Source: Zestosphaera tikiterensis (GTDB lineage: Archaea > Thermoproteota > Thermoprotei_A > Sulfolobales > NBVN01). From it: a stretch of 28,453 nucleotides of DNA. Position numbers and translations under genes: made by a program. How positions within the stretch are numbered: position 1 is the first letter of the stretch; the number at the start of each line of letters is the position of its first letter. The stretch spans positions 1 to 28,453 of the forward strand of contig NBVN01000009.1 of assembly GCA_003056265.1 (NCBI GenBank). The letters are read 5' to 3'. The notes beneath the pieces were generated by a model, which saw nothing but the letters and a program-made list of their open reading frames with translations, was not told where the DNA came from and made no database searches. This document shows positions 1-28,453 of this stretch, piece by piece.

Positions 1-10
1 GGGGTCGTTA

Positions 11-823
11 ATGGGTTGGATCGCTCAAGCATTAGATAAGGTTAGGGTAAGAAGACCTTTAGTTCATAACATAACGAATTACGTGGTTATGAATACCACA
101 GCCAACGCTCTTTTAGCTCTTGGTGCTTCACCTATAATGGCTCACTCGCCGGAGGAGCTTGAAGATTTAATTAAAGTAGCTGACGCCGTGGTTGTAAACA
201 TAGGAACTCTCGACGATAGATGGATATACTCTATGGTTAAGGCGGTCTCCCTAGCTAAGCAGTATGGAAAACCCCTCGTATTAGATCCTGTAGGGGCTGG
301 AGCAACTAAGCTTAGAACCTCAACTGCATTTACTTTATTAAGTGTTGGAGGCGTGAAGATAGTTAGGGGGAATTTCGGGGAGGTTTCAGCGCTTTTAGGT
401 GTGGAAGGCAGGACTAAAGGTGTTGAGGCATCTACATACGACGTTAAGACCGCTGCGGAACTTGCGCTTGAAACCTCTAAGAAGTTTAAAGTCGTTACGG
501 CTGTCTCCGGCCCTACAGACTTCGTAAGTGATGGTACGGAAGTTTACGAAGTAAGGCTTCGCAACAAATCTGAACGACTTGAGGGAGTTATAGGTAGGGT
601 TACGGGGCTTGGCTGCATAGTCACTGCCTTAATAGGGGCTTTCGCAGCTGTTGAAGATCCCCTGAAGGCTGCCGTGGCTGGGTTCGCGACGTTCAAGGCT
701 GTAGCACTTAAGTCTTCAGAGGAGGCGGCATATCCCGGCACCTTCCACGTCAAACTTTATGACTGGCTATATAGAGTAGATGAGGAAGTAATTAATGAGG
801 TAGTTGAGGTGAGGTCTTTTTGA
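11..823 (+). CDS. thiM: Hydroxyethylthiazole kinase (ThiM)
   Basis: 270 aa. The N-terminal 'PLVHNITNYVVMNTTANALLALGASPIMA' block is the characteristic ThiM signature. The stop overlaps the TTG start of the next gene (TTGA). Confidence 0.85.
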   Translation: MGWIAQALDKVRVRRPLVHNITNYVVMNTTANALLALGASPIMAHSPEELEDLIKVADAVVVNIGTLDDRWIYSMVKAVSLAKQYGKPLVLDPVGAGATKLRTSTAFTLLSVGGVKIVRGNFGEVSALLGVEGRTKGVEASTYDVKTAAELALETSKKFKVVTAVSGPTDFVSDGTEVYEVRLRNKSERLEGVIGRVTGLGCIVTALIGAFAAVEDPLKAAVAGFATFKAVALKSSEEAAYPGTFHVKLYDWLYRVDEEVINEVVEVRSF

Positions 824-1464
824 GGCTTGAGGAAGCTCTTAAACTTATAGTTATAACGGATAAGAAGTTAAAGCCCAACGTAGTGAAAGCAGTTGAAGAC
901 GCTCTTAGAGGCGGTGCTACGTCAATTCAACTTAGGCTTAAGGAATCCTCAACCAGGGAGATGATCGAGGTCGGGAAAGCTGTAAGAAAACTTACTGAAG
1001 ATTTCGGAGCTCTTTACTTCGTTGACGATAGGCTTGACGTAGCTTTAGCGACTAACGCTGACGGCATTCAATTAGGTCCTGAGGACATGCCGTTAGACCT
1101 AGCTAAGTCCATCGCTCCAAACCTCATTATAGGGGCTTCCGTCTACAGCGTTGAAGAAGCTGTTGAAGCTGAGAGGTTAGGGGCTCATTTCTTAGGTGCT
1201 GGTTCAGTATATCCAACACCGTCTAAACCTGAAGCTAAAGTGATCGGTATTGAAGGCCTTAAAGAATTGGTAAGGAGAGTGCGGATACCGGTTGTGGCTA
1301 TAGGTGGGATAACGCATTCAAACGTTAAGGAGGTTTTAACGACCGGCGTATGTGGTATAGCGGTTATATCGGCTGTTATGGCAGCTGATGACGTGGAATC
1401 AGCTACTAGAACGCTTAGGGAGTTAATAGATGAGGAACTTAAGAAACGGCGGGGGTTTAGTTGA
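820..1464 (+). CDS. thiE: Thiamine-phosphate synthase (ThiE)
   Basis: 214 aa. TMP-synthase-like blocks are present: 'LIVITD', 'IQLRLK', 'ADGIQLGPED', 'IGASVYSVEEA', 'GSVYPTPSKP', 'VVAIGGI'. TTG start at 820 overlaps the thiM stop. Confidence 0.85.
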   Translation: MRLEEALKLIVITDKKLKPNVVKAVEDALRGGATSIQLRLKESSTREMIEVGKAVRKLTEDFGALYFVDDRLDVALATNADGIQLGPEDMPLDLAKSIAPNLIIGASVYSVEEAVEAERLGAHFLGAGSVYPTPSKPEAKVIGIEGLKELVRRVRIPVVAIGGITHSNVKEVLTTGVCGIAVISAVMAADDVESATRTLRELIDEELKKRRGFS

Positions 1465-2423
1465 CGTCGATAGAGGAGGTTATTAAGAAACTATCACGTA
1501 ACGTTAGAAGACATCCTGAAAGTCTTCTTCCAGGGTTTGAAGACGCGGGTGGAGTGAAACTCGCGGGTGGTTACACAGTAATTAAAGTCGATGGATTCGC
1601 AGCCTCGAGGGCTCTCTATCCTTGGTGTTCCCTCAGCGACTTAGGTTTTAGAGCGGTTACTGCAGCAGTGAGTGACGTTATTGCTAAAGGCTGTAAGCCT
1701 TACATCTACGCCGTCTCCATAGGTGTTAAACCTAATCGCTCAGAAGACGTTGAGCGGATTACCGAAGGTGTTGAGGAGGCCGTTGAATTTTACGGCGGTT
1801 ATGTAGAGAATTACGATACAAACGTAGGAGAGGATACGTGGATAGATGTCTTCATACTGGCTGAATGCGATCTTAAACCTATTCAACGAAGATCTAAAGT
1901 CGGTAACTTACTCATACTTCCTAAGAAGGTAGGGCTTTCTTTCCTAGCGCTCTCTGAATACTCTAAAGGTAAAGTGCCTGAGTCCATTGAAGTAAGGAAG
2001 TTCTCGTGTAGACCTGAAGCGGAGCCACACCTACTTAAGCTAGCTTTAGAGATGCGTCACTGCATCAACGGCTCTATAGACATTAGCGACACACTCTATG
2101 AAGCACTACAGCAACTTACAGAGCCCGGCGGAGTCCTCACAACTGAGGATCCTTCTGAAGCACTGCATCCATTAGCGTTGGACTACGCTAGAGTTGAGGG
2201 CGTACCTAAAGCTTTAGCACTTATAGCGTCAAACGAAGAGTACATACCAATATACTCGGTTAAGGATTGTTGCGTGGATGACTTCAAAGAAGTTTTAAGG
2301 AGTTTAGGCTATCAACCTACGGTGTTAGGTGTAGTTATAGGATCTAATGAGATATTGTTAAGAGGCGTACAGGTTAAGAAAGTTATATGGGATTACAGTA
2401 GTGGGTCTGTGAAAATCCAATAA
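1461..2423 (+). CDS. thiL: Thiamine-monophosphate kinase-like protein (AIR synthase/PurM superfamily)
   Basis: 320 aa. The 'EDAGGV...VIKVDGF' N-terminal arrangement resembles ThiL/PurM-fold proteins. It is translationally coupled to thiE (TTGA overlap at 1461-1464). The assignment rests partly on operon context. Confidence 0.5.
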   Translation: MTSIEEVIKKLSRNVRRHPESLLPGFEDAGGVKLAGGYTVIKVDGFAASRALYPWCSLSDLGFRAVTAAVSDVIAKGCKPYIYAVSIGVKPNRSEDVERITEGVEEAVEFYGGYVENYDTNVGEDTWIDVFILAECDLKPIQRRSKVGNLLILPKKVGLSFLALSEYSKGKVPESIEVRKFSCRPEAEPHLLKLALEMRHCINGSIDISDTLYEALQQLTEPGGVLTTEDPSEALHPLALDYARVEGVPKALALIASNEEYIPIYSVKDCCVDDFKEVLRSLGYQPTVLGVVIGSNEILLRGVQVKKVIWDYSSGSVKIQ

Positions 2424-2551
2424 CTTAAGCAACACTCCCTCAATACGAACAATATTTGATAAATTTCGAAACGTCTTATTTCTTAAAATGCTTTTGGAAT
2501 AAATAAAACGTTTATTTACGTTCATAAGAAACTCAATATGGTGGTTTAAGT

Positions 2552-2725
2552 ATGGCTAAAGCTGTGGATCCAGTATGTGGTATGGAAGTAGATACGGAGA
2601 AAGCTAAGTTTGTAGTAGCATATAAGGGTAAGGTATACTACTTCTGCAGCCAACACTGTAAAAAGAAGTTTGAAGCTAATCCGGAGTATTACTTAACGCA
2701 TGGTCCTGAAGGCATGAATCCTTAG
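2552..2725 (+). CDS. Small YHS/TRASH-type metal-binding domain protein (57 aa)
   Basis: Hand-translated and not in the supplied ORF track: MAKAVDPVCGMEVDTEKAKFVVAYKGKVYYFCSQHCKKKFEANPEYYLTHGPEGMNP*. It has the classic YHS pattern 'DPVCGM.V......Y.G..YYFCS..C...F'. A GGTGG Shine-Dalgarno-like element lies 8 nt upstream and an A/T palindrome/TATA lies at 2500-2518. Confidence 0.6.
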   Translation: MAKAVDPVCGMEVDTEKAKFVVAYKGKVYYFCSQHCKKKFEANPEYYLTHGPEGMNP

Positions 2726-2905
2726 CAACGAAGGTTTTTAACCTACGATAACCTCCTCACTCTTCAGCTTTTCAATTGCTTCTCTATATCTTATCATCTT
2801 TGTCTAATCTAAGTCCAATTCTTAGGTTGTTTTATTATACAGTCTCGAAGGATCTCGAGGGCTTTACCTTCAAAAGGTGGGGGCTTTCAGTTGTGAAATG
2901 TTTTG

Positions 2906-3454
2906 TTAATGAATAGTCACGTATTTATATCCATAAGCGTATATATCCCCACCTACGTGGAGTAGGATGTTCGCTTTCTCATCGTAGAATCTCTCTTTAA
3001 AGATACTTTCATCAACGAAGACTTTAGTTGCTTGAAACGTAAGTAGTGCGTGATCCTCATATCTCAACTCATCCTTTAAAACACTTTCAACGTAGGCTGG
3101 CACACCTTTAATGTGGGGAACTTTAAATTCTTCACTATATTCGAGTTCTAACCCAGCTTTAGAGAGTTTATCTGGAACTTCCTCCCCTGAGACGCTACCG
3201 ACGTAATGAGCTTCTTTAAGCATTGCGTAAGGTATTATATTGAGCGTTGCTTGCTGCGATTCCTTAACGTATTTATATGTTAACCGTCTATAGCTTAGTG
3301 AGACAGCATATATAAACGGACTCACGTTTACCGGTGTAAACCAAGCTACAGTACAGCCGTTAACTAAGCCTTTTGAGGATATAGATATCAACACCGCAAC
3401 AGGTCTTGGATGCATAACTCTGGCGACGTATTTAGAGTTAGTTACGTCTATCAA
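2906..3454 (-). CDS. Flavin reductase-like (FMN-binding split-barrel) protein
   Basis: 182 aa. 'HPRPVAVLISISSKGLVNGCTVAWFTPVNVSPFIYAVSLS' matches the flavin_reduct domain layout (P.PV.lv...g..N.mt.sw..pvs..Pp.v.vsi). Confidence 0.6.
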   Translation of the reverse strand: MIDVTNSKYVARVMHPRPVAVLISISSKGLVNGCTVAWFTPVNVSPFIYAVSLSYRRLTYKYVKESQQATLNIIPYAMLKEAHYVGSVSGEEVPDKLSKAGLELEYSEEFKVPHIKGVPAYVESVLKDELRYEDHALLTFQATKVFVDESIFKERFYDEKANILLHVGGDIYAYGYKYVTIH

Positions 3455-3503
3455 ACAGATCCACCAAGTATTAAAAGCTCTGAAATGCTTAAATACCTAC
3501 ATC

Positions 3504-3956
3504 TTAGGTTTTAAATAACGTCAAGCATATCTTACAACCGACGGCAACGTCTCTGTTATCTATTAACGCATGATATTTACAGAGTGCCCCGCTTGAAAGC
3601 AATTCCAACACCAACTTAGTTAATTGAAACTCTACCTCAATCCCCCTGACCTTACCTTCTTTAACGTTTAAAGCTAACTCCCTAATCCTCGCTTCTACGT
3701 AAGGCGGTAACTTAACCACTTGAGACATACCTCTATAACCATCGGCATACTTAGATATAGTCGCTTGAGACATGCCAGTTAATTCAGATATCTTCATCTG
3801 CGTTAGGGAGTATTCCCTATAAAGTATGTCTATCAACCTCTTCTTCAAAAGAGGCATTACGTGCCTCCCAGCGAAATCGAATGGGTTAACTTTCATCTCA
3901 GTCCTCCCTACTTTATAGTGAGTGTCGGTAAATAAATCCATACGTAATAATCTCAA
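3504..3956 (-). CDS. HTH (XRE-like) transcriptional regulator with C-terminal Cys pair
   Basis: Helix-turn-helix 'LTQMKISELTGMSQATISKYADGYRG'. The C-terminus carries 'CKYH...VGCKIC'. The true start may be the internal ATG at 3896 (MKVNPF...), which is preceded by GGGAGG 6-7 nt upstream and a TTTATTTA box about 35 nt upstream. Confidence 0.55.
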   Translation of the reverse strand: MRLLRMDLFTDTHYKVGRTEMKVNPFDFAGRHVMPLLKKRLIDILYREYSLTQMKISELTGMSQATISKYADGYRGMSQVVKLPPYVEARIRELALNVKEGKVRGIEVEFQLTKLVLELLSSGALCKYHALIDNRDVAVGCKICLTLFKT

Positions 3957-3964
3957 GCGTTAAC

Positions 3965-3975
3965 TTATATTTAAA
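3965..3975 (+). promoter_or_regulatory. TATA-like box upstream of the DUF59 gene
   Basis: TTATATTTAAA, centred about 37 nt upstream of the TTG start at 4007, in the divergent region shared with the HTH regulator. Confidence 0.3.
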
Positions 3976-4006
3976 CTCCGTTAACGTATTCTACACGGGG
4001 GTTACG

Positions 4007-4360
4007 TTGGCTTCGGAGTTGAGAGCTAAAATCGTTGAAGCGTTGAAAAACGTTTACGATCCTGAAATACCTGTGAATGTTTGGGATTTAGGACTGATAT
4101 ACGAGTTAAACGTCGACGATACAGGTGAGGTCTACGTGTTAATGACTTTAACGGCTCCGGCGTGTCCCATAGCGCAAAGCATCGTGTCCTACGTTGAAGA
4201 CGCTATAAGAAGCGTTGAAGGAGTTAAAGACGTTAAAGTAGAGTTGACTTTCGACCCGCCTTGGAACCCAAAAAGAATGACTCAAGAAGGTAGGGAAGCT
4301 TTTAAAGCACTCTACGGATACGACATAGTTGAGTTTTGGGAAAGGACTCAATCACAGTAG
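4007..4360 (+). CDS. DUF59 / MIP18-SufT-family Fe-S cluster assembly protein
   Basis: 117 aa. 'VYDPEIPVNVWDLGLIYE' and 'MTLTAPACP' are the hallmark DUF59 blocks. TTG start at 4007. Confidence 0.7.
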   Translation: MASELRAKIVEALKNVYDPEIPVNVWDLGLIYELNVDDTGEVYVLMTLTAPACPIAQSIVSYVEDAIRSVEGVKDVKVELTFDPPWNPKRMTQEGREAFKALYGYDIVEFWERTQSQ

Positions 4361-4423
4361 GTTTTAACTTTTTAATGATGTGTAGAGAGCTCTTGCTTAC
4401 GCAGGCTATGGAAGAAGTTGAAG

Positions 4424-5515
4424 TTAGGTTATCTGAGTTAAGCGCCCGTCCTCTTCAACTATGAAGGTTTCTTCTCTTTTTACTTGACCTACTCCAGGTA
4501 GCAGGATAGGTGCGTGCACCATGGCTAAACTCATGGAGGGTTTAACCTCCATAAACCTATGTTTAGGTAGGATAGTAGTTATTGGGGTCTCCTCAACTTT
4601 AAGACCTACTGAGTGTACATAACCTAAGACTCTATACCCTAACATGCCGTGTTTAGCATATATCTCATCAAGCTTCTTCATGACGTCTGCGAATCTAACG
4701 CCGACTTTAGTTTGCTCTACAGCTGCGTTGAAGACTTCATCCATGCATTTAAGGGCTTTAACTCCTGCTTCACTTAAAGAACCTATAGGTATACTAGCGC
4801 TTTTATTTACGTAATACCTGAAGTGATCAGCGTCTATAACTACAGTCACCGTAGTCCCCTCAACCACCTTAACCGTAGATAGTGGTTCGCTATGGATTCT
4901 TGGGTGTGGGCCGGCGTTAACGTAAACTAACGGCTCCTCGGATCCTAACTTATATAGCGTGTTATACACTTCAGCAGCTATCTCAGTTTCGCTAACGCCG
5001 GGTTTAATCACGTTTAAGGCTTTTTCGAAAGCTACTTTAGCTTTCGCGCCTGCCTCCCTTAAAAACTGCTTTTCATAGTCGTCCTTTAACATTCTTAAGC
5101 TATCTATTAAATCGCTTACGTCTACTACCTCAACCCCTTTGTTAAGTCTTTTGAAGGTCTCGAAGAACAGTATGTAGGCGTCTCTCTCAACGCCGAATTC
5201 CATACCAACCTTCCTAGCTCCAATACTCCTTAAGAATGAGCTGACTTTACCCATAAGCTCACCCCCTTCAACGAAGGTATCGACGTTCTTAATCCAAGAC
5301 ATTTGCTTAAATCCTTCCTCCTCACCTCTAGCCACGAAAACTAGCGGCTCCCCATCCGCTGGAATTATTAAAGCCGGCCTCAACCATTTAATCCCGGTTA
5401 AGTATATGAACGTAGATAAAGCTCTAACTACTACAGCGTCTAAACCTAAGGCTTTAATACCCTCCTGAAGTTTTAAGTACCTACGTCTTAAAACCTCTTC
5501 AGGAACTCTAAGCAT
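4424..5515 (-). CDS. M24-family (Xaa-Pro dipeptidase/creatinase-fold) protein
   Basis: 363 aa with an N-terminal creatinase/prolidase domain and a C-terminal pita-bread fold ('VVIDAD', 'VHSVGLKVEE', 'VKREETFIV'). By eye, two of the five canonical metal ligands appear substituted (see findings). Confidence 0.7.
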   Translation of the reverse strand: MLRVPEEVLRRRYLKLQEGIKALGLDAVVVRALSTFIYLTGIKWLRPALIIPADGEPLVFVARGEEEGFKQMSWIKNVDTFVEGGELMGKVSSFLRSIGARKVGMEFGVERDAYILFFETFKRLNKGVEVVDVSDLIDSLRMLKDDYEKQFLREAGAKAKVAFEKALNVIKPGVSETEIAAEVYNTLYKLGSEEPLVYVNAGPHPRIHSEPLSTVKVVEGTTVTVVIDADHFRYYVNKSASIPIGSLSEAGVKALKCMDEVFNAAVEQTKVGVRFADVMKKLDEIYAKHGMLGYRVLGYVHSVGLKVEETPITTILPKHRFMEVKPSMSLAMVHAPILLPGVGQVKREETFIVEEDGRLTQIT

Positions 5516-5526
5516 GACTTACCCCC

Positions 5527-6870
5527 CTAATCAAGAAGTCTTTTCTCTCCTTCTATCTTTTTAATATCTGTGATATCTTGAACTACCTCTAAAGTGCCTA
5601 AGTACTTACCTTCAGAGCTTCTTACGGGTAGGTACTTTATATATATTAACCTCCCACCCATATTTATCCAGAAATCAGCTGAATCCCGCTTACCTGCTTT
5701 AAACTCCTCAACGATTTTCTTCACGATATGAACGCTTCTAGGCGGGTGGCAGAACTCAACAGGCCTACCTACCTCCACCTTAGTCCTCACGAATATTTTA
5801 TCTTTGTTCTTACTGTAAAATACGAACCTATCGTTAGCATCGATGAACGATATCTCAACAGGTAACGCGTTAATTAAGGACTCAAGCTCTTCAAGAGTTA
5901 AGTAACCATCACCGATTTTAATCCTGCCCTTAACTTCAGCCGGGTTGTAAACGTCTAGAAACTCACCTCTACTCTCAACAACAGCTCTAAACTCCGCCGG
6001 TAACTTACTGAGGACTTCCTCACTTACTTCAGGACGTATCTGATATGGGTAGATAGGCTCTGCCGACGGCTTCCAAACACCCGCCTCAGGCCTTACTTTA
6101 TAGAAGCCTATATCACTTTCAGATTCTTTAATCGCTACCCACTCACCTTCAGAGAACAGTAGCTGAATAGCTGGGAAGAGGATCTTACTCTCTCTAAACA
6201 CGATGTCTGTAAATTCACGTGTTAAAAACGCTATCTTATTCACTACCTCGTCTAGAGCAGTGATGCTGAAGTCTTTCGAAGCTTTCAAACCCTCAATTTC
6301 ATTGAGTAAGTTCCTAAGGTATAACATCGCCTGATCCTCCTTACTCCATAAAACCCTAGGTACGGCGGTGATACCCCTCCTCTCCAAGTAGGGAAACACT
6401 AAAGCCTGCAACTTCCTGTAGTGCTTCTTAAAATCCCTTAATGACTTAAGAATGCTGTAAATCTCTTCAAGGATTTCGTCCTTCTTACCGAATCCCTTTA
6501 AAGCCTGCGATAAAACACTTAACTTCTCTAAATCCTTAAGTAGCTCTTCATTCTCTGAAATTAAGTCGTGGAGTGGATGGCCTACAGGCACTTCATACGG
6601 TAGACTAACCTTCAGAAGGGAATCCCTAAGCATTTCCACGTGGATATCACATACCTTAAATATTTCCTGAGGTGTAAAACCCTCCTTAAGTAATTCCTGC
6701 TCAGCTAACACAACTTCAAAAGGGTTTAAACCGCTTAACGCCTCCTTCAACTCCTTCTTAAGGATGTCTAACGGAACTCCCTCGTGAGCCTTACGCAGTA
6801 ATTCCTTCAACTTGATTACATTATCCTTAACCTGCCTAACCCCTTTTTCATTACTCAAATTATTCCCCAT
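5527..6870 (-). CDS. DUF438 / hemerythrin-like / PAS domain protein
   Basis: 447 aa. The architecture resembles the DUF438-hemerythrin-PAS family: N-terminal 'LNPFEVVLAEQELLKEGFTPQEI', central His/Glu-containing helices, and a C-terminal PAS-like 'FIDANDRFVFYS...FCHPPRSVHIV'. It lies 11 bp upstream of the M24 gene on the same strand. Confidence 0.6.
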   Translation of the reverse strand: MGNNLSNEKGVRQVKDNVIKLKELLRKAHEGVPLDILKKELKEALSGLNPFEVVLAEQELLKEGFTPQEIFKVCDIHVEMLRDSLLKVSLPYEVPVGHPLHDLISENEELLKDLEKLSVLSQALKGFGKKDEILEEIYSILKSLRDFKKHYRKLQALVFPYLERRGITAVPRVLWSKEDQAMLYLRNLLNEIEGLKASKDFSITALDEVVNKIAFLTREFTDIVFRESKILFPAIQLLFSEGEWVAIKESESDIGFYKVRPEAGVWKPSAEPIYPYQIRPEVSEEVLSKLPAEFRAVVESRGEFLDVYNPAEVKGRIKIGDGYLTLEELESLINALPVEISFIDANDRFVFYSKNKDKIFVRTKVEVGRPVEFCHPPRSVHIVKKIVEEFKAGKRDSADFWINMGGRLIYIKYLPVRSSEGKYLGTLEVVQDITDIKKIEGEKRLLD

Positions 6871-7067
6871 GTAATATTAGAGGATACCTTAATAAACTTT
6901 ACGCATTAACAACGCCTAACTATCGATTAAAGACCTTCATTCTTCACGACTAAGACTGCGTCTACGCACTTCCCTGAAAGATATGCGTACCTATTGAGTT
7001 ACTGCTGACCTACTCAGTAAACCTGCAAAGCATTTAATGTTTAATAAGCTAGTTTTTACATTGAAAA

Positions 7068-8858
7068 CTACTTTAGCATTTCACTAACTTTATTTCTGTA
7101 ATATTCCAACGCTTTAATCATATACTCTTCAGTTATTAAGCCGTTGGGGGTGGGTATTTCAAAGATTCTCTTAGGTAGTTTAAGCTCATCGAGTTTATAC
7201 CCTAACGCTAGCTTAAGTTTTAACTTTTCTTTATATATTTCAAACCCTACCCTCCTTAAGTCCTCCTCACTTAATTTAAGTCCTAGAGGTGTTAACGCTT
7301 TAACGACTGTTGCTGGTTTGTAAGCCCCTCTAGCGAATAGGCAAAGAACTAAGGAAGTTAATACCTGCCTCCAAGCTTCCTCCTCAATTATCTCATCCAC
7401 GAGTTTCTCAGGTGGCGGGTATTGCTTTCCAATGTATTTCTGATCTATTGAGTAGCCAGCGTTGTCTAAGTGACTATGTCTTAACCCAACTAAATATCCT
7501 AAATGAGCGCCTGGACCCGTATGATATCCAGGCATTTCGTTTTTGCCGTACGTTAAAGCAAATTCCAACCCGCCGTATTTTCTAGCCGCTTCCTCTGTTC
7601 CTAAAGCTAGCGTTGCGTAGAACTCGTTTGGCTGCTTGACTATATACCTAACCATCTCTATGTAGGTCTTCCAATCACCCCATTCCGGCTTAACAAGCGT
7701 TTCCTTCTCGGTTATCAACCCTCTCTTAAAAGCTTCTGTAGTCCAAGCTAGGGCTACGCCAGTGCTCATAGCGTCTAGACCGGCTACGTCGACCTCCTCT
7801 ATAAGCCTTAGGAGGCCGTCCCTATCGCTTACGCCTAACATAGTTCCTAAAGCGTATATCGGTTCGTAATCGTAACCTATATACCTAGTCGTGTAGAAAT
7901 ACTTCTCATGCGGGTACCTCTCCCTAATAACCGCTATGTGTATGCACGCTACAGGGCAGTGAGCGCAGGCTACCCTCCTAGCAAGCGAGTATTCCGCGAA
8001 AGACTCGCCACTAAGTTTCTCAGCGTCTTCAAACTTACCTGAAGTTAAGTTCCTCGTGGGTAAGGCTCCCATGACGTTCAACGGCATTACGTTATGTGGA
8101 GTTCCTAAATCATGGTATTTCTGCATCACCGGGCTTTTAGTGATTTCATCGAATATCTCTTTATACACCTTTCTATATTCAGATACGTCAGCTACGGGGA
8201 CGGATCTCTTACCCCCAATCACCACAGCCTTAAGTTTTTTAGAACCCCATACAGCACCTAACCCCAACCTGCCGAAGTGTCTGTAGGTCTCAAGAACTAC
8301 AGACGCATACCTCACTAACCTCTCACCAGCTCTGCCTATCCTCATTATAGTTCTTAAACCAGGCCAAGGCTCCCTCTCACGTAAGACCTTACCTATAGTT
8401 AAGGAGCTCCTAACACCCCATAAAGCACTAGCGTCTTTAAACTCGACCTTACCCTCATGTATCGATAGATAGACAGGTATTTCACTAGCGCCTTTGATAA
8501 CTATAGCTCCATACCCGGCCATCCTAATGGCTATAGCCGCTCTACCGCCAGCGTGGGATTCACCTAAATTACCTGTTAGAGGAGATTTAAACATAGCCAC
8601 AACTTTAGACGCTGTGGGGTAAAGACCTGTTAACAAACCTATAGCTAACACCACAACGTTATCGGGGCTTAAAGGATCTACGTCGGGTCTCAACTCCTCC
8701 TTAAGGAGTTGCGTAGCTACGCCAGTACCGCCTAAGAACTTATTGAAGAGGTCGGGCCTCGACCTAACCCAGAAAGTCTTCCTGCTTAAGTCTATGTAAA
8801 GCACTCTATAGATTAACTCATCCTTAATCGGGTCAACCATATTAAGCCACCTCCTCAA
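7068..8858 (-). CDS. aor: Aldehyde:ferredoxin oxidoreductase family tungstoenzyme
   Basis: 596 aa. It has an AOR N-terminal domain ('LYIDLS......R.....F.GG.G.A..LL'), a 'GESHAGG' block, the [4Fe-4S] motif 'CAHCPVAC', and a late 'LVLCLFA' Cys. The subtype (AOR/FOR/WOR) cannot be resolved by eye. Confidence 0.85.
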   Translation of the reverse strand: MRRWLNMVDPIKDELIYRVLYIDLSRKTFWVRSRPDLFNKFLGGTGVATQLLKEELRPDVDPLSPDNVVVLAIGLLTGLYPTASKVVAMFKSPLTGNLGESHAGGRAAIAIRMAGYGAIVIKGASEIPVYLSIHEGKVEFKDASALWGVRSSLTIGKVLREREPWPGLRTIMRIGRAGERLVRYASVVLETYRHFGRLGLGAVWGSKKLKAVVIGGKRSVPVADVSEYRKVYKEIFDEITKSPVMQKYHDLGTPHNVMPLNVMGALPTRNLTSGKFEDAEKLSGESFAEYSLARRVACAHCPVACIHIAVIRERYPHEKYFYTTRYIGYDYEPIYALGTMLGVSDRDGLLRLIEEVDVAGLDAMSTGVALAWTTEAFKRGLITEKETLVKPEWGDWKTYIEMVRYIVKQPNEFYATLALGTEEAARKYGGLEFALTYGKNEMPGYHTGPGAHLGYLVGLRHSHLDNAGYSIDQKYIGKQYPPPEKLVDEIIEEEAWRQVLTSLVLCLFARGAYKPATVVKALTPLGLKLSEEDLRRVGFEIYKEKLKLKLALGYKLDELKLPKRIFEIPTPNGLITEEYMIKALEYYRNKVSEMLK

Positions 8859-9303
8859 GAGCTAAAACTCCGTAAGGACAGAAATCAACGCAATACCCGC
8901 AATGAACGCATATAACAGGTTTATTTGCGTAGACATCCCATTGAACGGCGTTGAAGGGGCATGCCTCCCTGCAATTCCCACAGCCTATACAGAGATTCGG
9001 GTTAAGTATGACTCCACCCCCGCTTCTAGGTATTAAGGCTTTAGTAGGGCATACCTTAGCACATGGCGGGTCTTTACACGCCCTACAAACTACAACTGTA
9101 AACCCTCTCTCAACCCCACCAACGCTCCTAACGTATATCGCAGTCCTACCTAATCCCCCTTCAGGAAATCTCCTAGCGCAAGCGAACATGCATGACATAC
9201 ACCCAACGCAGAGGTCAGGATCTGTAACCACTAACCTAACGTATTTACCGACTTGCTTAGTAGATGAGGACACACGCCCCAACCTCGTTATTTTAATATT
9301 CAT
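8842..9303 (-). CDS. 4x[4Fe-4S] ferredoxin-like electron-transfer subunit
   Basis: 153 aa with four Cys clusters: 'CVGCMSCMFAC', 'CRACKDPPCAKVC', 'CIGCGNCREAC', 'CVHCGYCVDFC'. Its 3' end overlaps the AOR start by 17 nt, which implies translational coupling. Confidence 0.8.
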   Translation of the reverse strand: MNIKITRLGRVSSSTKQVGKYVRLVVTDPDLCVGCMSCMFACARRFPEGGLGRTAIYVRSVGGVERGFTVVVCRACKDPPCAKVCPTKALIPRSGGGVILNPNLCIGCGNCREACPFNAVQWDVYANKPVICVHCGYCVDFCPYGVLALEEVA

Positions 9304-9331
9304 ATGTATGCGGTTCTTTATTAACTTTACA

Positions 9332-10069
9332 TTAAAGATGTTTTATTAACGTCCTATACTTGCTGATGTACTCTCTATTGCGTTCGCTACCCCCTGGAAC
9401 GTTAACGCTTGTCCACATCTCTGGAGCAATACCCTTCTCAAGAAGTTTCTCAGCAGCTCTAACATTCACCGCATGTAATATGAAGCTATTAACCATAGTT
9501 GATATGGGGAACGTCTTCACGTAGTCGTTAATTACGTAGGTAACGTCGCCTTCAGGGATTTTATTATCTATTACAACATCGGCGACTTCGTAAAGCCTCT
9601 TACCTAAGCTATTCTCAGGCTTTAAACTCATCGAATACTTCACTGAAGTTATCGCTACGACCTTAACGCCCCTCTCCTTAAAGGAATGAGCTAACTCCAC
9701 CGGGACGGCGTTCTTCCCCGAATTACTCACCACAACTAAGACGGAGTTAGGTAGTATCGGCGTCGATTCAACTAAGCTCTTCGCATAATTAGGAAGTTTC
9801 TCAAGTATAGATGCCCTAACAGCTGAAGGAACTCCTAAAAGCGAGAGATCTATGATTGGGTAAACCCTAACTAAACCGCCGGCTCTAAAGAAGACCTCAA
9901 GAGCTACTAGCATAGAATGACCTGTGCCAAACACATACTCAAACCCGCCCTTCTCTATCGCCTCAGCAACGTAGTCAGACGCCCGCTCTAAACTCTCCTC
10001 TCCCTCCTTAATCACTTTCTCCACGTGGTTGTGTAGTATATCGAATAGCTTACTGAATGTCTCAACCAC
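9332..10069 (-). CDS. SIS (sugar isomerase) domain protein, UPF0309-like
   Basis: 245 aa. 'VFGTGHSMLVALEVFFRAGGL' and 'VVVSNSGKNAVPVE' match the SIS phosphosugar-binding fold of the UPF0309 type. It lies only 28 bp upstream of the ferredoxin gene on the same strand. Confidence 0.65.
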   Translation of the reverse strand: MVETFSKLFDILHNHVEKVIKEGEESLERASDYVAEAIEKGGFEYVFGTGHSMLVALEVFFRAGGLVRVYPIIDLSLLGVPSAVRASILEKLPNYAKSLVESTPILPNSVLVVVSNSGKNAVPVELAHSFKERGVKVVAITSVKYSMSLKPENSLGKRLYEVADVVIDNKIPEGDVTYVINDYVKTFPISTMVNSFILHAVNVRAAEKLLEKGIAPEMWTSVNVPGGSERNREYISKYRTLIKHL

Positions 10070-10132
10070 GGTTTAACACTCTCAAACATTTTATGAGCGG
10101 CGTGTTATAAAGATTTCACTAAAGCTAAAAAC

Positions 10133-11335
10133 TCATTGATAAGCTTTAAAATACCAAGGAATTAACTGAACGACTTTACCGAAGACCACATTAACCATTC
10201 TATCCGGGCTTATGGGAGGTATGTACTCACCCGCGGTTTGAACTCTCCTGCTGAGGTTAACGTTCTCACCTTTTGAATACCTAGCTATAGCGCGAATCTT
10301 ATTTAACGTAGGCTCAATCTCCTTAAGTAGCTTTCTATTAGTTAACGTTTCCTCTAAATGCTTAACCATCTCTAAAGCTTCTTCAGCGTTTCGCTCCGTT
10401 ACGGTTTCTTCGATAGGGTTTAGAAAAGATGCTTTATTAAATTCGAGAAACAGTGTGAACCAATACCTAGCGTTTTTATTGATTACATATCCTACTGAAT
10501 TCCTTAATGACGTGTTTGAATCGTAGCTTAACCCTTCATACAACATGTCAGCTACTGTATACAAAGGTATTTTAGAAGCTTCCGGCTGATTCGCTAAGTT
10601 AGCGATATACCCCGACACTAGCTTTCTTAAGTTGCCGGTTCTACCACCTATAGGTCCTAAGTGAAGTCTGTAAATACCGTTAACTATGAAGTAATCGTTA
10701 ACTGGGTAGTTATCCCATATGAGGGGTTTACGCTTTAAAACATTCGAAATAAGCTCTAAATCCTCATCACTTATGATTACCGGAGCTACCTTCATCCCGG
10801 TCCAGGCAATATCGACTTCTGGATAGACCCGCTCACCCAACTCCCTCATATAATCCTCTACGATGCCGTAGTAGTAGGTAGGGCATAAAAACATCCTCTT
10901 AGGTCTTAATTCACTAAATAGTTTATTAGTTAAGGTTGACTGAGCCTCAGCTAAAGTTTTAAACCCCTCACCTCTAAGTGCGGGTGGTATGTCATCTAGT
11001 AATAAGGCTATGGACTCAACTCCTAACTCCATAACCTTAGTGTATTTTCTTATGAGGAGGTTAACATCATCTCGTGAGGAGTAGTTTATGTCTAAACCAG
11101 GGCTTAAAGCGAACACCACCTCCACGCCGTATTTCCTACCCACGCGGATTAAGTCGGCCATCCTCGATAAATCCTCTGAAGGGTATGGAGCCCTCCACCA
11201 CTCTCTATGGTACGGATCCCACTTAGGTGCGTAGACGTAGGTGTTTAGTTGAATCCTACCCAGAAATTCAATAAGTGAGATTCGATCCATCCAATCAAAG
11301 TAGGGACCGTAGAAACCTTCAACCACACCAAACAT
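10133..11335 (-). CDS. GH84 beta-N-acetylglucosaminidase (O-GlcNAcase homologue)
   Basis: 400 aa. It is near-collinear with the O-GlcNAcase catalytic domain: 'GVVEGFYGP', 'LNTYVYAPKWDPYHR', 'ALSPGLDI', the catalytic pair in 'ALLLDDI', 'CPTYY', 'WTGMKV', 'LIWDNYPVNDY'. No signal peptide is evident. Confidence 0.85.
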   Translation of the reverse strand: MFGVVEGFYGPYFDWMDRISLIEFLGRIQLNTYVYAPKWDPYHREWWRAPYPSEDLSRMADLIRVGRKYGVEVVFALSPGLDINYSSRDDVNLLIRKYTKVMELGVESIALLLDDIPPALRGEGFKTLAEAQSTLTNKLFSELRPKRMFLCPTYYYGIVEDYMRELGERVYPEVDIAWTGMKVAPVIISDEDLELISNVLKRKPLIWDNYPVNDYFIVNGIYRLHLGPIGGRTGNLRKLVSGYIANLANQPEASKIPLYTVADMLYEGLSYDSNTSLRNSVGYVINKNARYWFTLFLEFNKASFLNPIEETVTERNAEEALEMVKHLEETLTNRKLLKEIEPTLNKIRAIARYSKGENVNLSRRVQTAGEYIPPISPDRMVNVVFGKVVQLIPWYFKAYQ

Positions 11336-11360
11336 TGTGGAATACCTCCTTAAATGGGGT

Positions 11361-12425
11361 TTAAGTCCCTACCGAACATTCCTTTACCACAGCACTTATT
11401 AAAGCATCACTTACGTAAGCATCCCCTAAAACCTTCTTCAACGCTATTAAAGCCGAAGCGCAAGACGCCCTCATAAGGCTTCCCCTAACTATTAACTCAC
11501 ACGCGCTGAACTTACGTTCTAAACACTTAATCAATAAAGACTTAACCAACTCCTTATTGCCTTCGAAAACCCCACCCACAACTGAAACCTCCGGACACTT
11601 CATGCCTAACGCTTCAGCAGCGGCAACTATCTGCTCCGAAAATAAGCAGATCTCCCCTTCGATTATCTCCCTAGCTAAGGCATCGCCCTCTTTAAAAGCG
11701 TTAAACACGTAAGGCGCTAAAGACGCTACCAATCCCTTAGGGTCTTTAGACCTATAAACCGTTGCGAGCACATCACTAACGCTTCTCGATCCCAACCTAC
11801 TTTCAAGGAGTTTATGAAGCGTGGAATGTCTGTCCCTACCCTCTAAAAACTTAAGGTATTCCCTTAAAGCGTAATTTCCTATCCTGTAAGCACTTCCTTC
11901 ATCACCGAGTAAATGCCCCCAACCACCGAACCTTACGTTCCTACCTTTATAAACCCCAAATACGCAACTACCCGTGCCTAAAACAGCTACTATACCATCG
12001 CCGAAAGCAAAAGACGCTACATGAGCTGCTAGAACATCTTCGAAAACGTGGACTTGACTTAAGTCCATATTTAGAGACTTCCCTACAAAACTCCTAACCA
12101 CTTCCTTACTTTCTTCGTTTATAACGCCCGCCATACCTACGCCTAAAGCAACGACCTCAACATCCTTTAAGTTATTGACGAGCTTCCTAACACCGTTAAC
12201 AACGTTTTTACAAGCTACTTTAACTGACGTGGCTGAAGGATTCGCAGGCTTTGAACTCAACAAACCTACTAACGACCCGCTGAGGTCTAAAGCAGCAATC
12301 TCTGTTTTTGAAGCACCAGCGTCAACACCTAAAACAACTTTCTTCAAAGCAGGTGAACACCGAAGATACTTTATCCACGGTTTTAAATATCGTTGACGTA
12401 ACATTCTTAACTTACGGTTAAGCAT
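11361..12425 (-). CDS. BadF/BadG/BcrA/BcrD-type ATPase; predicted N-acetylglucosamine (or MurNAc/GlcNAc) kinase
   Basis: Phosphate-1 motif 'VLGVDAGASKTE', then 'VLGTGS' and 'GGWGHLLGDEGSAY', typical of NAGK/BadF-type sugar kinases. The ORF-track N-terminus is probably over-extended. A TTG at 12347 (giving M-KKVVLGVDAG) has GGTG about 11 nt upstream and an ATATTTAAAA box at 12390-12381. Confidence 0.7.
   Translation of the reverse strand: MLNRKLRMLRQRYLKPWIKYLRCSPALKKVVLGVDAGASKTEIAALDLSGSLVGLLSSKPANPSATSVKVACKNVVNGVRKLVNNLKDVEVVALGVGMAGVINEESKEVVRSFVGKSLNMDLSQVHVFEDVLAAHVASFAFGDGIVAVLGTGSCVFGVYKGRNVRFGGWGHLLGDEGSAYRIGNYALREYLKFLEGRDRHSTLHKLLESRLGSRSVSDVLATVYRSKDPKGLVASLAPYVFNAFKEGDALAREIIEGEICLFSEQIVAAAEALGMKCPEVSVVGGVFEGNKELVKSLLIKCLERKFSACELIVRGSLMRASCASALIALKKVLGDAYVSDALISAVVKECSVGT
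12381..12390 (-). promoter_or_regulatory. TATA-like box for the kinase/GH84/SIS transcription unit
   Basis: ATATTTAAAA on the minus strand, about 38 nt upstream of the candidate TTG start at 12347. Confidence 0.3.
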
Positions 12426-12481
12426 ATGAGGAGGAAAGTTTTTTATCTTTACTTAATCGATTTAATGAGGTTCAACAACAT

Positions 12482-13624
12482 ATGCGTGAGGTAAAGCACG
12501 TATGCGTGGATTTTAATGAGGATAGACTACATAGAGTCGAAAGCTTACTTAACACATACGTTAATCACGCGTTCCCAGGGGCGCATTTAACGGTCGTAAG
12601 CTGCGGCGACGTAGTTTTAGATGTGTTGCTAGGGTATGCCGAGATCACACCTTTAAGAAGGGGTTTAACACGTGATATGTTGTTTGATTTAGCGTCGTTA
12701 ACTAAGGTGTTGGTGACTTCCATAATCTACGGTAAGCTTGTTGAGGAAGGTTTAGTAAGCTTAAGACAGAAAGTTTCGGAGATAGTGCCTGAATTCGTTA
12801 AAACGGTTGCTGGAAGTAGTGAAATTAAGGAGAGGATAAGGCTTTGGATGCTTTTATCCCATGCCTCAGGTCTCCCACCTTGGATGCCGTTCTTTAAACT
12901 CGCTAATTCGAGGGAGGAGGTTTTCTCAGAAGCTGTTAAGGTTTTCCCGGCAAGCACGCCTGGAGAGGTTGTAACGTATAGTGACATAAACTATATAATA
13001 CTGACTTACATAGCTGAATTAATCACCGGTGAGAGGATAGATCGTCTATTCGAGAAATACGTGGTTAAAGCCCTAAACCTAAGGAGGACTTCATACAATC
13101 CTTTAACGCGTGGATTCAGTAAAGACGAAATAGTGGCTACTGAGGTTGACGAGAGACGCGGCGGTACGTTAGTAGGCGTTGTCCACGACGAAAACGCTTA
13201 CGTAATGAATGGCGTTTCAGGCCACGCAGGTCTTTTCTCATCTGTTGAGGACTCCGCAAAGCTGATTGTTGAGCTTATTAGATCTTACCGTGGTGAAAGC
13301 GACGCTCTACTCTCGCCAGTAATAACTCAAACTTTCCTAAGGCCTTGGGCATGCGACAGCAACCTATGCTACGGTATTGGATGGCGTGTCAACAGCCACG
13401 GTAAGGTAGACTTCGATCAGTTAACTGACTTGTGGGTTTCCACATCATTTAGCCATACGGGATTCACAGGTACTTCTATATGGTTTGCGCCTGAGTTGGA
13501 TCTAGCTATACTTCTATATACGAATAGAGTACATCCAAGTAGAGCTAATGAAGCGATAGTTAAGGTAAGGCCGTTAATACATAACGCCGTATTGTCTTCG
13601 ATTAAAGGCTTAAGAGGTGTTTAG
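12482..13624 (+). CDS. Beta-lactamase-fold serine hydrolase (class C / DD-peptidase / AmiE-like family)
   Basis: 380 aa. It has the S-x-x-K motif 'ASLTK', a second motif 'YSDINY' (usually Y-S-N), and a third motif 'SHTGFTGTS'. No signal peptide is evident. Its stop lies 2 nt before the anmK start. Confidence 0.75.
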   Translation: MREVKHVCVDFNEDRLHRVESLLNTYVNHAFPGAHLTVVSCGDVVLDVLLGYAEITPLRRGLTRDMLFDLASLTKVLVTSIIYGKLVEEGLVSLRQKVSEIVPEFVKTVAGSSEIKERIRLWMLLSHASGLPPWMPFFKLANSREEVFSEAVKVFPASTPGEVVTYSDINYIILTYIAELITGERIDRLFEKYVVKALNLRRTSYNPLTRGFSKDEIVATEVDERRGGTLVGVVHDENAYVMNGVSGHAGLFSSVEDSAKLIVELIRSYRGESDALLSPVITQTFLRPWACDSNLCYGIGWRVNSHGKVDFDQLTDLWVSTSFSHTGFTGTSIWFAPELDLAILLYTNRVHPSRANEAIVKVRPLIHNAVLSSIKGLRGV

Positions 13625-13626
13625 TA

Positions 13627-14832
13627 GTGAGCACCCTTAACAAACTGTCTGAAATCCTGCTTAAGGACAGGCGAGTGATGGTTGGCGCTATGTCTGGAAC
13701 TAGCGCCGACGGCGTTGACGTGATTTTGTTGGAGCTCGACGGTCATGGACAAAACATCAGATGGAGGGAGTTAGGCAAGTACTTCAAACCATACACTAAG
13801 GAGATTAAAAACGCCGTCTTAACGGCGTCTGAGAGGGGGTCAACACGTTTGGTTTGCTCTCTTAACGTTCGTGTGGGGATGTACTTCGGCATGGCTGTAA
13901 AGGAAGCTCTAGAGTACATTGGTATGACGACCGACGAGGTTGACGCTATAGGGTCTCACGGCCAGACAATATATCATATGCCGGAACTTACTTTCGATTT
14001 AGGTATTGGGACGCGATGCACCTTACAAATAGGTCATCCGTCAGTCATAGCTGAAGTTACTGGAATAACTACCGTAGGGGATTTCAGAATTAGGGATATA
14101 GCTGCCGGCGGTCATGGAGCACCCATAATAGCTTACGTTGATTGGGCGTTACTCTCAAGTAAGGCTACAGGTAGGTTAGTTCAAAACATAGGGGGTATTT
14201 CCAACGTGACTATACTGCCGCCTAACCCAAGCTTAGACGATGTAAAGGCTTTCGATATAGGCCCTGGCAACATGTTGATAGATCAAGCCGTGAGGATGTT
14301 ATACGGCGGTAGTTTAGAATACGACCCTAATGGAGAGATAGCATTAAGTGGTAGCGTCGACGAGAAGCTACTGAACGAGCTTATGGAACACCCATTCGTT
14401 AGGAAACCCCCACCTAAAACAGCTGGCAGGAGGGAATTCGGCTCCAGATGTTTAGCGCCCATACTGAAGAAAGCCCTTGAGAGAAACCTCGCTAAAGAAG
14501 ACGTAATAGCTACTTTAGCTATGTTTACGGTGAAAAGCATAATATATAACTACGATAAATACATCCTTTCAAAATACGGGAAGATCTTCTCTGAAGCCAT
14601 CGTAGGCGGTGGAGGCGTGCGGAATAAATTCATAATGAGGGAATTGACGAAAGAGCTTAAGATGAGAGGCATTAATGTCCTCACACATGAAGACTTAGGC
14701 ATAGACTCTAAATATAAAGAAGCATTAGGTATGGCTGTTCTAGCGCATGAAACACTCAGCGGAATCCCAAACAATGTAGTCGGAGCTACAGGAGCTAAGA
14801 AATACGTGATCATGGGAGTTATCTCCCCATAA
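13627..14832 (+). CDS. anmK: Anhydro-N-acetylmuramic acid kinase family protein (AnmK / levoglucosan kinase family)
   Basis: 401 aa. It aligns by eye along its whole length with E. coli AnmK: 'GAMSGTSADGVDV', 'IGSHGQTIYH', 'LQIG', 'VGDFRIRDIAAGGHGAP', 'NIGGISN', 'FDIGPGNMLID', 'PPPKTAGRREF', 'VGGGGVRN', and the C-terminal 'GATGA'. Alternative start at ATG 13678 (MVGAMSG). Confidence 0.85.
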   Translation: MSTLNKLSEILLKDRRVMVGAMSGTSADGVDVILLELDGHGQNIRWRELGKYFKPYTKEIKNAVLTASERGSTRLVCSLNVRVGMYFGMAVKEALEYIGMTTDEVDAIGSHGQTIYHMPELTFDLGIGTRCTLQIGHPSVIAEVTGITTVGDFRIRDIAAGGHGAPIIAYVDWALLSSKATGRLVQNIGGISNVTILPPNPSLDDVKAFDIGPGNMLIDQAVRMLYGGSLEYDPNGEIALSGSVDEKLLNELMEHPFVRKPPPKTAGRREFGSRCLAPILKKALERNLAKEDVIATLAMFTVKSIIYNYDKYILSKYGKIFSEAIVGGGGVRNKFIMRELTKELKMRGINVLTHEDLGIDSKYKEALGMAVLAHETLSGIPNNVVGATGAKKYVIMGVISP

Positions 14833-15043
14833 AGTATGAAACCATCCATCCGAGGATTATCCATTTATTGTCTTCCACCCTTGAGTCCTTCAAGGCGAGA
14901 AGGAGGTCAGAACCATTTAAATCAAGTTAGAAATCACGTCCATATATATTCAGGGGAGACGTCGTTATATCTTGCTAAGCGAATATACAAGCAAGTTTAC
15001 TTTAAGACCTAACTACACTATTTAAAGAAGTTAAAGAAGTAAA

Positions 15044-15889
15044 TTAATCTTCCAGCCTAAACCACGTTTTATTTAGCCTACCTTCATCAAAGTTTAGAAT
15101 TAAGCCTGACTGAAGAGGAACTTCATCAACGCGTCCTTCACTCCTTAAGTGTAACGCTAAAGTTGATGAAACCACAGCATATACGTTCCTACCTTCATAT
15201 TCGTAAAGCTTATAGTAATCAACCTCTTTAACGTTACCTAACCTACCTTTATTCAGGTATGACGTGACTACAGCAATTAAGCTCGACGTGTTGAAAGCTA
15301 ACGCTATTGTGTTTAACGCGGTTTTCGTGAATTTAACAGCCCTTCTGTAAGCGTTAATTAAGCTTTCCCGACTTAACTCACTTATCTGCGAGTATATGTA
15401 GGTTCCAAGCACGTACGTATCTGAAACATCTAAATTATCAAACTCCCTTAAGTTTAAAGCTTTAGTGAGTTCCTCCTTTAAAGCTGTTCCATTATGTACT
15501 AACCAATAATCAAATCCTCTCCCGCTGAAGTAAAATGGGTGTGCGTTAAAAGCGTTTTTAGAACCTATCGACGCCTTCCTTGAATGAAGGATTAACACGT
15601 AATTAAAACTGTCTTTAAGTACATCCAACAGTGAGTTAACCCCAGCTACATCCTTAAAGACTGGTTTAGAGGTTTTATAGCTTGCGATGCGAGCATCGCC
15701 TCCTTTACCATCCCAGCCTACAACTACATAACCCCAGCCGTCGTCATGAGAAGCACATCCCTCTTTACCCGTTAAGGACGCTAAGTACGGATCACATTCG
15801 CTTGATTTAATGAAAGCTTCAACAACCTCGTTAGGGTTTGAGGCATTGGAAGTTACGTTTAAACCTACGATTAAAGCTATCCTACACAT
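15044..15889 (-). CDS. Stand-alone class II (Ntn) glutamine amidotransferase-like protein (YafJ/EgtC type)
   Basis: I place the start at ATG 15889 so the mature protein begins 'MCRIALIVG', as Ntn-type GATases require Cys directly after Met. The ORF-track start at 15985 adds 32 aa and overlaps the HAD gene. 'HSRKAS', 'NAHPF' and 'VHNG' motifs are intact. Confidence 0.7.
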   Translation of the reverse strand: MCRIALIVGLNVTSNASNPNEVVEAFIKSSECDPYLASLTGKEGCASHDDGWGYVVVGWDGKGGDARIASYKTSKPVFKDVAGVNSLLDVLKDSFNYVLILHSRKASIGSKNAFNAHPFYFSGRGFDYWLVHNGTALKEELTKALNLREFDNLDVSDTYVLGTYIYSQISELSRESLINAYRRAVKFTKTALNTIALAFNTSSLIAVVTSYLNKGRLGNVKEVDYYKLYEYEGRNVYAVVSSTLALHLRSEGRVDEVPLQSGLILNFDEGRLNKTWFRLED

Positions 15890-15908
15890 AACCGACACCA
15901 CCGTATAC

Positions 15909-16637
15909 CTACTTATTAAAACTTGAGCGTAACTTAAATAAAGCACTAGGTAATTGCTGCAGGTTCTCCACCACGTCGTCAGCAACTACTGAAGCGTCAA
16001 TACTTAATAACCTACGGTATGTGTCTTCATATATGGATCTCCATCTAAGGACATGTATGGCTTTAAACCCGAACGTCTTAGGGAAGTAAACGTCGAAAAC
16101 GTAACTGTCTCCAACGGTGATTAACTCACCGGAGCTATCACAGCATGAGTAGAAATTCCGACAGTTTTTAAGGCAGCCAACTCTGTCAGGACTTACTATA
16201 AGGTCGAAATACCTGTTTAAACCCGATTCCCTAATAACGCATTCCTGATACTTCATCAACCCATTCGTCGATAAAACCAGTTTATAACCTAAGTCTCTCA
16301 ACTTCTGAAGTACTTCATAAGCATTGTCAAGTATCTTAACTTCCTTACAGAAATGTTTGGAAAACCTACCCTCTATGTCTGCCTTATACCTAACTCCCAA
16401 CACCTTACTTACCTCATCAGCTATATAATCCCAATCGAAAGCCCTTGGGGTCGACATCTTAATTAAGTTTAAATGTATATTCATAGCTTGAGTAACAACG
16501 AATTCTTTAGTACGCCCGGATAACATAGCCAGCTCTTCATATGCTTTATTTATTAATGAAGATATCGGTGAAACCACCAACGTGTTGTCTAAGTCTATCA
16601 TCAACACGACTTCACTCAACTCACGCCAACACCGCAT
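15909..16637 (-). CDS. HAD-superfamily hydrolase (probable phosphatase)
   Basis: Motif I 'IDLDNTL', motif II 'LVLSTNG', motif IV 'VGDSYVFDV'. The start is more likely ATG 16601 (MIDLDNTL), since HAD motif I normally sits at the extreme N-terminus. Confidence 0.65.
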   Translation of the reverse strand: MRCWRELSEVVLMIDLDNTLVVSPISSLINKAYEELAMLSGRTKEFVVTQAMNIHLNLIKMSTPRAFDWDYIADEVSKVLGVRYKADIEGRFSKHFCKEVKILDNAYEVLQKLRDLGYKLVLSTNGLMKYQECVIRESGLNRYFDLIVSPDRVGCLKNCRNFYSCCDSSGELITVGDSYVFDVYFPKTFGFKAIHVLRWRSIYEDTYRRLLSIDASVVADDVVENLQQLPSALFKLRSSFNK

Positions 16638-16732
16638 TTTAAAACGCTTAAAGGTTTAAAACCGTGTCTACATTCTTCATAAGATGTTTAAATCACTTTA
16701 ACGTAACTTAATAATAGGTAGGTAGTTAGTAA

Positions 16733-17914
16733 ATGGGTTTAATACTTAGGCATGCCCACATAATAACGCCAACCCACGAAATACGGGACGGCTATATAGT
16801 TATTGATGAGAATGGAGACATAAGTGAGGTTGGTTGGGAACCTCTAAAGAATGAATTAGGATATGACGAACTATCCCTCGACGGTTATTTAGTTGGTCCT
16901 GGATTCATAGATACTCACATACATGGCTTTAAAGGTATAGACGTTATGAACGCGTCAGCAAGCGATATGGTTAAGTTAGCTAAGGAATTAACGACCCGCG
17001 GGGTCACGTCCTTCATACCAACTACTGTATCGGCTCCCCATGAAGACTTACTTAAGGTGTGTAGAGTCGTTAAAGAAGTTATGGGCTTCAACGACATCTA
17101 CGGAGCTAGGATTTTAGGCTTACATCTCGAGGGGCCCTACATAAACCCTGAAAAAGCTGGAGCGCACAATAAAGACTTTATACGTGACCCTAACGTAACC
17201 GAATTTAATCAATACCTCCTAGAGTCAGGGGGGTTTATAAGGGAGGTTACTATAGCTCCAGAGCTTCGAGGTAGTTTAGACTTCATAAAATACGTAAGTA
17301 GTAAGGGCGTGGTTGTTCAAGTAGGTCATACGGAAGCCTCATATGAAACCACTTTAAAAGCCATAGCTTACGGAGCTAGTAAAGCAACACATCTCTACAA
17401 CGCTATGGGGTCGATACATCATAGATCGCCTGGAGCTCCTATAGCCCTTCTATCATCTAAGGAAGTCTTCATAGAGTTGATAGCTGATTATATCCACGTA
17501 GCACCTGAAATGCTTAAGTTTACGATAGATTACGCAAGACATGATAGGGTGGTTTTAATTACGGACGCCATTTCAGCTGCGGGGTTAGGGGACGGTGATT
17601 ATCTACTGGGAGGTCTTGAAGTCGTTGTAAAGGACGGCATAGCTAGGTTGAAATCCACAGGAGCCTTAGCCGGGAGTACGTTAACTATGGATAAAGCGTT
17701 GAAGAACGTAAGGGCTTTAGGTTATAGTTTAGAACAGACCTTCACCATGCTTTCAACCACCCCAGCGAAATCCGTAGGCGCTGTATTTAAAGAGAGGGTA
17801 GGTCTTATAAAGCCCGGTTTCAAAGCAGATCTGGTAGTTTTGAATAACTCGTTAGATGTTGTTGCTACGTTCGTAAACGGCAACCTAATATATAAGGGAA
17901 TGTTGCCGGTTTAG
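16733..17914 (+). CDS. nagA: N-acetylglucosamine-6-phosphate deacetylase
   Basis: 393 aa. NagA blocks present: 'PGFIDTHIHG', 'LHLEGPYINPEKAGAH', 'VGHTEASY', 'THLYNAM', 'ELIADYIHV', 'LITDAISAAGL', 'GSTLTMD'. Confidence 0.85.
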   Translation: MGLILRHAHIITPTHEIRDGYIVIDENGDISEVGWEPLKNELGYDELSLDGYLVGPGFIDTHIHGFKGIDVMNASASDMVKLAKELTTRGVTSFIPTTVSAPHEDLLKVCRVVKEVMGFNDIYGARILGLHLEGPYINPEKAGAHNKDFIRDPNVTEFNQYLLESGGFIREVTIAPELRGSLDFIKYVSSKGVVVQVGHTEASYETTLKAIAYGASKATHLYNAMGSIHHRSPGAPIALLSSKEVFIELIADYIHVAPEMLKFTIDYARHDRVVLITDAISAAGLGDGDYLLGGLEVVVKDGIARLKSTGALAGSTLTMDKALKNVRALGYSLEQTFTMLSTTPAKSVGAVFKERVGLIKPGFKADLVVLNNSLDVVATFVNGNLIYKGMLPV

Positions 17915-17955
17915 CGGTCAAGCATTTATAACCTTCTCTAAACTACTTTAATAGC

Positions 17956-19791
17956 GTGATGATTGTGGGAGGCTTAATAGCTGTTAAATCAAAGAAGGGA
18001 ATTAACGCCATAGAGGCCTCTTTAGAGAGCCTTAAGAGAATGGAATTCCGTGGTAGGGATTCCAGCGGGTTGGCGTTCTTAATTCAAGGCAAGATAGAAG
18101 TGATTAAGGATGCCGTCCCTGTAGACATATTAAGCAAGTCTTACGACTTAAGCAGTTTTAAATCTGACGTAGTGTTAGGACATACCAGATATTCCACACA
18201 CGGTAAGGCCGATAAGGTGAACGCGCATCCACATATAGACTGTAGAGGGTCTGTAGCGGTGGTGGGTGACGGGGCTTTAATAAATTATGAGGACCTCCTG
18301 ACTAAATTGCTTAGTGAGAATCATTTAGTGAGGTCTAAATGCGATTTTGAGGTAGTGCCTCATTTAATAGAGTTTCTAACGGTTTCCGAAGGGTCTTCGT
18401 TATTAAAAGCTACTTTAGATGCGTTTAAGTTTTTAAGAGGTGTTTTCTCATTAGCTGCGTTGCTTTCCGACGGGCATATCGTAGCTTACACGAGTAAGCA
18501 ACCGCTTTACGTTGGTGAAGGTAATGAATTCACATCAATAGCTTCTACTAAGTCAGGTCTTTACGGGATAGCTGAGGTTTACACAACTCTTGAGGATGGT
18601 GAGGTATTGCTTCTAACGCCGGGAGGTGATATGAAGTTCGTTGATAGCGAGGGTCGGACAGTGTTTAAGGTTTTTAAACCGCTTGACTTAAGCCCTTCGT
18701 TGGTTAGTACGGATGGGTACCCCCACCACATGCTTAGGGAGGTTTATGAAATCCCCTACGCTATTTTAAGAACGTACTCAGCAGTGCAGAGGAAATACCT
18801 TGAGTTGGTGGGTAGGGTCTTAGCGCAAAGCGATAACGTATACGTAGTTGCTAACGGCACGAGCTTACATGCGGGTATGATATTCGCTTACTACCTCTCT
18901 GAGTTAGCTGGTAAGGTACCTATAGTCATCAGCGCTGCTGAGTTTCCATACTATTACGTAGATAAGGTGAAGGTTGGTGACGCTGTAATAGCTGTAAGTC
19001 AGTCTGGAGAGACTAGAGATGTTTTAAAATCGGCTTACGAGGCTAGACTACATGGAGCTACGGTAGTAGGTTTAACTAACAACATAAACTCAAGACTAAC
19101 TAGGTTCTCCAACATCTACTTACCTATAGGAGCTGGGCCTGAAATCTCAGTACCGGCTACTAAGACCTTCACCTCAACAGTTGTTTTACTGTATATGGTG
19201 GCGTTGGCTACGGCTTTAGCTTCTAAAACGTTAAGTTCTGAAGCCCTCGATAAAGTCTTCGAGGATTTAAGCAACCTATCGTCAACTCTACTAAGCGTTA
19301 TAGATAAGTTAAACGCCGTAGCTAAAGAGAAGGCTAAGTTAATAGCTGGTAAACGCAGTGGGTACGTAGTTTCTAGAGGTTTAACATACCCCCTAGCTTT
19401 AGAAGCAGCTTTAAAAATAAAGGAAGCTTCCTACATCCACGCCGAGGGGGTGCAGGGAGGGGAGCTTAGACACGGTCCTATATCAATACTCGATAAGGAT
19501 ATGTTCACGATATTTATAGAACCTCTTGAGGAGGACGCAGCGAGAGATATACATAAGTTAGCAAGTGAGGTTTTAGATTATGGAGCTTCAACGCTACTTA
19601 TAAGGTCTGAAGGTTTAGTGGACGTTAAGGAAGTCAACCTTGAAGTTATTGAAGTACCGAAATCCAGTAACAAACACCTAACGGTGATACCGCTCTCTCT
19701 AGCTGCGCAGTTGCTGTCTTACTGGATCGCAAACTACGTTGGATCACCTATAGACAAGCCTAGGAGGTTATTTAAAGTCGTCTCCAACTAA
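17956..19791 (+). CDS. GlmS-family protein (glutamine--fructose-6-phosphate aminotransferase-like) lacking the N-terminal catalytic cysteine
   Basis: 611 aa. The two-SIS isomerase half is intact ('SQSGETRD', 'LKIKEASYIHAEG..GGELRHGP', C-terminal 'DKPRRLFKV'). The glutaminase half retains 'RGRDSSG', 'GHTRYSTHG' and 'NAHPH'. However, the protein starts 'MMIVGG' rather than 'MCGI', and 'HNG' is replaced by 'GDG'. An in-frame TAA at 17929-17931 rules out an upstream Cys. Confidence 0.8.
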   Translation: MMIVGGLIAVKSKKGINAIEASLESLKRMEFRGRDSSGLAFLIQGKIEVIKDAVPVDILSKSYDLSSFKSDVVLGHTRYSTHGKADKVNAHPHIDCRGSVAVVGDGALINYEDLLTKLLSENHLVRSKCDFEVVPHLIEFLTVSEGSSLLKATLDAFKFLRGVFSLAALLSDGHIVAYTSKQPLYVGEGNEFTSIASTKSGLYGIAEVYTTLEDGEVLLLTPGGDMKFVDSEGRTVFKVFKPLDLSPSLVSTDGYPHHMLREVYEIPYAILRTYSAVQRKYLELVGRVLAQSDNVYVVANGTSLHAGMIFAYYLSELAGKVPIVISAAEFPYYYVDKVKVGDAVIAVSQSGETRDVLKSAYEARLHGATVVGLTNNINSRLTRFSNIYLPIGAGPEISVPATKTFTSTVVLLYMVALATALASKTLSSEALDKVFEDLSNLSSTLLSVIDKLNAVAKEKAKLIAGKRSGYVVSRGLTYPLALEAALKIKEASYIHAEGVQGGELRHGPISILDKDMFTIFIEPLEEDAARDIHKLASEVLDYGASTLLIRSEGLVDVKEVNLEVIEVPKSSNKHLTVIPLSLAAQLLSYWIANYVGSPIDKPRRLFKVVSN

Positions 19792-19839
19792 AGTTAAGGT
19801 TTTATACATAACGTTCGCTCTATCACTTTAAAAGAGGCC

Positions 19840-20484
19840 TTAATACGGCATTGCTTCACGTACCATCTCATTAACCTTAAAGAACGTATCTTCAGATATT
19901 TGGCTTAAGCCCTCACGTAAGGCGAGAGTTAACGCAGAGTTTCTAAGGGTTTTTCTAAAGACTTCATTGCTTAAGTCTAACACACCTAACGCAAGCAGCA
20001 AGGAAGTTAACGCTAAGGTATGTTTACATATGACGTACTTAGCAGTTACGAAGGTGTTGTAAAGTTTATAAAGCATTTCAGGATCGTGCCTTCTAAATAA
20101 CGTGAGGAGGGCTTTCTCGGCTTTAGACGACGTCATAACTGAATCCTCACAGGAGCACTTCATTCCGTAAGGCCCTACACGAGCTACGTAAAAACTTGGT
20201 TGAAACCCTTTTAAACCGGTGCTTGTTAAATCCATACCTCCCTTCTGAGAGGCTTTAACGAACATCATACCCCAATTACCCCTTAAAACCACAACCTCAA
20301 CTTTATCTTCGAAGGTTAGGATGACTTCAGAAGCTCCTAAAACCCTCTTACTTAACGATTCAACACCGCGTGGAAACCTTAACTCCCTACTTATAAAGTC
20401 CTTTAAATAACTCTCCAACTCCCTTAACTTACTTAACCACACCGTCGAATCGATATAGCCAACGTTACTCACAAAACCACACAT
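19840..20484 (-). CDS. Hypothetical protein with SWIM-like CxC...CxH zinc-finger signature
   Basis: 214 aa. It has 'CSC' followed 40 residues later by 'CKH'. That spacing is longer than the canonical SWIM finger, so the call is tentative. I recognised no other family. Confidence 0.4.
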   Translation of the reverse strand: MCGFVSNVGYIDSTVWLSKLRELESYLKDFISRELRFPRGVESLSKRVLGASEVILTFEDKVEVVVLRGNWGMMFVKASQKGGMDLTSTGLKGFQPSFYVARVGPYGMKCSCEDSVMTSSKAEKALLTLFRRHDPEMLYKLYNTFVTAKYVICKHTLALTSLLLALGVLDLSNEVFRKTLRNSALTLALREGLSQISEDTFFKVNEMVREAMPY

Positions 20485-20596
20485 CTAACTAAAAATTCTA
20501 GTTCATGTTTAATAAAACTGAAGATTAAGGATGAAATGAAAACTTAAAACCACTTGATCTCACTTCACTCACCGATTTTACTTACTCTTACGGCGT

Positions 20597-21373
20597 TTAA
20601 CGTTGATTGAAAGCAACGACAACCGCTTTTTCATCTTTAAGGATACGTACCCTCACACCATATACGGCATATATTACTTCCTCGGTTAAAGCCTCCTCAG
20701 GCGAGCCCATAGCATATACTTTACCGTCTTTCATCACTACCACCTTATCTGAATAGCGATATGCTAAGCTAAGGTCGTGAAGCGCCATTACTACTACGAG
20801 CCTTCTGTCTCTAGCTAGCTGTTTAATTAACTCAGCAACTTCAAGCTGGTAGTAAAGGTCTAAACTTGCTGTAGGTTCATCAAGTAGAAGTATGCGTGGT
20901 TCAACCACTAAAGCCCGCGCGATTAAAGCCCTCTGGAGCTCACCCCCGCTTAACTCCGTGATCTTCTTAAAGGCTTTTTCCTCAAGGTTTACTAACTTAA
21001 GCACTTCAAAAACCTTTCTGTGATCCTTACCACCCGGCATGAAAGCTATGTATGGCTTCCTACCCGACAGTACAAAATCAAATACTGTGAAGGGGTAAAG
21101 GTGCTCAAGCCTTTGAGGTACGTAACCAAAGAGCTTAGCTATCTCCTTCCTACCCATGCTACCTAAGGATTTCCCATCGACGTATACAGACCCACTTAAC
21201 GGTTTGAAGATCCCGTCAAGCGTTTTAAGTAATGTAGTTTTCCCTGAGCCGTTAGGCCCAACAACAGACACTACTTCACCCTCACGTGCTTCAAAAGTAA
21301 CGCCCTTCAACGCTTTAAAGCTTCCGTAACTAAATTCAACGTTACCTACCTTCAGCAACACCACGCCTACCAC
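20597..21373 (-). CDS. ABC transporter ATP-binding protein (FepC/FecE/BtuD type)
   Basis: Walker A 'GPNGSGKTT', signature 'LSGGELQR', Walker B 'LLLDEPT', H-loop 'ALHDL'. It overlaps the upstream permease gene. Confidence 0.85.
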   Translation of the reverse strand: MVGVVLLKVGNVEFSYGSFKALKGVTFEAREGEVVSVVGPNGSGKTTLLKTLDGIFKPLSGSVYVDGKSLGSMGRKEIAKLFGYVPQRLEHLYPFTVFDFVLSGRKPYIAFMPGGKDHRKVFEVLKLVNLEEKAFKKITELSGGELQRALIARALVVEPRILLLDEPTASLDLYYQLEVAELIKQLARDRRLVVVMALHDLSLAYRYSDKVVVMKDGKVYAMGSPEEALTEEVIYAVYGVRVRILKDEKAVVVAFNQR

Positions 21374-22406
21374 CTAAAAGCAAAGCTATCAGGAGGGGAA
21401 CCCCCACAAGAGTTGTGGTTATGCCGACAGGCAACGTCACAGGATTTAAAACAACACGGCCTAAGAAGTCAGCAGCTAACACTATCAAAGATCCGTAGAG
21501 GGTAGCGGCAAAAACGCTTCTACGGGTGTTCCAACCCACTGTAAGCCTAGCTGCGTGAGAAGCTAGAAGACCGGCAAAACCTATTACGCCAACTAAAGAT
21601 ACTGAAACCGCCGTGAACAAAGATGAGGTAAGTAAAGCTACGAACCTAACTACCTTAACGTTAACACCGCTTGAAACAGCTACCTCATCCCCTAACGATA
21701 TTAAGTCTAAGTCCATAGATAACGCTGTGAAGAGAATAGTAGCTGCTGAAGCTATTAGTAAAAGCAACCAAACATCGAACCAACTCACACGCCCTACATC
21801 GCCGAAAGTCCAGAAAAGCAACGTAGCCACCTGCACTTCGTTGAAGTATAGGTATTGAAGTAGTGAAAGAGCTGCTTGCGAAGCAAACGAAAGAGCTATG
21901 GAAGCTAGTATCACGGCATATATAGAAAGCCCTACCGAATAAGCTAGAAAGAGTATTAGAAAAGACTGTATAGTGGCTCCAGCAAAAGCTAATGCCGACA
22001 CTACGTAGGGATTCACCATAACGACGGTGGATGATGTCGCTGACCTAGGCCCGATAATCGATATAGCTCCAAAAGCCGTCATCGCCACCCCGACGCCGAG
22101 AGCCGCCGCGTGTTGTATGCCTAGCGTGAAAGGCGACGCTAACGGATTTCTTAAAACGTTCTGAAGCGCTATGGAAGACACTCCAAGGATCGCACCAACA
22201 GCTATTGAGGTTAACCCTCTACGTAATCTCATATCGATAACCACACGTAATGGGTCTTCAAGCATTCCCCGACTACCCATTACGTTAATTAAGTCTGTTA
22301 ACGAAACCTTATAAAACCCTCCGAAACTTAACGAAGCAAGGAAAAAAGCGAACACCGCAGTTAGGAGGAGTAAATATATGACGTTTATTCTCAACGCGTT
22401 ACTCAA
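21342..22406 (-). CDS. FecCD/BtuC-family ABC transporter permease
   Basis: 354 aa and polytopic. 'LRNPLASPFTLGIQHAAALG' and 'GVIGFAGLLASHAARL' are typical FecCD blocks. Confidence 0.85.
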   Translation of the reverse strand: MSNALRINVIYLLLLTAVFAFFLASLSFGGFYKVSLTDLINVMGSRGMLEDPLRVVIDMRLRRGLTSIAVGAILGVSSIALQNVLRNPLASPFTLGIQHAAALGVGVAMTAFGAISIIGPRSATSSTVVMVNPYVVSALAFAGATIQSFLILFLAYSVGLSIYAVILASIALSFASQAALSLLQYLYFNEVQVATLLFWTFGDVGRVSWFDVWLLLLIASAATILFTALSMDLDLISLGDEVAVSSGVNVKVVRFVALLTSSLFTAVSVSLVGVIGFAGLLASHAARLTVGWNTRRSVFAATLYGSLIVLAADFLGRVVLNPVTLPVGITTTLVGVPLLIALLLGGRRGVAEGR

Positions 22407-22417
22407 TATCTACACAC

Positions 22418-23572
22418 CTAGCTACACGTGAATAGATTCGAGAGATTTACGAAGCCTACGTACCCACCGTCAATAAATCCTTGATAGATTGACTTCCCAA
22501 CAAACATCTTAAATATTTCATCCGCTTTAGCTATTGGATCCACGTCTGAAAACCTTTCAGGGTATAAAACCTTCCCTATATAGTATGCATCTGCTAGAGC
22601 TACAGCAACGTTTGAATGATAGTAGTTAAAGGGTAGGAGGCCGTAAACACGTCCTTCCTTGAAAGCCTTTAAACTACAGTATTTCTGAGGTGATTTACTA
22701 AAGTCCTGCAAGACTGTGTTTAAGTTGTTCTCATCTATGAAGATTAGATCTGGTTGCTCGGCAAGCAAGTATTCGAAATCTAAGTTGATGAACCCGCTTG
22801 ATTTAGCTACGGCGTCAGCAACGCTTTTCGTTGAAAGCCACCATAACGGAGGGTATGGAGATTGCGTGGCTGTAAATGGTTGAGCACCTCTATATGAAAC
22901 CGCTCCGACAAAAACCTTAACGACTGATGTGTTCACGCCGTCTACCCTCCTACGTAAGTCATTCAGTATGGATTGAACGTAGCTTATGAGTTCTTCTGCT
23001 CTATCAACTCTATTTAAAGCCTTCCCAAGCAGTCTAAGTGCTTTATAGAAAGCCGTTAAGTCAGAGGACGTTACTGGTGAGTAATCTACGACTATTACGG
23101 GAGCTTCCACCTCCTGCTGTAACTTATCCGGGTCGTAGAATTGGACATAGGTAGAACTCATTATAACTAAGTCTGGTTTAACTGCTAGGATTAGCTCCGG
23201 ACTTGGCGGTTTTCCAGGACCTCCCGGCCCGATAACAGGTAAGTCTTTAAAGGTGTTTGAGAAAGCCATAGCGTAATCCCTACCTACGGGACTCCACTGC
23301 TTCTCAACTTCTTCAACGCCGGCAAGCAATGAGGTAGCGTTTAAATACGTTATAAGCCTTAACATCCCAGGACCTACCGCTACAACCTTACCAACGTTTT
23401 TAGGTATCTTAACTGTTCTGTTCGTGAAATCCGTTATAGTTACGTACGTTTCCTGAGCTTCAGACACGTTAGTAGTTGGTTGCTGACCTTGCTTAAATGT
23501 TAAAGTTATTAAAGCTGTTGAAGCCACTATTAAAGCGATAACGACTAACGTAAGCATGACCTGCCTACTCAA
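22418..23572 (-). CDS. Membrane-anchored periplasmic-binding-protein (FepB/BtuF class) substrate-binding component
   Basis: 384 aa with an N-terminal hydrophobic anchor 'LTLVVIALIVASTALITL'. 'PDLVIMS' and 'PDLIFID' are the cluster A/class III SBP hallmarks. It sits in an operon with the FecCD permease and ATPase. Confidence 0.75.
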   Translation of the reverse strand: MSRQVMLTLVVIALIVASTALITLTFKQGQQPTTNVSEAQETYVTITDFTNRTVKIPKNVGKVVAVGPGMLRLITYLNATSLLAGVEEVEKQWSPVGRDYAMAFSNTFKDLPVIGPGGPGKPPSPELILAVKPDLVIMSSTYVQFYDPDKLQQEVEAPVIVVDYSPVTSSDLTAFYKALRLLGKALNRVDRAEELISYVQSILNDLRRRVDGVNTSVVKVFVGAVSYRGAQPFTATQSPYPPLWWLSTKSVADAVAKSSGFINLDFEYLLAEQPDLIFIDENNLNTVLQDFSKSPQKYCSLKAFKEGRVYGLLPFNYYHSNVAVALADAYYIGKVLYPERFSDVDPIAKADEIFKMFVGKSIYQGFIDGGYVGFVNLSNLFTCS

Positions 23573-24258
23573 GTTTCAACACCTCCAACCTTAACAGGGT
23601 ATTTAAACGTTCTTTCAATCCCCCTCCCCACCACGGCTGAGGTTCCTACGCCGGCGCAGGCCGGACATAGGTAAGTACCGTTGACTACCACGGCTTTAGT
23701 AATCATTAATAACTCCCCGCATTTACCGCATCTAACGCTTTCGTATATACCAGCCCTCTCTATAGGCTCGACCTCAACCTCCTCTATCGTAAACTCCTCA
23801 ACGGGTAGGTTAGCCATCTTATAAGCTAACTCCTCCCACACCCTACTTAATTTCTCACGATCTTCAGGAGTTCCTTCACGTCTTCGAACAACCTTATCAA
23901 ATAGCTGCAGAGCTTCACTTGAGAAATACTTAGATCTAATCCTCTCTGAATCTACGTAAACCCGCACACCCCTCCATAAACCCCTCCTAACTAAAGTTAC
24001 GGCGTTCTTCCCTAAGTCCACGTAGATCAAGCTATTATTGCCTAAGGTGCAGCCAGTCGCTACCTGAACGCCGTCAACCAAACAATTATTTACCTCAACA
24101 ATAGCTAACAACTCCTCACCGACAGTTTCCTCCTCACCCGCCCTCAACACACCCAACCTCTCCATAGCTATTTCAGACATCCTTAAACCCAAAACAAGAA
24201 ACGGACATAGATGCCCGTGAAACCACCTCGCCTTCTCAATCAAAACCTTATCAACCAT
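23569..24258 (-). CDS. FmdE/FwdE-family protein with C-terminal zinc ribbon
   Basis: 229 aa. It has the 'FHGHLCPFLVLGLRM' FmdE signature, plus 'CGKCGE...CPAC'. There is a 4-nt overlap with the SBP gene. Confidence 0.75.
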   Translation of the reverse strand: MVDKVLIEKARWFHGHLCPFLVLGLRMSEIAMERLGVLRAGEEETVGEELLAIVEVNNCLVDGVQVATGCTLGNNSLIYVDLGKNAVTLVRRGLWRGVRVYVDSERIRSKYFSSEALQLFDKVVRRREGTPEDREKLSRVWEELAYKMANLPVEEFTIEEVEVEPIERAGIYESVRCGKCGELLMITKAVVVNGTYLCPACAGVGTSAVVGRGIERTFKYPVKVGGVET

Positions 24259-24291
24259 GTTTATGCACCGTATAACCTAATTTAGTGCACC

Positions 24292-24299
24292 TATTTAAA
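24292..24299 (-). promoter_or_regulatory. TATA-like box for the fmdE-ABC operon
   Basis: TTTAAATA on the minus strand, about 34-40 nt upstream of ATG 24258. Confidence 0.3.
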
Positions 24300-24367
24300 G
24301 CTTACGTATGACTTACTCTACTTAGCTTCTACTTGTTTTGATTGATGTGTTTAATCCGTGGGTTAAA

Positions 24368-24393
24368 CTTCAATATGCACTACAATATTGAAG
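24368..24393. promoter_or_regulatory. Perfect 9-bp inverted repeat just upstream of the pdxS TATA box
   Basis: CTTCAATAT (24368-24376), an 8-nt spacer, then ATATTGAAG (24385-24393). Confidence 0.3.
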
Positions 24394-24398
24394 CTTAG

Positions 24399-24406
24399 CT
24401 TTAAAG
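24399..24406 (+). promoter_or_regulatory. TATA-like box for pdxS-pdxT
   Basis: CTTTAAAG, about 36-43 nt upstream of ATG 24442. GGTGG at 24431-24435 is a possible Shine-Dalgarno element. Confidence 0.3.
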
Positions 24407-24441
24407 GGTTCTCTGTTAAGGATTTAAGCTGGTGGTAGTGA

Positions 24442-25464
24442 ATGTCGTCTATTATTCAATCGCATGAGGTTTTGGAAAGGCTTTACGACTTACTCTACGG
24501 TTTGCTTGAGTTAAGGGATAGGTTGAGGCAGTTAGGTCTTGAGGTGTTGCCGGGTGGGTTAAGCGATTCCATAACTTTAGGTAGTGTTAAAGTTAAGACT
24601 TCATTCATAGCTATGCTGCGGAGGGGTGTTATAATGGACGTCACTAGCGTTGAGCAGGCTCAAATAGCTGAGGACGCTGGTGCGGTAGGCGTTATGGTTT
24701 TAGATAAGCTGCCTTACGACGTTAGAAGGAGTGGAGGTGTTGCTAGAACCGCAGACTTGAAGGTTATAGAGGAGATAATGAGGAATACTTCAATACCTGT
24801 ATCAGCTAAGGTTAGGATAGGGCATTTCTACGAAGCGGTTTTGCTTGAGGAGGTAGGCGTTGATTTAATAGACGAGTCTGAAGTCTTAACCCCTGTCGAT
24901 GAAAAACACCATATCAATAAGTGGGTTTTCAAAACACCTTTCGTGAATGGCGCTCGAGAACTTTGCGAAGCTTTAAGAAGGATTTCCGAAGGTGCTTCGA
25001 TGATTAGATCGAAAGGTGAGGCGGGTACGGGCAACGTCGCTGAAGCCGTAAGGCATTTTAAAGAGATATACTCGGCGGTTAGGGATTTAACGGCTCACGC
25101 ACACGACGAGGAGTATCTAAGGGATTACGCCAGAAAATGTCAAGTACAGCATGACCTCGTGTTATTAACCGCTAAACTAGGTAGGGTGCCGGTAATAACG
25201 TACGCGGCAGGAGGTATAGCCACACCTGCCGACGCAGCTTTAATGATGTGGTTAGGAGCTGACGGCGTGTTTGTGGGCTCAGGCATATTCAAAAGTAAGG
25301 ACCCGGAAAACAGAGCTAAGGCGATAGTACTAGCTACCTCATTTTGGGACAACCCTGAAGTAGTTGTTGAAGCGCAGAAGATGGTTAGCGAGAAGGAAGC
25401 TATGTTAGGAATAGACGTTAAAACCCTCAAGCCTGAAGAGTTACTGCAGGTGAGGGGTTTATGA
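24442..25464 (+). CDS. pdxS: Pyridoxal 5'-phosphate synthase, lyase subunit PdxS
   Basis: 340 aa. PdxS blocks: '[41 protein letters not shown]', 'AKVRIGH', 'IDESEVLTP', 'KGEAGTGNV', '[30 protein letters not shown]'. Confidence 0.9.
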
Positions 25465-26072
25465 CTCGAATAGGGGTTTTAGCGCTTCAAGGAGATGTTG
25501 AAGAACACATATACGCTTTAATGAAGGCTTCAAAAACAAGTAATTTAAACGTTGAAGTCGTGGAGGTTAAGAAGCCATCGCAGTTAGATAGCATCGACGG
25601 CTTAGTAATCCCAGGAGGTGAGTCTACAACCATAAGGTACTTAGCCTCGTATATAGGGCTTACACCAAAGTTAAAAGCAAAGATAGAAGAGGGTATCCCA
25701 ACGCTGGCTACGTGCGCGGGTTTAGTAATACTAGCTAAGAAAGCAAGAGACGCCGTACTTAAAGAGCCGGAGCAGTCCTTACTAGGCGTTCTTAACGTGG
25801 AGGTTTTAAGAAACGCGTTCGGTAGGCAGAAAGACTCCTTTGAAACTAAACTGCTTGTTGAGGGGTTTGGAGAGGTTAAAGCTGTCTTTATCAGAGCACC
25901 TATAGTAACTGAAGTTTGGAATCCAGCTAAACCAATATCGAAGTTAAACCACCCTAAGTTAGGTGAGGTGATAGTTGCTGTAAAACAGGAAAACATTATA
26001 GGGCTAGCATTCCATCCAGAACTAACCACAACAGCGTTTCATGAATGGTTAATCAACGAAGCGATTAAATAA
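25461..26072 (+). CDS. pdxT: Pyridoxal 5'-phosphate synthase, glutaminase subunit PdxT
   Basis: 203 aa. '[13 protein letters not shown]', 'IPGGESTT', the catalytic 'TCAG', and 'FHPELT'. ATGA overlap with pdxS. Confidence 0.9.
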
Positions 26073-26140
26073 AGCGGTTGAAACTTAACTTCCTTAACGT
26101 ATCACCTCTTAAAATCGCAACGTTAATTACTTATTAAGAA

Positions 26141-26175
26141 GCGTTAATAACGCGTTATCTACAAGCGTTGAACGC
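26141..26175. promoter_or_regulatory. Two GCGTT-N-AACGC palindromes upstream of the 26220 membrane-protein gene
   Basis: GCGTTAATAACGC (26141-26153) and GCGTTGAACGC (26165-26175), directly upstream of an A/T box (CTTAAAAA, about 26177-26184). Confidence 0.3.
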
Positions 26176-26219
26176 CCTTAAAAACCTTAGTATCTAACAT
26201 TTCATGGGTAAGTCGCTTT

Positions 26220-27254
26220 ATGCCGTTTACACCGCTTCACTTAGGGCCTGCGTTAGTTTTAGGGTATGTATTTAAGAAGGGGGTTCACTGGCCTACGTTC
26301 ATCATCGCTGGCTTAATCGTTGATGTAGAACCCTTGCTAGTGTTTACAGGTTTGTTGAAGGATTACCCACTTCACGGTTACCTACATACGTTTCTAACGT
26401 CGTTGATTGCCGGGTCATTATTAGGTTATGGCATGTTTTACGTTGATAGGTTTTTAAGAACTTACTTTAAAGGCTTAGCTCTTGTGGGTGAAGGTCGCGA
26501 AGGTCTACGTAATTACGTATTAGCTGGTGTGTTAGGTTGGGCGCTTCACGTTTTGCTTGACGCCCCTCTCTACTACGATATTAAGCCGTTTTACCCGCTA
26601 CTTACTAATCCGTTCTTAATAAGTCGGGATTACGTACATCTATACTTAAATTTAACGTTCCTTACTTTACTTGCTGGAGTGATTACATACTCAATAAACT
26701 TATTTAAAGTTAACTCCAGCATATACGGTCTTCCACAAACGTTAATGCAGGTAGGTACGTCGTTAATTCTTGCCAGCATACTCTTACTTTCAACGTTTAA
26801 CCCGCTTTCACTCCCAACCTCTATAGCTGTAGTTACCTGCGGACTTACAGTACTCTACACCGCCATGACCTATTTAGTTAATCAACGAAAACGTAGAACA
26901 TTAACTTCCCTAGCATGTATGTTAGTTGCTTTATCGATAATCACGTTAAGGTTTACCTACCTACGCATCCCATATAACGACGTGGAACTATTCCTAACTA
27001 AGTTGATAAACGACTGGCTGCTATCCACGTTACTACCGTGGGCTATGGTTCTAATAGGGTTGTTACTACTATACCACCCAGCGAGGGATTTAGCTAGGGA
27101 ATTAAACAGCAGGAGATTTCTCCACATATACATAGCCTTAGTGATTGGGTGGACGTTAACGATAGTAGTAATCGGTATATTCGTGTTCACTACAGCACTC
27201 CTTCTAATGCTGTTAGAAATTACTAAAACCCGCGGTCCAGCCTCTATAGAATGA
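26220..27254 (+). CDS. Polytopic membrane protein; the N-terminus faintly resembles membrane-bound metal-dependent hydrolases (YdjM/DUF457/DUF4184-like)
   Basis: 344 aa with about 8-9 hydrophobic segments. 'MPFTPLHLGPA', 'DVEPL' and 'HGYLHT' are reminiscent of the His/Asp motifs of that family. The family call is weak. Confidence 0.45.
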   Translation: MPFTPLHLGPALVLGYVFKKGVHWPTFIIAGLIVDVEPLLVFTGLLKDYPLHGYLHTFLTSLIAGSLLGYGMFYVDRFLRTYFKGLALVGEGREGLRNYVLAGVLGWALHVLLDAPLYYDIKPFYPLLTNPFLISRDYVHLYLNLTFLTLLAGVITYSINLFKVNSSIYGLPQTLMQVGTSLILASILLLSTFNPLSLPTSIAVVTCGLTVLYTAMTYLVNQRKRRTLTSLACMLVALSIITLRFTYLRIPYNDVELFLTKLINDWLLSTLLPWAMVLIGLLLLYHPARDLARELNSRRFLHIYIALVIGWTLTIVVIGIFVFTTALLLMLLEITKTRGPASIE

Positions 27255-27280
27255 AATGCTAAGAACTTCTCAGGGTTCGT

Positions 27281-27315
27281 ACCTACGTAAGCAAATTAAA
27301 GCTTACGTAGGTTTT
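27281..27315 (+). terminator. Perfect 12-bp hairpin followed by a T-run
   Basis: ACCTACGTAAGC (27281-27292), an 8-nt loop aaattaaa, then GCTTACGTAGGT (27301-27312), followed by TTT. It starts 27 nt after the stop of the 26220-27254 gene. A terminator role is inferred; archaeal termination mainly needs oligo-T. Confidence 0.3.
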
Positions 27316-27568
27316 CATCACCCCTTGTAATCCGCTCCGCGCCGTCCTTCGGGAGCGTGCCTCCCTCGGAGGACGCAGGGCTTCGTAGGAAGTCCCCCTC
27401 ACCTAGATCACAGAGTTCATCCCATATCGTTAACATAACTTATATAGAGAGGAGTTAAAAATAGAAATCCTTAATACCTATCAACACCAATAAAAAGCGA
27501 AACTGTTTTCAGTAGACATGTAAGGAGCTTAAGCTATTCGTAGCCTTGCTTCGTAAGCTTCGTAGGTT
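27299..27568 (+). repeat. Dispersed direct copies of the GCTT(A)CGTAGG motif
   Basis: AAGCTTACGTAGGTT (27299-27313), GCTTCGTAGG (27380-27389) and AAGCTTCGTAGGTT (27555-27568) share one orientation. An inverted copy lies at 27281-27292. Degenerate TTCGTAG/TTCGTAA units start at 27537 and 27550. Confidence 0.5.
27321..27403. ncRNA. GC-rich structured block, candidate small structured RNA (class and strand unknown)
   Basis: My hand count gives 50/70 G+C over 27331-27400, against 17/60 over 27421-27480. A 13-bp imperfect hairpin spans 27343-27375 (CGTCCTTCGGGAG / CTCCC[TC]GGAGGACG). Alternative helices are CGCTCC (27333-38) with GGAGCG (27352-57), and 27355-64 with 27368-76. No plausible ORF is present. 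Confidence 0.3.
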
Positions 27569-27629
27569 AAGCTAAGAATAGATTTAAAGATAGGCTTTTA
27601 TATAAGTATTTACAGAGGGTTTAAAGTTA

Positions 27630-28094
27630 ATGAGTAAACTATCTAAGAACAAGAGATGGGTTATTTATACGGGCTTGATTCTATGGGGTCTCACGATTTT
27701 ATTGACTTTTAATACTATAGTCTCTTTGAAAGTTCTGGCTAGTGTCTCTGTGAAAGTTCTGCCTGGTTTGGACATAACTGCCCTGGCTTTAATCCTGATC
27801 CTGCTCGGAGTAATTAACATCCTGACATGGAGGAAACGGAGTAAACTTATGGAGAGGACTCGTTATGTGCTCCCCTTAGCTATATTAGTAGCTTTCTATG
27901 TAGTAGCTTGGGTTTTAAACTTTACGCGGAACTTACTATCTCTTAACGACTTAATCGAGATTCTCTACTTCGCTATTATATTCTCTACAGTGTTTACCGC
28001 TGTAGTTATACCGGTTTCACTCTATATTTACAGAAGAAGGTGGAGGATCTTCAACCTCACTAGTGAAACGAAACAACGTGAACACACATCATAA
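27630..28094 (+). CDS. Small membrane protein (about 4 TM), hypothetical
   Basis: 154 aa with four hydrophobic stretches and a basic C-terminal tail. A TTTTATATAA box at 27597-27606 sits at the right distance for a leaderless transcript. Confidence 0.45.
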   Translation: MSKLSKNKRWVIYTGLILWGLTILLTFNTIVSLKVLASVSVKVLPGLDITALALILILLGVINILTWRKRSKLMERTRYVLPLAILVAFYVVAWVLNFTRNLLSLNDLIEILYFAIIFSTVFTAVVIPVSLYIYRRRWRIFNLTSETKQREHTS

Positions 28095-28112
28095 AATATG
28101 GCGTGTTGGAGT

Positions 28113-28453
28113 TTAAGCCTTTAAAACATTAAGTGATAAAACTACTTTATTAGATGCTTTAAAGATGGGTGATTTTTCTTGAATCTCCGTCGAGAAGTAT
28201 TTCCAATTTACTGTAATGTTACGTATCTTATCGCTAGTGTTTAACCTCCATCCATGTATGTCGTTTGCGCAGATAATCCCCGAAATCACTACGGCTTCTA
28301 CTCCACCGCCTGGGAATGTGGAAGCGCTTGCTAGGTAGAGACCTCTTATAGGGGTCTTAAAGTACGGTCTTCTCGTGTTAATTGATTGATCGAATGCGTA
28401 TATTGCTCCTTCAGGCATTGATGTATATCTTTCGAAAGTTTTAGGTGTCGCTA
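28113..28453 (-). CDS. C-terminal part of a CrtI/phytoene-desaturase-like FAD-dependent oxidoreductase (5' end outside the window)
   Basis: 'TPIRGLYLASASTFPGGGVEAVVISG' is the conserved C-terminal FAD-binding block of this family. The frame stays open upstream of the listed Met to the window edge (...ATPKTFERYTSMPEG...). Confidence 0.6.
   Translation of the reverse strand, partial: ATPKTFERYTSMPEGAIYAFDQSINTRRPYFKTPIRGLYLASASTFPGGGVEAVVISGIICANDIHGWRLNTSDKIRNITVNWKYFSTEIQEKSPIFKASNKVVLSLNVLKA

Follow-up and report, generated by a model that had tools for sequence, protein, structure and literature searches.

A gene island for the putative catabolism of bacterial peptidoglycan fragments and N-acetylglucosamine in the archaeon Zestosphaera tikiterensis

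Zestosphaera tikiterensis (Desulfurococcaceae, Thermoproteota) is a hyperthermophilic crenarchaeon of hot springs and lacks a bacterial-type cell wall. The window analyzed here is an entire contig of 28,453 bp, which carries nine adjacent genes (Table 1); seven of its proteins were traced to this Z. tikiterensis contig by exact sequence matches. The genome is a draft obtained from a co-culture or metagenome, in which the window represents a stand-alone 28-kb contig. The genes for the SIS, GH84 and BadF proteins are located on the reverse strand, followed by those for the serine hydrolase (Blac) and AnmK on the forward strand, for the Ntn and HAD proteins on the reverse strand, and for NagA and the GlmS-like protein on the forward strand. 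Apart from the start of the Ntn gene, this arrangement is the one described in an initial annotation of the sequence, and profile searches with Pfam and NCBIfam confirmed the family names it had given for all nine genes. All ORFs of the island are intact with conserved catalytic residues, and seven out of the nine proteins combine a family assignment with an intact active site. The GC content is flat across the island, and neither flanking repeats nor tRNA genes were found around it. In agreement with the initial annotation, the N-termini show no signal peptides and the island encodes no sugar transporter, the neighbouring ABC system being of the FecCD/siderophore type. Between the BadF and Blac genes, TATA-like boxes lie approximately 25 nt upstream of both ATGs, a spacing that would fit leaderless transcripts. 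The block AATCGATTTAA(T/C)GAGGTT in this region, a putative promoter element, is shared by the window and the corresponding locus of a sister genus (L010).

Table 1: Genes and putative promoter regions of the Z. tikiterensis island.
Feature	Position	Strand	Basis
UPF0309/SIS_2 phosphosugar enzyme, NagS-like	9332..10069	-	Pfam SIS_2, 2.4e-38
GH84 beta-N-acetylglucosaminidase	10133..11335	-	Pfam NAGidase, 4e-84
BadF/BcrAD sugar kinase (GlcNAc/MurNAc/hexose kinase type)	11361..12425	-	Pfam BcrAD_BadFG, 2e-28
Putative divergent promoter region BadF/Blac	12426..12481	.	A/T-rich TATA-like boxes
Blac serine hydrolase, YfeW(PBP4B)/AmiE type, predicted cytoplasmic	12482..13624	+	Pfam Beta-lactamase, 1e-47
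AnmK, 1,6-anhydro-sugar kinase	13627..14832	+	Pfam AnmK, 3e-94
Ntn (class-II, Cys1) stand-alone glutamine-amidotransferase-like amidohydrolase	15044..15889	-	Pfam GATase_6, 1.6e-7; GATase_4, 1.6e-4
HAD-superfamily hydrolase, DxDxT motif, generic phosphatase type	15909..16637	-	Pfam Hydrolase/HAD_2, ~1e-9 (HAD 1.8e-9)
Putative divergent promoter region HAD/NagA	16638..16732	.	A/T-rich, several TTTAAA boxes
NagA, GlcNAc-6-P deacetylase	16733..17914	+	NCBIfam TIGR00221, 320 bits (cutoff 226)
GlmS paralogue, glutaminase site dead	17956..19791	+	TIGR01135, 436 bits (cutoff 418)

The AnmK protein clears the NCBIfam equivalog model NF007148 (414 bits, cutoff 387), and alignment revealed that residues S12, D14, T97, R129, N168, D182, D191 and E326 of PaAnmK (bioRxiv 10.64898/2026.03.13.711553) are all kept. 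We propose that it converts anhMurNAc, ATP and H2O into MurNAc-6-P. Since the anhMurNAc-binding residues T97 and R129 are also present in fungal levoglucosan kinase (LGK), the sequence does not fix the substrate. Identity amounts to 46% with AnmKs of Bacillota, 37-38% with proteobacterial AnmKs and 32% with LGK, and the AnmKs of Thermoproteota form a monophyletic clade (100/100 bootstrap, NJ). The second kinase, BadF, matches the Sulfolobus tokodaii hexokinase 2E2N (8e-27) and the MurNAc/GlcNAc kinase 8ZO3 (1.4e-26) in the PDB as well as NCBIfam NagK_SO3507 (4e-28, below cutoff). Its true start may be internal, as the orthologue in L010 has 331 amino acids.

The best NCBIfam model for Blac was PBP4B/YfeW with 191 bits (runner-up 39 bits), which is below the equivalog cutoff of 385 bits and counts against an involvement in muropeptide degradation. 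In a full-length alignment, Blac has 29% identity with E. coli YfeW (E 3e-47), whose physiological substrate is itself unsettled, and the two proteins have the motifs S-x-T-K, Y-S-D, H-T-G, VHDE.A and GVSGHAGLFS in common. In E. coli, yfeW is located within the murQ-murP operon, and the MurNAc-L-Ala amidase AmiE has the same PF00144 fold (PMC8054146, PMC10653849). We propose that Blac acts as an (anh)MurNAc-L-Ala amidase or as a D-peptidase on stem peptides. Among PDB entries, the best match of the GH84 protein is 5DIY (3.8e-59). Human and bacterial O-GlcNAcases rank next, and the catalytic DD motif (LLLDDI) and WDN...ND motifs are aligned; the protein begins directly with the catalytic domain and is predicted to be cytoplasmic. 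In bacteria, GlcNAc is removed by the GH3 enzyme NagZ. GH84 is proposed to stand in for NagZ and to release GlcNAc, with GlcNAc-(anh)MurNAc or another GlcNAc conjugate as its substrate, although we know of no GH84 enzyme that cleaves GlcNAc-beta-1,4-(anh)MurNAc, which counts against the former substrate.

The remaining enzymes would act on phosphorylated amino sugars. The SIS protein had been assigned correctly to its superfamily; its reading as a MurQ homologue was rejected, because it belongs to the UPF0309/NagS type (NCBIfam PRK02947, 260 bits, cutoff 135) and BLAST detected no similarity to E. coli MurQ. Its PDB matches were 3CVJ (3e-38) and SCO4393/NagS (7.5e-37), and all catalytic residues of NagS (H53, S54, R64, S91, E94, S119, S121, D179 and N228; PMC12680351) are retained in the alignment. 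NagS performs a 2,3-elimination on GlcNAc-6-P and has been stated to be related to MurQ (PMC12680351). The SIS protein is proposed to be either a MurNAc-6-P lactyl-ether eliminase functionally replacing MurQ or a GlcNAc-6-P dehydratase. We infer the former only with caution, as UPF0309 also occurs in Infirmifilum beside PTS, NagA and GlmS-like genes with no AnmK seen within 10 kb. To our knowledge, the sole characterized member of UPF0309 is a GlcNAc-6-P dehydratase. In view of this activity and of the AnmK-free cluster, UPF0309 may serve general amino-sugar metabolism instead of ether cleavage.

The GlmS-like protein had been annotated as an isomerase/deaminase, and its dead glutaminase site supports the deaminase reading. 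Compared to E. coli GlmS, Cys1 is replaced by Gly or absent and Asn98 is changed to Asp, and an upstream in-frame Cys start is impossible due to a stop 33 nt upstream. The isomerase residues S347, Q348, S349, T352, K485, E488, H504 and K603 are conserved, and the orthologues in L010 and L008 as well as the Infirmifilum protein show the same pattern at both sites. As the glutaminase nucleophile Cys1 is missing from a protein with an intact isomerase domain, it is probably a GlcN-6-P deaminase/isomerase yielding Fru-6-P and NH3, a functional counterpart of NagB.

The Ntn and HAD genes, which the initial annotation had included in the pathway, are kept next to the island exclusively in the sister genus (73% and 74% identity, respectively, in L010). 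For the Ntn protein the start at 15985 was corrected to 15889 (MCRIALIV..., 281 aa), so that the overlap with the HAD gene disappears and removal of Met leaves an N-terminal Cys. NCBIfam matches to EgtC, GlmS and PurF were weak, the PDB search gave no useful match and the AF2 model was unusable (pLDDT 39); a role in the pathway is not assignable, and it would be speculation that the enzyme breaks gamma-glutamyl or amide bonds of stem peptides. The proposed MupP-like function of the HAD protein was not supported: its best NCBIfam match, TIGR02253, lies far below the cutoff, no MupP-specific match was found among the NCBIfam models, and its PDB matches are uncharacterized HADs, leaving a generic HAD.

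Clustering of these genes is not due to chance. As the initial annotation had suggested, they are co-conserved in relatives: L010 contains the same nine genes in the same order with 71-86% amino-acid identity, and sub-modules recur across further archaeal lineages. Blac and AnmK are neighbours in no fewer than six lineages of archaea and in three orientations: in tandem in the window, L002, L008 and L010, convergently in L013-15 beside an Opp-type ABC transporter, and divergently in L016 together with GH3. NagA clusters with Blac, AnmK or SIS_2 in L002, L008, L010, L020 and L021, L020 also places GH84 in such a group, together with SIS_2, NagA and Blac, and in a Methanomethylicota relative GH3 occupies the GlcNAc-removing position. 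In several Sulfolobales MAGs AnmK has no local cluster, which argues against a joint role in muropeptide degradation; in one of the Sulfolobales MAGs (GCA_033581075.1) AnmK is solitary, and NagA-Blac-SIS_2-M20-GH84 are found elsewhere on the same 1.4-Mb contig.

In bacteria, BadF kinases adjoin AnmK in L017 and L022, the latter also with Blac beside AnmK. A Halanaerobiales MAG with Blac-BadF-AnmK and a Firmicutes MAG with GntR-BadF-MurQ-GH3-AnmK-NagA-NagB may be regarded as templates. The nearest bacterial relatives are Bacillota, located in Blac-BadF-AnmK and BadF-MurQ-NagZ-AnmK-NagA-NagB operons; AnmK and Blac are thus affiliated with MurNAc/GlcNAc operons and not with the clades of non-amino-sugar function that the initial annotation had considered as the contrary outcome. 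Neither the window nor ~323 kb of flanking archaeal sequence yielded homologues of MurQ, NagB or Amidase_3, leaving UPF0309 and the Cys-less GlmS as positional counterparts of MurQ and NagB. The archaeal AnmK and Blac clades are deep, which together with the monophyly of the AnmKs, the flat GC content and the lack of flanking repeats indicates an old, domesticated acquisition. Bacillota-like bacteria were probably the ancient source of the core of Blac, BadF and AnmK, which may later have been joined to an archaeal amino-sugar-6-P module consisting of UPF0309, NagA and the Cys-less GlmS.

Taking homology and gene context as the basis for every step, we consider it fairly probable that the island serves the catabolism, in the cytoplasm, of fragments released during the turnover of bacterial peptidoglycan and of free or conjugated GlcNAc. 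GlcNAc-(1,6-anhydro)MurNAc-peptides would enter via a transporter encoded elsewhere in the genome; related archaea carry an Opp/Dpp-type ABC system beside the Blac-AnmK pair, whereas the Z. tikiterensis island has no linked transporter, which counts against this route, as does the lack of a place in it for Ntn and HAD. GH84 would then remove GlcNAc, the YfeW/AmiE-like hydrolase would strip or trim the stem peptide, and AnmK would open and phosphorylate anhMurNAc to MurNAc-6-P, with GlcNAc and possibly MurNAc being phosphorylated by BadF. The UPF0309/NagS-type enzyme might eliminate the C3 D-lactyl ether, followed by rehydration to GlcNAc-6-P; of this MurQ chemistry, NagS catalyzes the water-elimination half. 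NagA would yield GlcN-6-P, which the Cys-less GlmS paralogue could deaminate and isomerize to Fru-6-P and NH3. Compared to the classical bacterial route, GH84 would thus replace NagZ, UPF0309 MurQ and the Cys-less GlmS NagB. An archaeon devoid of a bacterial-type wall would thus most likely import and burn bacterial wall fragments using bacterial-derived enzymes and three archaeal stand-ins; a literature search found no paper describing such a pathway in archaea. The muropeptide and amino-sugar parts list of the initial annotation stands in its core, as a co-conserved set in a true archaeon, but the link of HAD to MupP and a role of Ntn were not supported, and the SIS protein is no MurQ homologue. 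Of the three hypotheses of the initial annotation, scavenging of peptidoglycan debris is the best supported.

It is possible, but rather unlikely, that GH84, BadF, UPF0309, NagA and the Cys-less GlmS salvage GlcNAc from endogenous glycans (chitobiose cores of N-glycans, O-GlcNAc-type modifications) or environmental chitin oligomers, with AnmK and Blac as unrelated or accessory neighbours. This would suit the PTS-linked cluster of Infirmifilum uzonense, which is also devoid of Blac, the resemblance of GH84 to cytoplasmic O-GlcNAcase-type enzymes (5DIY, human OGA), the equal similarity of BadF to a broad-specificity Sulfolobus hexokinase and MurK, and the separation of AnmK from the remaining genes in several Sulfolobales MAGs. 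It leaves unexplained, however, the recurrent archaeal AnmK-Blac adjacency, often near NagA, SIS_2, GH3 or an Opp transporter, and the nearest bacterial relatives of both proteins in MurQ/NagZ/AnmK operons; moreover, we know of no archaeal process generating 1,6-anhydro amino sugars.

Still less likely is a pathway for another amino sugar that carries a 1,6-anhydro bond or a substituent at C3. Examples would be 1,6-anhydro-GlcNAc, abiotic levoglucosan-type anhydrosugars or an as yet unknown hexosamine with an ether or ester linkage; the archaeal AnmK clade and Blac would then have diverged in specificity from their bacterial ancestors. The phmmer scores of AnmK against LGK and Shewanella AnmK are about equal (199 and 196 bits), the known anhMurNAc contacts do not distinguish the two kinases, the archaeal clade is only ~37% identical to characterized AnmKs, and MurQ is missing from the region searched. 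Furthermore, the activity on anhMurNAc is weakened in a eukaryotic AnmK that originated by HGT, for which a shift in specificity has been suggested (bioRxiv 10.64898/2026.03.13.711553). Nevertheless, AnmK passes the equivalog cutoff and is closer to the Bacillota AnmKs of MurQ/NagZ/NagA operons than to LGK, and its partner Blac falls into a YfeW/AmiE subfamily linked to MurNAc operons. Nor are we aware that hot springs offer an environmental source of these sugars to match that of bacterial muropeptides.

A mis-binned bacterial contig or a recent transfer lacking functional integration, which the draft status and the isolated contig might suggest, is effectively refuted: the contig is classified in the Desulfurococcaceae, as the initial annotation had expected of an archaeal sequence, the closest relatives of every gene fall into clades of archaea that carry the label Sulfolobales, Desulfurococcaceae or Thermoproteota, and homologous clusters reside on archaeal contigs of 0.5-1.6 Mb with PolB, CDP-archaeol synthase, ribosomal protein L35Ae and aEF-2, in line with the uniform GC content free of flanking repeats and tRNA genes, the intact ORFs and active sites, the archaeal-type TATA boxes and the promoter block shared with L010.

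The island comprises nine intact open reading frames at 9332-19791, which are arranged in four transcription blocks. Profile searches against Pfam and NCBIfam confirmed all nine reading frames and the families that the initial annotation had assigned to them. The N-termini of all nine proteins carry no signal sequence, in agreement with its remark that no signal peptide is visible. Its observation that the island lacks a sugar transporter also holds, the adjoining ABC system being of the FecCD/siderophore type. One gene model was revised. The Ntn gene, encoding a class-II amidotransferase-like hydrolase, is present, but its start was moved to an internal methionine (MCRIALIV..., 281 aa), where it is also placed by an independent gene call on the identical contig. 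This start provides the Cys1 nucleophile of class-II amidotransferase-like Ntn hydrolases and abolishes the overlap with the HAD gene.

Genes of the amino-sugar island of Zestosphaera tikiterensis (contig NBVN01000009.1)
Gene	Position	Strand	Transcription block
SIS_2 (NagS-like SIS protein)	9332-10069	-	1, with GH84 and BadF kinase
GH84	10133-11335	-	1
BadF kinase	11361-12425	-	1
Blac (beta-lactamase-fold serine hydrolase)	12482-13624	+	2, with AnmK
AnmK	13627-14832	+	2
Ntn	15044-15889	-	3, with HAD
HAD	15909-16637	-	3
NagA	16733-17914	+	4, with GlmS-like
GlmS-like	17956-19791	+	4

The window represents one entire NCBI contig (locus tags B7O98_09xxx). A bacterial contig, considered in the initial annotation as a finding that would speak against its reading, did not emerge, as synteny and the host, which is classified in the Desulfurococcaceae, are archaeal. 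The same nine genes, together with a flanking ferredoxin gene and a gene for a 214-aa protein, occur in the same order on a contig of the sister genus (L010) with 71-88% protein identity, so that the gene neighbourhood is indeed conserved in related archaea. GC content is level throughout the island, and neither tRNA genes nor Rfam matches nor meaningful flanking or boundary repeats were found at it. The divergent intergenic regions contain A/T-rich TATA-like boxes ~25 nt 5′ of the start codons, and one promoter block is common to the window and the orthologous region of L010. Based on these features the genes look long domesticated, neither recently acquired nor mis-binned; we rejected the possibilities of recent mobility and of mis-binning from bacteria on account of the flat GC content, the lack of tRNA genes, Rfam matches and repeats, and the archaeal synteny. 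Apart from the generic TATA-like boxes and the block conserved in L010, no convincing operator common to both divergent promoter regions was detected, and no regulator gene lies within the island.

AnmK matched PF03702 over its full length (316 bits, cutoff 24) and passed the NCBIfam equivalog NF007148 (414 bits, cutoff 387), remaining below cutoff in the other 13 NCBIfam sub-models (PRK09585 equivalogs). A phmmer alignment with Pseudomonas aeruginosa AnmK (8BRE) showed that the catalytic and substrate residues S12, D14, T97, R129, N168, D182, D191 and E326, as listed in bioRxiv 10.64898/2026.03.13.711553, are all kept. Archaeal homologues with 52-63% identity are numerous and carry the labels Sulfolobales, Desulfurococcales, Thermoproteota or Crenarchaeota. 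By neighbour joining they fall into a single clade (100/100 bootstrap), which is nested among sequences of Bacillota, Abditibacteria and Methanomethylicota.

The serine hydrolase Blac scored 191 bits against the PBP4B/YfeW equivalog NF002968, which is under the cutoff of 385 and five-fold the score of any other beta-lactamase-fold model of NCBIfam (next ≤39 bits). It aligns over the full length with E. coli YfeW (29% identity, E 3e-47), and both proteins carry the motifs SxxK, Y-S-D, H-T-G, VHDE.A and GVSGHAGLFS. B. subtilis AmiE has the PF00144 fold (PMC10653849), and its likeness to Blac rests on this fold description. The archaeal Blac clade parallels that of AnmK and takes in Caldivirga and Brockarchaeota, bacterial sequences appearing among the relatives only at ≤40% identity. 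Blac is predicted to remove or trim the stem peptide, and the gene context, with AnmK as its neighbour both in archaea and in a Halanaerobiales MAG, makes it a candidate MurNAc-L-Ala amidase.

Linkage of Blac and AnmK was observed well beyond the sister genus. One archaeal cluster contains NagA-Blac-AnmK (L002), and another, in which GlmS-like lies at a distance of 1.3 kb, has NagA and SIS_2 followed by Blac and AnmK (L008). Three Thermoproteota MAG loci (L013, L014 and L015), the contigs of which carry ribosomal protein L35Ae, have AnmK facing Blac and the five genes of an Opp/Dpp-type ABC transporter in convergent orientation, and additionally GHL10 and GH3 or GH36 genes. At a Methanomethylicota locus (L016), GH3-Blac is divergent from AnmK, the GH3 protein being 38% identical to a bacterial enzyme in the NagZ position. 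As tandem, convergent and divergent arrangements thus occur in at least six lineages, the Blac-AnmK linkage indicates selection for joint function. In several Sulfolobales MAGs, AnmK stands alone amid housekeeping genes (PolB, dCTP deaminase, CDP-archaeol synthase); in the one that was followed, NagA-Blac-x-SIS_2-M20 peptidase-GH84 is located elsewhere on the same 1.4-Mb contig. Homologues of MurQ, NagB (PF01182) and Amidase_3 were not found in the window or in the ~323 kb of archaeal flanks. The NCBI automatic annotation names these archaeal proteins AnmK, serine hydrolase and SIS-domain protein and calls GH84 hypothetical. Two further proteins are encoded in L013, L014 and L015 (8600-9900 and 18300-19800): one of 392 aa, conserved and without a Pfam match, divergent from AnmK, and GHL10 (PF02638), flanking Blac/Opp/AnmK; both proteins are candidates for further muropeptide processing.

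The SIS protein (245 aa) passed PRK02947/UPF0309 with 260 bits (cutoff 135). A diverged MurQ was rejected, as no MurQ model of NCBIfam matched and BLASTP against E. coli MurQ yielded E 0.1 over 16 residues. MurQ eliminates D-lactate from C3 of MurNAc-6-P via a 2,3-unsaturated intermediate, which is then rehydrated. To our knowledge, NagS is the single characterised member of UPF0309. Among solved structures, the SIS protein is closest to 3CVJ and SCO4393 (E about 1e-37), the latter matching over the whole length (E 7.5e-37). SCO4393 is NagS of Streptomyces (PDB 9EOL), for which dehydration of GlcNAc-6-P to 2,3-unsaturated 6-P-chromogen I was described in 2025 and which its authors call related to MurQ (PMC12680351). 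All nine residues reported as catalytic or substrate-binding and shown essential in NagS (H53, R64, E94 and D179, plus S54, S91, S119, S121 and N228; mutagenesis data in PMC12680351) are identical in the SIS protein, and the genomic association with NagA is likewise shared. In contrast, NagS orthologues are described as limited to the Streptomycetaceae, acting in a toxicity/signalling branch in hosts that also possess a true MurQ (PMC12680351), whereas the SIS protein belongs to a catabolic island, downstream of AnmK, in an archaeon without MurQ in the window and the loci compared. Because the corresponding elimination of water from GlcNAc-6-P by NagS leads to a 2,3-unsaturated product of this kind, too, we propose that the SIS protein might eliminate the lactyl ether, as a functional analogue of MurQ only.

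The GlmS-like protein scored over the GlmS HMM cutoff and partially matched NF046059 and NF041128. Compared to E. coli GlmS, Cys1 is replaced by Gly or absent and Asn98 is replaced by Asp in the window, L010 and L008, and the same loss of the glutaminase site was found in a GlmS paralogue of Infirmifilum, whereas the isomerase residues S347, Q348, S349, T352, K485, E488, H504 and K603 are all kept in the GlmS-like protein. A stop codon 33 nt 5′ of the start excludes a longer N-terminus, and with Cys1 and Asn98 lost the protein cannot be a glutamine-dependent synthase. It is best read, from these residues, as a putative GlcN-6-P deaminase/isomerase, that is, a functional counterpart of NagB, and the deaminase proposed in the initial annotation is supported by the lost glutaminase site together with the intact isomerase residues. 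GlmD of Thermococcus and NagB-II SO3506, both GlmS-derived deaminases, share the GlmS-related SIS isomerase domain and the amino-sugar catabolic context beside NagA. They lack the N-terminal domain altogether, whereas the protein of the window keeps a full-length, nucleophile-less glutaminase domain. Such Cys-less paralogues are currently annotated automatically as GlmS.

GH84 matched PF07555 with 283 bits, and its D114-D115 in LLLDDI aligns with the Asp pair of OGA, BtGH84 and 5DIY, two adjacent residues on which substrate-assisted catalysis relies. Its nearest structures are 5DIY, followed by O-GlcNAcase catalytic domains; against the NCBIfam equivalog NF041654, a 732-aa secreted type, it reached 215 bits (cutoff 1000). 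TIM barrel, Asp-Asp pair and absence of a signal peptide are common to cytoplasmic bacterial GH84 O-GlcNAcase homologues (5DIY) and human OGA, but the GH84 gene of the window lies within an amino-sugar/muropeptide cluster and is not paired with an O-GlcNAc transferase. The NCBI label of the archaeal GH84 is 'hypothetical protein'. The BadF kinase resembles the broad-specificity hexokinase of Sulfolobus tokodaii and a MurNAc/GlcNAc kinase structure to the same degree, and NagA passed TIGR00221 (320 bits, cutoff 226). Ntn and HAD are conserved in the sister genus only. The AlphaFold2 model of Ntn, computed from the single sequence with no alignment, had a pLDDT of 39 and was unusable. The best profile match of the HAD protein was TIGR02253 with 59 bits (cutoff 170), followed by a phosphoglycolate-phosphatase-like model (44 bits, generic HAD-IA). 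No MupP-named model of NCBIfam matched it and its PDB matches are uncharacterised HAD proteins, so that assignment as MupP found no specific support in NCBIfam or the PDB.

The nearest bacterial AnmK examined, with 45% identity, is encoded in a Firmicutes MAG (L017) in the order GntR-BadF kinase-MurQ-GH3-AnmK-NagA-NagB, and its MurQ is 53% identical to that of E. coli. In L017 (7450-9984), MurQ and the NagZ-type GH3 form a single 844-aa ORF, whereas the deposited gene call covers no more than the GH3 part; either MurQ and NagZ are fused here, or the read-through is an artefact of the assembly or of a stop codon. The nearest organism-named bacterial relative of Blac (36% identity) is found in a Halanaerobiales MAG in a Blac-BadF-AnmK tandem, a linkage thus common to both domains. 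In E. coli, yfeW follows murQ-murP, and in B. subtilis the murQ-murR-murP-amiE-nagZ-namZ operon has AmiE as its MurNAc-L-Ala amidase (PMC8054146, PMC5061867, PMC10653849). The MurNAc/anhMurNAc operons of Bacillota and the murQ-murP-yfeW/amiE clusters of E. coli and B. subtilis have the same logic as that proposed for the island: de-glycosylation, removal of the peptide, phosphorylation of the 1,6-anhydro sugar and conversion to GlcNAc-6-P, GlcN-6-P and Fru-6-P. Each step of this template has a counterpart in the island. AnmK (43-46% identity), NagA (41%), the BadF kinase (29-30%) and the YfeW/AmiE-type hydrolase in the position of the amidase (29-36%) are homologous with the bacterial proteins, whereas GH84 stands for GH3 NagZ, UPF0309 for MurQ and the Cys-less GlmS for NagB. 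Unlike secreted AmiE and periplasmic YfeW, Blac is cytoplasmic, and unlike the bacterial operons the island encodes neither a regulator of the MurR/GntR type nor a transporter, be it AmpG, MurP or another. With the Gram-negative recycling route (AmpG-NagZ-AmpD-LdcA-AnmK-MurQ-Mpl) AnmK is the sole common part within the window, as AmpG permease, GH3 NagZ, AmpD (Amidase_2), LdcA and Mpl were all missing from its 28 kb. Since the archaeal host has no murein, such a pathway would serve scavenging and not recycling.

In cultured Infirmifilum uzonense (CP009961; L021, 1-10738), a complete PTS (EI, HPr, mannose-type EIIA/B/C/D) is encoded beside UPF0309, NagA and a Cys-less GlmS. This cluster also holds an alkaline-ceramidase-like amidase and a GFO/IDH oxidoreductase, and no AnmK was in view at it. 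It looks like an archaeal amino-sugar PTS regulon with the same core module as the window, and UPF0309, NagA, Cys-less GlmS and PTS may represent an archaeal MurP/MurQ-like arrangement; alternatively, UPF0309 may serve general amino-sugar-6-P metabolism there. As this core occurs without AnmK, we describe the island as a composite, in which an archaeal amino-sugar-6-P core (UPF0309, NagA, Cys-less GlmS) would be fed by a bacterial-derived front end (Blac, AnmK, BadF) and GH84.

The muropeptide catabolism suggested in the initial annotation is largely supported by this comparative genomics, while its biochemical side is what we infer from homology and gene context. Substrates would be GlcNAc-(anh)MurNAc-peptides taken up from the environment; GH84 would cut the GlcNAc-MurNAc bond, the serine hydrolase would strip or trim the stem peptide and UPF0309 would eliminate the lactyl ether. 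We tentatively propose, with considerable reservation, that murein-less hyperthermophilic Thermoproteota eat anhydromuropeptides shed or released by neighbouring bacteria by means of a hybrid pathway, with UPF0309 as a second, non-homologous class of MurNAc-6-P etherase, the glutaminase-dead GlmS as deaminase and GH84 as GlcNAc-anhMurNAc glycosidase. Salvage of the organism's own glycans or of GlcNAc in general would account for five of the genes; it leaves the recurrent Blac-AnmK linkage unaccounted for, however, and we consider it rather unlikely. The substrate of AnmK might also be a different anhydrosugar. The phmmer score of AnmK was equal against fungal levoglucosan kinase (LGK) and against Shewanella AnmK, and since the residues published as contacting anhMurNAc (T97, R129 and others) also occur in LGK, they do not discriminate and sequence cannot fix the substrate. 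Nevertheless, the overall identity (46% with AnmKs from MurQ/NagZ operons of Bacillota, 37-38% with characterised or proteobacterial AnmKs, 32% with LGK) and the gene context favour anhMurNAc, and we consider another anhydrosugar rather improbable. An artefact or mis-binning is effectively excluded.

While the logic of bacterial muropeptide catabolism is known, the host domain, the scavenging role and the three non-orthologous replacements would be new. A full-text search, to which many subscription papers are closed, returned no paper on archaeal AnmK, MurQ-type chemistry or peptidoglycan recycling or fragment catabolism in archaea, and the genome paper on Zestomicrobium is silent on amino sugars. 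In 2025, archaea were reported to make bacteria-killing peptidoglycan hydrolases, the fate of the products not being addressed (PMC12352652). If our proposal is correct, archaea would do more than attack bacterial walls and would possess a dedicated, conserved intracellular route for consuming 1,6-anhydro-muropeptides, linking them to the turnover of a major bacterial necromass pool in geothermal systems. This would define a biochemical route for cross-domain necromass recycling at ≥80 °C and provide functions for three types of enzyme that are poorly understood at present, yielding testable predictions for UPF0309, Cys-less GlmS paralogues and archaeal GH84. Thermostable enzymes for muropeptide preparation and analysis (AnmK, amidase, etherase type) might also be obtained from the island. 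As Z. tikiterensis is in culture, its physiology is directly testable.

Several neighbouring genes deserve mention. The genes for a 4Fe-4S protein of 153 aa and for an aldehyde:ferredoxin oxidoreductase of the tungsten type (AFOR_N/AFOR_C) begin just 28 nt downstream of SIS_2 and share its strand (7068-9303, -). The ferredoxin gene again lies beside SIS_2 in L010 (88% identity), followed by another same-strand gene cut by the contig end. Both genes may be co-transcribed with BadF-GH84-SIS_2; any connection with aldehydes arising from amino-sugar breakdown is speculative. Directly after GlmS-like (19840-20484, -), and in the same position in L010 (71% identity), a 214-aa protein without a family match begins with MCGFV and has a CxC...CxH motif resembling a SWIM zinc finger; it may regulate the island or act as an accessory protein in it. 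The FecCD-type ABC system, composed of ATPase, permease and Peripla_BP_2 binding protein and trailed by an FmdE-domain protein (20597-24258, -), was rejected as muropeptide importer, being of siderophore/metal type, and probably serves uptake of a metal or chelate with no relation to the amino-sugar island. A DUF438-hemerythrin-PAS_10 protein (5527-6870, -), possibly a sensor of O2, NO or iron, is adjoined by an M24 (Xaa-Pro/creatinase-type) peptidase at 4424-5515. Genes of thiamine salvage (thiM-thiE-thiL-like, 11-2423, +) occupy the left contig end, and pdxS-pdxT, encoding PLP synthase, is located near the right one (24442-26072, +).

Follow-up and report, generated by a model that had tools for sequence, protein, structure and literature searches.

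An AnmK-family kinase gene in a conserved amino-sugar gene island of a Thermoproteota archaeon, with a predicted role in the use of bacterial murein fragments

The window, that is, the whole stretch of 28,453 nucleotides (28 kb) that we analysed, contains an island in which genes for a UPF0309 SIS protein, a GH84 enzyme and a BadF/G kinase lie on the minus strand, a serine hydrolase and an AnmK-family kinase lie on the plus strand, and NagA and a GlmS-like protein follow. The kinase gene (13627..14832, plus strand) starts with GTG, ends with TAA and encodes 401 amino acids. Its product matched PF03702 (AnmK) over positions 3-366 of the 367 in the model (E=3e-94; 316.5 bits, cut-off 24) and passed the NCBIfam AnmK equivalog NF007148 (414 bits, cut-off 387), scoring under the respective cut-off of every remaining NCBIfam AnmK sub-model. 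Its alignment with E. coli K-12 AnmK spans 386 residues at 37% identity (E=9e-62), and all the AnmK blocks named in a preliminary description of this DNA are visible there. These matches bear out the description of the gene product as a full-length AnmK-family kinase, and 13627..14832 is, judged by its sequence, a bona fide full-length gene of the family. Residues S12, D14, T97, R129, N168, D182 and E326 of PaAnmK, which are catalytic or contact the ligand, D182 being the general base (bioRxiv 10.64898/2026.03.13.711553; PMC10570956), correspond to S26, D28, T114, R154, N193, D210 and E365 of the window protein and do not vary among 38 archaeal AnmK sequences. An AlphaFold2 model of the protein had a pLDDT of 92.5. 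Furthermore, the 17-residue N-terminal extension that results from the GTG start is common to the archaeal AnmK clade, with a nearly invariant R16, which supports the start at 13627.

The kinase gene is preceded by that of a beta-lactamase-fold serine hydrolase of the PBP4B/AmiE-like type (12482..13624, plus strand; PF00144, E=1.1e-47), predicted to be cytoplasmic. At the junction between both genes (13614..13629, plus strand), the Shine-Dalgarno-like motif GAGGTG (13614-13619) lies 7 nt 5' of the AnmK GTG (13627-13629), which itself begins 2 nt past the TAG stop of the hydrolase (13622-13624), and the tight coupling reported earlier was thus seen again. The hydrolase is 29% identical to E. 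coli YfeW (PBP4B) over 373 amino acids (E=3e-47) and has the SxxK, YSD, HDE, GVSGHAGLFS and HTGxTGT blocks in common with it, its active-site motifs SLTK, YSD and HTG all aligning. The alignment starts at YfeW residue 35, the N-terminal ~34 residues of YfeW being missing from the hydrolase. Indeed, no hydrophobic N-terminus or export signal was found on it, whereas PBP4B is periplasmic and AmiE is secreted. By homology it is a relative within the PBP4B family and not an equivalog, and we predict that it acts as an (anhydro)MurNAc-peptide amidase or as a stem-peptide peptidase. The gene of PBP4B sits in the E. coli murQP operon (PMC5061867). The hydrolase-AnmK pair is kept in divergent archaea (loci L003, L006/L007, L089 and L091) as well as in Chloroflexota and Firmicutes. 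Because the pair is conserved in archaea and bacteria, and because the hydrolase is homologous to PBP4B/YfeW and shares the Pfam family of AmiE, both proteins very probably act on the same molecule, as had been proposed from their coupling.

Four further genes of the island encode proteins with known or predicted parts in amino-sugar metabolism. The GH84-type beta-N-acetylglucosaminidase (10133..11335, minus strand; PF07555, E=4.1e-84) lacks a signal sequence at the N-terminus, is predicted to be cytoplasmic, carries a DD pair in the motif LLLDDIP and is conserved in L003, L096 and L099; its predicted task is that of NagZ, the removal of GlcNAc from GlcNAc-(anhydro)MurNAc. The BadF/BadG-family sugar kinase (11361..12425, minus strand; PF01869, E=2e-28), a recurrent neighbour of AnmK in bacteria, has NagK_SO3507 as its best NCBIfam match and would be a NagK/MurK-like kinase for GlcNAc and possibly for MurNAc. 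Translation probably begins downstream of the listed ATG; the orthologue in L003 has 331 amino acids. The GlcNAc-6-phosphate deacetylase NagA (16733..17914, plus strand) scored 320 bits with TIGR00221 against a cut-off of 226, and in L091 its gene shares one operon with the hydrolase, AnmK and SIS_2 genes. The GlmS-like protein (17956..19791, plus strand) scored 436 bits with TIGR01135 against a cut-off of 418, in an alignment that starts only at profile position 11. Compared with E. coli GlmS, Cys1, the glutaminase nucleophile, is replaced by Gly and N98 by Asp in the proteins of both the window and L003, and we predict that this Cys-less protein runs as a GlcN-6P deaminase.

Two further genes are kept with the cluster in L003 only. 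One, beside AnmK, encodes a class-II glutamine-amidotransferase-like Ntn hydrolase (15044..15889, minus strand; matches to GATase_6 and GATase_4), whose Cys comes after Met33 of the listed open reading frame and whose start is likely to be the MCRIAL at 15889 rather than the TTG at 15985; it is an uncertain member of the pathway. The other encodes a HAD-family phosphatase-like protein (15909..16637, minus strand; matches to PF00702 and PF13419). An M24 peptidase (4424-5515) was considered as a member of the pathway and rejected, given that unrelated genes lie in between and that L003 and the other loci gave no match. Neither tRNA genes nor Rfam elements were found in the window.

The best named matches of the PdxS encoded in the window were from Pyrobaculum, Thermoproteus, Vulcanisaeta and Caldivirga (74-77%), followed by Sulfolobales/Desulfurococcales MAGs, and the contigs of the nearest AnmK relatives carry archaeal hallmark genes (CarS-like, family-B DNA polymerase, eIF-5A, L35Ae and Orc/Cdc6). 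Both lines of evidence support an archaeal origin, and the host, judged by the PdxS matches, is an uncultured, heat-loving Thermoproteota archaeon. No murein is known from such an organism, in agreement with the earlier expectation of a murein-less host. A survey of AnmK in archaea, which the preliminary description had proposed, recovered a sizeable Thermoproteota clade and, in addition, sequences from Haloprofundus, Nitrososphaera and the locus L064. The names of the AnmK cluster members included Sulfolobales archaeon and Desulfurococcaceae archaeon AG1. The archaeal AnmKs were scattered among bacterial ones in a quick NJ tree: L008 and L009 fell inside the same archaeal clade as the window protein, and Haloprofundus, Nitrososphaera and L064 each formed a separate branch. 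This scatter fits repeated horizontal transfer. GC content is even across the island, so that composition shows no sign of a recent transfer.

The preliminary description had left the substrate of the kinase open. Similarity to solved structures is undecisive in this respect because AnmK and levoglucosan kinase (LGK) score about equally, both in PDB sequence matches to the window protein (199 against 196 bits) and in fold (TMq of 0.89 against 0.86). The ligand contacts T97 and R129 of PaAnmK do not discriminate either, since both are kept in LGK, and they were therefore replaced by a comparison over 74 positions, each with a conservation of 90% or more among 23 AnmKs that are either linked to MurQ or of solved structure. 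LGK departs from the AnmK consensus at 13 of these 74 positions. In the archaeal clade all 13 carry the AnmK residue, and in no case does the window protein show the LGK state. Four of the discriminating positions belong to the gating beta-hairpin of the anhMurNAc site (PaAnmK residues 96-110; PMC10570956), and another three constitute the C-terminal TGA motif. After this comparison with AnmK and LGK, of a kind that had been suggested, the question is less open than it had seemed: both the residue patterns and the context of the gene indicate 1,6-anhydro-MurNAc, the canonical substrate, which would derive from the murein of other organisms and not from an own wall, and levoglucosan is disfavoured. 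Against this, the gating loop of the window subclade reads PPKTA[GS]RREFG in place of PPKTTGRE, a change that could have altered its specificity.

To describe the gene neighbourhoods of related AnmKs, neighbour families were assigned by seeded tblastn; AnmK relatives on genome contigs, among the matches listed, were at most 44% identical to the window protein. Of the 80 nearest loci listed, 34 had a MurQ, called at the curated threshold, no more than 10 kb away from AnmK and usually abutting it. The same 80 loci contained GH3 NagZ-like genes (21), DUF1343/NamZ-like genes (14), beta-lactamase-fold hydrolases (~20) and BadF/G kinases (~15). Archaeal loci are among those with a true MurQ beside AnmK, accompanied by NamZ-like and NagZ-like genes in L008 and L009 and by a NamZ-like gene and NagA in L064. 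The whole island is conserved in L003, an 83%-identical relative, and the related metagenome contigs L091 and L089 carry compact NagA-hydrolase-AnmK-SIS_2 operons. Related AnmK genes are also present in the long assemblies GCA_033581075.1, GCA_038884355.1 and GCA_053491535.1, and a variant of the island that lacks AnmK lies on the 497 kb contig ERZ1669249 NODE-2.

The UPF0309/NagS-like SIS_2 protein (9332..10069, minus strand; PF13580, E=2.4e-38) matched NF002805 with 260 bits and none of the MurQ family models. When compared with MurQ by hhalign (92.6% probability), its E57 and E89, invariant among the SIS_2 family, fell on MurQ E83 and E114, which are nearly invariant in our MurQ alignment and are reportedly the catalytic glutamates of that enzyme. 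This supports a MurQ-like way of working, not membership of the MurQ family. The protein is also homologous to NagS (SCO4393; 9eol) with 34.4% identity (E=7.5e-37). The NagS residues H53, R64, E94 and D179, which are essential there, are retained in the window protein, as are S91, N228 and the phosphate-binding serines; the six numbered residues are invariant across AnmK-linked SIS_2 proteins, which also have an invariant Glu at the position of NagS Asp60. The identity is nevertheless below the value used for NagS orthologues (at least 58.7%; PMC12680351), and no dmdR1 was seen near the gene, its neighbours being amino-sugar genes. NagS chemistry involves the loss of O3 and the formation of a C2=C3 double bond (PMC12680351), and, as this is the elimination required for release of a 3-O-lactyl group, it favours an etherase reading.

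Gene linkage points in the same direction. Starting from SIS_2, 21 of 80 loci had AnmK immediately upstream in the same orientation. Among the 52 loci that reach 4 kb or more, AnmK was so placed in 14, NagA was adjacent in 14 and MurQ in a single one. Starting from AnmK, all four loci with SIS_2 were devoid of MurQ, and in L043 SIS_2 fills the slot that MurQ usually has. We predict that the UPF0309 SIS protein is a non-orthologous MurNAc-6P etherase/lyase that takes the place of MurQ beside AnmK in archaea and bacteria, and this is the new element of our analysis. A wider formulation would be that UPF0309 outside Streptomycetaceae constitutes a second, non-orthologous family of MurNAc-6-phosphate etherases/lyases, that Thermoproteota and some bacteria (NC10/Methylomirabilota-like) run a complete MurQ-independent pathway from anhydromuropeptides to fructose-6-P, and that hot-spring archaea consume bacterial murein directly. 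This we offer tentatively, holding it slightly short of an even chance. A search of the literature on the function of archaeal AnmK or of UPF0309 returned nothing relevant.

Taken together, we estimate at about 70% the probability that the window AnmK belongs to a horizontally acquired, bacterial-type and wholly cytoplasmic pathway by which a Thermoproteota archaeon breaks down murein fragments that neighbouring bacteria shed or that are set free from them. Observed are the family membership of the kinase, its intact catalytic residues, its residue pattern of the AnmK and not the LGK type and the conserved gene linkage, and the reading also draws on the linkage of related AnmKs to MurQ, NagZ-like and NamZ-like genes, the homology of the hydrolase to PBP4B, the absence of a signal sequence from every protein of the cluster and the conservation of the island. 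Which substrates are used, which way the flux runs and what the ecological source is, we infer. GlcNAc-(anhydro)MurNAc-peptides would be imported by a putative transporter, GlcNAc would be cleaved off by the GH84 enzyme and the stem peptide would be stripped or trimmed by the PBP4B/AmiE-like hydrolase. AnmK would then open the 1,6-anhydro ring with water and transfer the phosphate of ATP, yielding MurNAc-6-P, from which the UPF0309 SIS protein would eliminate D-lactate in the stead of MurQ. NagA would take off the acetyl group, and the Cys-less GlmS-like protein would convert GlcN-6-P to fructose-6-P by deamination. Free GlcNAc, and perhaps MurNAc, would be channelled into the same route by the BadF/G kinase. 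Acquisition of the same genes by murein-less eukaryotes has been described for ticks (bioRxiv 10.64898/2026.03.13.711553) and ciliates (PMC13198582), and archaea are known to secrete murein hydrolases (PMC12352652). Counting against this reading, besides the changed gating loop and the near-equal similarity to solved AnmK and LGK structures, the window yielded neither a muropeptide transporter nor a lytic transglycosylase or lysozyme, its sole ABC system being of the FecCD type, and in the Sulfolobales relatives L001 and L004 AnmK stands alone in an unrelated context. There is likewise no MurQ in the window, so the pathway is complete only if the prediction for SIS_2 is right or if a MurQ is encoded elsewhere.

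Other substrates have to be weighed against murein fragments. We regard it as highly improbable that the window enzyme phosphorylates levoglucosan or some other anhydro sugar of non-muramic nature: LGK is level with AnmK among its best PDB matches, and the retention of T97 and R129, the supposed N-acetyl and lactyl binders, in LGK leaves room for it, but the archaeal clade is AnmK-like wherever LGK diverges and the neighbouring genes all concern N-acetyl amino sugars or peptides, none of them glucose. The best-known role of GH84 enzymes is the removal of GlcNAc from glycoproteins. The island could recycle an endogenous archaeal glycoconjugate, for instance amino sugars of the S-layer or of N-glycans or a wall polymer not yet described, with AnmK acting on a self-made anhydro amino sugar, and both the persistence of AnmK through a sizeable Thermoproteota clade, at times alone, and the clade-specific change in the gating loop would suit such a role. 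Nevertheless, an enzyme forming 1,6-anhydro sugars is neither known nor seen in these archaea, identical gene sets and orders occur in murein-containing bacteria, the scatter of archaeal AnmKs among bacterial ones fits repeated horizontal transfer, and at some archaeal loci there are genes specific for muramic acid, namely MurQ and NamZ-like ones. We consider an endogenous glycan improbable.

Within the murein-scavenging pathway, two assignments admit alternatives. The pathway could operate as described with a MurQ encoded elsewhere in the genome, the UPF0309 SIS protein catalysing another reaction, such as a dehydration of the NagS type or the isomerisation of a sugar phosphate. Pairwise BLASTP with E. 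coli MurQ gave no significant similarity, identity to NagS is only 34%, other homologues of ~30% identity showed no activity on GlcNAc-6-P and are without a known substrate (PMC12680351), the genome was seen over 28 kb only, and most bacterial SIS_2-linked AnmKs form a single clade in the NJ tree, so that the linkage could be partly inherited and not repeatedly selected. These arguments make the alternative a real one, yet we find it rather doubtful in view of the AnmK and NagA linkage with near absence of MurQ at SIS_2 loci, the slot replacement in L043, the match of the invariant E57/E89 to MurQ E83/E114 and the O3-loss chemistry of NagS. Similarly, the hydrolase could be of the DD-carboxypeptidase or D-aminopeptidase type, trimming or digesting the stem peptide while another enzyme performs the amidase step. 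Its best NCBIfam match, PBP4B, was obtained with 191 bits, below the equivalog cut-off of 385, and the next best among its PDB relatives are peptidases and esterases, one of them the archaeal Pab87 (2qmi). However, Amidase_2 and Amidase_3 are both absent from the island, B. subtilis AmiE, the exo-MurNAc-L-Ala amidase of the murQ operon, shows that a PF00144 protein can have this activity (PMC10653849; PMC8054146), and the strict hydrolase-to-AnmK order at many loci fits the hand-over of a product as substrate. A peptidase of this kind is hence unlikely in our opinion.

Few pools of bacterial necromass are larger than murein, whose breakdown is usually attributed to bacteria. If the murein-scavenging reading is true, some Thermoproteota are direct consumers of bacterial cell walls, a nutritional side is added to the secretion of murein hydrolases by archaea, and a whole recycling pathway has been transferred across domains and turned to catabolic use. 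UPF0309, an orphan family in that its non-Streptomyces members have no known substrate, would gain a testable predicted function as MurNAc-6-P etherase. The enzymes are expected to be thermostable and may serve in the production of MurNAc-6-P and related probes.

The step logic of the island is that of the cytoplasmic recycling route of E. coli (AmpG, NagZ, AmpD, AnmK, MurQ, NagA and NagB), in which AnmK and NagA are true homologues of the window proteins. Unlike the E. coli route, the island lies in a murein-less host and is proposed to serve purely catabolic scavenging; AmpG was not found in the window, and GH84 would stand in for the GH3 NagZ, the PBP4B/AmiE-like hydrolase for AmpD, the UPF0309 SIS protein for MurQ and the Cys-less GlmS-like protein for NagB. 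The murQ-murR-murP-amiE-nagZ-namZ operon of B. subtilis (PMC8054146; PMC5061867) resembles the island in placing an AmiE-type PF00144 hydrolase alongside MurNAc catabolic genes and in the sequential action, predicted for the island, of a GlcNAcase and an amidase, but B. subtilis secretes these enzymes and takes up MurNAc by means of a PTS, whereas the island proteins are signal-less and an anhydro-sugar kinase is used. The LGK of Lipomyces starkeyi (PDB 4yh5, 4zlu) has the same fold and the same ring-opening and phosphoryl-transfer chemistry, with a similarity that equals that of AnmK; it differs by its 13 changed positions, which are unchanged in the archaeal enzyme, and by an unrelated gene context. 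Streptomyces NagS, a GlcNAc-6-P dehydratase, is a UPF0309 protein like the SIS_2 of the window, but the AnmK-linked SIS_2 proteins go with AnmK and NagA and not with dmdR1, and homologues as distant from NagS as SIS_2, below the orthologue range, lack NagS activity (PMC12680351). A parallel in circumstance is offered by anmK in murein-less eukaryotes (ticks, rotifers, ciliates and fungi), where, as here, a bacterial recycling kinase is kept without murein, and in ciliates its occurrence with pbp4b, namZ and murQ has been read as digestion of bacterial walls (PMC13198582; bioRxiv 10.64898/2026.03.13.711553). In the present case the recipient is archaeal, the genes form an operon-like island and one step is predicted to be carried out by a non-orthologous enzyme.

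The open reading frame at 13627-14832 (plus strand; GTG start, 401 codons, TAA stop) had been described as encoding a full-length kinase of the AnmK family (kinases for anhydro-N-acetylmuramic acid). This is borne out by an end-to-end match to the Pfam AnmK model (E=3e-94), by one NCBIfam AnmK equivalog, NF007148, passed with 414 bits against a curated cut-off of 387, and by 37% identity to the characterised AnmK of E. coli K-12 over 386 residues (E=9e-62). An AlphaFold2 model, with 38 archaeal sequences in the alignment, is confident (pLDDT 92.5, pTM 0.91). Directly 5′ lies the gene of a beta-lactamase-fold (PF00144) serine hydrolase (12482-13624, plus strand), and the spacing reported for this coupled junction also holds: the TAG stop of the hydrolase precedes the AnmK GTG by 2 nt, with a GAGGTG motif 7 nt upstream of the GTG. 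The N-terminal extension given by this start is also present in archaeal relatives. Taken as a whole, the preliminary description is confirmed as an observation and supported only in part as an interpretation.

The expectation of an archaeal host without known murein was upheld as well. The best named relatives of the PdxS encoded in the window are from Pyrobaculum, Thermoproteus, Vulcanisaeta and Caldivirga (74-77%), followed by Sulfolobales/Desulfurococcales MAGs, and the PdxS search returned no cultured organism close to it. The archaeal AnmK clade is sizeable (45-99% identity to the window AnmK; labelled Sulfolobales, Desulfurococcaceae, Thermoproteota, 'Thaumarchaeota' and Methanomethylicota), and contigs of its members bear archaeal hallmark genes. 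We assign the window to an uncultured archaeon of the Thermoproteota, which are not known to make murein. The rest of the window includes flanking vitamin biosynthesis genes, with ThiM, ThiE and an AIRS protein resembling ThiL at the 5′ end (1-2423) and PdxS/PdxT near the 3′ end (within 24442-26072), as well as a FecCD-type ABC system with an FmdE-domain protein (20597-24258).

Solved structures do not separate AnmK from levoglucosan kinase (LGK), the latter scoring 199 against 196 bits in sequence and a TMq of 0.89 against 0.83-0.86 in fold. All seven residues reported as critical in PaAnmK, used here for numbering (S12, D14, T97, R129, N168, D182 and E326; bioRxiv 10.64898/2026.03.13.711553; PMC10570956), are found in the window AnmK (S26, D28, T114, R154, N193, D210 and E365); the T97 and R129 equivalents are kept in LGK too, so these two do not discriminate. 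The comparison of substrate residues proposed in the preliminary description was thus indecisive at this level, and became informative with 23 AnmKs, each either of solved structure or genomically linked to MurQ, the MurNAc-6-P etherase. LGK differs at 13 of the 74 positions that are at least 90% conserved in this set (H117, P119, T132, Q134, G136, G162, A208, A239, L249, L372, T388, G389 and A390 in window numbering). H117, P119, T132 and Q134 lie within the beta-hairpin that gates the anhMurNAc site (PaAnmK 96-110; PMC10570956), and G136 (PaAnmK G111) just past it. Since the archaeal clade carries the AnmK residue at 13 of 13 positions, levoglucosan is disfavoured as the substrate; departures from the AnmK consensus are limited to two conservative positions (L167I and F369M). 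In a second gating loop, the window subclade (at least 57% identity) reads PPKTA[GS]RREFG, whereas all other archaeal and bacterial sequences read PPKTTGRE. This change (T236A and E239R in PaAnmK numbering), at 14383-14445 (AnmK residues 253-273; relatives P0002 to P0022, alignment A1), may reflect altered specificity or gating.

Gene context was surveyed within 10 kb of AnmK in 80 genome loci of the nearest non-Thermoproteota homologues among the matches listed (38-44% identity), by simple ORF calling and tblastn thresholds. In these listed loci, which are related by descent and whose counts are not independent, MurQ was found in 34/80, mostly abutting AnmK and above NCBIfam cut-offs in five representatives, GH3 NagZ-like genes in 21/80, DUF1343/NamZ-like genes in 14/80, beta-lactamase-fold hydrolases in about 20/80 (often immediately upstream in the same orientation, the arrangement of the window), and BadF/G kinases and Opp-type binding proteins in about 15/80 each. 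These neighbours place the window's AnmK subfamily within the murein recycling of murein-bearing bacteria. The distribution survey suggested in the preliminary description found AnmK in several archaeal groups, some with the same neighbours: two Culexarchaeia loci (L008, L009) carry a kinase, MurQ, NamZ-like and NagZ-like genes followed by AnmK; the locus of an uncultured archaeon (L064) holds MurQ, a NamZ-like gene, NagA and AnmK; and that of Haloprofundus (L082) holds AnmK, the hydrolase, and NamZ-like and NagZ-like genes. Among Thermoproteota contigs, two (L006, L007; 54-56% identity) have AnmK convergent with the same hydrolase family and adjoined by an Opp/Dpp-type ABC importer and glycosidases, one of Desulfurococcaceae type (L005) has the order SIS_2, GNAT, AnmK, and two from Sulfolobales (L001, L004) have AnmK alone. 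A protein of about 310 aa without NCBIfam hit sits beside AnmK in L082 (9039-10010), L029, L033, L076 and L077, which come from Haloprofundus, several Chloroflexota and a Nitrososphaera MAG.

A rapid neighbour-joining tree that carries no support values joins the AnmKs of Thermoproteota and Culexarchaeia/Methanomethylicota in one archaeal clade, sister to a thermophilic Firmicute, with some members linked to MurQ and others to SIS_2. Those of Haloprofundus, Nitrososphaera and L064 each sit apart, among bacterial sequences, and this scatter suggests several independent transfers. In the same tree, the AnmKs linked to SIS_2 in bacteria group in another clade, with one further branch apart from it.

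AnmK lies within an amino-sugar island, conserved as a whole in a relative at 83% identity (L003). On the minus strand are genes for a UPF0309/SIS_2 protein (9332-10069), a GH84 beta-N-acetylglucosaminidase (10133-11335) and a BadF/G sugar kinase of NagK/MurK type (11361-12425). A 56-bp A/T-rich divergent intergenic region (12426-12481; TTTTTTATCTTTACTTAATCGATTTAAT), which probably holds both putative archaeal promoters, splits this arm from the hydrolase-AnmK arm. Downstream of AnmK, on the plus strand, are NagA (16733-17914) and, beyond it, a GlmS-like protein (17956-19791; 9554-11380 in L003). The latter is above the GlmS model cut-off; in both window and L003 its glutaminase nucleophile is lost (Cys1 of MCGIVG to Gly) and Asp replaces N98 of HNGIIEN, changes that fit a catabolic role, so that it looks like a GlcN-6-P deaminase. 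Between AnmK and NagA, and kept beside AnmK only in L003, are a class-II amidotransferase-like Ntn hydrolase (15044-15985, minus strand) and a HAD protein (15909-16637, minus strand). The TTG start listed for the former makes the two overlap by 77 nt; its true start is probably Met33 (MCRIAL, at 15889), which would give the Ntn cysteine. Speculatively, the pair might process gamma-glutamyl or isoglutamine parts of stem peptides, or sugar phosphates. The island proteins have no signal sequences. Flanking genes of the island (7068-9303, minus strand) code for a 4Fe-4S polyferredoxin and an aldehyde:ferredoxin oxidoreductase, as in L003 (oxidoreductase 91% identical), and upstream of these a protein joins DUF438, hemerythrin and PAS domains (5527-6870).

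No muropeptide transporter or murein-lytic enzyme is encoded within the 28-kb window. Transporters of the sodium:solute symporter family (SSF) turn up repeatedly in the vicinity of AnmK or SIS_2, in archaea as well as in Planctomycetota-type bacteria, including seven AnmK loci (L005, at 3106-4614, L022, L026, L036, L054, L059 and L073) and a SIS_2 locus (L099, 13873-15420), and are candidate (anhydro)MurNAc importers.

MurQ is missing from the window, L003, L005 and the NC10 bacterium L043, all of which carry SIS_2; in L043 SIS_2 sits directly downstream of AnmK, the usual place of MurQ. As the window covers only 28 kb of the genome, a MurQ could lie elsewhere in it. In an independent metagenome scan, seeded with four SIS_2 proteins, 21 of 80 loci had AnmK immediately upstream in the same orientation (14 of the 52 loci spanning at least 4 kb); among those 52, NagA adjoined in 14 and MurQ was present in only one. 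Archaeal-type contigs include the orders NagA-hydrolase-AnmK-SIS_2 (L091) and hydrolase-AnmK-SIS_2 (L089). A variant in L096 and L099 (NagA-hydrolase-SIS_2-GH84-BadF/G kinase, about 5500-11000), with no AnmK within 8 kb and flanked in L099 by archaeal EF-2, 5-oxoprolinase (pxpCBA-like) and SSF transporter genes, suggests a non-anhydro MurNAc route via the kinase. Profile-profile alignment of 14 SIS_2 with 10 MurQ sequences (92.6% probability) places the invariant E57 and E89 on MurQ E83 and E114, which we take to be catalytic. NagS of Streptomyces (SCO4393; PDB 9eol), 34% identical to the window SIS_2 (E=7.5e-37), has Asp at the E57 position; the residues shown there to be essential or important (PMC12680351) are all kept in the window protein. 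NagS removes O3 and makes a C2=C3 double bond, which is the elimination that expulsion of the 3-O-lactyl group requires. Homologues of about 30% identity outside Streptomycetaceae do not dehydrate GlcNAc-6-P, the substrate assayed being GlcNAc-6-P and not MurNAc-6-P (PMC12680351). From the AnmK linkage, MurQ absence, NagS chemistry, glutamate alignment and clade pattern, we predict, at roughly even odds, that UPF0309 proteins of AnmK loci are non-orthologous MurNAc-6-P etherases or lyases.

Against E. coli PBP4B (YfeW), the coupled hydrolase shows 29% identity across 373 residues (E=3e-47), sharing the SxxK, YSD, HDE, GVSGHAGLFS and HTGxTGT blocks; it lacks the N-terminal export region and does not reach the PBP4B equivalog cut-off. 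In E. coli, yfeW comes third in the murQ-murP operon (PMC5061867), and AmiE, the exo-MurNAc-L-Ala amidase of the B. subtilis murQ operon, is also PF00144 (PMC10653849, Table 1; PMC8054146). Because the island holds no Amidase_2 or Amidase_3 gene, we infer that the hydrolase would strip (anhydro)MurNAc of its stem peptide and pass the product to AnmK; a DD-carboxypeptidase or peptidase acting on the same muropeptide is possible. The earlier proposal that hydrolase and kinase act on the same molecule gains support from the PBP4B homology and the frequent upstream pairing, the exact activity being the inferred part.

We found no literature report of AnmK in archaea, of an island for muropeptide catabolism in archaea or of a UPF0309 function outside Streptomyces. 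Secretion of murein hydrolases is known from archaea, the nutritional question being left open there (PMC12352652), and murein-less eukaryotes took up the same genes: anmK in ticks, and pbp4b, namZ, anmK and murQ in anaerobic ciliates (bioRxiv 10.64898/2026.03.13.711553; PMC13198582). The interest lies mainly in the ecology of cross-domain scavenging and in a checkable etherase prediction. The proposed cytoplasmic breakdown of imported bacterial (anhydro)muropeptides would follow the same working scheme as anhydromuropeptide recycling in E. coli, except that non-orthologous proteins would stand in at four steps (GH84 instead of NagZ, an AmiE/PBP4B-like hydrolase instead of AmpD, UPF0309 instead of MurQ and a Cys-less GlmS-like protein instead of NagB), and it would have no anabolic branch.

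Follow-up and report, generated by a model that had tools for sequence, protein, structure and literature searches.

What does a full-length GlmS-like protein do when it lacks the N-terminal cysteine nucleophile of GlmS? This question is raised by a forward-strand gene in the 28,453-nt stretch of Zestosphaera tikiterensis DNA that was analyzed here (the window). An earlier note had described the gene as a GlmS paralogue with a dead glutaminase domain that likely substitutes for NagB. Our analysis indicates that the paralogue is probably a GlcN-6-P deaminase derived from GlmS, which takes the place of NagB and carries a non-glutaminase N-terminal domain.

The start codon and the missing cysteine

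The open reading frame had been drawn at 17956..19791 (+), with a product beginning V-M-I-V-G-G-L. This frame exists, but its start was revised: alignment with an orthologue of 84% identity (locus L007) and with ∼118 homologues favors the GTG at 17965, and the gene almost certainly starts there rather than at 17956. The orthologue has ATG-GGG-GGC at the aligned start, an in-frame TAG two codons 5′ of it and, in the upstream stretch, an indel whose length is not a multiple of three. M/V/L-G-G was found at or near the annotated start in nearly all of the full-length homologues listed. The resulting coding sequence (17965..19791, +) encodes a predicted protein of 608 aa beginning M-G-G-L-I-A. Given this start, the Cys1 position has undergone a substitution to Gly rather than a deletion of “CG,” and the gap to the co-directional nagA gene upstream is 50 nt, not the 41 nt given before; the adjacency itself stands.

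The in-frame TAA at 17929–17931 was present on re-reading, so an upstream Cys codon is impossible for the paralogue. This TAA is contained in a TATA-box-like TTTATAA (17925..17931, +), read from the sequence ∼35 nt 5′ of the start; the orthologue has an A/T-rich element at this position too, and TTTATAA may act as a promoter.

The codon at the nucleophile position is GGA (17968..17970, +). Gly occupies this position in 117 of 117 family members, compared with Cys in 119 of 119 canonical Thermoprotei GlmS sequences, so that neither the window protein nor any of these relatives has a Cys nucleophile to expose after Met removal. An independent assembly of 99% identity (P0001), the 84% orthologue, and the pattern across the family exclude a sequencing error at the N-terminus, for which a check had been advised. 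An indel or frameshift at the start was likewise ruled out by the orthologue alignment and the family-wide M-G-G.

A conserved family that coexists with canonical GlmS

We found ∼117 full-length Cys-less homologues (38–99% identity) in Thermoprotei archaea. In a neighbor-joining bootstrap tree built on numpy-computed distances, the Cys-less clade was monophyletic (100/100), and this held for the isomerase domain alone. A contig search with the window protein and the pattern NAHPHIDC, which is common to canonical GlmS, returned only one locus of the Cys-less family (L010); the canonical loci from this search provided the controls, and the canonical profile was built from them.

Canonical Cys1 glmS and the Cys-less paralogue were found together on one 221-kb contig, in the complete 1.9-Mb genome CP072660.1, and in three Desulfurococcus genomes (D. 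amylolyticus 1221n, with Cys-less ACL11784.1 and canonical ACL11724.1, plus two further strains). The coexistence check covered these relatives of the window. The coexisting canonical gene adjoins a glmU-like gene, in the order glmS then glmU. These results bear out the designation as a paralogue, and the presence of canonical Cys1 GlmS in the same genomes ruled out the Cys-less form as the sole, hence biosynthetic, GlmS of these archaea.

A full-length protein with such a glutaminase domain had been called unusual. The architecture was as described, but the protein is no singular oddity: it belongs to a sizeable monophyletic family that the databases name GlmS. No account of a full-length GlmS paralogue without Cys1 turned up in the literature searched, and the Cys-less GlmS proteins are a conserved family, so far unrecognized. 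Both paralogues bear the name “glutamine--fructose-6-phosphate transaminase” in NCBI and UniRef. The window protein scores 436.4 bits against NCBIfam glmS (TIGR01135; cutoff, 418.05), and this marginal pass explains why pipelines name the Cys-less paralogue GlmS. The annotation error is systematic. Because of the shared name, amino-sugar catabolism may be overlooked, and two synthases counted, when metabolism is reconstructed for Desulfurococcaceae, Ignisphaera, Thermofilum-like archaea, and many hot-spring MAGs.

A remodeled N-terminal domain and an intact isomerase site

The full-length paralogue matched E. coli GlmS over its whole length (E = 3.5e-71), and an AF2 model (pLDDT 93.6) with a Foldseek search confirmed the GlmS fold. 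With GlmS/GFAT (EC 2.6.1.16) it shares length, two-domain architecture, and the catalytic and phosphate-binding residues of the isomerase domain.

The N-terminal domain (17965..18684, +) is an Ntn-type class II amidotransferase-like domain without its nucleophile (Pfam GATase_6/7). It was modeled with pLDDT 93–97, with a strand starting at residue 2. The blocks RGRDSSG, GHTRYSTHG, and NAHPH and the Asp in KCDFEV, all noticed previously, were present and aligned with those of E. coli GlmS (PDB 4amv/3ooj); Arg26, Asp29, Arg73, Asn84, Asp123, and Glu125 of GlmS are shared. The reported change of HNG to GDG was also confirmed: at nt 18265..18273 (+), Gly101-Asp102-Gly103 replaces the oxyanion-hole motif His97-Asn98-Gly99. 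The Asn98 position holds Asp in 116 of 117 family members and Glu in the remaining one, compared with Asn in 119/119 canonical sequences. At 18187..18192 (+), the Arg equivalent to Arg73 is kept (117/117 in the family) and is followed by Tyr at the channel gate Trp74, a position that is Tyr or Phe throughout the family (117/117) and Trp in all 119 canonical proteins.

The domain has been called dead, and the loss of Cys1 and Asn98 in all ∼117 homologues agrees with this. It is not decaying, but remodeled and under purifying selection: dN/dS was 0.083 between the window and its orthologue, at least 95% conservation within the family was found in 23 of 239 columns, including Arg73 and Asp123, and Gly1 (117/117), Arg73, Asp123, and Glu125 are invariant. 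From these sequence comparisons, the N-terminal domain is best read as non-catalytic and possibly ligand-binding.

The isomerase half (18712..19788, +) consists of two SIS domains with an intact sugar-phosphate site (S300, S345–T350, K484, E487, H503, and K604). The corresponding GlmS residues (S303, S347–T352, K485, E488, H504, and K603) are invariant across the Cys-less family, and the blocks SQSGETRD and GGELRHGP and the C-terminal Lys, as noted before, match E. coli GlmS residue for residue (PDB 4amv/3ooj). Foldseek gave TMt values of 0.86–0.91 to GlmS isomerase domains. Family-specific changes in this domain are I326S, Y/M390P, G398A/S, A400P, Q408T, and A496G.

The C-terminal tail (19759..19788, +; ..IDKPRRLFKVVSN) has kept Lys604, the rest being degenerate. 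In the Cys-less family the tail is 1–2 residues shorter than in GlmS (one in the window protein), and only D596, P598, L601, and K603 are invariant, compared with an invariant PRNLAKTVTVE in 119/119 canonical Thermoprotei GlmS. The last 4 residues have pLDDT < 50 in the AF2 model. The Trp74 gate and the C-terminal tail (..PRNLAKxVTVE) are inter-domain ammonia channel and coupling elements in E. coli GlmS, and the window protein has neither in canonical form.

Gene context and the proposed deaminase function

Directly upstream of the paralogue lies nagA, encoding GlcNAc-6-phosphate deacetylase (16733..17914, +; TIGR00221, 320 bits; cutoff, 226), and the order nagA then paralogue is kept in L007, L116, L120, L156, and others. 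Further upstream in the window are genes for an AnmK anhydro-N-acetylmuramic acid kinase (13627..14832, +; PF03702, E = 3e-94; NF007148, 414 bits against 387), a PBP4B-like serine hydrolase of β-lactamase fold (12482..13624, +; PF00144; NF002968 PBP4B, 191 bits, below its cutoff), a NagK-like sugar kinase of BadF/BcrAD type (11361..12425, −; PF01869; NagK_SO3507, 99 bits, below its cutoff), and a GH84-type β-N-acetylglucosaminidase (10133..11335, −; PF07555, E = 4e-84), the last kept in L007. A HAD-family hydrolase gene divergent from nagA (15909..16637, −; PF00702/PF13419) is also kept there. The cluster of AnmK, PBP4B-like hydrolase, GH84, NagK-like kinase, and NagA is a hint that fragments of bacterial cell walls serve as food for these archaea. 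An SIS_2/UPF0309 protein (9332..10069, −; PF13580; NF002805, 260 bits) is homologous to NagS, GlcNAc-6-P dehydratase (PDB 9eol, SCO4393; E = 7.5e-37), and its gene recurs with nagA and the paralogue in L007, L091, L110, L113, L120, L122, L127, L138, L140, L143, and L156. No NagB-I or GlmD was found in the window cluster, and no match to PF01182 (NagB-I) came from the paralogue or from any of 29 window ORFs searched with Pfam. Neither an Rfam family nor a tRNA was found in the window.

Across the family, a nagA homologue lay within 500 nt of 16/64 Cys-less loci and of 0/54 canonical glmS loci (p = 2e-5, the loci not being phylogenetically independent). Three deep subclades show the adjacency, accompanied by the NagS-like SIS gene or PTS genes, and the Cys-less paralogue of CP072660.1 is linked to nagA as well. 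The gap between the two genes is 3–30 nt in L116, L120, and L156. In L116 and L120, genes for PTS EI, HPr, IIB, and IIC flank the pair; the IIC is of the ascorbate/galactitol (EIIC-GAT) family rather than the GlcNAc type, and L116 also carries creatininase- and phosphotriesterase-family genes. About three-quarters of the Cys-less loci have no nagA nearby, and the closest sister clade (53–56% identity, 14 loci) is always in a housekeeping context, beside a YchF-type GTPase. In L091 and L127, an SIS-only GlmS-isomerase-like gene also sits beside nagA and could be the deaminase there.

This clade-specific adjacency sustains the genomic part of the proposal that the paralogue replaces NagB, and the activity itself is predicted. 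The enzyme would have permanently lost glutamine hydrolysis while keeping the full Fru-6-P/GlcN-6-P ketol-isomerase site; as glutamine hydrolysis would no longer drive synthesis, its reaction would run catabolically. NagA would deacetylate GlcNAc-6-P in the step before. His503 of the SIS domain would then open the GlcN-6-P ring, Glu487 would transfer the C2/C1 proton to give fructosimine-6-P, and Lys604 with water would release Fru-6-P and NH3. UDP-GlcNAc would be supplied separately, by the canonical glmS-glmU pair. The deaminase reading is supported by the substitutions at Cys1 and Asn98, an invariant isomerase site that includes the four NagB-II residues S303, S347, E488, and H504, the replaced Trp74 gate, and the degenerate tail that couples both sites in GlmS; by monophyly, coexisting canonical glmS, nagA adjacency, and PTS genes; and by a window cluster of GH84, NagK-like kinase, AnmK, nagA, and NagS-like genes without NagB-I or GlmD. 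Against it count the many family loci lacking nagA, the housekeeping context of the sister clade, the SIS-only genes beside nagA in L091 and L127, and the conservation of the N-terminal domain.

Among SIS-type deaminases, NagB-II of Shewanella and GlmD of Thermococcus kodakarensis share with the paralogue an origin from the GlmS isomerase domain, its Ser/Ser/Glu/His active site, the proposed reaction, and genomic linkage to nagA and to amino-sugar uptake or kinase genes. NagB-II has the active-site Ser/Ser/Glu/His of GFAT 303/347/488/504 (PMC10201695), and the equivalent S300, S345, E487, and H503 of the paralogue are invariant. NagB-II and GlmD are proteins of ∼330 aa with no N-terminal domain, in contrast to the 608 aa of the paralogue with its full, selected Ntn-like domain; the paralogue scored 124 bits against the NagB_SO3506 equivalog (cutoff, 430) and 70 bits against that for GlmD (cutoff, 580). 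The classical NagB-I deaminase (PF01182) would act at the same step downstream of NagA but has an unrelated fold and no sequence similarity. From GlmS/GFAT, the paralogue differs in Cys1→Gly, Asn98→Asp, His97→Gly, Trp74→Tyr/Phe, and the shorter, degenerate tail, as well as in its separate clade, its coexistence with true glmS-glmU, and its position beside nagA rather than glmU/glmM. If the deaminase reading is correct, the NagB step would have three architectures: NagB-I, the SIS-only NagB-II/GlmD, and a full-length GlmS without glutamine use.

In such a deaminase, the Ntn-like domain, folded and under selection, would act as a lid or scaffold and might also sense a ligand. Against a passive scaffold count an N-domain dN/dS of 0.08 and the invariance of Gly1, Asp98, Arg73, Asp123, and Glu125. 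It is conceivable, if somewhat doubtful, that the remodeled pocket is a working site for Gln, another amino acid, or NH4+ that gates the isomerase/deaminase allosterically, or that it performs a new, cysteine-free amide or amine transfer. In the allosteric case, amino-sugar breakdown would be tied to nitrogen status. In both cases, many Thermoprotei lineages would have kept a central metabolic enzyme with a fused “pseudo-amidotransferase” sensor domain. The concerted Gly1/Asp98 signature makes the role of a nucleophile-less Ntn pocket a clean, testable question.

The best surviving alternative, still unlikely, is an ammonium-dependent, freely reversible GlcN-6-P synthase that would form GlcN-6-P by amination of Fru-6-P with NH4+ under ammonium-rich conditions, for example in peptide-fermenting thermophiles, with Asp98 and the Gly1 α-amine capturing and deprotonating ammonium at the former channel mouth. 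The Asn→Asp change places a carboxylate exactly at the position of the glutamine amide, and many members lie in housekeeping neighborhoods without nagA. Moreover, Cys1 mutants of class II amidotransferases retain NH3-dependent activity, and the Cys-less PurF′ paralogues of Crenarchaeota have been proposed to be ammonia-dependent (PMC3261824). However, every sequence in which it could be looked for has the canonical glmS-glmU pair, which makes a second synthase unnecessary; in addition, nagA adjacency is specific to the Cys-less clade, and neither the Trp74 gate nor the channel-forming tail is conserved.

A different amino-sugar phosphate is quite an unlikely substrate, whether GalN-6-P, ManN-6-P, a compound formed in the NagS/NagA branch, or one of Amadori type as with FrlB/AgaS, any of which would make the protein an isomerase-deaminase of new specificity. 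The changes G398A/S, A400P, Q408T, I326S, and Y/M390P in and around the sugar-binding loop would fit it, as would the recurrent NagS-like neighbor, the EIIC-GAT-type IIC, and the additional hydrolase-family genes of L116. Yet all GlmS residues for contact with Fru-6-P/GlcN-6-P and for catalysis are invariant, the partner gene is above the nagA equivalog cutoff, and the window cluster is a plain GlcNAc/MurNAc set.

That the protein is still a glutamine-dependent GlcN-6-P synthase, working by a non-Cys mechanism in the remodeled pocket or with a separate glutaminase, is very improbable. Arg73 and Asp123, which bind the α-carboxylate and α-amino groups of glutamine, are invariant, and a stand-alone YafJ-like class II amidotransferase with intact Cys1 (MCRIALIVG...) and VHNGT is encoded 2 kb away (15044..15889, −; Pfam GATase_6/GATase_4). 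Against this, position 1 lacks a nucleophile in every member, the channel elements are degenerate, and Cys1 is required for GlmS function (PMC11822699). Of ∼66 loci, the window and L007 alone carried the stand-alone protein, which was for this reason rejected as a general trans-acting glutaminase partner. An artefact of sequencing or assembly, or a glmS pseudogene in decay, for which the unusual N-terminus speaks and nothing more, is practically out of the question, being refuted by the same N-terminus in independent assemblies (99% and 84% identity) and ∼117 homologues, the intact reading frame, a dN/dS of 0.085, and the confident AF2 model.

Comparable cases exist in other amidotransferase families. 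The AsnB-derived β-lactam synthetase and carbapenam synthetase are full-length class II amidotransferase descendants with a folded N-terminal domain that lacks the Cys nucleophile, and they use only the C-terminal catalytic domain, as proposed for the paralogue; they differ in parent family and chemistry and belong to secondary metabolism, not to central amino-sugar catabolism. PurF′ of Crenarchaeota is a PurF paralogue with Ala or Val at position 1 (Brown et al. 2011, PMC3261824) and, like the Cys-less GlmS, a class II (Ntn) amidotransferase paralogue of the same archaeal phylum that occurs alongside a canonical Cys-bearing enzyme. It belongs to another amidotransferase family, with a PRPP-binding acceptor domain, and its genes lie in a biosynthetic context, which is why an ammonia-dependent biosynthetic role was proposed (PMC3261824), whereas the context here is catabolic. 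Taken with the Cys-less GlmS, PurF/PurF′ suggests recurrent duplication of class II amidotransferases in Crenarchaeota, with one copy losing the nucleophile.

Reading Frame and Start of the Window Gene

The open reading frame described in the earlier note, 17956..19791(+), is present, and its translation starts VMIVGGLIAVKS. The reported in-frame TAA (17929-17931) bars any 5' extension of the ORF, and nagA, claimed as its neighbor, lies directly upstream on the same strand (16733..17914; TIGR00221, 320 bits versus a cutoff of 226). The window protein matched E. coli GlmS over its whole length (PDB 4amv, 3ooj, 2j6h, and 1jxa; E = 3.5e-71) and barely exceeded the NCBIfam glmS cutoff (436 bits versus 418). 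A residue-by-residue alignment to E. coli GlmS recovered all of the motifs that the note had listed, including Gly-Asp-Gly in place of His97-Asn98-Gly99.

The start at 17956 was not borne out. At the 84% identical orthologous locus L007, ATG-GGG-GGC aligns with GTG(17965)-GGA-GGC of the window, an in-frame TAG lies two codons 5' of the start, and the stretch 5' of the start carries, relative to the window, an indel whose length is not divisible by three. Met, Val, or Leu followed by Gly-Gly also stands at or near the annotated start in nearly all of the 120 best homologues. We therefore place the start at GTG 17965, giving Met-Gly-Gly-Leu. Read from this start, the change from Met-Cys-Gly-Ile of GlmS is a Cys1-to-Gly substitution, and a two-residue deletion at the N terminus was rejected. 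A TATA-like TTTATAA at 17925-17931, ∼35 nt upstream of the start, may give the paralogue its own promoter besides read-through from nagA.

Signature of the Cys-less Family

A homologue search of 5.8 billion proteins returned 928 matches at E <= 1e-20, the best 120 of which were aligned with E. coli GlmS using MAFFT. Every full-length sequence in this alignment (38-99% identity) carried the same set of changes, the sources being Desulfurococcaceae, Ignisphaera, Thermofilum/Infirmifilum, Staphylothermus, Thermosphaera, Zestosphaera, Acidilobaceae, and "Sulfolobales" MAGs. These alignments indicate that Cys-less GlmS is a family rather than an accident.

When 117 family members were compared with 119 canonical Thermoprotei GlmS sequences, position 1 was Gly in 117/117 versus Cys in 119/119, and position 74 was Tyr or Phe in 117/117 versus Trp in 119/119. 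In the family, Asn98 is replaced by Asp (116/117) or Glu (one sequence), His97 by Gly, Met, or Glu, and Thr124 mostly by Phe. The canonical enzymes share an invariant C-terminal tail, PRNLAKTVTVE; that of the family is one or two residues shorter, with only Asp596, Pro598, Leu601, and Lys603 invariant. The isomerase site is invariant throughout the family (Ser303, Ser347-Thr352, Lys485, Glu488, His504, and Lys603), and family-specific changes lie around the sugar loop (I326S, Y/M390P, G398A/S, A400P, Q408T, and A496G). In NJ trees the family was monophyletic in 100/100 bootstraps, as it was with isomerase-domain columns alone. A HMMER scan of 1.84 billion cluster representatives, in which canonical Cys/Asn enzymes made up 139 of the best 150, added further divergent Cys-less lineages with Pro400 (P0283, P0285, P0308, and P0329). 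These proteins and P0300 are GlmS-like, lack Cys1, and start with MGGL, MGAL, MGGI, or MGVL, position 98 being occupied by Glu, Thr, or Asp and position 400 mostly by Pro; HNG is retained and Lys603 missing in P0300.

The N-terminal domain had been described as dead, which is right for the glutaminase chemistry, Cys1 and Asn98 being gone. Within the family, identity in the N domain is 0.72 times that in the C domain, versus 0.985 times in canonical GlmS, and 23/239 N-domain columns are at least 95% conserved, versus 72/239. For the whole domain, the description is wrong because dN/dS between the window and L007 indicates purifying selection (0.083, compared with 0.084 for the isomerase domain), the modeled fold is confident, and invariant residues remain. 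In the AlphaFold2 model (47-sequence alignment; pLDDT 93.6 overall, 93-97 in the N-terminal domain), the first beta-strand starts at residue 2, as in Ntn hydrolases, and the best PDB matches by Foldseek were full-length E. coli GlmS and human GFAT. The invariant residues include Gly1, Gly2, Gly27, Arg73, Gly78, Asn84, Pro87, Asp98, Gly99, Asp123, and Glu125; in E. coli GlmS, Arg73 and Asp123 contact glutamine through its alpha-carboxylate and alpha-amino groups. The domain is thus relaxed, not decaying.

Canonical glmS and Gene Neighborhood

A canonical Thermoprotei GlmS profile retrieved 120 proteins, 118 of which have M/L/V/A and then CGI or CGV at or close to the start. The claim that the window gene is a paralogue was upheld in relatives that hold both genes. 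On JANXDZ010000003.1 (221 kb), a GlmU-like gene (NTP_transferase and Hexapep) comes right after canonical glmS, and the Cys-less gene lies ∼20 kb away beside NagA-like amidohydrolase, SIS_2, SIS-only, and PtsI-like genes. The complete genome CP072660.1 (1.91 Mb) has a canonical glmS-glmU-like pair at 0.10 Mb and, at 1.70 Mb, SIS_2(-) and then nagA(+) followed by the Cys-less gene after a 30-nt gap. Both proteins also occur in three Desulfurococcus amylolyticus genomes (e.g. ACL11724.1 and ACL11784.1 in strain 1221n) and in a Staphylothermus MAG; NCBI gives them one identical name.

A metagenome scan with the family N-domain alignment yielded 64 more loci, and neighbors were sought by tblastn of the window's neighbor genes against all loci. 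Of the 64 loci, 16 have a nagA homologue no more than 500 nt from the Cys-less gene and 19 have one within 3 kb, versus 0/54 loci classified as canonical glmS (Fisher's exact p = 2e-5, the loci not being phylogenetically independent). Among 31 unclassified loci, none resembling canonical glmS has nagA nearby; the sole one with a nagA neighbor, L124, is a truncated family member. At least three deep subclades show the linkage, with nagA placed in one of two ways, either upstream in the same direction or downstream and convergent. In two uncultured Thermoprotei loci, L116 and L120, the genes run ptsI(-), nagA, paralogue (3-7-nt gaps), PTS IIB, and EIIC, with HPr and SIS_2 nearby. These loci (L116, 4979-14999; L120, 3900-9830) hold a complete PTS, with Enzyme I, HPr, IIB, and two EIIC-GAT (ascorbate/galactitol family) permeases beside nagA and the paralogue, together with creatininase- and phosphotriesterase-family genes and, in L120, glutamine synthetase.

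Other parts of the family count against linkage to amino-sugar genes. In the nearest sister clade of the window protein (53-56% identity), all 14 loci place the paralogue between a YchF-type GTPase and unrelated genes, and the Ignisphaera aggregans and D. amylolyticus loci likewise have no amino-sugar neighbors. Synteny in the sister clade is stable and without amino-sugar genes, with the GTPase and DNA polymerase B upstream (14/14) and, in part of the clade (L001, 11907-12959; L008, L095, L099, and L149), a Glucodextran_C (PF09985) gene downstream. A few kb from the paralogue in I. aggregans and D. amylolyticus, perhaps by coincidence, are short single-domain NAD synthetase genes (PF02540; L003, 15078-15974; L005, 3244-4086) with no glutaminase domain listed, which are possibly ammonia-dependent.

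Each gene of the window cluster has its conserved counterpart in L007, at 70-86% identity. It comprises GH84 N-acetylglucosaminidase, a BadF-type NagK-like kinase, a PBP4B-like hydrolase, AnmK, a stand-alone class II amidotransferase, a HAD hydrolase, nagA, the Cys-less paralogue, and a NagS-like SIS_2/UPF0309 gene (9332..10069, minus strand) homologous to Streptomyces NagS (PDB 9eol, E = 7.5e-37). NagS is a GlcNAc-6-P dehydratase whose reaction was described in 2025 as limited to Streptomycetaceae (PMC12680351). In at least 11 loci, archaeal homologues are linked to nagA, and these are candidates that may share this activity. The stretch 9332-17914 resembles a bacterial muropeptide/GlcNAc recycling set, in which AnmK passes its equivalog cutoff and no MurQ etherase was recognized; its content suggests a Thermoprotei archaeon scavenging bacterial cell-wall fragments.

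Proposed Reaction and Alternatives

The paralogue lacks the nucleophile and the oxyanion Asn, neither its channel gate nor its coupling tail is conserved, and its isomerase site is intact; it is linked to nagA, and a canonical glmS-glmU pair coexists with it. SIS-only deaminases NagB-II and GlmD use the same Ser/Ser/Glu/His set (PMC10201695), and we infer that the paralogue probably runs the reverse half-reaction of GlmS, GlcN-6-P deamination. His503 would open the ring, Glu487 would transfer a proton to give fructosimine-6-P, and NH3 and Fru-6-P would be released with Lys604; without glutamine hydrolysis there would be no pull toward synthesis. Comparative genomics supports the deaminase interpretation of the earlier note.

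The same intact site might instead serve a reversible ammonium-dependent synthase, which we consider unlikely, or an enzyme that deaminates or isomerizes a different amino-sugar phosphate, slightly less probable again. Glutamine dependence through a cryptic mechanism or with a separate glutaminase as partner is improbable. A candidate partner, 2 kb from the paralogue at 15044-15889 (minus strand), is a YafJ/GATase_4-like class II (Ntn) amidotransferase of ∼281 residues with an intact Met-Cys start (MCRIALIVG) and a VHNGT motif; however, the two genes are seen together only in the window and L007, and it was rejected as a general partner. An artefact or pseudogene, the kind of accident that the shared family signature speaks against, can practically be dismissed.

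We do not file the paralogue as a GlmS in the enzymatic sense because three defining features are missing (Cys1, Asn98, and the channel and tail elements), although it shares the isomerase features and narrowly passes the HMM. It is likened to NagB-II and GlmD in its proposed action but differs in architecture and scores far under their cutoffs, and so is not a member of that group. AsnB-derived beta-lactam synthetases are one precedent in kind. The nearest is PurF' of Crenarchaeota, an uncharacterized Cys-less PurF paralogue that coexists with PurF (PMC3261824). Full-text searches of one literature library found no description of a Cys-less full-length GlmS family, which is absence of evidence within that library, not proof. 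The family's interest lies in its family-wide signature, its mis-annotation, its easy testing, and a conserved Gly1/Asp98 pocket.

A 359-residue SIS-only protein, a relative of GlmD (129 bits versus a GlmD cutoff of 580) and of the isomerase domain of GlmS, is encoded beside nagA in L091 (10006-11085, minus strand) and L127, loci that also carry the full-length paralogue and thus hold two candidate deaminases each.

The stand-alone amidotransferase gave no NCBIfam match, and its mechanical ORF runs to 15985, overlapping the HAD gene. Scans of the window for tRNA and Rfam families gave no matches. Its remaining genes include thiM/thiE-like genes (11-1464), a DUF438-hemerythrin-PAS protein (5527-6870), aldehyde:ferredoxin oxidoreductase with a 4Fe-4S protein (7068-9303), an iron/B12-type ABC transporter with an FmdE-like gene (20597-24258), pdxS/pdxT (24442-26072), and, within 1-8858 and 20597-26072, an AIR-synthase-related gene, a flavin reductase, and an M24 peptidase.
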